From Candidatus Nanoarchaeia archaeon (lineage in GTDB: Archaea; Nanobdellota; Nanobdellia; Woesearchaeales; UBA12501), in assembly GCA_035289765.1 (NCBI GenBank), contig DATDWE010000041.1, positions 1-29,829 on the forward strand: a stretch of DNA of 29,829 nucleotides. Reading direction: 5' to 3'. Within the stretch, counting starts at the first letter, position 1. Each line of letters starts with the position of its first letter. This document shows positions 1 through 29,829 of the stretch, in pieces. Made by a program: the position numbers and the translations under genes. The notes under the pieces were generated by a model. That model searched no databases. It was not told the DNA's origin and saw only the letters and a program-made list of their open reading frames with translations.

Positions 1-49
1 TCATTTATATATCTTTATTGTTACTCTGTAGTAATCAAATATGGAAATA

Positions 50-57
50 TTTATATA
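50..57 (+). promoter_or_regulatory. Archaeal TATA box (TTTATATA) for the HAD gene
   Basis: TTTATATA at 50-57, preceded by purine-rich GGAAA (BRE-like); ends 23 nt before ATG at 80. Confidence 0.6.
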
Positions 58-79
58 TTGATGCCTGTTGGTGGGCAGT

Positions 80-799
80 ATGATAGAGTCAATTGCTTAT
101 GATCTGGAAGGTACTGTTGTGGATGTAGAATTTGCACACCATCAGGGCCATATTTATGCAGCAGAGAAAGTAGGAGTTATTCTTACATTAGAAGATTGCT
201 TTCAAAAACTGCCTCACTTTATGGGAGGTCCAGACGACCAGGTTGCAAAAGAGATTGCAGCGCTGGCCCTGCAGAATGGAACAGAAGTAAGCCATGAATC
301 TATTTTAGAAAACAAAAGAAACCATTATGAATTGTTGCTAAAAGAAGCAGAGATAAGGCCTAGAATTGGTTTTCTTAATTTTTTCAATATCATAAAATAT
401 CTGGGGTTGGAATGCACAATAGGTTCTTTGACAGACAGAGAACACGCAGAGGTTCTTTTGGATAGAAGCGGAGTTGGAAAGCTGTTTGGATATGAGAATA
501 TAGTCCTGCGCGAACATGTAAAGAACCCAAAACCTGCACCTGATGTGTGGTATGAAACAGCAAAGAGGGCTGGAGTGAACCCAGAAGATCAGCTTGTCTT
601 TGAGGATTCTCCGAAAGGAATCAAAGGAGCTGTCCAAGTTGGCGCATATTGTATTGGGATGCCTGTTTATAACCGGCCAGATATAATCTCAGCTCTGGTG
701 GATGCTGGAGCAAAGAGGATATTCATGGAGTGGGATGAGATCAACCCAGCACAATTGATAGAGAATATAAACGGAGAACTTGGGAAAGAGGGCAGGTAG
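80..799 (+). CDS. HAD-superfamily hydrolase, subfamily IA (beta-phosphoglucomutase/CbbY-like)
   Basis: Motif I YDLEGTVVD, cap-domain helices, motif III KNPKPAPD, motif IV VFEDSPKG. Start moved from TTG 68 to ATG 80 (GGTGGG upstream; TATA spacing). Confidence 0.85.
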   Translation: MIESIAYDLEGTVVDVEFAHHQGHIYAAEKVGVILTLEDCFQKLPHFMGGPDDQVAKEIAALALQNGTEVSHESILENKRNHYELLLKEAEIRPRIGFLNFFNIIKYLGLECTIGSLTDREHAEVLLDRSGVGKLFGYENIVLREHVKNPKPAPDVWYETAKRAGVNPEDQLVFEDSPKGIKGAVQVGAYCIGMPVYNRPDIISALVDAGAKRIFMEWDEINPAQLIENINGELGKEGR

Positions 800-809
800 A
801 TTATCCTAA

Positions 810-861
810 TTCCAGACCACTCAGAAGAATCTACACCAGATGTTCTTGAGTGTATCTGGGA
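810..861. other. Imperfect ~50-nt intergenic hairpin
   Basis: CCAGA(812-816)/TCTGG(855-859), CACTCA(818-823)/TGAGTG(847-852) and ATCT(829-832)/AGAT(838-841) nest around loop ACACC. Confidence 0.5.
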
Positions 862-870
862 CTAAAAACA

Positions 871-878
871 TTTATAAA
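871..878 (+). promoter_or_regulatory. TATA box (TTTATAAA) for the nucleotidyltransferase-phosphatase gene
   Basis: TTTATAAA preceded by AAAAACA; G-rich SD-like GGGGG at 904-908; ATG at 920. Confidence 0.6.
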
Positions 879-919
879 TAAGCCGTATCTATGATTGCAG
901 CAAGGGGGATTATAATACA

Positions 920-1984
920 ATGCTCAAAGTTGAGGCTGTTGACCAGTATACATCTGACAAGATAGTTGCTTTTAAAGGTGCCATAAAGCTAATTGAAAGG
1001 CTCAAGAAAAGCGGCAAGACAGTGGGATTATGTCATGGAGGATTTGATCTACTGCATCCAGGCCATGTAAAGCACTTTGAGTCCGCAAAGAAGCTGTGCG
1101 ATGTTCTTTTTGTGTCAGTTACATCAGACAGATTTGTGTCCTGCAGAAAGGGCTCAGGAAGGCCTATATTCACTGACAGGCTAAGGGCATACATGGCTGC
1201 TTCTGTCAGGTTTGTTGATTATGCTGTGATAACTGATTTCCAGAAAGCGATGGAGATATTGAAGCAATTAAAACCTACATATTATATAAAGGGCCCAGAT
1301 TTCATAAACAAGAACACTCCAGGGATCATAGCTGAAAGGGAGGCAATAAAGGATGTTGAAGGAGAGATGAAGTACACAAATGATCCTCCTTCAAGCACAA
1401 CAAAGATAATTGAGTACATAAAAAAGGACCTTGATGTGAAGAATGTGCTTCTCCTTATTGACAGGGATGGCACAGTCATAAAGAATGACGACTTTCCTGG
1501 AAAGAATGACAACTGGAGGAATGAGCTTGAATTCAATGAGGATGTGATAAGCTTTATATCATACCTGCAGACAAAATATGATACAATAAAGATTATCATC
1601 TCTAACCAGACAGGTGTTGCTAGGAGATTCTTTGACTGCAAGAGGGTGGAAGATGTCAATGATTTTGTGATCTCGCACCTGTCAAAGAAGGGGATCAGGA
1701 TAGATAATGTGCAGTACTGCCCTGATGCAGACAAAAAATGGGCAGATAAACATCCTGGGCTTGGTCTGGACAGAAGATATATCAAGGACAAGACAAAAAG
1801 AAAACCTGGCAATGTGATGGTGCTCGACGCCCTTAAAGAACTGAAGAAGGAGCTGAATGATTTTACAGAGATAATAGTGATAGGGAATGGAGAAGATGAC
1901 AAAGGCCTTGCAGAAAGTCTGAATGCCTTATTCATCGACATTAATGGGAAGGATTATAAGGCGCTGCTGAAAGAATTCCCGTAA
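920..1984 (+). CDS. Fusion: RfaE domain II-like (cytidylyltransferase-fold) heptose-1-phosphate nucleotidyltransferase plus C-terminal GmhB-like HAD phosphatase
   Basis: N-half: HGGFDLLHPGH (HxGH), VSVTSD, RKGSGRP, YIKGPDF, SSTT. C-half: LIDRDGTV, SNQTGVARR, YCP, RKPG. Confidence 0.85.
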   Translation: MLKVEAVDQYTSDKIVAFKGAIKLIERLKKSGKTVGLCHGGFDLLHPGHVKHFESAKKLCDVLFVSVTSDRFVSCRKGSGRPIFTDRLRAYMAASVRFVDYAVITDFQKAMEILKQLKPTYYIKGPDFINKNTPGIIAEREAIKDVEGEMKYTNDPPSSTTKIIEYIKKDLDVKNVLLLIDRDGTVIKNDDFPGKNDNWRNELEFNEDVISFISYLQTKYDTIKIIISNQTGVARRFFDCKRVEDVNDFVISHLSKKGIRIDNVQYCPDADKKWADKHPGLGLDRRYIKDKTKRKPGNVMVLDALKELKKELNDFTEIIVIGNGEDDKGLAESLNALFIDINGKDYKALLKEFP

Positions 1985-2014
1985 CATACTATATTGGTTT
2001 CTTATTGACTTCCC

Positions 2015-3022
2015 CTATTTCCTTCCATAGAAGAGATGCAACCCAACAATTGTAGGGACATTCAGATCAAAGTTTGCCCCTCCTTCTCTTATTCTTCTTA
2101 TTGCCTCAGGTTCAGTAGGAACTGCATAAATCCTGTCATGCTCTTTCATGACTTCTTCATTGCCATAACATCTCTGAACAATATCCTCAATTCTTGGGCC
2201 GGTTATGTTTATATGGACGAATAGATCAGGTGCTCTTGAGAAATCTTTTGCAAGATAGCATCTGTGCATCTTGAATTCATCCGGCTTGACGGTAAGCTCT
2301 TCTTCCATCTCTTTCATAATATTGTCCTGTACATGCTTGTCCCCCCATTCAGGAGTTCCTCCCAATATGCCTATAGTGCCCCCTTCAACTGCAAGGTTTT
2401 TTCCCCTTCTTCCTAATATAAAATATGATTTTCCATCTTTTCCCCTGGCTGTTACAACAAATCCAAGGCCAAGCATGTTTGAGAGGCCTGAACAAGCAGG
2501 ATCCAATGCCCTGCCACCTACAACCTCATAGGATCTTAAGGTTTCCCCTTCCCTGAATGAAGGGTCATATTTTGCAAGTGGAATATCCATTGACTTGTTT
2601 GTTGCAAGAAATTCTCCGTATCCTACCGGCCTTACACAAAGATTTATCTTTGACATTGCCCCTTCAGCATCATTTATGGACCATGCCCCTATGCCCATAT
2701 GAGGGATATCAAAAAATGAGCCTTTCTTTTCTTCAATAATGCTCTGAGCGAATTTCCTGAATCTTTCAGGCACTTCATAAGGTTCATTGAGTAGGGAAAG
2801 ATTTATTTCATCCAATTTGCTGTCAGCGACATAAACAAAAGGATATTCTATGCCGTCTATTGTAACAAGTTTTTCATTATAATAAAGCCCTGCTAGCCTC
2901 TCCAGCTCTGGCCTGTTATTATGCCTTTTGGCAGCTGAAGATCTTGCCTGGTCCTGTGGATTGAGAAAGAATTCAAATGATTTCAGTCCATCTCCGAGAT
3001 CTATTGCGTTTACCCCCATCAT
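2015..3022 (-). CDS. Uncharacterised protein with a degenerate C-terminal Nudix fold (NUDT22-like appearance)
   Basis: GYGEFLATN; LSNMLG..VVT...YFILGRR; Nudix-box-like GGTPEWGDKHVQDNIMKEMEEELTV. Start overlaps the upstream TGA. Confidence 0.55.
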   Translation of the reverse strand: MMGVNAIDLGDGLKSFEFFLNPQDQARSSAAKRHNNRPELERLAGLYYNEKLVTIDGIEYPFVYVADSKLDEINLSLLNEPYEVPERFRKFAQSIIEEKKGSFFDIPHMGIGAWSINDAEGAMSKINLCVRPVGYGEFLATNKSMDIPLAKYDPSFREGETLRSYEVVGGRALDPACSGLSNMLGLGFVVTARGKDGKSYFILGRRGKNLAVEGGTIGILGGTPEWGDKHVQDNIMKEMEEELTVKPDEFKMHRCYLAKDFSRAPDLFVHINITGPRIEDIVQRCYGNEEVMKEHDRIYAVPTEPEAIRRIREGGANFDLNVPTIVGLHLFYGRK

Positions 3023-3693
3023 TCTCCGTTACCTGCAACAGCATGAACTTTGAACGTGTGCTCAAGTTCAATCCTTGCAATCTCCCTTACAGCCTCTGAA
3101 TAGAAGAATCCTGGCTTTTTTATCAGCCTTGCAAGGTCTTCTTTTGATGTGGGTGCTCCAGGCACACCACCGTATATCTTCAGATGCATAAGCGTGTATC
3201 TCCAGAGCTTGTCTGCATCCCTGACAAAACCGTCTTCTGCTGAAAGGAATCCTTTTCTTGTGTCATGACCATCCACTATTTCACATATTGGTTTGATATA
3301 TCTTTGAGGATATCTAATCTCGTGAAGCAATCTTTCCGCAAAAATGGATCCCTGCTCTTCGTGCTTTAGCCTTAACCTGCGTTCAATATCAGGATTTACC
3401 AGCGAACCGCGGAATGAGTCAAGCTCCTCTTTTGTCATCAAACCCCAGCCAGCGTCATGAAGCATTGCCGCAGGAATAACTATTGCCCTTTCTGCCTTGG
3501 TATAATCAAGAAACCTTAATGCAAAATAAGTGACACACTCTGCATGGCCAGGATCATCCCCCTTGTCCTGGTATTTCAGCGCAGTATCCCATATCCCAAT
3601 CTCTTCAGGAGTGAGCAATTTGATTATATTGCTGCCTGAGCCGTCAGGATTCCATTTATTATAGTCTATTGGGTCGTGCTTAATATGTTTCAC
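3019..3693 (-). CDS. HD-domain metal-dependent phosphohydrolase
   Basis: GHAECV, MLHDAGW, KHEEQG, GHD, DADKL, i.e. the H...HD...D metal ligands. Confidence 0.85.
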   Translation of the reverse strand: MKHIKHDPIDYNKWNPDGSGSNIIKLLTPEEIGIWDTALKYQDKGDDPGHAECVTYFALRFLDYTKAERAIVIPAAMLHDAGWGLMTKEELDSFRGSLVNPDIERRLRLKHEEQGSIFAERLLHEIRYPQRYIKPICEIVDGHDTRKGFLSAEDGFVRDADKLWRYTLMHLKIYGGVPGAPTSKEDLARLIKKPGFFYSEAVREIARIELEHTFKVHAVAGNGE

Positions 3694-3718
3694 TTTACTA
3701 CTGAGAGATAATGAATTA

Positions 3719-3726
3719 TATATAAA
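3719..3726 (-). promoter_or_regulatory. TATA box for the HD/Nudix-like operon
   Basis: Minus-strand TTTATATA ending 26 nt before GTG 3693; a second identical box lies at 3741-3748. Confidence 0.55.
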
Positions 3727-3751
3727 TGTTTTGATTAGTTTATATAAATGG

Positions 3752-5047
3752 CTATTTTATTTTGCAGAAAAAGTCACTGAATTTAGATAGAACATAATCA
3801 ATCTGATTCTTTTGCAGACCAGGATAAACCCCAATCCAGAAGCTGTTGTTCATTACCAGGTCTGTATTCCTGAGGTTGCTCACTTTCCGGTATTTGATGC
3901 TCTTGAAGTAGGGCTGCTTCGTGATATTGCCTGCAAATAGCATCCTTGTGGCAATCCTGTTGTTCTCCAGGAAGCTTATAAGGTCTTTCCTGCTGAAATT
4001 GGCTCCTGGACTGATGGTAATCAGAAGGCCGAACCAAGACGGCTCTGAACCAGGCTCTGCTTTTTGTATCATTATATGATCCTCAAATCTTTTGAGGCCT
4101 TTGGCCAGAAGGTCATAGTTACTTCTCCTCGCCCTTATGAATTCAGGCAGCTTCTCAAGCTGGGCCAGACCTATAGCCGCATTTATATCTGTATTCTTCA
4201 GGTTGTAACCAATTTCCGAGAAGATGTATTTGTGATCATAGCCAAAAGGCAGTTCTCCTAGCTTCCATCCAAACCTCTTTCCGCATGCATTGTCCTGCCC
4301 TGTTCCGCAGACACAGTCCCTTCCCCAGTCTCTCATGCTCCTAACAATGCGTGCAAGCTGAGGGTTATCGGTGCAGACAGCGCCTCCTTCTGCCATAGTG
4401 ATATGGTGCGCTGGATAGAAGCTGAATGTGCTTATGTCACCAAATGTGCCCGTATATTTTCCACCATATTTTGATCCAAGGGCATCGCAGTTGTCCTCGA
4501 TGAGCCATAAATCCTTCTCCCTGCACAGCTTGATAACCTCTTTGATGTTGAATGGATTGCCAAGTGTATGCGCTAATACCACTGCTTTTGCCTTGTGTGA
4601 GACTGCTTTCTTAAGCTCGTCAATATCCACATTGCCTGTCATGACATCCACATCACAGAATACAGGAACACATCCTGCCTGGATTATTGGGTTGACTGTA
4701 GTGGGAAATCCCGCAGCAACTGTTATAACTTCGTCCCCTTCCTTCAGTTGCCTGCCCCCTAGCTTCTCTGATGTGAGTGACATCAGTGCCAAAAGATTTG
4801 CAGAGGACCCTGAGTTCACAAGAATGGCATTCCTTGTTCCAAGAAAGCGTTTAAGCTTCTCTTCAAACTCCTTTGCGAACTTGCCATCAGTCCACCAGCA
4901 ATCAAGAACAGCATCAACTGCAGATATGAGTTCTTTCTCATTGAATGTCTTGCCAGCTACAGGCACTCCAGATATCTTCTTTAAAGAGATCTCTTTTGAA
5001 TAGTATTCCTTTATAAGACCAAATATTTTTTTCCTTATTTCAGACAA
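3752..5047 (-). CDS. rfbH: CDP-4-keto-6-deoxy-D-glucose 3-dehydrase (E1, RfbH/DdhC)
   Basis: DegT fold; SFYPAHHITMAEGG has His in place of the Schiff-base Lys; [2Fe-2S] motif GRDCVCGTGQDNACGKRF plus GYDHKY. TTG start with AGGTG SD. Confidence 0.93.
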   Translation of the reverse strand: MSEIRKKIFGLIKEYYSKEISLKKISGVPVAGKTFNEKELISAVDAVLDCWWTDGKFAKEFEEKLKRFLGTRNAILVNSGSSANLLALMSLTSEKLGGRQLKEGDEVITVAAGFPTTVNPIIQAGCVPVFCDVDVMTGNVDIDELKKAVSHKAKAVVLAHTLGNPFNIKEVIKLCREKDLWLIEDNCDALGSKYGGKYTGTFGDISTFSFYPAHHITMAEGGAVCTDNPQLARIVRSMRDWGRDCVCGTGQDNACGKRFGWKLGELPFGYDHKYIFSEIGYNLKNTDINAAIGLAQLEKLPEFIRARRSNYDLLAKGLKRFEDHIMIQKAEPGSEPSWFGLLITISPGANFSRKDLISFLENNRIATRMLFAGNITKQPYFKSIKYRKVSNLRNTDLVMNNSFWIGVYPGLQKNQIDYVLSKFSDFFCKIK

Positions 5048-6834
5048 TGTGATGCACCTTGCGTTCTCTTTTCCTTTTTGTATGGGCTTATGAGCATTGA
5101 TTCCTTCAGCTCTTCTTCGCTCAGCCTGGGGCTTATGTCTTCTATTGGATGCTCCACCTCCAGCTTTGGGACAATCTTTGTGTCCTCTTGAGTGAGCACT
5201 TCAATGATGGCATTCCTGTCAGAAGTCAGTGCCTTTCTCACGTTCTCGATGTCCTTAATGCTCTTCTCATCAATAAGATAATATTTCAGACCGTATGCCT
5301 TTGCAATGTCTTTTATGCTTGGGACAAGATATCCGCTTTTCTTTGTTGTTGCCAGCTTTCTCTCTCCAAAATAAAGGTCCTGGAATTGGGTTATCATGCC
5401 TAAAGATTCGTTGTTCAGCACCACAACTTTTATCGGGAGATCATATTGAGAGATCAGCATAAGAGACTGTGTTGAGATGTGGAATCCTCCGTCTCCAGTC
5501 ACTGCTATAACCTCTCTTCTCTTGTCAGTGCATACGCTTGCGCCTATTGCAGCAGGAACAGCATATCCCATGGGGGCCAGGCCTCCGCTAGTGAAGAATT
5601 TCTGCCCTTTTCTGATCTTGAGCATCTGGGCAGAGAACATCTGGTTCTGGCCAATATCCACACAGAATATCTGGTCCTTTCCATATATCTTGTTCAAGGC
5701 ATTAAGTATCTCATAGGGCATTTTGTTCTTCACATGCCTCTCAATGTCCCAGGACTGGCTGTACTTTGACTTTATTTTCCTTACATAATCAAGCCATTCA
5801 TCATTGCTTTCTTTTTTTGTCTTGGAGTTGATTTTCCTCAAAAATCTTCCTGCATCGGCATGGATCTCTATCCTGCCCTTAAGGCGATGATGCTGCAATT
5901 CGTTCCTGTCAATATCAATGTGCAAAAGCTTTCCTTTCCTGAGAAAGCTGTCGAGTGCTGTTCCTGTCTGCCTTGTGTCAAGCCTGGTTCCCAATGCAAT
6001 AAGAAGGTCTGCATTGGCAGTCACGATGTTAGCGCATCTGTTGCCATAGCTGCCTATCATGCCAATATGAAGATCGTTGTCTTCAGGAAAGGCCCCCTTC
6101 CCCATCAAAGAGTTCACCACAGGGATATTGTTTGATGTGCAGAAATCAAAAAGGGCTTTCTCTGCCTTTGCGTTTATCACTCCCCCCCCTACGAGCATTA
6201 AAGGCCTCTTGCTTGATTTTATAAGCTCTTTGGCCTTAGATAGATCCTCTTCTGAAACATCAATATTGTTGTCATCAGGCCTGTATGACTCAAGCTCATC
6301 AGGATTGATATCAGCACTTTGTATGTCCATGGGAATGTCAAGAAGCACGGGACCCGGCCTGCCTGATGATGCGATGTGGAATGCCTTCTCAAGAAAATAC
6401 TTTATCTTGCTTGCATCATCGACAAGTGCTGCTAATTTTGTAATCGGCTTAACAATATCAACAATATTTGTCTCCTGGAATCCCTGCTGCCTGATGGGCT
6501 TTTTATACTTGTATTCATAAGTGTTCACCTGGCCCGTGATGTATACTGCAGGTATTGAATCAAAGAAAGCGTCTGCGATGCCTGTAATCAGGTTTGTTGC
6601 GCCTGGTCCGCTTGTAGCCATTGCAACGCCTATCTTTTTTGGGCTGTCTGATATCCTTGAATAGCCCTCTGCTGCAATTGCTGCTGTCTGCTCGTGATAT
6701 ACCTGTATGAACTGCACTTTATTTGAGGCATATATTGAGTCTACAAGATGCGTTATTGCCCCACCTATAAACCCGAACACATGGCTTATTCCCCTGTCCT
6801 CCAAAAACTTGGATATATAATCTGAAACCTTCAT
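5035..6834 (-). CDS. ThDP-dependent acetolactate-synthase-like protein (YerE-like by context)
   Basis: HEQTA catalytic Glu, TSGPGATN, ITGQV, SGRPGPVLLDIP, ThDP motif GDGG...NN; overlaps rfbH. Confidence 0.85.
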   Translation of the reverse strand: MKVSDYISKFLEDRGISHVFGFIGGAITHLVDSIYASNKVQFIQVYHEQTAAIAAEGYSRISDSPKKIGVAMATSGPGATNLITGIADAFFDSIPAVYITGQVNTYEYKYKKPIRQQGFQETNIVDIVKPITKLAALVDDASKIKYFLEKAFHIASSGRPGPVLLDIPMDIQSADINPDELESYRPDDNNIDVSEEDLSKAKELIKSSKRPLMLVGGGVINAKAEKALFDFCTSNNIPVVNSLMGKGAFPEDNDLHIGMIGSYGNRCANIVTANADLLIALGTRLDTRQTGTALDSFLRKGKLLHIDIDRNELQHHRLKGRIEIHADAGRFLRKINSKTKKESNDEWLDYVRKIKSKYSQSWDIERHVKNKMPYEILNALNKIYGKDQIFCVDIGQNQMFSAQMLKIRKGQKFFTSGGLAPMGYAVPAAIGASVCTDKRREVIAVTGDGGFHISTQSLMLISQYDLPIKVVVLNNESLGMITQFQDLYFGERKLATTKKSGYLVPSIKDIAKAYGLKYYLIDEKSIKDIENVRKALTSDRNAIIEVLTQEDTKIVPKLEVEHPIEDISPRLSEEELKESMLISPYKKEKRTQGASHCLK

Positions 6835-7769
6835 TCTCTGAATCCTACCTCATTCCTGACAATAAAATTAGGACGCTGCTTGACCTCATCATATATCCTG
6901 GCGAGATATATCCCTATTATTCCAAGAAGAAAGAAAAGCGCACCAAAGAAGAATAATATGATAAGTATGGTTGTGGTGAATCCCGGCACTTTCCTTCCCA
7001 GAGTGATGAAAAGCGCTATTTCTACAATGAAAAGTATCAGGGCTATTATGAATGTGAAAAAACCAAACCATGTCGCAATCTTCAGCGGAAAGTAGGAGAA
7101 TGAGAATATTCCATTCATTGCGACATCAAGCGCCTGGAATATATTTGCCTTTGGCTTGCCTGCAAAACGCGGTGGCCTCCTAAAGGGAATTCCAGTCTGC
7201 CTGAATCCTGTCCATGCTATGACTCCCCTAAGAAATTTGTTCCTCTCCTGCATTGAGTTAACAGTTAAGTACACCTTGCGGTCAATCAACCTGAAGTCGC
7301 TTGCGTTCTTGGGTATCTTCTTGTCTGTAAGCCAGTTCAGGACCTTATAAAATAATGAAGATACAATTCTTCTTGACAATGACACTCCTTTTCTCTTTTT
7401 TATGATTCCATACACAATCTCATAGCCCTGCTCCCATTTCTCTATAAATTTTGTAATCATTTCAGGAGGATCCTGAAGATCAGCGTTCATTATTACAGCT
7501 GCATCTCCTCTTGCATAATTTAGGCCAGCAGTGATGCCTCCATCACATCCAAAATTCCTTGATAGCTGAAGAATCTTGAACCTTTTATCCTGCTCATGGA
7601 AAGAAAGTAGTTTCATGTATGAAGAGTCATTTGAGCCGTTCTCCACGATTATGAACTCAAGATCATAGTTCTTGAGGCTGTAAGCAGCAGCCTGAAGCCT
7701 TCTTCGTAGTTCGTCCAGAACCTCCTCTTCGTTGTATGCAGGAATGACTATGCTTATAAGCTTTTTCAT
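6831..7769 (-). CDS. GT2 polyprenol-phosphate glycosyltransferase (GtrB/ArnC/DPM1-like)
   Basis: IVIPAYNEE, ENGSND, SRNFG, NADLQDPPE, DFRLIDR, two C-terminal TM helices, RIYDEVKQRP. Confidence 0.92.
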   Translation of the reverse strand: MKKLISIVIPAYNEEEVLDELRRRLQAAAYSLKNYDLEFIIVENGSNDSSYMKLLSFHEQDKRFKILQLSRNFGCDGGITAGLNYARGDAAVIMNADLQDPPEMITKFIEKWEQGYEIVYGIIKKRKGVSLSRRIVSSLFYKVLNWLTDKKIPKNASDFRLIDRKVYLTVNSMQERNKFLRGVIAWTGFRQTGIPFRRPPRFAGKPKANIFQALDVAMNGIFSFSYFPLKIATWFGFFTFIIALILFIVEIALFITLGRKVPGFTTTILIILFFFGALFFLLGIIGIYLARIYDEVKQRPNFIVRNEVGFRE

Positions 7770-7772
7770 GGA

Positions 7773-7788
7773 TTAAACCCCCATATAT
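7773..7788 (-). repeat. 16-bp leader motif TTAAACCCCCATATAT, copy 1
   Basis: Identical to 13219-13234 and similar to 25075-25090; lies 22-24 nt downstream of a TATA box in each case. Confidence 0.7.
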
Positions 7789-7806
7789 ATGAAAGGCGCT
7801 TTATTT

Positions 7807-7830
7807 ATATATTTTTCTAGAAAAATATAT
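7807..7830. repeat. Perfect 24-bp palindrome ATATATTTTTCTAGAAAAATATAT overlapping the BRE/TATA (7804-7811, minus strand) of the GT2 operon
   Basis: Left arm 7807-7818 is the exact reverse complement of 7819-7830. Confidence 0.85.
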
Positions 7831-7832
7831 TT

Positions 7833-7839
7833 AAAAAAA
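7833..7839 (-). terminator. Candidate archaeal oligo-T terminator after rfbG
   Basis: T7 tract on the minus strand starting 3 nt after the rfbG stop. Confidence 0.4.
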
Positions 7840-7841
7840 GG

Positions 7842-8918
7842 TCAAGAATACATGTTAATCTGCTCCATGCAAAGCGCCTTTATGTCCTCTTTTGAGCTTC
7901 TTTTATACCATTCTACGGCGTTTATTATGCCTTTTTCAAGGCTGAACCTGGGTCTCCATCCAAGTTTTCTCTTGGCTTTGGAGTTGTCGAGACACAGCAT
8001 CTTTGTCTCATGCATCTTCTCATCAGGATTGCTGATGTCCTTCCATGATCCTTTGCCCCACTGGCTTATTACAGTATCAACAACCTTTGATACCTTTGCT
8101 ATAGAATCTGCATCAGGCCCAAAATTCCAGGCTTCTGCATATTCTTTTCTGCCCTCAAGGAGCATCTTTCCTAAGAGAAGATACCCATAAAGAGGGTCCA
8201 GGATGTATTGCCAGGGCCTTACTGAAGAGGGGTTTCTCACAAGTATGGGCTTATCATTATTCAGGGACGTTATGCAGTCAGGAACAAGCCTGTCCTTCCC
8301 AAAGTCTCCTCCCCCAATGACATTCCCTGCCCTGGCAGAAGCGACAAGTTTGCCTGTTTGCATAAGAAAAGAAATTCTGTAAGAATCTATTGCAATCTCA
8401 GAGCAGGCTTTGGAAGCGCTGTAAGGGTCATAACCCCAAATTTCGTCACACTCCTTATATCCGCAATTCTGCTCCTTGTTCTTATAGCATTTGTCTGTTG
8501 TGATGATTACTCCTGCTTTCACAGACTCTGTATGCCTTATGCACTCAAGGATGTTTACAGTGCCAATAAGATTTGTCGCAAATGTGTCCACTGGCTGCCT
8601 GTAAGATTCTCTGACCAGTGACTGGGCTGCCAGGTGAAAGACAATTTCTGGATTGTATTTATCAAAGACATTCTTCAAATATTTAAGGTCCCTGATATCA
8701 CCATATTCATTGATGATATTGCTCTTTAGGCCAGAATTCCTGAAAACAAAGTCATTCTCGCAATTATCAAGAGAAAATCCAATTACCCTGGCTCCAAGAT
8801 TGCGAAGCCACATCGCAAGCCATGCTCCTTTGAAACCGGTGTGGCCAGTGATTAATACAGTCCTACCCTTGTATACATCATTGAATGCGGACTTAATGGT
8901 ATTCACCACACCTTCCAT
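7842..8918 (-). CDS. rfbG: CDP-glucose 4,6-dehydratase
   Basis: ITGHTGFKGAWL, HLAAQSLV, TTDKCY, DPYSASKAC, ARAGNVIGGGD, RPWQ, WNFGP. Confidence 0.95.
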   Translation of the reverse strand: MEGVVNTIKSAFNDVYKGRTVLITGHTGFKGAWLAMWLRNLGARVIGFSLDNCENDFVFRNSGLKSNIINEYGDIRDLKYLKNVFDKYNPEIVFHLAAQSLVRESYRQPVDTFATNLIGTVNILECIRHTESVKAGVIITTDKCYKNKEQNCGYKECDEIWGYDPYSASKACSEIAIDSYRISFLMQTGKLVASARAGNVIGGGDFGKDRLVPDCITSLNNDKPILVRNPSSVRPWQYILDPLYGYLLLGKMLLEGRKEYAEAWNFGPDADSIAKVSKVVDTVISQWGKGSWKDISNPDEKMHETKMLCLDNSKAKRKLGWRPRFSLEKGIINAVEWYKRSSKEDIKALCMEQINMYS

Positions 8919-9688
8919 TTATGGTCTTTTTCCCAAAGATCATTGAGCTCCTTCAGGTGCTTTGGAGTATCCATTGCATACCAAAAATCATTTAGCTCAT
9001 AAGCCGCAAGTTCATTGTCTTTGGTGAGCTTCTTCATCGGTTCTTCCTCAAAGATGCATGATTCATCCCTGCTTAAGTAGCCAAATATCTTTTTATTGCA
9101 CACAAAGAATCCTCCATTCATCCTTCCATTAACATGCGGCTTTTCTTTGAAAGATGTAATCATTCCTTTGTTTATCTCAACAATGCCATATTGTGATCTG
9201 AATGGGGTTGCTGTTAGTGTAAGTATCTTTCCCTTTTTCTTATGATAATTATAAAGATCTTCTAAGTTTATGCTCGCAAGGCCATCTCCATAAGTTAGGA
9301 AGAAGTCTTCATCATCCTTGAGCAGATGCTGAACCCTTGCAATCCTTCCCCCAGTCATTGTGTTCTGGCCAGTATCTACAAAATGTATCTTCCAGTCGTC
9401 AAGTGCATTATTATTGTGATGCATTATCTTTGACTCCTTTGACCTTAGATTAAGCGTGAAATCGTTTGCAAGCTGTTCAAAATTGAGAAAGTATTCTTTT
9501 ATCATCTCTCCCTTATAACCCAGGCATAGAATGAACTCTTTTACTCCGTAATGGGAATATATCTTCATGATATGCCACAGAATAGGCATATTGCCTATCT
9601 TGACAAGAGGCTTTGGCTTGAATTCTGTCTCCTCCTTCAGCCTTGTGCCTGTACCCCCGCACAGGATCACTGCTTTCATGTTCTTCAC
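8903..9688 (-). CDS. rfbF: Glucose-1-phosphate cytidylyltransferase
   Basis: VILCGGTGTRLKEET..KPKPLV, LGYKG, DTG..TMTGGRI, TYGDG, NGGFFV, MDT; GGGGG SD at 9696-9700. Confidence 0.95.
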   Translation of the reverse strand: MKNMKAVILCGGTGTRLKEETEFKPKPLVKIGNMPILWHIMKIYSHYGVKEFILCLGYKGEMIKEYFLNFEQLANDFTLNLRSKESKIMHHNNNALDDWKIHFVDTGQNTMTGGRIARVQHLLKDDEDFFLTYGDGLASINLEDLYNYHKKKGKILTLTATPFRSQYGIVEINKGMITSFKEKPHVNGRMNGGFFVCNKKIFGYLSRDESCIFEEEPMKKLTKDNELAAYELNDFWYAMDTPKHLKELNDLWEKDHKWKVW

Positions 9689-9708
9689 AAAACAACCCCC
9701 AATAAAGC

Positions 9709-9716
9709 TTTATAAA
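9709..9716 (-). promoter_or_regulatory. TATA box (TTTATAAA) for rfbF-rfbG
   Basis: Lies 21 nt upstream of GTG 9688, inside overlapping 12-bp palindromes (9702-9713 and 9707-9718). Confidence 0.5.
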
Positions 9717-9782
9717 GCCTTTAAATACAAGTGATATAAATATTTTTAGTTTAATCTGGCTTGAAAAGCGCCAAAAATGCGT

Positions 9783-11603
9783 TTAATTGGATTTAGGCAT
9801 TATCACAGCAATTCCATAATCCCTGATTTTATATGCTTTAGCGCCATCATCCTGCAGATCTTCCATATATGGCAGAATATAGTTCTTATAACGAAGCCCA
9901 TAATTGGTGCCAATGCCTGTGCCTGTGCTGAGTTCATTTGAAACCAGCACGCAGTCAATTCTCTCTGGAATTAATCCTGAATACTGTGAAGATAATTGTG
10001 AACTATGATTTCCAATATTGCCGAAAGGAGGGATCTCGTATACATCATATATCCTACTCAGAGGGATGTCCATGAAGGCTCCAATGAACATATGCTCCAG
10101 AGATATTATCCCATTGCAGTCTATTATGAGAGACTCCAGAGCATCGTGGGATGATTTCATTGAGAAGGGTCTTCTCTCAAGAACGTGTAGATCGTTAGTG
10201 CTTATGTCATGCACAACATCAATGGCAACCAGCCCCCACATCGCAATGCCATTTGAAAGAAGTATTAATGCAACAGGCAACGCCAATCTTCTCAACAAAG
10301 ATGTTATTTTCTTTGTATTGTTTCCAAGAATATTGATCCTTGGCCACTGTTTTAAATGAGCAGAGATAAGATCAAGATATTTTTGCATAGTCTTGCCAAG
10401 CCATATTGCTGCCAGTACAAGCACAGGAATCACGGGCACCATGTACCTTCCTTTTGGGGAGAAGACAGCAATCAGGCCTATCTGAAGCACAATAGACATC
10501 ACAAACAATACCATTGACGCATTTTTTGATGCCCTGAGCGCACCAAAGATTATCAATAAGCTTGCAATAAGCGAGACAATAAAAGTGGGGACAAAAAGAT
10601 AAGAGAATCCCAATGAGTATGGCACTACAAGAAGGGTAAGCCATGCAAAAAGAATGACTGACTCCATGATGTTCCTGAAAAGCTGCCTGAATATAAAACC
10701 AGGATTGGCCAATACTATCTCAGTTATAGTCTCAGCTCCATCAAAAGCCTCCTTATTTGATATGTATGCGTCCATCCCGCCGTATGATTCATATGATCCA
10801 TATGCTTCTTCTATGTAGGCCCTGTTGTAATGGCCAATGAATCCTGTTTCAGCCAGGGATTTGCCGTCAGTGGGCTGCCATGCTGAGCTGAATCCCCATA
10901 CGTTGTTGAATCTATGGTCTGACTGGACAGACATAAAAAGAATAGACAAGGCTATAAGGAGAATAAAGGGAAGGTAATTTATGTTTGGTCTGAATGATTG
11001 CATTATTTCTTTGATGTCTTTCTTCTTCAGTATCAAATACAGATCCCACAGTATGAAAACTCCCAAGACTACAATATATGACCCCCTCAAGAAGTATGCC
11101 AGCACAAAGAAAGTATATGATGCTGCCTTCAGATAATTTTTATGTTTTTTTGAAGTGCTTGTCCTGATATAGACAGCAATGCAGCTGAACGCAAGCCCAA
11201 TTGCCTGAACAGAAGGCTCTGCTACTTTCAGGAAAGGCAGCCATAGCAATGATGCAAAGGTTGAGAGAGCAAGGCCAAGGTATCTTCGGAATAACAGCAC
11301 CAAAGAACCCAAGACCATAAAGTAGGTGAATATATGCTCTGCTATTACAGATACTGGATAGCCCATCCATTGGAAGAGGCTGAGATATAATGTATATAAC
11401 GGGCTTCTGTCAGGAAGTGTAAACCTGCCCGTTTCTAGGAATATCCTTGTGAAAAACCAATATATCCATGATTCTCCTCCTGGCTCCCAATGCATAAAAA
11501 GGCTGAGAACTATTGCCGCCAGAATGACTACGCAAACAAGAGATATCCTAAAATAAGTGTTCTTCAAGTACCTATTGTTCTTCTCCAGATCAAAAAGCTT
11601 CAT
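9783..11603 (-). CDS. Polytopic membrane protein (roughly 10 or more hydrophobic segments plus a C-terminal soluble domain); possible GT-C-fold glycosyltransferase
   Basis: 606-aa ORF with many hydrophobic stretches, an acidic first loop (EPGGES) and a large loop near residues 230-300; no diagnostic motif recognised. Confidence 0.6.
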   Translation of the reverse strand: MKLFDLEKNNRYLKNTYFRISLVCVVILAAIVLSLFMHWEPGGESWIYWFFTRIFLETGRFTLPDRSPLYTLYLSLFQWMGYPVSVIAEHIFTYFMVLGSLVLLFRRYLGLALSTFASLLWLPFLKVAEPSVQAIGLAFSCIAVYIRTSTSKKHKNYLKAASYTFFVLAYFLRGSYIVVLGVFILWDLYLILKKKDIKEIMQSFRPNINYLPFILLIALSILFMSVQSDHRFNNVWGFSSAWQPTDGKSLAETGFIGHYNRAYIEEAYGSYESYGGMDAYISNKEAFDGAETITEIVLANPGFIFRQLFRNIMESVILFAWLTLLVVPYSLGFSYLFVPTFIVSLIASLLIIFGALRASKNASMVLFVMSIVLQIGLIAVFSPKGRYMVPVIPVLVLAAIWLGKTMQKYLDLISAHLKQWPRINILGNNTKKITSLLRRLALPVALILLSNGIAMWGLVAIDVVHDISTNDLHVLERRPFSMKSSHDALESLIIDCNGIISLEHMFIGAFMDIPLSRIYDVYEIPPFGNIGNHSSQLSSQYSGLIPERIDCVLVSNELSTGTGIGTNYGLRYKNYILPYMEDLQDDGAKAYKIRDYGIAVIMPKSN

Positions 11604-11619
11604 AACATGAAAAAATGTG

Positions 11620-12183
11620 TCAACGCTGTTCTCTCAGGTAAGTGGCAAGGAAATGCCCGAATATGCCATGCACATCCTCACAGACCTCATAATTATCCTT
11701 TGGAAGGTAGGCATAGTAGTCAGAAAGCTCCTTCAGTTTCCCTCCCTTGAATCCGCAGATGCCTATAGTTATCATTCCCAGCCCCTTTGCAAACTTTACA
11801 GCCTCAACAACATTGGGGCTGTTTCCTGAAGATGATATCATTATGAGGATATCATTTGGAGAGGCCAGGTTTATCAGCTGCTGCTTGAAGATCTCATTAT
11901 AATGCTCATCATTGGATATTGCAGTCAGGTACCCTATGTTTCCTGTAAGACATATTGCCCTGTATCTCTTGAAGTTCTTGGACCAGTCCTGTGTTGCGCC
12001 TTTTGAAAGATCGCACACATAATGTGATGCAATAGAGGCGCTCCCCCCATTGCCACCAACAAATATCTTCTGGTTGTTCTTTATTGAATTCTTAAGGATT
12101 TCAAGGATCTCTGGACGGAACTCAAATATGTCTAATGCGTCCTTTATTTTTTCCTTGTACTTGCCCCATTCCTTATGAACCAT
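11620..12183 (-). CDS. gmhA: SIS-domain phosphoheptose isomerase (GmhA-like)
   Basis: GGNGGSASIASH, AISND, ISSSGNSPNV, CEDVH. Start moved from TTG 12189 to ATG 12183 (GGTG SD). Confidence 0.85.
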   Translation of the reverse strand: MVHKEWGKYKEKIKDALDIFEFRPEILEILKNSIKNNQKIFVGGNGGSASIASHYVCDLSKGATQDWSKNFKRYRAICLTGNIGYLTAISNDEHYNEIFKQQLINLASPNDILIMISSSGNSPNVVEAVKFAKGLGMITIGICGFKGGKLKELSDYYAYLPKDNYEVCEDVHGIFGHFLATYLREQR

Positions 12184-13213
12184 TGCCAAACACCTTTTCT
12201 TCCATGAAAGACAGAAGCATTTCTTTTGTCACGCTCTCCTTGTTACCGATTATGTTTGCTGCTATACCCCCTGCACAGTTTGCAACAAAAGGCACAATAT
12301 CATTGTCTGCATTGAGATATACAACCAAAGAGGTTATTGCAAAAAGAGCATCTCCTGCTCCGACAGTATCCTTTACAGAGGTTGTAACAATTGGCGCTTT
12401 AAAAATATTGCCATTGGCAACAAAGATTGAGCCCTTATTCCCTCTTGTCACCATAAACTTCTTCAGTTTGAATGTTTCCTTTGCCTCCTTTATTACCTCA
12501 AGGATGTCCTCAAATCTCCTCAAGAGAGGAAGTCTTAGCTCTGATTCGTCCATTGAAGTAAAGTCCATGTTATTATATAGCCTAAAATAGTTATAGCCCA
12601 TATTTGCGCTGTTTGACTGCGTATTGACTGCCAGGAAATTTGCCTTTTCTTCAAGCTTTCTTCTTATCGCTTCATTGATAAATCCGTGCCCAAAATCCCC
12701 CACAATTGCAAGATCATACTTTGGAAGCTCCTCATCAAGATAGTCAACAATCTCCTTTGAGAGTTCTTCTGTTATCGGCTTATCATTCATATATTCTATC
12801 TTGAAAAGCTTGTTGTTCCTGTGGGAATCTATAAATCTCTTCTTTATTATTGTTGGCGAATCTTTTTTTAAGAATGTCTTGACTGCCACATTGCCCTTTA
12901 CTGACTTTTTGATAAAGTCAAGGTTCGTCCTCTGATCTCCAATAATGGTTACAACCTTCACTTTGCTAACAAATCCACTCAGATGATTTGCTATTGCAAG
13001 TATTCCTCCAGCATAATTCTCCTCGCTGATAAATTCAGCAGATAGTATGGGATCCTTCACAGCCCTTCCTTTAGGCTTGACAAATACATAGGTGTCTATT
13101 ATTGTGTCCCCAACAACAAGAACGTTCAGCTTTGCTGCCTTATCAAGAACTGATTTTATCCTTCCAAAATCAAGGCTCTGTTTTACCTTCTTGATATAAT
13201 CCTCTGTGTCCAT
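12173..13213 (-). CDS. PfkB-family kinase, RfaE/HldE domain I-like (heptose-7-phosphate kinase), stand-alone
   Basis: VLVVGDTIID.Y, GG..A.A, TI.KKRF, GDFGHG, VTRG..G, DTVGAGD. Confidence 0.88.
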   Translation of the reverse strand: MDTEDYIKKVKQSLDFGRIKSVLDKAAKLNVLVVGDTIIDTYVFVKPKGRAVKDPILSAEFISEENYAGGILAIANHLSGFVSKVKVVTIIGDQRTNLDFIKKSVKGNVAVKTFLKKDSPTIIKKRFIDSHRNNKLFKIEYMNDKPITEELSKEIVDYLDEELPKYDLAIVGDFGHGFINEAIRRKLEEKANFLAVNTQSNSANMGYNYFRLYNNMDFTSMDESELRLPLLRRFEDILEVIKEAKETFKLKKFMVTRGNKGSIFVANGNIFKAPIVTTSVKDTVGAGDALFAITSLVVYLNADNDIVPFVANCAGGIAANIIGNKESVTKEMLLSFMEEKVFGNGS

Positions 13214-13218
13214 AAGAC

Positions 13219-13234
13219 TTAAACCCCCATATAT
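13219..13234 (-). repeat. 16-bp leader motif TTAAACCCCCATATAT, copy 2
   Basis: Exact match to 7773-7788. Confidence 0.7.
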
Positions 13235-13250
13235 GAAGTGTTAATGTCTA

Positions 13251-13258
13251 TTTATAAA
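13251..13258 (-). promoter_or_regulatory. TATA box (TTTATAAA) for the kinase-gmhA-membrane protein unit
   Basis: 23 nt upstream of the GGGGG leader, in an AT-rich intergenic gap. Confidence 0.6.
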
Positions 13259-13283
13259 TGTTCTGTTCATTATTTTCTTCTGT

Positions 13284-14501
13284 TTATTCTAACAGATGCT
13301 TATTCTCCCTGAGGAATTTAGCTCCAATACGGGAAAGAAATCCATGACAATGGCTTCCCTGCCTGAATAGCGCCCTGAATCTTTTCTGAAACTCCCTGTC
13401 CTCCTCTGTCTCCCTCCATGCGCCGTCTATCCTTTCATTTACCTCTTTGACAAGGTCAAGAATCTCCTCAGGAGTATTGTCAACCCATCTGACCCCTGCG
13501 TTCTTGTATTCGTCAGCCCTCCATGCATTGCTCAGGCCGGAATCCACAATCTCTTTAAAAGTAAGCAGCCTCTTTTTCCTTAATGAGTATAGTTTCTTTG
13601 GTATGTATACCCCCCTGCAGCTCCACGGAGGGTTCTCCAATGGAAGAACATTGACCCAGGCCTCCGGAACATTGAATATCTGGCCGACTTGATTCAGTCC
13701 GCATCCGTCCCCTAGAAAAAACTTGCATCTTGACGGGAGATATATATCGCCAAACTCTGACCTGTGCTTTGTCGCATAATCAATGACCCTGCTGCTCCCC
13801 ATATCAGGGAGCCTCTTCTCAACAATAGCCCCCATCCTGACTGCATAACCTCCTTTCGAATTGATGTATTCGACAGCTTTCATAGCAGTTGCTATGTCCC
13901 AGTTCCTGTAATCATGGTAGCTTGTGTCTATTGATTTCAGTTCATGAGCAAGATATTTTGGCCCTCTTGAGTGGAAGCAGATGAACCAGTCATTGCCCTT
14001 AAGCCCCATTTCTCTCAAAAGCCCCTCACCTTTTATTTTCTCCGGCCCAGTGAACTTCAGAACAGGTTTTCCATATGAGAATTCCTTGTATTCGTTTGAT
14101 TCCATTGGAAGGTCTTTGAAAAATCCAAGCTTTGCCACCAAGGACATCTTATTAAACAAAAGCTGAATAATTGTGCCGTTGATTATCTCTGGTACCTGGA
14201 TTATGGGCAGCACTCTTTTATACATCTTCAGAAGCTGCTTATTGGCAATCTTTGTTCCAGTTATGCCTATGAATTTTATTTTTCTTTTCTTTATTATCCC
14301 CATATCAAGCCTTCTAAGGAACACTTCTGTATTTGCGGCAAGATGACCTATCCTCTCCGACCTTATCTTTATGAACTTCAGCTTCACTAAAGGATCAAGC
14401 GTAAACAACAGCAATACGACCGGCAACATTGTAAGATTGATGAGTGCAAAAGTCAATGTCTTCAGTATTTTTGACCTGTTGTAGATGTCTATTAAGCCCA
14501 T
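13284..14501 (-). CDS. TIGR04372-family putative glycosyltransferase (distant GT9/heptosyltransferase relative)
   Basis: RIGHLA near the N-terminus; WFICFHSR, YHDYRN, GGYAVRMG, DIYL...CKFFLGDGCGL, PKK, DNTPEEI...V.E; one N-terminal TM. Start moved from TTG 14528 to ATG 14501 (GGTGA SD). Confidence 0.75.
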   Translation of the reverse strand: MGLIDIYNRSKILKTLTFALINLTMLPVVLLLFTLDPLVKLKFIKIRSERIGHLAANTEVFLRRLDMGIIKKRKIKFIGITGTKIANKQLLKMYKRVLPIIQVPEIINGTIIQLLFNKMSLVAKLGFFKDLPMESNEYKEFSYGKPVLKFTGPEKIKGEGLLREMGLKGNDWFICFHSRGPKYLAHELKSIDTSYHDYRNWDIATAMKAVEYINSKGGYAVRMGAIVEKRLPDMGSSRVIDYATKHRSEFGDIYLPSRCKFFLGDGCGLNQVGQIFNVPEAWVNVLPLENPPWSCRGVYIPKKLYSLRKKRLLTFKEIVDSGLSNAWRADEYKNAGVRWVDNTPEEILDLVKEVNERIDGAWRETEEDREFQKRFRALFRQGSHCHGFLSRIGAKFLRENKHLLE

Positions 14502-14554
14502 GTTTTCACCGCAATCCTGTATAATCAACAGACCTCTTTTAGCCCTTCCGGAAC

Positions 14555-15034
14555 CTAAAGCGATTTGTCTTTCTTTAGGCTTATGAATGCGGGCTTTTTT
14601 GAGTTATATGCTTTCATCACCGCTTCCCGTGTTTCCTTGGAGTTTTTGGGGAAGAAAGATTCAATGTTCCTGAAAAGTTTCATGAGCTGGGGACCGTCAA
14701 TCTCTGCATGTGTGGGTCCTTGGGTGGGGTAATCAGCATATCCCACAAGCTTGACATTGACGTTCTGCTCATTGATGTCCAGCTTAACCTGCTCAAAAGG
14801 CCTCTCTATGAGAAAGGGAGTTATTGTGTACACCCACGGCTTAAACCCTTCAAGCGCCATTCCAGAAGCTGCGCTTATCATGCTCTGCTCGCATATGCCG
14901 AAATTGAAGAATCTGTCAGGAAATCTATTGACAAACTCGTCAAGAACACCATAGCCAATATCACCCACTATCAAGATTACCTTTTCATCCTTTTCCGCAA
15001 GCTCAACTATAAGCCTTCCGAATTCCTTTCTCAT
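14555..15034 (-). CDS. Transketolase C-terminal-type subunit, pyrimidine-binding domain only (159 aa)
   Basis: GDIGYG, DRFFNFGICEQSM...ASGMALEG.KP, FLIERPFEQVK, GPTH; lacks the usual C-terminal domain. Confidence 0.85.
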   Translation of the reverse strand: MRKEFGRLIVELAEKDEKVILIVGDIGYGVLDEFVNRFPDRFFNFGICEQSMISAASGMALEGFKPWVYTITPFLIERPFEQVKLDINEQNVNVKLVGYADYPTQGPTHAEIDGPQLMKLFRNIESFFPKNSKETREAVMKAYNSKKPAFISLKKDKSL

Positions 15035-15795
15035 CTCAGCTCCTCATATGCCTGCTTTAGCTCATCTCCTTTGGGCAGCCTGCTGTGCCATTTAGGATCA
15101 TTCTCCATAAAGCTTATCCCCTTTCCTTTTACTGTGTCTGCGATTATCACTCTTGGAGTATCCTTGACTATTGTTTTGCTGCCAAGCTTGTCAGCAAGCT
15201 CTTTCACATTATGGCCTGCTGACATGATTACGTTGCATCCAAAGGCCTTGAATTTGGATTTGAGTGAATGCTCTGTTTCATTCATTACATCCTTTATTGT
15301 TGTGAGCGCCTGAAACTTGTTGAAATCTATTATTGCAGTAAGATTGTCAAGCTTGTATCTCTGGGCAAGGTTCATTGACTCCCATATTGTCCCTTCCTGG
15401 CATTCGCCGTCGCCCATCACAACATAGACATGGCCTTTCTCTTTCTTTAATTTCTTTGCGAATGCCATGCCAACTCCAATTGGAAGGCCATGACCAAGGC
15501 TGCCTGTTGTGCAGTGAATCCCCTCGCAAACCTGAATATCGGGATGCCCGCTTATTGTGGGGCAGTAACCAAGCTCCATGAGCGCAGTGTAGAGTGCCAG
15601 ACAACTATGCCCTTTGCTGAGTATAAGCTTGTCATTCTCCTTTAAAATCCTGAAATAAAGCGCTACAAGAATCTCGACAATTGAAAAGGAGGGAGCTATA
15701 TGGCCATCATTGTACTTCATTGACATGTCAAGTATGTCTTTCCTTATTTTCTTTGCTTTTTGCTCCAATGTCTGTGTACTGTTCATTAGGATCAC
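15031..15795 (-). CDS. Transketolase N-terminal (ThDP-binding) subunit
   Basis: GHIAPSFS, LSKGH, TGSLGHGL, GDGECQEG...N, TVKGKG, WH. The start could also be ATG 15786. Confidence 0.9.
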   Translation of the reverse strand: MILMNSTQTLEQKAKKIRKDILDMSMKYNDGHIAPSFSIVEILVALYFRILKENDKLILSKGHSCLALYTALMELGYCPTISGHPDIQVCEGIHCTTGSLGHGLPIGVGMAFAKKLKKEKGHVYVVMGDGECQEGTIWESMNLAQRYKLDNLTAIIDFNKFQALTTIKDVMNETEHSLKSKFKAFGCNVIMSAGHNVKELADKLGSKTIVKDTPRVIIADTVKGKGISFMENDPKWHSRLPKGDELKQAYEELR

Positions 15796-15801
15796 ATGAG
15801 A

Positions 15802-16887
15802 TTATACAAAATTTACATGCTCTGGAGGATTCTTAAGTTTCCATAAGAAATCATTTATCCAGTGGGTCCTGCAGTTTGAATAACATTTCTCATGTACATT
15901 TATTTTGCTGACCTTGTCTACAACTTCCCAGTATCTGTCGCTTTTGATTATGTCCTTGAATGACTGCTTTGTAAGGTCTCCCATGAGGTATTCATCGGAT
16001 TTATCATTGAAGAACACTCCGCAAGGATACAGTTTTCCGTCTCCTGAGGAGTACAGTAGGAAAGGCACCCCAAGGCAGCGGTCGTAGTCCCTTGCGCCCT
16101 CATTGCCTATCTTCAGCCATTTAACAATGACATTGTAACCTTCTGTTGTCTCGGCCTCTGCTGCTTTCAGTATCTCTGTGAAGCTCTTGTATTTCCCAAG
16201 CTGCTTGAATATCCCGAGGTCATTGTCAACAGTGTCACTGCACTGCTTTATCACAAAATAATCCACTCCGAGCTCTTTTCCAAGCTTTGCCAAGGGGATT
16301 GCCTGATCAACATTGGTTGGTGTAAGCACCATTTGCAGACCTATTGTGACAGGAAGTTTGAGCTCCTTTTTCTTCTCGACACAGAACTTTACACTCTTTA
16401 TAAAACTAGAGAAAAGGGGGCTTCCATGCACTCTTTTGTATGCTTCGTCGGATGCTGCGCTTATATTGAATCTTATCCACGTCAGGTTCTTGAGAGCAGA
16501 TATGCCTTTCTCTCCTCTGTCAAAGATTGTTCCATTTGTCCCAAGAGCCATGTCAACTCCGGCTTTTCTTCCTTCAACAATTGCATCATACATATGCGGA
16601 TTCATCAGAGGTTCTGCTTCTCCGATAATGGCCATGGATCTTACCCCTGCTTCTCCGGCATCCCTCATATATCTCAATAGAGGCTCTCTTGGAAAGTACA
16701 CTTTAGCGCCATTCTTGTAGAGGTTGCCCTGTATTGCACCATAACAATACTCACATCTTATGTTGCATCCTTTGCTCAACCCCACATCAATGTGTATCGG
16801 AGCTATCTTCTTCCCACTAAGCCAGTCATTCACTCTGTCAAGATGCCACAGCAGTTTGTGGCCTTCCATTTTGTATCTATCAACCAT
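15802..16887 (-). CDS. Radical SAM protein with C-terminal twitch/SPASM domain (paralog 1)
   Basis: CNIRCEYC, GEAEP, TNG; C-terminal C-x17-C...CYSNC. Confidence 0.92.
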   Translation of the reverse strand: MVDRYKMEGHKLLWHLDRVNDWLSGKKIAPIHIDVGLSKGCNIRCEYCYGAIQGNLYKNGAKVYFPREPLLRYMRDAGEAGVRSMAIIGEAEPLMNPHMYDAIVEGRKAGVDMALGTNGTIFDRGEKGISALKNLTWIRFNISAASDEAYKRVHGSPLFSSFIKSVKFCVEKKKELKLPVTIGLQMVLTPTNVDQAIPLAKLGKELGVDYFVIKQCSDTVDNDLGIFKQLGKYKSFTEILKAAEAETTEGYNVIVKWLKIGNEGARDYDRCLGVPFLLYSSGDGKLYPCGVFFNDKSDEYLMGDLTKQSFKDIIKSDRYWEVVDKVSKINVHEKCYSNCRTHWINDFLWKLKNPPEHVNFV

Positions 16888-17748
16888 TTAGTTCAACTCC
16901 TTCTTCAGTTCTTCCACATAATCTTTAATAGCCTCTTTCCAGGGCCTCAAGGGCTTTATCTTCTCTGATCTGATTGGTGTGTTTGTATTCTTTATTCCTG
17001 TAAAAGGGAAATCATTATATGATGCCTTCTCTATTTTGACATCAAGACCAAGTCCATTTACAATCTCGGACATGATATCAAAAAGTGTTGCCTTTCCGTC
17101 ATTCACCATATGGTATATGCCATACTCAGGCGATCTCTTAAGGATTTCCCTGACTCCTTTTGCAACATCAAGGCTATATGAGGGCGATGAGATGATGTCA
17201 TCTGCAATCTTAAGTGTTTTTCTTCCCTGATTTATCAGCTGAAGCATCTTCTCAACAAACTGATTGTTTTTTATTGATTTACCGAACATTATTGATATCC
17301 TGAAGATGAAATACTTTTTTGCTATTGCCTGAATTAGGCAGTCTCCTCCATACTTTGTCATCCCATAGACATTCAGTGGCTTTGGTATGTCGCTTTCAAC
17401 ATAGAAATCTCCTTTTCCATCATTGAATACTGCGTCTGTACTGAAATGAACAAGCAGAAAATCCAGTTCATTTGAAAGACTGGCCAAAAGTTTAGGGAAT
17501 AGCGTGTTTATCTTGAATGCTTTCTCGGGGTCATTCTCGCATGGATCAATTCCAAGAAAAGCAACAGTATTGATCAGTATATCTGGTTTCTCTGCCTGCA
17601 CCATTTTTCTTACTGCATCAAAATCCAGGGCATCAAAGTCATTGCTGTTCCTGCCAATAACCCTATAATTGCCATTAAGAACGCTTTTTAGGGCAATACC
17701 TACTTTTCCAGTATGTCCTAGCAAAAGCACTTTTTTTGTCAAAATCAC
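16888..17748 (-). CDS. RmlD/RfbD-like NDP-4-keto-6-deoxysugar reductase (SDR)
   Basis: LLGHTGKVG, HFSTDAVF, P.PLNVYGMTK, DDI.SSP, GIYH.VN.G. Confidence 0.88.
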   Translation of the reverse strand: MILTKKVLLLGHTGKVGIALKSVLNGNYRVIGRNSNDFDALDFDAVRKMVQAEKPDILINTVAFLGIDPCENDPEKAFKINTLFPKLLASLSNELDFLLVHFSTDAVFNDGKGDFYVESDIPKPLNVYGMTKYGGDCLIQAIAKKYFIFRISIMFGKSIKNNQFVEKMLQLINQGRKTLKIADDIISSPSYSLDVAKGVREILKRSPEYGIYHMVNDGKATLFDIMSEIVNGLGLDVKIEKASYNDFPFTGIKNTNTPIRSEKIKPLRPWKEAIKDYVEELKKELN

Positions 17749-17822
17749 ACCCCACAGAGCCCATATAAGGCAATAACAGGAATATTAATATATATACGCA
17801 TTTATATTTGTTTAATAGGTTA

Positions 17823-17830
17823 TTTATATA
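17823..17830 (+). promoter_or_regulatory. TATA box for the Nudix gene, within a divergent AT-rich promoter region (17749-17862)
   Basis: TTTATATA at 17823-17830; GGGG SD at 17852-17855; ATG at 17863. Confidence 0.5.
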
Positions 17831-17862
17831 TTTTACTTTATAATGTTTTAAGGGGTTTGTAT

Positions 17863-18285
17863 ATGAAATTAAAACAAGTTGCCTGCATCATACTGTATGA
17901 TAAGGACAAGAAAGTCCTGCTGCAGCATAGGACAAAGTACACAAAGAGGCTCCCTGATCACTGGGCTTTTTTTGGAGGTTCTGTGAAAAAGGGGGAGACT
18001 CCTAAAGAGGCTGCAATAAGGGAGGTAAAAGAAGAGCTTGATTTTGTTTCTAAAAACCCAAAACTTGTGATGAGGCAGGAATATGAGCTCAATGGAGAAA
18101 GAAAGATCAAGAATGTCTTTGTTGAACAGTGTGATGGCAAGGATTCATTAAATCTTCATGAAGGCCAGGGACTGGGATGGTATGATATTGATGAGACAAA
18201 AGACCTCAAGATGATATCCCATGACAGGGAGGCCCTATACTACATCAGAGACAGGGTGTTTCCTTCGCTCACTTCAGATATTTGA
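17863..18285 (+). CDS. Nudix hydrolase
   Basis: Canonical Nudix box GGSVKKGETPKEAAIREVKEELDF. Start moved from TTG 17857 to ATG 17863. Confidence 0.9.
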   Translation: MKLKQVACIILYDKDKKVLLQHRTKYTKRLPDHWAFFGGSVKKGETPKEAAIREVKEELDFVSKNPKLVMRQEYELNGERKIKNVFVEQCDGKDSLNLHEGQGLGWYDIDETKDLKMISHDREALYYIRDRVFPSLTSDI

Positions 18286-19249
18286 ACCATGCCTTTGTGG
18301 CTTGTTCTATCTTCTCAGGAGTCCACAATGGAGCATCTTTCCAGTAGTCAATATTTTCAAGCATGATCTTCACACCATCCTCAAAGGGTACTTTTGGCTT
18401 CCAGTCAAGAAGCTTTTTAGCTTTTGATATATCTGCATGAGTTGAGTCCGGCTCTCCAGGCCTTTTTGGGATATATACCTTTTCTCCCCCAATAAGTTCT
18501 GCCAGATGATTTATTGACTGTGGTTTTCCTGCCCCTATATTGATTATCTCGCCATTGATATCAGACTCTGCTGCAAGCAGGTTTGCCTCAGCAACATCTG
18601 TAACATAGATAAAATCCCTTGTCTGACTGCCATCTCCTACAATAGTGAGGGGCTTCTTCTCAAGCTTTTGTTTCAGGAATACCTTGAATACGGCACCATA
18701 TGTTTTGTTCGTCCTTGCCCTTGTGCCAAAAACATTGAAGTATCTCAAAGAAACAGCTGGAATCTTGTAAAGCCTGCTCCAGAACATAACACACTGCTCT
18801 CCAAGATATTTTGTGAAGGCATATGGATATTCCGGCCTTATGTCAGCATTCTCATTAGTAGGGTACCTGTCGGGGATCCCATAGCAGGATGAAGAAGCGC
18901 TGTATATAATCTTTTTTATGCTATATTTTCTGCATGCCTCCAGCACCCTGACTGTTGCGGTCACGTTTGCCTCATGATATCTTACAGGATTCTCTATAGA
19001 AGGGACAATGTCTGCCAGTGCAGCCATATGGAACACATAATCTGTCCCTTTAAAAAAAGAATCATCAAACCCTTTTGAAAGGTCTATCTTCAGGAACCTG
19101 TATTTTGGATTGTCCTTGAAGAGCTCTACATTGTCAAGCTGCCCATTGGACATATCATCTACAGCAACTACCTCAAATCCTTTTTTCAGGAGCAGCTCAA
19201 CCAGATGGCTTCCGATAAAGCCTGCCCCCCCTGTGACAATTGCCTTCAT
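18269..19249 (-). CDS. NAD-dependent nucleotide-sugar epimerase/dehydratase (extended SDR)
   Basis: VTGGAGFIGSHL, FHMAA, ASSSCYG, YAFTK, LRYFNVFG, GDGSQTRDFIYV.DVA; GGTGAGG SD. Confidence 0.92.
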   Translation of the reverse strand: MKAIVTGGAGFIGSHLVELLLKKGFEVVAVDDMSNGQLDNVELFKDNPKYRFLKIDLSKGFDDSFFKGTDYVFHMAALADIVPSIENPVRYHEANVTATVRVLEACRKYSIKKIIYSASSSCYGIPDRYPTNENADIRPEYPYAFTKYLGEQCVMFWSRLYKIPAVSLRYFNVFGTRARTNKTYGAVFKVFLKQKLEKKPLTIVGDGSQTRDFIYVTDVAEANLLAAESDINGEIINIGAGKPQSINHLAELIGGEKVYIPKRPGEPDSTHADISKAKKLLDWKPKVPFEDGVKIMLENIDYWKDAPLWTPEKIEQATKAWFKYLK

Positions 19250-19301
19250 TTTGCCTCACCAATCCTTTTAGCTGCCATTGTTTAATAAATTTATCTGTCC
19301 G

Positions 19302-21218
19302 CTATCTTCCCTGATAGAGTATTATCTGGTTCCTCTCTGTCAATGAACTTGGTGATGGAAGAGACTCCCTTATTCCAGCATTTATCTTGCGGAGTGATTG
19401 TGAATGATCCACTTTGATCCTGCATTTCCTTTTCTTGAACCTTGCATCGAGCTCAATCCACTCATTGTTCCTGAATATCCTTGATACGTTGATTATGGCC
19501 CTTTTTGTTAGGTATTCGGCATGGAAAAGATTGCGCATTACAGGATATAAGATCAGTCTGGGTATCTTTGCTGCAATGCGTGACCTGCACATCAGTCCGT
19601 TTAGTGTACCTATCGGGCTTTTTGCTACTTTCTTTGCCAGGCTAAATATTGAATATTGGTTAAGCATAAGCTGAAGGAGTGATTTGAAGACTGAGGCGCT
19701 ATTCTTTTGGTTCTGCTGCACTGCCTTCCCTCTTTTCTTTAGCGGTTTGCTGTAATACTCTCTTGTGGCCTCATAAAGAACAAGGTAATCCCAAAAGTTT
19801 GTCCTCCTTCTGCTGATCCCTGTCAGGTTTATATAATTCTCTTTCTGGCTGCTTCTGTCTGACATATAAGTGAGGAACTCCTCCTCACCTTTCAGAGAGG
19901 TTCCTATTACCCCCTGCAGCTGGCCGTATTCGTACAAAGGCGAGCCTGGCAGGGGCATAGCATAGAAGAGGCCGACATCATTCGGAGGCTCCCCCTGTAG
20001 GCGTGAAAGTTTTCCAATGTATTTTCCTGTCTCCATGATTGTGCTATCAGTTTCCCCAGGCATTCCGATACAGCATGACAATGGGGCTATAATGCCTTGC
20101 TTGCTTACTTCCATAATTGCATTCTCAACCTGCTCAAGGGAGAAGTTCTTTTCCATTATGCAAAGTATCTTCTTGCTTCCAGACTCTATGCCGAACTTTA
20201 CCCCTATGCATCCGTGTTCCTTAAAGAACCTGTAATCCTCTGCCTTGAAGTTTGTGACCCTTGCTGCGCCAGCCACCCACAGGAAATCATGCTTGTTGAG
20301 GACCTTTGCGACTTCATATGCAAATTCTCTTGGCAGCCCGAAGTTCTCTCCGGCAATGAACAATGACTGCACACCATACCTAGTCTTGAGTTCAATGATG
20401 TGGTCCTCGAATCTCTTAAGATTAAAGACATGGTATCCCTTGCAGAAACGCTGGCAGAAGGTGCATCTTCCCACACAGCCCTTGCCGACCCATGAATGCG
20501 CAACATAGGGCTTCCTGTCTTTCTCGAATGTACGTGGATCCTTTGCAAACCAGACTATTGATTTTCTTGCCTCTTCAAAATAATTTCTCAGCAGCTGAGG
20601 TTTTGACAGAAGTCCTTTTTTAAGAAGTTCATAATCAGTATAGGGGTTTTCATCTCCGGACACGGGTTCTCCGTAGCCTGTGAATTCCATCTCCCTGTTG
20701 TTGAGGAACGCAAGGCCTTTTATCCTTGACAGTTCAGGGGTTATCTTCTTTCCATTGGTCCGCAGATAGTCGATGAGTTCAACAAAAGGTATCTCACCAT
20801 CGCCAAGAACGCAGAAATCAGCCTCTGCTGCGCGCAGAAGGAGATTTGCGCTTACTGCCATATTGCCTCCGACAACTATCGCTGTTGAGGGGCATGCCTT
20901 GCGTATGATCCTGGACATCCCCTTCACCTGGAGGTAGCTTGTGGATACAACAGCACTTATTCCAACGACATCAGGCTGTCTCTTCCTGAAATAGCTGAAA
21001 ATCTCTTTTTCTGAAGGAAGCAGCATGTCTGCATCAAAGAAGTCACTTGAATATCCGTGTTTTTCCATCCATTTTGTGAGAGAAACAATTGCAATCTTGG
21101 GCATCATGGCTGTCTCGCCGCCCTCTCTTTTCAGGTCAACTCTCTGAGGTATTGTGCAGAGGATGATTTTCATGTCTTTCTTTGGTTTCATTTTTATATC
21201 AGCAATGAGTTGGTGCAT
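19302..21218 (-). CDS. Cobalamin-binding (class B) radical SAM protein
   Basis: N-terminal B12-binding Rossmann domain (PDVVGISA, VVGG..A, GDGE), KGCVGRCTFC, GIESGS, IGMPGET, and a long basic C-terminal extension. The start could also be ATG 21191 or 21173. Confidence 0.9.
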   Translation of the reverse strand: MHQLIADIKMKPKKDMKIILCTIPQRVDLKREGGETAMMPKIAIVSLTKWMEKHGYSSDFFDADMLLPSEKEIFSYFRKRQPDVVGISAVVSTSYLQVKGMSRIIRKACPSTAIVVGGNMAVSANLLLRAAEADFCVLGDGEIPFVELIDYLRTNGKKITPELSRIKGLAFLNNREMEFTGYGEPVSGDENPYTDYELLKKGLLSKPQLLRNYFEEARKSIVWFAKDPRTFEKDRKPYVAHSWVGKGCVGRCTFCQRFCKGYHVFNLKRFEDHIIELKTRYGVQSLFIAGENFGLPREFAYEVAKVLNKHDFLWVAGAARVTNFKAEDYRFFKEHGCIGVKFGIESGSKKILCIMEKNFSLEQVENAIMEVSKQGIIAPLSCCIGMPGETDSTIMETGKYIGKLSRLQGEPPNDVGLFYAMPLPGSPLYEYGQLQGVIGTSLKGEEEFLTYMSDRSSQKENYINLTGISRRRTNFWDYLVLYEATREYYSKPLKKRGKAVQQNQKNSASVFKSLLQLMLNQYSIFSLAKKVAKSPIGTLNGLMCRSRIAAKIPRLILYPVMRNLFHAEYLTKRAIINVSRIFRNNEWIELDARFKKRKCRIKVDHSQSLRKINAGIRESLPSPSSLTERNQIILYQGR

Positions 21219-21227
21219 ATTTAGATT

Positions 21228-22292
21228 TCATATAAAATTAATATGTTCTATGTTCCTGTTCTTGATATTGTCAAGATATTTATTCACAAAATTAAGCCTA
21301 CAGCCTTTCCTGCAGTCAGCGCAGCCTTTTTTGTAGAGCTTGTCAAGAACTTCCTTTCTTTTTTTGCTGTTCCATATCTCTTTAAATGTGTTTTTGTTTA
21401 GGTTTCCATAAGTGAACTCTGGTTTTTCATAGAAAAGATTGCAAGGGATAACATTCCCTTCAGCATCTATGAGCGCAAAGAAGTTAAGTCCATAGCATTT
21501 GTCATATTCTATATGTTTCTCCACTTCCTGTGCAGATATGTCCCTGTAGATAACCTGGAAATCTTCTGTTGAATGTTTTTTTGAGATTTCTTTGAGCTGT
21601 CCGTCATATTTCTTTCTGTCAAGCACAAGCCTGTTTATGCTGTTAGGGTGCTGTGAATATGGTTTCAGCACAACGTAATCTACTCCAAGGCCCTTCACCT
21701 TGGTTATGAGCCTCTCTATCTCCTCAATGTTGTATGGAATCATGAGGATCTGGCAGCCAATTGCAGAGTCCAGCTTGTTTTTCTTCCTGTATTCGCATGC
21801 GTACCTTATATTCTCAAATACCCTGTCAAAATCTTCTGGCATGCATCCATGGACCTTCGCGTAAGTGTCTCTTGTCCCTGCATCGATGCTGAATTTAATC
21901 CATGATATATGTTTAAGCATGGCTTCTGTTTTCTTCCTATCAAAAAGAACTCCATTGGTGGTGAAGGCGACATCAAGCCCAAACTTCTTTGCTTTTTCTG
22001 TTGCCTCGACAATATAAGGATAGGCCAGAGGCTCTCCTTCTCCTGCAAACATTATTGCTTTTACTCCAAAATCAGCCATGCTCTTGAGATTCTTTAGGAG
22101 GATGTCCCGCTCAATGCATGCTCCTTTGTTCTTAAGATAATCCAGGGCGCAGAAAACACATTTATGATTGCATGCATTGATAGGCCCCATCTCGATATAT
22201 ATTGGGGCTACAGTCTCCCCTTTTAGCCATTTTGAAACCTCATCTACATGATACATCAGCTTATGGCCTTCCAGCTGTATTCTTTTGTCCAT
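21228..22292 (-). CDS. Radical SAM protein with C-terminal twitch/SPASM domain (paralog 2)
   Basis: CNHKCVFC, GEGEP, TTNG; C-x17-C...CADCRKGC. Start moved from 22319 to ATG 22292 (GGGGG SD). Confidence 0.92.
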   Translation of the reverse strand: MDKRIQLEGHKLMYHVDEVSKWLKGETVAPIYIEMGPINACNHKCVFCALDYLKNKGACIERDILLKNLKSMADFGVKAIMFAGEGEPLAYPYIVEATEKAKKFGLDVAFTTNGVLFDRKKTEAMLKHISWIKFSIDAGTRDTYAKVHGCMPEDFDRVFENIRYACEYRKKNKLDSAIGCQILMIPYNIEEIERLITKVKGLGVDYVVLKPYSQHPNSINRLVLDRKKYDGQLKEISKKHSTEDFQVIYRDISAQEVEKHIEYDKCYGLNFFALIDAEGNVIPCNLFYEKPEFTYGNLNKNTFKEIWNSKKRKEVLDKLYKKGCADCRKGCRLNFVNKYLDNIKNRNIEHINFI

Positions 22293-22349
22293 AATACCCC
22301 CTGAGTGCATAAAAAACATTTATATATAGATAGAATATCAAGAAACATA

Positions 22350-22357
22350 TTTAAATA
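22350..22357 (+). promoter_or_regulatory. TATA box (TTTAAATA) for the nop5-flpA operon; a divergent TATA lies at about 22319-22328
   Basis: Ends 23 nt before ATG 22380, consistent with a near-leaderless transcript. Confidence 0.6.
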
Positions 22358-22379
22358 GTTATCGGAAAACAGGTATATA

Positions 22380-23411
22380 ATGGCTCAGCTTTACTTGTAT
22401 TCAACCAGCTCAGGAAGCTTTGTGTTCAACCAGAACTTCTTCATGATAGACAAAGTCCTATTCAGCGATAAAGAGATAATTGAGAACTCAATGCCTCTTG
22501 CAGAAGGGAAATTCATTGAGGCAGAGAAAAAGCTGATCAAGAAGCACAAAAAGGGCCAGTTTGTCATTATAGGAATAAAGAAAGAGGAGCTTTCAGGCAT
22601 AAAGTCTGATCCTGACATCAAGAAGCTGGCAAGAATAGCTGAGACAGCAAGAAAAGAAGGCATTTTTGAGAGCGTAAGGCATGCCAATACAATCATCACA
22701 AGGCACAGGATAAGCCATTCAGTCAATGAAGATATCTTTGTATCACAGGCAGTGAACCATCTTGGCGAGATGGAAAGGATAACAAATACTATGGCAAAAA
22801 GGCTCAGGGAGTGGTATTCCTATTATCTCCCTGAATTCTCTGAGTCAATACAGGACCATGAGAAGTTCGCAGAGATAGTGGCAAAGAAGACAAAAGAGCA
22901 GCTGCTGAAGGAGCTTAGGTTAGGAAAGGAAGACAGCATGGGCGCAGACATAAAGAAGAAGGACATTGATCCCATGATGGATCTTGCAAGAGAGCTCAGC
23001 AGCATGTACAGGCTCAAGAAGAGGCAGGCTGACTACATTGAGAAACTTATGAAAGGATACTGCCCTAACATAAGTGCAGTTGCAGGCCCTGTGGTAGGCG
23101 CAAAACTGCTTGAGCAGGCTGGCTCGCTGAAGAGGCTGGCAGAGTTTCCTTCTTCCACAGTCCAGGTCCTTGGAGCAGAAGAGGCTTTTTTCAGGCATCT
23201 TACACAGCACACAAGGCCGCCAAAGCATGGATATATACATGAACACCCATTCATTGCGCAGGCAGGCAAGGATGACAAAGGAAGGATTGCAAGAGCTCTT
23301 GCCGACAAGATATCAATAGCAGCAAAGGTTGATTATTTCAAGGGAAAGTTTGTAGGCGATAAATTGAGGAAGATGGTTGAGGCAAAGCTGAAGCAGGGAA
23401 AGGCAAAATGA
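22380..23411 (+). CDS. nop5: Nop5/Nop58-family C/D-box sRNP core protein
   Basis: RLREWYSYYLPE, PNISAVAG...GAKLL..AGSL..LA.FPSSTVQVLGAE.AFF, PKHG.I, GRIARALA.KISIAAKVD. Confidence 0.95.
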   Translation: MAQLYLYSTSSGSFVFNQNFFMIDKVLFSDKEIIENSMPLAEGKFIEAEKKLIKKHKKGQFVIIGIKKEELSGIKSDPDIKKLARIAETARKEGIFESVRHANTIITRHRISHSVNEDIFVSQAVNHLGEMERITNTMAKRLREWYSYYLPEFSESIQDHEKFAEIVAKKTKEQLLKELRLGKEDSMGADIKKKDIDPMMDLARELSSMYRLKKRQADYIEKLMKGYCPNISAVAGPVVGAKLLEQAGSLKRLAEFPSSTVQVLGAEEAFFRHLTQHTRPPKHGYIHEHPFIAQAGKDDKGRIARALADKISIAAKVDYFKGKFVGDKLRKMVEAKLKQGKAK

Positions 23412-24073
23412 AACTGAAAGAGCACAGGTTCGAGGGAATCTATACTGACGGAAAAAGGCTTTTCACTAAAAGCATTGCTCCTGGCCACAGGCCTTTTGAT
23501 GAGCGTGTTATGAAAGATGAGGGCATTGAGTACAGGCAGTGGGATGCACGCAAGTCAAAGCTCGCAGCAGCAATACTCAAGGGAGTGAAAGAGATTGGAT
23601 TAATGCCAGGCCAGACTGTGCTTTATCTTGGATGCTCGCATGGGTACACGCCGAGCTTTGTAAGCGACATACTTGGAAAAGACGGCTTCATGTTTGCGCT
23701 TGACTTTGCGCCGAGGGTTGTGAGGGATATGGTCTTTGTCTCAGAGAAGAGGAAGAATATTGCGCCCATAATAGCAGATGCAAACCATCCCGAGTCATAC
23801 TTCTACCAGACAGGGATTGTGGATTATATCTACCAGGACATTGCGCAGAAGAACCAGGCAGAGATATTCCTGAAAAATGTAGATATGTTCCTTAAGCAGG
23901 GAGGTCTTGCGTTCATTGCAGTGAAGTCAAGGAGCGTAGACATAACAAAGAAGCCAAGGACTGTGTTTGAAGAGGTAAGAAGGAAGCTTGAGAAAGAGCT
24001 TGAGATAATAGATTACAGGGAGCTTGAGCCTTTTGAGATGGACCACTGCATCTTTGTGTGCAGGAAGAAGTGA
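23408..24073 (+). CDS. flpA: Fibrillarin-like rRNA/tRNA 2'-O-methyltransferase
   Basis: YRQWD.RKSKLAAAI, VLYLG.S.G.T.S.VSD, DFAPR, NIAPI.ADA..P, YQDIAQ..QA; ATGA overlap with nop5. Confidence 0.96.
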   Translation: MKLKEHRFEGIYTDGKRLFTKSIAPGHRPFDERVMKDEGIEYRQWDARKSKLAAAILKGVKEIGLMPGQTVLYLGCSHGYTPSFVSDILGKDGFMFALDFAPRVVRDMVFVSEKRKNIAPIIADANHPESYFYQTGIVDYIYQDIAQKNQAEIFLKNVDMFLKQGGLAFIAVKSRSVDITKKPRTVFEEVRRKLEKELEIIDYRELEPFEMDHCIFVCRKK

Positions 24074-24075
24074 AA

Positions 24076-24918
24076 ATGACAAACAGGTATGCTGACCCGT
24101 GGAAGGGCTTTGCAGAAAGGTGGGATGAATATTATACTGCTCCGGGCAGGCCTACTGAAGATGAGAAAAGGATTTTTCTGCATTATATAAAGAAAACAGG
24201 CATAAAAAGACCTAAAGCCCTTGTTCTAGGAGCAACTCCTGAGCTCAGGGATGTTCTCGCAAAGGCAAATGCAGATGTCACTTTGATAGATATAAACAAG
24301 AAGATGATAGATGAGATGACTAAGCTCAGGAAAATAAGGTCAAGAGAGCGCAAGGTTGTCGGGGACTGGCTTGATATGCCCTTTGAAGACAGGAAGTTTG
24401 ACATTGTGATGGGCGATTTAGTCCAGGGAAACATTCCAAGGAGCAAAAAAGATGCCTTCATGAAGGAGATTGCGCGCGTGCTGAAGAAAGAAGGCTATTT
24501 GATAAGCAGGATATGGCACCTGCCAAAGAACTGGAAGTATGTTGATCCTGACAGGATTATTGAGAGGCATCTCAGATATCCTTATGAAAAGAAACTTCAC
24601 ATGGAGCTGTTCCAGCATCTTCTTTACAACACCTATAACAAGAAAACAGACATACTTGATTCTGCAATAATAAAGAAGTGGATAACAAAATATATGTACA
24701 AGGAAGGCAGGTTCAATCATCCTAGCAAGAAAGCCAATAAGCTGCTGGAAAGAGCATACATAATGTGGAAGCCGTTTGAGAAAAAGTGGTGCACATTCAA
24801 TGAGAAAAGGATAGAAAGGATGGTGAAGAAACATTTCATCATAATAGAGAACAACAGAAGGACAAAATCACACAGGATGGCCGAATCATTCAGGATATGG
24901 TTTCTTAAGAAGAAATGA
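24076..24918 (+). CDS. Class I SAM-dependent methyltransferase with atypical motif I
   Basis: ALVLGATPE, LIDIN..M, VGDWLDMPF..RKFDIVMGD, IARVLKKEG. Start ATG 24076, or GTG 24070 overlapping the flpA stop. Confidence 0.8.
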   Translation: MTNRYADPWKGFAERWDEYYTAPGRPTEDEKRIFLHYIKKTGIKRPKALVLGATPELRDVLAKANADVTLIDINKKMIDEMTKLRKIRSRERKVVGDWLDMPFEDRKFDIVMGDLVQGNIPRSKKDAFMKEIARVLKKEGYLISRIWHLPKNWKYVDPDRIIERHLRYPYEKKLHMELFQHLLYNTYNKKTDILDSAIIKKWITKYMYKEGRFNHPSKKANKLLERAYIMWKPFEKKWCTFNEKRIERMVKKHFIIIENNRRTKSHRMAESFRIWFLKKK

Positions 24919-24936
24919 GATGGTAACTAGACAAAT

Positions 24937-25032
24937 CTAATGGAATCCATTCATCCTGCATCTCTTGCAGGTTCCTGCCTTTGTGATTCTCTGTGCTCCG
25001 CACTTCTCGCATTTTCCTGATTCTGCTTTCAT
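24937..25032 (-). CDS. 31-aa zinc-finger micro-protein MKAESGKCEKCGAQRITKAGTCKRCRMNGFH (not in the ORF track)
   Basis: Translated by hand: GGGAGG SD 5 nt before ATG 25032; CxxCG-x9-CxxC; TAG at 24939-24937; own TATA at 25108-25115. An in-frame upstream ATG at 25086 would give 49 aa. Confidence 0.75.
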   Translation of the reverse strand: MKAESGKCEKCGAQRITKAGTCKRCRMNGFH

Positions 25033-25107
25033 TTTTGCCTCCCAATAATGCCCAGAAAAGAGCTTATCTGGCTCTAAAACACCCATATATGGAAGGGATA
25101 GAGGTTA

Positions 25108-25115
25108 TATATAAA
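25108..25115 (-). promoter_or_regulatory. TATA box for the zinc-finger micro-protein
   Basis: Minus-strand TTTATATA, 24 nt upstream of the leader-motif variant CATATATGGGTGTTTTA (25091-25075). Confidence 0.6.
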
Positions 25116-25158
25116 GATTGTGCTTTGTTAGTATCTGATAGTGGTGAAAATAGAAATA

Positions 25159-25166
25159 TTTATATA
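25159..25166 (+). promoter_or_regulatory. TATA box for glutamate 5-kinase
   Basis: GAAATA followed by TTTATATA; lies inside the ORF-track N-terminus, which supports ATG 25192 as the true start. Confidence 0.6.
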
Positions 25167-25191
25167 CAATCCGATCTCTGGACTGATTAAA

Positions 25192-26235
25192 ATGCAGGAT
25201 TGCAGCAGACAGCCAAAAGTAGACAGAGCAAGGTACATAGAAAGCCTTGGAAGCTACTTCAGGCCTTCTCCTGAATCAGGTCTTCTTGTGTATGATGGAA
25301 AGCTGATTACAGAGCCTTCTGATAATTTCCAGCTCTATTCAGATGTGTCAGGATATGATACTCTTGTTGTAAAGATAGGAACAGGTGTCATAACCCATAA
25401 AGAGCGGAGAAGGACAGCACACAACATGATGTGCATTGCAGAAGACATCAGGCAGATAAAAGAGGATACTGGAATGAAGGTCCTTGTCGTAAGCTCAGGG
25501 GCAATAGGCCTTGGCAGAAAAGAGAGGCTGAGAAGGGGGGACAAGATACCTGAAAAAGAAAAGTATTCTCCTGTTCAGAAACAGCTTGATGCTGTTGAAG
25601 GGCAGTACATGCTTTATTCATTGTGGCTGCAGAGCCTTTACCCTGAGTTCACAATGGAATCTCTGGTGACGTATGATGACCTGAGAGACCCTCAGAGAAA
25701 AGACAAACTGTTCAGCACATACAGGGGATGGCTGGACAAGGGAATGATACCTGTGATAAATGAGAATGACAGCAAAATCCTGGAAGAGATTGACATCCAG
25801 CTCAAAGGTGAGAGAGTGTTCAGGGACAATGACGGCCTCGCAAGCCTCATAGCAGGCCAGCTGAGTGATGAGGGATACAAGACAATGCTTGTAATTCTTT
25901 CCAACACCAACGGAATATATACTGTTGAATCATGCATAAATGAGGAATTCACCCCAATAAGGGTTGTCAAGAATCCCGGAGGGCTTGAGAACCAGGTGTT
26001 CTTCACAACATCCAAGAGAGGAAGGGGAGGGATGCTGTCAAAGATACAGGCAGCACAAGATGCAGCAGATAAAGGTGTCTATGTTGTGATAGCAAACGGC
26101 CAGTACTGCAATCATGACAGCGATTTCCAGAAGAAGATGCATGGCGCCAAAAGAAGATATGATGTCCTGAAGGCAGTGATGAAAGGAAAGGCTGCAGGCA
26201 CTATATTCCTGCCAAAAGATTACCCTCCTGAATGA
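25192..26235 (+). CDS. proB: Glutamate 5-kinase without a PUA domain, with an N-terminal extension
   Basis: VVKIGTGVIT, VVSSGAIGLG, AVEGQ, PVINEND, DNDGLASL, LSNTNGIY, GRGGMLSKIQAA, VVIANG. Confidence 0.88.
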   Translation: MQDCSRQPKVDRARYIESLGSYFRPSPESGLLVYDGKLITEPSDNFQLYSDVSGYDTLVVKIGTGVITHKERRRTAHNMMCIAEDIRQIKEDTGMKVLVVSSGAIGLGRKERLRRGDKIPEKEKYSPVQKQLDAVEGQYMLYSLWLQSLYPEFTMESLVTYDDLRDPQRKDKLFSTYRGWLDKGMIPVINENDSKILEEIDIQLKGERVFRDNDGLASLIAGQLSDEGYKTMLVILSNTNGIYTVESCINEEFTPIRVVKNPGGLENQVFFTTSKRGRGGMLSKIQAAQDAADKGVYVVIANGQYCNHDSDFQKKMHGAKRRYDVLKAVMKGKAAGTIFLPKDYPPE

Positions 26236-26240
26236 ATATT

Positions 26241-27473
26241 CTAGACATTCCCCCTCAGCTTCTCAGCCTCGAGGATTCTCTGCGCTCCAAGAACAAAGGC
26301 AGCAGTTCTCATGTCTGTGCGGTGCGCCTTGCTTATGCTGTGGACATCCTTGAATGCCTTGAACATGAGCGAGCCAAGCTTCTCAAGAATGTCATCCTCT
26401 TCCCAGTAATAGCCCATCCTGTTCTGCACCCACTCAAAATAAGACACAGCAACTCCTCCTGCATTCGCAAGGATGTCAGGGATCACAAAAACATCATTTT
26501 TGAATAGAATCTCATCAGCTTCCGGAGTCACAGGCCCGTTTGCCAGCTCAAGGATTATCTTTGCTTTTATCCTTGGTGCGTTCTTCTCTGTAATCACATT
26601 CTCAAGCGCAGCCGGAACAAGAATATGTGTCTTCAGCTCAAGAAGCTCCTCATTTGTTATCTCAGCAGCGCCAAATCCTTTAACAGAGCCTGTCTTGGTC
26701 TTATGCTCAATGAGCTGAGGTATCCTGAGGCCTTTCTCATCATAGACCCCTCCTTTTGAGTCGCTGACAGCGATTATCTTGTAGCCAATGTTGTGCATAA
26801 GCCCTGCAGCGTGCATTCCTGCATTCCCGAATCCCTGTATTGCGACTTTTGTGCTGAAAGGAGGCATGTCAAATAGGTCAACTGCCTGCTTAAGCACAAA
26901 GACTCCTCCCTGGGCAGTTGAGTAATCCCTTGCCTTGCTTCCTCCCAATGCCAAGGGCTTTCCTGTTATCACTCCAGGAGATTTCTTTCCAGCTATTTTC
27001 TCATACTCATCAAGCATCCATGCCATTACCTTGGGATTTGTGTAGACATCTGGCGCAGGTATGTCCTTGTCAGGGCCTATGAAATCTGCCATTGCCTGGA
27101 TGTAAGCCCTGCTCACATTCTCAAGGTCTTTATCAGAAAGATTCTTCGTGTCAATTGCAACACCGCCCTTCCCTCCTCCGAAAGGTATGTTCACAACAGC
27201 GCACTTCATTGACATCCAGAAGGCAAGAGCTTTTACCTCATCCATGTTGACATCAGGATGGAATCTTATGCCTCCCTTGAAAGGTCCTCTTGCATTGTTG
27301 TGCTGGACCCTGTATGCCTTCAGCTTTGTATCCCTGCCTCTGAGTTTCACAGAGATATCCTTCTCATGGATTGCGTGAATCTTTAACAGAACATCCATTT
27401 CCCTGTCTTTCAGTCCAATGAGCTTTCCTGCCTTTGAGAGCTGGCTCTTGGCATTATTAAAAGGATTTGCCAT
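26241..27473 (-). CDS. gdhA: Glutamate dehydrogenase (Glu/Leu/Phe/Val family)
   Basis: RGPFKGGIRFHP, MSMK, PFGGGKGG, PAPDVYT, GFGNAG, AVSDSKGG, ELANGP, PDILANAGGV.VSYFEWVQN. Start moved from TTG 27482 to ATG 27473. Confidence 0.96.
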   Translation of the reverse strand: MANPFNNAKSQLSKAGKLIGLKDREMDVLLKIHAIHEKDISVKLRGRDTKLKAYRVQHNNARGPFKGGIRFHPDVNMDEVKALAFWMSMKCAVVNIPFGGGKGGVAIDTKNLSDKDLENVSRAYIQAMADFIGPDKDIPAPDVYTNPKVMAWMLDEYEKIAGKKSPGVITGKPLALGGSKARDYSTAQGGVFVLKQAVDLFDMPPFSTKVAIQGFGNAGMHAAGLMHNIGYKIIAVSDSKGGVYDEKGLRIPQLIEHKTKTGSVKGFGAAEITNEELLELKTHILVPAALENVITEKNAPRIKAKIILELANGPVTPEADEILFKNDVFVIPDILANAGGVAVSYFEWVQNRMGYYWEEDDILEKLGSLMFKAFKDVHSISKAHRTDMRTAAFVLGAQRILEAEKLRGNV

Positions 27474-27489
27474 AATGATCAAAGCAGAT

Positions 27490-27744
27490 TCAGACCTTCA
27501 AGGCTTTCTTTATTGCTTCCTTGTCAAATCCTATGATGATTGTGCCGTTTATGTCAAGGACAGGCACTCCCATCTGGCCTGACTTCTCAATCATGTCGCT
27601 TCTGGCTTTGTCATCCTCTGCGACATTCAGGTCCTTGAATGCGATCTTCTTATCTTTCAGGAACTCCTTTGCCATCTTGCAGAAAGGGCATGTTGGCGTG
27701 GAGTACACAAGAACTTTCGGCTTATCTGATTTTTTTGCTGGCAT
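27490..27744 (-). CDS. Glutaredoxin-like protein (NrdH/YruB type)
   Basis: YSTPTCPFC, SGQMGVPV..ING..IIGFD. Start moved to ATG 27744 (GAGGAG SD; TATA 27780-27787). Confidence 0.92.
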   Translation of the reverse strand: MPAKKSDKPKVLVYSTPTCPFCKMAKEFLKDKKIAFKDLNVAEDDKARSDMIEKSGQMGVPVLDINGTIIIGFDKEAIKKALKV

Positions 27745-27778
27745 AATATCCTCCTCTGAGACATACATCTGAATAGGA

Positions 27779-28558
27779 TTATATAAATTTTTTGCTGAAA
27801 GGCTTCAATATGATGTGCAGATACACTCTTACAAGCGTCACAAAAGGCAGCAGCACCAATACGCCAAGGACAATCATAAGCTTAAAGCTCAGGCTCCCTG
27901 CATAAGATACAGCCAGGCCCACAAAATACAAAGCTGCGGCTGCAATCAGAATCCTGGGCGCGACATAGAGAAATTTGGCTGTGCCAATCTGGAAAGCTCC
28001 GGACAGTGCCCTTGATGCGCTCCTTCCAGCCAATGCATATGAGATCACTGCAAAATAGATCAGGGCTGCAAGGAATATGTAAAGTATTATGCTTGCATAG
28101 ATTGTTCTCCTGTTATAGAAACCAACCAGAAAAGAGATTGTTGAATAAGCTGCAAACAGCAGAAACCAGGGGATGTTGACAAGAGAGAATCTCTTGAGAT
28201 ATGTCATTATTGGATCCTTCTGTGCAGCAATGGCCTTGCTGAATCTCCAGCTTATGCCCTGCAGGACAACATAGGTTATGTACAGAGCAACAGCCATCTC
28301 CGCAAGAGACCAAAATATGCTCTTCAGGATGATTCCTATCTGCGACTCCTGCGTCTGCATCATTGACGCGCCGAGAGAATAAAGATTGTTGATGATAGCA
28401 TCCCCGAAATAGCCCAATATTGCGCCATAAATTAGAAGGAACAAGAGATCTGATATGACTGGAGGTATCACGTGATACCAATTGTCTTTCAGAGAATCTA
28501 GCGACTCATAAATCTCTTCAAGAAGTTTGTCCTCTTTCTCGCTGCTCTCTTTTTTCAT
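27779..28558 (-). CDS. Hypothetical membrane protein (about 6 TM segments)
   Basis: Charged N-terminus followed by repeated hydrophobic stretches; no Cys; no recognisable motif. Confidence 0.7.
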   Translation of the reverse strand: MKKESSEKEDKLLEEIYESLDSLKDNWYHVIPPVISDLLFLLIYGAILGYFGDAIINNLYSLGASMMQTQESQIGIILKSIFWSLAEMAVALYITYVVLQGISWRFSKAIAAQKDPIMTYLKRFSLVNIPWFLLFAAYSTISFLVGFYNRRTIYASIILYIFLAALIYFAVISYALAGRSASRALSGAFQIGTAKFLYVAPRILIAAAALYFVGLAVSYAGSLSFKLMIVLGVLVLLPFVTLVRVYLHIILKPFSKKFI

Positions 28559-28573
28559 TTTGAGAATAAAATA

Positions 28574-29482
28574 TTATCTGGAAAGCTCCTCATCAATTAT
28601 GCCCTTGAAGACATCGAAAGGCTGCGCTCCAGACACAAGCCTGCCATTGATGAAGAAAGCAGGCGTCCCTGTAACCCCATATTTCTGGCCGTCTGCAAGG
28701 TCCTTCTGGACCTCTGCCTGGTATTTTCCTGAGTCAAGGCATTCATTGAACTTTGCTGTGTCAAGGCCTATGTTTTCTGCGTACTTCTTGAGGCTTGATA
28801 CACCGATGCTGTCCTGGTTATCAAACATGATATTATGCATCTCCCAGAATTTTCCCTGGTCATCAGCGCATTCTGATGCTTCGGCTGCCTTCTGTGAGTT
28901 CTTATGGGAATCCAGAGGGAAATCCCTGTACACAAGCCTTGCTTTTCCTGTCTTGATGTATTCTTCCTCAATCTGAGGCAGTGTCTGCGTATAGAATTTG
29001 GCGCAGAAAGGGCACTGGAAGTCGCTGAATTCAACTATTGTGACAGGCGCATTGTCATTGCCCTTGGCAGGATCATCGTCAGTCATGTCCACATTGCTCA
29101 GGTCAGCCTGTTCTGCTGGTGGCTGCTCTGCAGGCAGCTCCTGAGTCATGTTCATTGCCTGTGGGAACAAAAGCTGGCCGTCCTTGCTGACATAGGAATC
29201 ATAGACCCTTCCCCCGACATCAAGCTTTATCCTGTAAAGATCATTTTCCTCTGTTATCTCCTGGATTGCTGCTGTTGCCTGGCCTTTCATGAGGGCATTG
29301 ATGTAAGCCTCAGCCTTGTCCTTTACCTCTTCTTTTGATAGCTTCTTCTGGAATGAGAAGCCGTTTGTGAAGACTGAGATTATGAGCAGCAATGCAAGAA
29401 CAAAAGCAGCTATCTGCCAGTTAGTGAACGGAATTCTCTTTTTCTCATGAGATATTGTTGTTTGATGGATCTTTTTTGCCAT
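28574..29482 (-). CDS. Membrane-anchored DsbA-family thioredoxin-fold protein
   Basis: N-terminal TM; DDDPAKG..APVTIVEFSDFQCPFC; RDFPL; GVTGTPAFFING; GGGGTG SD; TATA 29520-29527. Confidence 0.92.
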   Translation of the reverse strand: MAKKIHQTTISHEKKRIPFTNWQIAAFVLALLLIISVFTNGFSFQKKLSKEEVKDKAEAYINALMKGQATAAIQEITEENDLYRIKLDVGGRVYDSYVSKDGQLLFPQAMNMTQELPAEQPPAEQADLSNVDMTDDDPAKGNDNAPVTIVEFSDFQCPFCAKFYTQTLPQIEEEYIKTGKARLVYRDFPLDSHKNSQKAAEASECADDQGKFWEMHNIMFDNQDSIGVSSLKKYAENIGLDTAKFNECLDSGKYQAEVQKDLADGQKYGVTGTPAFFINGRLVSGAQPFDVFKGIIDEELSR

Positions 29483-29584
29483 GATAACACCCCTCTTGAA
29501 GTGCCCAATCCGGGCATCATTTATATATTTTATGCTTCATTGGCTGATACTGTCAAGTTAGGATTTATTCTTTTTGCACGCAAC

Positions 29585-29823
29585 AGAAAACTTTTGGTTT
29601 TCTTAGTTGCGCTCACTTCGTTCGGCAACCACCACTGTGGCGGCCCCGCAAATACGCCGCCATGGCGCTGGCGAGGCGGGTGATGGGCCCAAACCTTTTA
29701 CAAAAGCTTTACCAAAAGAGATGGGGCGCAAGGCCCCATACCTCGGCCCTCTGTTTTAAGCATTAAAGCCGAGGAGTGGAGCTTCATGCTCCACATTGCG
29801 TGTCAACGGAGCGTAACCCGTTG
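29585..29823. other. GC-rich chain of inverted repeats (structured non-coding element, identity unknown, runs to the window edge)
   Basis: Stems: AGAAAAC/GTTTTCT (29585-29603), GTTGC/GCAAC (29606-29629), GTGGCGGC/GCCGCCAT (29637-29663), ATGGGGC/GCCCCAT (29721-29739), CCTCGGC/GCCGAGG (29741-29774), GTGGAGC/GCTCCAC (29776-29794), CAACGG/CCGTTG (29804-29823). Hand count gives 122/209 G+C over 29621-29829. Confidence 0.65.
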
Positions 29824-29829
29824 CGGGCT

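Follow-up and report, generated by a model that had tools for sequence, protein, structure and literature searches.

A nucleotidyltransferase-phosphatase fusion, widespread in DPANN archaea, that probably joins the last two steps of heptose activation

Background

Microbial surface glycans are built in part from nucleotide-heptoses, and ALPK1, a receptor of vertebrate innate immunity, has ADP-, CDP- and UDP-heptose among its agonists. The known routes to an activated heptose lead either to the ADP-beta form (HldE/HldC) or to the GDP-alpha form (HddA/HddC). Bacterial HldE joins a kinase to an adenylyltransferase, and GmhB acts between those two steps.

A gene of a DPANN archaeon raises the question whether one protein can carry out the last two of these steps, and if so, which activated heptose results. 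It lies in a window of 29,829 nucleotides (the whole stretch of DNA that was analysed), which belongs to an assembly of 0.84 Mb that is 82% complete. Nop5 and fibrillarin genes at 22380-24073 mark the source as an archaeon. Judged from its sequence, the protein would be a modest variation on the known heptose pathway: the last two enzymes joined in one protein of a small uncultured archaeon. As such it is a compact system for asking whether consecutive steps are coupled.

The fusion gene and its two domains

The original prediction described a single reading frame of 354 amino acids in which an HxGH nucleotidyltransferase, ending in SSTT, is joined to a DRDG HAD domain. This description is borne out: the frame is open, the motifs are present and both domain matches are found (Table 1). 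The start codon (ATG) and the N-terminus MLKVE... line up with the MLKID... of the relatives in the alignment. Since 118 full-length relatives match both halves of the protein (52-67% identity, across both halves), the reading frame is not there by chance. In the table and below, 'type-B' denotes the divergent group of heptose-type genes that is delimited by score further on.

Table 1. Position of the fusion gene, its domains and putative signals, and the neighbouring genes discussed in the text
Feature	Position	Strand	Evidence
Fusion gene, nucleotidyltransferase and HAD-IIIA phosphatase, 354 aa	920..1984	+	Open ORF, domain matches, 118 full-length relatives, AlphaFold2 model
N-domain, residues 1-172, HldC/RfaE-II-like cytidylyltransferase fold, type-B clade	920..1435	+	TIGR02199, Foldseek, alignment, tree
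C-domain, residues 176-354, GmhB/HisB-N-like HAD-IIIA phosphatase	1445..1981	+	TIGR01656, PRK08942, Foldseek, alignment, column counts
TATA-like box TTTATAAA, putative promoter of the fusion gene	871..878	+	42 nt 5' of the ATG; consensus resemblance only
GGGGG, putative ribosome-binding site of the fusion gene	nt 905-909	+	Ends 10 nt before the start codon; consensus resemblance only
HAD-IA gene, beta-phosphoglucomutase type	68-799	+	120 bp upstream of the fusion gene
GmhA-like SIS isomerase, divergent type-B kind	11620..12189	-	TIGR00441 115.9 bits, cut-off 209; E 1.6e-33
RfaE-I/HldA-like PfkB kinase, divergent type-B kind	12173..13213	-	TIGR02198 116.2 bits, cut-off 345; rfaE_dom_I E 1.6e-33
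TIGR04372-family glycosyltransferase, directly upstream of the kinase	13284..14528	-	TIGR04372 204 bits
Extended SDR epimerase/dehydratase	18269..19249	-	GalE model 176 bits, heptose 6-epimerase model 142 bits, both below cut-off

An AlphaFold2 model of the fusion, built with 20 relatives, has a mean pLDDT of 87 and a pTM of 0.58, from which it follows that each domain is well modelled but that their relative placement is uncertain. The claim of a heptose fusion stands as far as the two-domain make-up is concerned, one half being HldC-like and the other GmhB-like. Neither half is an orthodox member of its family, though: the zinc cap is absent, sugar-binding motifs are changed and the scores stay below every equivalog cut-off.

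Distribution and literature status

A word-index search yielded at least 412 clusters at 90% identity that match the fusion protein, and nearly all of the 120 matches listed are full-length, at 52-67% identity. The clusters belong mostly to Woesearchaeota, Pacearchaeota and Nanoarchaeota, with some Patescibacteria. Its nearest homologues carry Woesearchaeota or Nanoarchaeota labels, which places the source among the DPANN archaea. Among the GTDB species representatives the best 80 of 161 relatives were kept. Full-length fusion loci make up 49 of these 80; their sources are Woesearchaeota, Pacearchaeota and Nanoarchaeota (including bins labelled, for example, Methanosarcinales), Gottesmanbacteria and a few bins labelled Spirochaetota, Cloacimonadota and the like.

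For co-occurrence, 300 genomes were sampled evenly across the phylum. A full-length orthologue of the fusion is present in 12 of them; the six further genomes sampled from the source's own family, one of them of the same genus, yielded none. Given this uneven occurrence in the sampled genomes, the fusion gene can be regarded as an accessory gene with a patchy distribution.

The word 'reshuffled', with which the gene was introduced, should not be taken to mean rare: the fusion is common in DPANN archaea and is also seen in CPR bacteria. A related proviso of the original prediction was that the architecture might be both common and already characterised. It is indeed common, as the cluster and locus counts above demonstrate, but our literature search returned no characterisation, that is, no description of a transferase-phosphatase fusion nor of heptose synthesis in DPANN. 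In the databases the family is named 'HAD-IIIA family hydrolase' (NCBI) or 'rfaE nucleotidyltransferase chain' (JGI).

The survey of heptose enzymes across kingdoms by Tang et al. (Science 2024), as summarised in PMC11573728 and PMC11461863, distinguishes three architectures of heptose nucleotidyltransferase (monodomain, kinase/transferase and isomerase/kinase/transferase) and already reports the occurrence of such enzymes in archaea. The protein described here shares with these the kind of catalytic domain and the same four pathway steps. Unlike them, it has a transferase-phosphatase form that lies outside the three types listed, and the (F/L)XXG(R)STT motif is not kept by its family. Measured against that survey, the fusion is a fourth architecture (transferase-phosphatase) beside the three published ones, widespread in DPANN archaea and under-annotated.

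The nucleotidyltransferase domain

Pfam CTP_transf_like matches residues 38-165 (E 2.4e-13), and NCBIfam rfaE_dom_II (TIGR02199) matches residues 24-168 with 104.6 bits (E 3.7e-30), which is below its curated equivalog cut-off of 181.5. With Foldseek the closest single-domain structure to the N-terminal half is Burkholderia pseudomallei HldC (5xf2; E 3.4e-9, TM 0.75-0.78 by target, rmsd 3.0-4.2), and the HldC fold can be assigned on this match. HPGH occupies residues 46-49 (nt 1055-1066) inside GGFDLLHPGH (40-49), in agreement with the GxFDxxHxGH feature of TIGR02199; KG is found at residues 77-78 and SSTT at residues 158-161 (nt 1391-1402). Conservation among the relatives is high at these positions: H46 and T161 are present in 118/118, T160 in 116/118 and H49 in 110/118.

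The surroundings of STT deviate from the published pattern. Instead of the full (F/L)XXGXSTT motif the protein reads N-D-P-P-S-S-T-T, where STT itself is kept and the aligned F/L and G are not; over the 118 relatives the family form is Y-T-x-(D/E)-P-x-(L/M/F/S)-S-T-T. An Arg directly before STT, called STTR5, is given as a hallmark of promiscuous heptose nucleotidyltransferases, in a rule that has exceptions, in PMC11573728 and PMC11461863. That the segment before STT (NDPPS) lacks this Arg had been noticed beforehand, and the translation agrees. The position holds Ser158 in the fusion protein and L (74), M (30), F (11) or S (3) in the relatives. Because Arg occurs there in 0/118 relatives, the whole fusion family is devoid of the STTR5 hallmark of NTP promiscuity.

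Five motifs of B. pseudomallei HldC (TNG, NSD, KG, EXTP and KGP) have been proposed for the binding of heptose 1-phosphate, on the basis of docking rather than of a complex structure, and Phe143 is reported as the adenine-stacking residue. In the alignment three of these five motifs differ in the fusion protein (CHG for TNG, TSD for NSD, and EXTP not conserved), while KG and KGP are present; no Phe lines up with Phe143.

In comparison to HldC and the second domain of HldE, the likeness consists of the cytidylyltransferase fold, HxGH, KG and STT, together with the linkage of the gene to a GmhA-like isomerase and a PfkB heptose-type kinase. The differences are twofold. No kinase is attached to the transferase (Pfam detects no PfkB domain in the 354-aa chain, whereas HldE has its kinase on the same chain) and a phosphatase follows it instead. 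In addition, the transferase belongs to a separate clade, with CHG/TSD and without EXTP, the stacking Phe and the STTR5 Arg.

The clade was delimited with a quick IQ-TREE analysis of 106 transferase domains, a short search with many open forks from which only one split is used here. That split is a branch with 97% SH-aLRT that parts the type-B clade (the fusion family and PfkB- or SIS-fused forms) from E. coli HldE domain II. Among the best 150 representatives at 50% identity, the type-B domain also occurs as transferase-PfkB-SIS, HAD-transferase-PfkB, transferase-AAA_33 and transferase-HAD, and in 65 cases as a transferase-PfkB protein of about 505 aa, the reverse order of HldE. The latter form might be linked to the alpha-anomer-preferring BT_0477 GmhB of Bacteroides thetaiotaomicron. 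To our knowledge, no enzyme of the type-B transferase clade has been assayed.

The E. coli HldE side of the tree also contains a group of transferase-HAD and HAD-transferase proteins that bear the zinc cap. With transferase-phosphatase fusions on both sides of the branch, such fusions must have arisen at least two times. Four of them (P0160, P0207, P0235 and P0153) resemble the protein studied here in holding both activities in one chain, of 330-340 aa. They differ in that their transferase groups with E. coli HldE domain II and their CPH...CxCRKP zinc cap is kept; with only about 30% identity to our protein, they represent an independent fusion.

It might be argued that the protein has nothing to do with heptose, the N-domain being an FAD synthetase (RibL) or a glycerol-3-phosphate/ethanolamine-phosphate cytidylyltransferase and the C-domain a histidinol-phosphate or other phosphatase. 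The top whole-sequence match in the PDB is in fact human ethanolamine-phosphate cytidylyltransferase (3elb), with an E-value of 9.4e-13 that adds up two weak stretches. Taken singly, no stretch aligns better than the one with HldC (5x9q), at 40.4 bits, the two 3elb repeats reaching 28.1 and 21.3. The rfaE_dom_II profile (E 3.7e-30) likewise outranks those of the glycerol-3-phosphate enzyme (TIGR01518, E 2.4e-8) and of FAD synthase (about 6e-3), and transferase domains of this kind are fused to, and clustered with, PfkB and SIS heptose-type genes. The profile scores, together with the tree, in which the N-domain groups with the heptose-type transferases fused to PfkB or SIS, as the heptose assignment had presupposed, led us to reject FAD synthetase and glycerol-3-phosphate cytidylyltransferase as its identity. 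All in all, we consider a protein outside heptose metabolism extremely improbable, and continue with the HldC-like assignment.

The phosphatase domain

DRDGT is located at residues 181-185 (nt 1460-1474), SNQ at 228-230, RKP at 294-296 and GNGEDD at 322-327. HAD motifs I-IV (DxDGT, S/T, K and GDxxxD) are represented by DRDGT, S228, K295 and G322-N-G-E-D-D327, respectively, with Asn in place of the first acid of motif IV. D181, D183, R294-K295-P296 and D327 are each conserved in 118/118 relatives. The histidinol-phosphatase-type HAD-IIIA model TIGR01656 covers residues 177-335 with 63 bits (cut-off 84) and the GmhB model PRK08942 gives 53.2 bits (cut-off 178); TIGR00213 (42.8 against 149.6) and TIGR01662 (41.4 against 44.6) also remain under their cut-offs. 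The closest single-domain structure to the C-terminal half according to Foldseek is E. coli GmhB (2gmw/3l8e, TM 0.67-0.69 by target), and HisB-N is matched too.

According to PMC9798254, a CxH...CxC zinc-binding cap is peculiar to GmhB and HisB-N. This cap is absent from the C-domain: where CxH and CxC stand, the sequence has CPD (267-269) and T292-K293 (CPDAD...KTKRKP). The loop of the cap region is 8 residues longer than in GmhB according to the alignment, a 4-residue insert follows motif I, and His occurs at position 269 in 3/118 relatives only. From these features the C-domain may be viewed as a zinc-free variant of the GmhB fold.

What it has in common with E. coli GmhB is the HAD core fold, DxDGT, (S/T)NQ, RKP, the last Asp of motif IV and the position in the pathway. 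As is typical of GmhB, its gene is linked with heptose pathway genes, the transferase being on the same chain and the GmhA-like and kinase genes in the same island. The missing cap, the longer loop, the insert after motif I, the GNGEDD form of motif IV and the covalently joined transferase set it apart.

The C-domain scores about equally against HisB-N and GmhB models, a point in favour of the non-heptose reading discussed above. A histidinol-phosphatase (HisB-N) role was considered for it and discarded: a search of the source genome (82% complete) found no gene for IGPD or for histidinol dehydrogenase, so that the genomic setting of HisB-N is not seen and a role in histidine synthesis is unlikely.

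A different objection is that the HAD domain could be weak or inactive, serving as a binding or regulatory module while another phosphatase, for instance the product of the HAD-IA gene at 68-799, takes the 7-phosphate. Asn323 replaces the first Asp of motif IV, the zinc cap is missing, Val264 stands where 117/118 relatives have Trp, and the separate HAD gene lies just upstream on the same strand. Nevertheless, nothing is lost from DRDGT, the S/T-N-Q motif or RKP, and D327 is kept. Asn323 is furthermore shared with 27/118 relatives, 22 of which also have Asp326 and have lost Arg/Lys324, against 91/118 relatives with Asp323, of which 80 read GD(R/K)xED (in these counts the relatives are not independent samples). 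To judge by these columns, the GNxxDD form looks like a compensated variant and not like decay. The upstream HAD gene, being of the beta-phosphoglucomutase type, has a homologue in 1/49 related loci. An inactive domain therefore seems very unlikely to us, and the C-domain is treated below as a working 7-phosphatase candidate.

Association with heptose-type genes

A separate RfaE-I kinase gene, some 10 kb away on the other strand, formed part of the original prediction and is indeed found, overlapping the gene of a GmhA-like isomerase on the same strand (Table 1). Both partners look active from their residues. The isomerase keeps the equivalents of H61 and H180 and the SxSGNSxN phosphate loop, with Asp for E65 and Glu for Q172 in the alignment, and the GAGD catalytic motif of the kinase is invariant in 22 orthologues.

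Related genomes usually have the fusion gene on the plus strand, followed directly by the isomerase and kinase genes in convergent orientation (L020, L036, L038, L040, L042, L043, L052, L064 and L076). The source contig keeps this orientation, but 9.6 kb of minus-strand genes, including a CDP-3,6-dideoxyhexose set, separate the fusion from the isomerase. The association goes beyond these loci: GmhA-like and RfaE-I-like genes accompany the fusion orthologue in 12/12 sampled genomes that have it, sharing its contig in 9, against a background of 80/300 and 89/300, respectively. Within 6 kb of the 49 fusion loci, many of which are on short contigs, a kinase of the kind in the window is present in 26 and an isomerase of that kind in 21.

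All heptose-family models score well under their curated cut-offs in the window (104.6 against 181.5 for the transferase, 53 against 178 for the phosphatase, 116 against 209 for the isomerase and 116 against 345 for the kinase). Throughout the phylum the scores fall in two groups. The canonical group has gmhA at about 150-240 bits and the kinase at about 145-400 bits, and the divergent ('type-B') group, to which the genes of the source belong, has gmhA at about 100-125 bits and the kinase at 107-131 bits. Thirteen sampled genomes have a type-B kinase; 11 of these carry the fusion and one (G190) has split transferase and HAD genes on one contig. In the remaining genome, G097, neither the fusion nor the split form was found.

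Canonical and type-B sets also occur together. G207 and G286 contain both, at separate loci. In G301 a locus of about 8 kb (L070) holds a canonical kinase (352.7 bits), a GmhB (TIGR01656, 143 bits) and an HldC (183.7 bits), each above cut-off, as well as a GT9-like heptosyltransferase and a type-B transferase, isomerase and kinase. Genome-wide, G301 has a single GmhA-like gene, which is of type B, and a single GmhB-like gene, which is canonical. The balance at L070 is consequently one isomerase and one phosphatase against two kinases and two nucleotidyltransferases (canonical and type-B). Since the only GmhA-like gene of this genome is of type B and is clustered with canonical heptose genes, the type-B genes are tied to heptose.

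This raises the possibility that the type-B set is a parallel branch, a third route to activated heptose in which kinase and transferase fix the other anomer, another nucleotide (CDP, GDP or UDP) or a related sugar. The steps duplicated at L070 are precisely those that set anomer and nucleotide, both sets are held at separate loci in G207 and G286, the fusion protein departs from HldC in its sugar-binding and adenine-stacking motifs, and nearly all sampled type-B-kinase genomes have the fusion or, once, its split form. If true, it would explain why a single isomerase and a single phosphatase serve both the canonical and the type-B kinase/transferase pair in one archaeal cluster. On the other hand, duplicates may be redundant or differently regulated, and sequence reveals neither nucleotide nor anomer. 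In G019, moreover, the fusion adjoins a kinase (313.7 bits) and an isomerase (202.6 bits) that score as canonical, which indicates that the fusion can probably use ordinary heptose intermediates.

We rate a parallel branch as rather unlikely, though worth keeping in mind: the presence of canonical and type-B genes together in G207, G286 and G301 suggests that the type-B product is not simply ADP-beta-heptose. Whether archaea make a different activated heptose is a question posed by the coexistence of the two sets, and it could be addressed with four recombinant proteins.

Proposed function

The reading we prefer, and regard as probable on the basis of motifs, fold and neighbouring genes, is that the fusion is a bifunctional heptose 1,7-bisphosphate 7-phosphatase and heptose 1-phosphate nucleotidyltransferase that works like HldC plus GmhB. 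A separate GmhA-like isomerase would convert sedoheptulose 7-phosphate to heptose 7-phosphate, to which the separate PfkB kinase would add the anomeric phosphate. The C-terminal HAD domain would then remove the 7-phosphate, with Asp181 as nucleophile, Asp183 as general acid and Mg2+. Finally, the N-terminal HxGH/STT domain would combine heptose 1-phosphate with an NTP, and the resulting NDP-heptose would go into a surface glycan. What is directly observed in this scheme are the catalytic motifs and the gene association; from them we infer the substrates, the nucleotide, the anomer and any hand-over of the intermediate between the two domains.

The joint between the domains gives some indication of how they may cooperate. 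In HldC the helix after STT has been reported to move during catalysis, and in the fusion this helix runs directly into the first strand of the phosphatase. Residues 151-170, among them the last transferase helix (160-170), are where the confidence of the AlphaFold2 model drops, with block means of 70 and 57. The distance from T161 to D181 is 20 residues in 110/118 relatives. A moving helix after STT and a connector of fixed length are consistent with a mechanical coupling of the two sites. Substrate may also be channelled between the two domains, whose relative placement in the model is uncertain.

The surrounding island

A glycan island of about 21 kb on the minus strand (2015-22319) is bordered on one side by the fusion gene. 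The glycosyltransferase of the TIGR04372 family is a candidate user of the activated heptose; a homologue adjoins the kinase gene in two related loci (L018 and L049), and a heptosyltransferase of Pfam family GT9 was not found in the source genome (82% complete). The extended SDR, of which orthologues with 57-75% identity are present in 9/49 related fusion loci, may act as a modifier of the NDP-heptose. A pair of split transketolase-like genes (14555-15795) was also considered, as a supplier of sedoheptulose 7-phosphate. This role was not adopted because the transketolase C-terminal domain is missing from the pair, for which a role in sugar tailoring would be equally possible.

Gene content of the glycan island

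Between the fusion gene and its customary isomerase and kinase neighbours lies a set of CDP-3,6-dideoxyhexose genes (see table), comprising a glucose-1-phosphate cytidylyltransferase (304 bits, exceeding the cut-off), a CDP-glucose 4,6-dehydratase (453 bits) and an RfbH dehydrase (673 bits); its other members are a GT2 and a ThDP enzyme similar to acetolactate synthase. As a whole, this set resembles a yersiniose-type route to branched sugars. The radical SAM genes of the island, together with B12 radical SAM relatives (46-49% identity) found close to the fusion in two related loci (L052 and L059), suggest sugar C-methylation or rearrangement.

The split transketolase-like pair, which carries the ThDP and pyrimidine-binding domains only and is without the C-terminal domain, could serve sedoheptulose 7-phosphate supply or sugar tailoring. 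Homologues occur close to the fusion in 6 of the 49 related loci (full-length fusions among the best 80 of 161 relatives). Convergent with the fusion gene, at 30 nt between stop codons, is the HD-domain/335-aa pair; the sole match of the 335-aa protein is a weak one to NUDIX (E 7e-4), and homologues of the pair are few (1 and 3 of these 49 loci).

Features of the window and of related loci
Feature	Sequence	Coordinates	Strand
HD-domain gene overlapping gene for 335-aa protein	window	2015-3693	minus
CDP-3,6-dideoxyhexose gene set	window	3752-9688	minus
Transketolase-like pair, split (254 aa + 159 aa)	window	14555-15795	minus
Two radical SAM/SPASM genes and a B12-binding radical SAM gene (638 aa)	window	within 15802-22319	minus
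Codon of residue 264 of the fusion	window	1709-1711	plus
L070 cluster	genome G301, contig C22	1-9517	
PfkB-SIS frame	L049	6648-8264	
Region with transferase-AAA_33 fusion	L077	6001-7760	

Other arrangements of the type-B enzymes

Type-B kinase and type-B isomerase are joined in a single PfkB-SIS frame of 554-560 aa in four genomes (G011:C3, G208:C48, G240:C15 and G097:C37, given as genome:contig), and such a frame is also present in locus L049; in those genomes, all four steps may be encoded by two genes. The type-B transferase itself is found as a fusion with a P-loop kinase-like domain (AAA_33) in locus L077, in the proteins P0135 and P0137, and in G190:C78 and G289:C20. In L077 this gene is followed by a stand-alone HAD gene of the window type and then by a SIS gene, and in L001 two AAA_33 genes stand between fusion and isomerase.

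Canonical and type-B enzymes are mixed in the L070 cluster. The canonical HldA-like kinase, GmhB and HldC stand there beside a GT9-like heptosyltransferase and a B12 radical SAM gene, and type B is represented by a transferase, an isomerase and a kinase. Across its whole genome, G301 encodes two kinases and two heptose-type transferases, but only one GmhA-like and one GmhB-like protein.

Residue 264 of the fusion

Immediately preceding the YCPD cap motif, the window fusion carries Val264, where 117 of the 118 full-length relatives have Trp.
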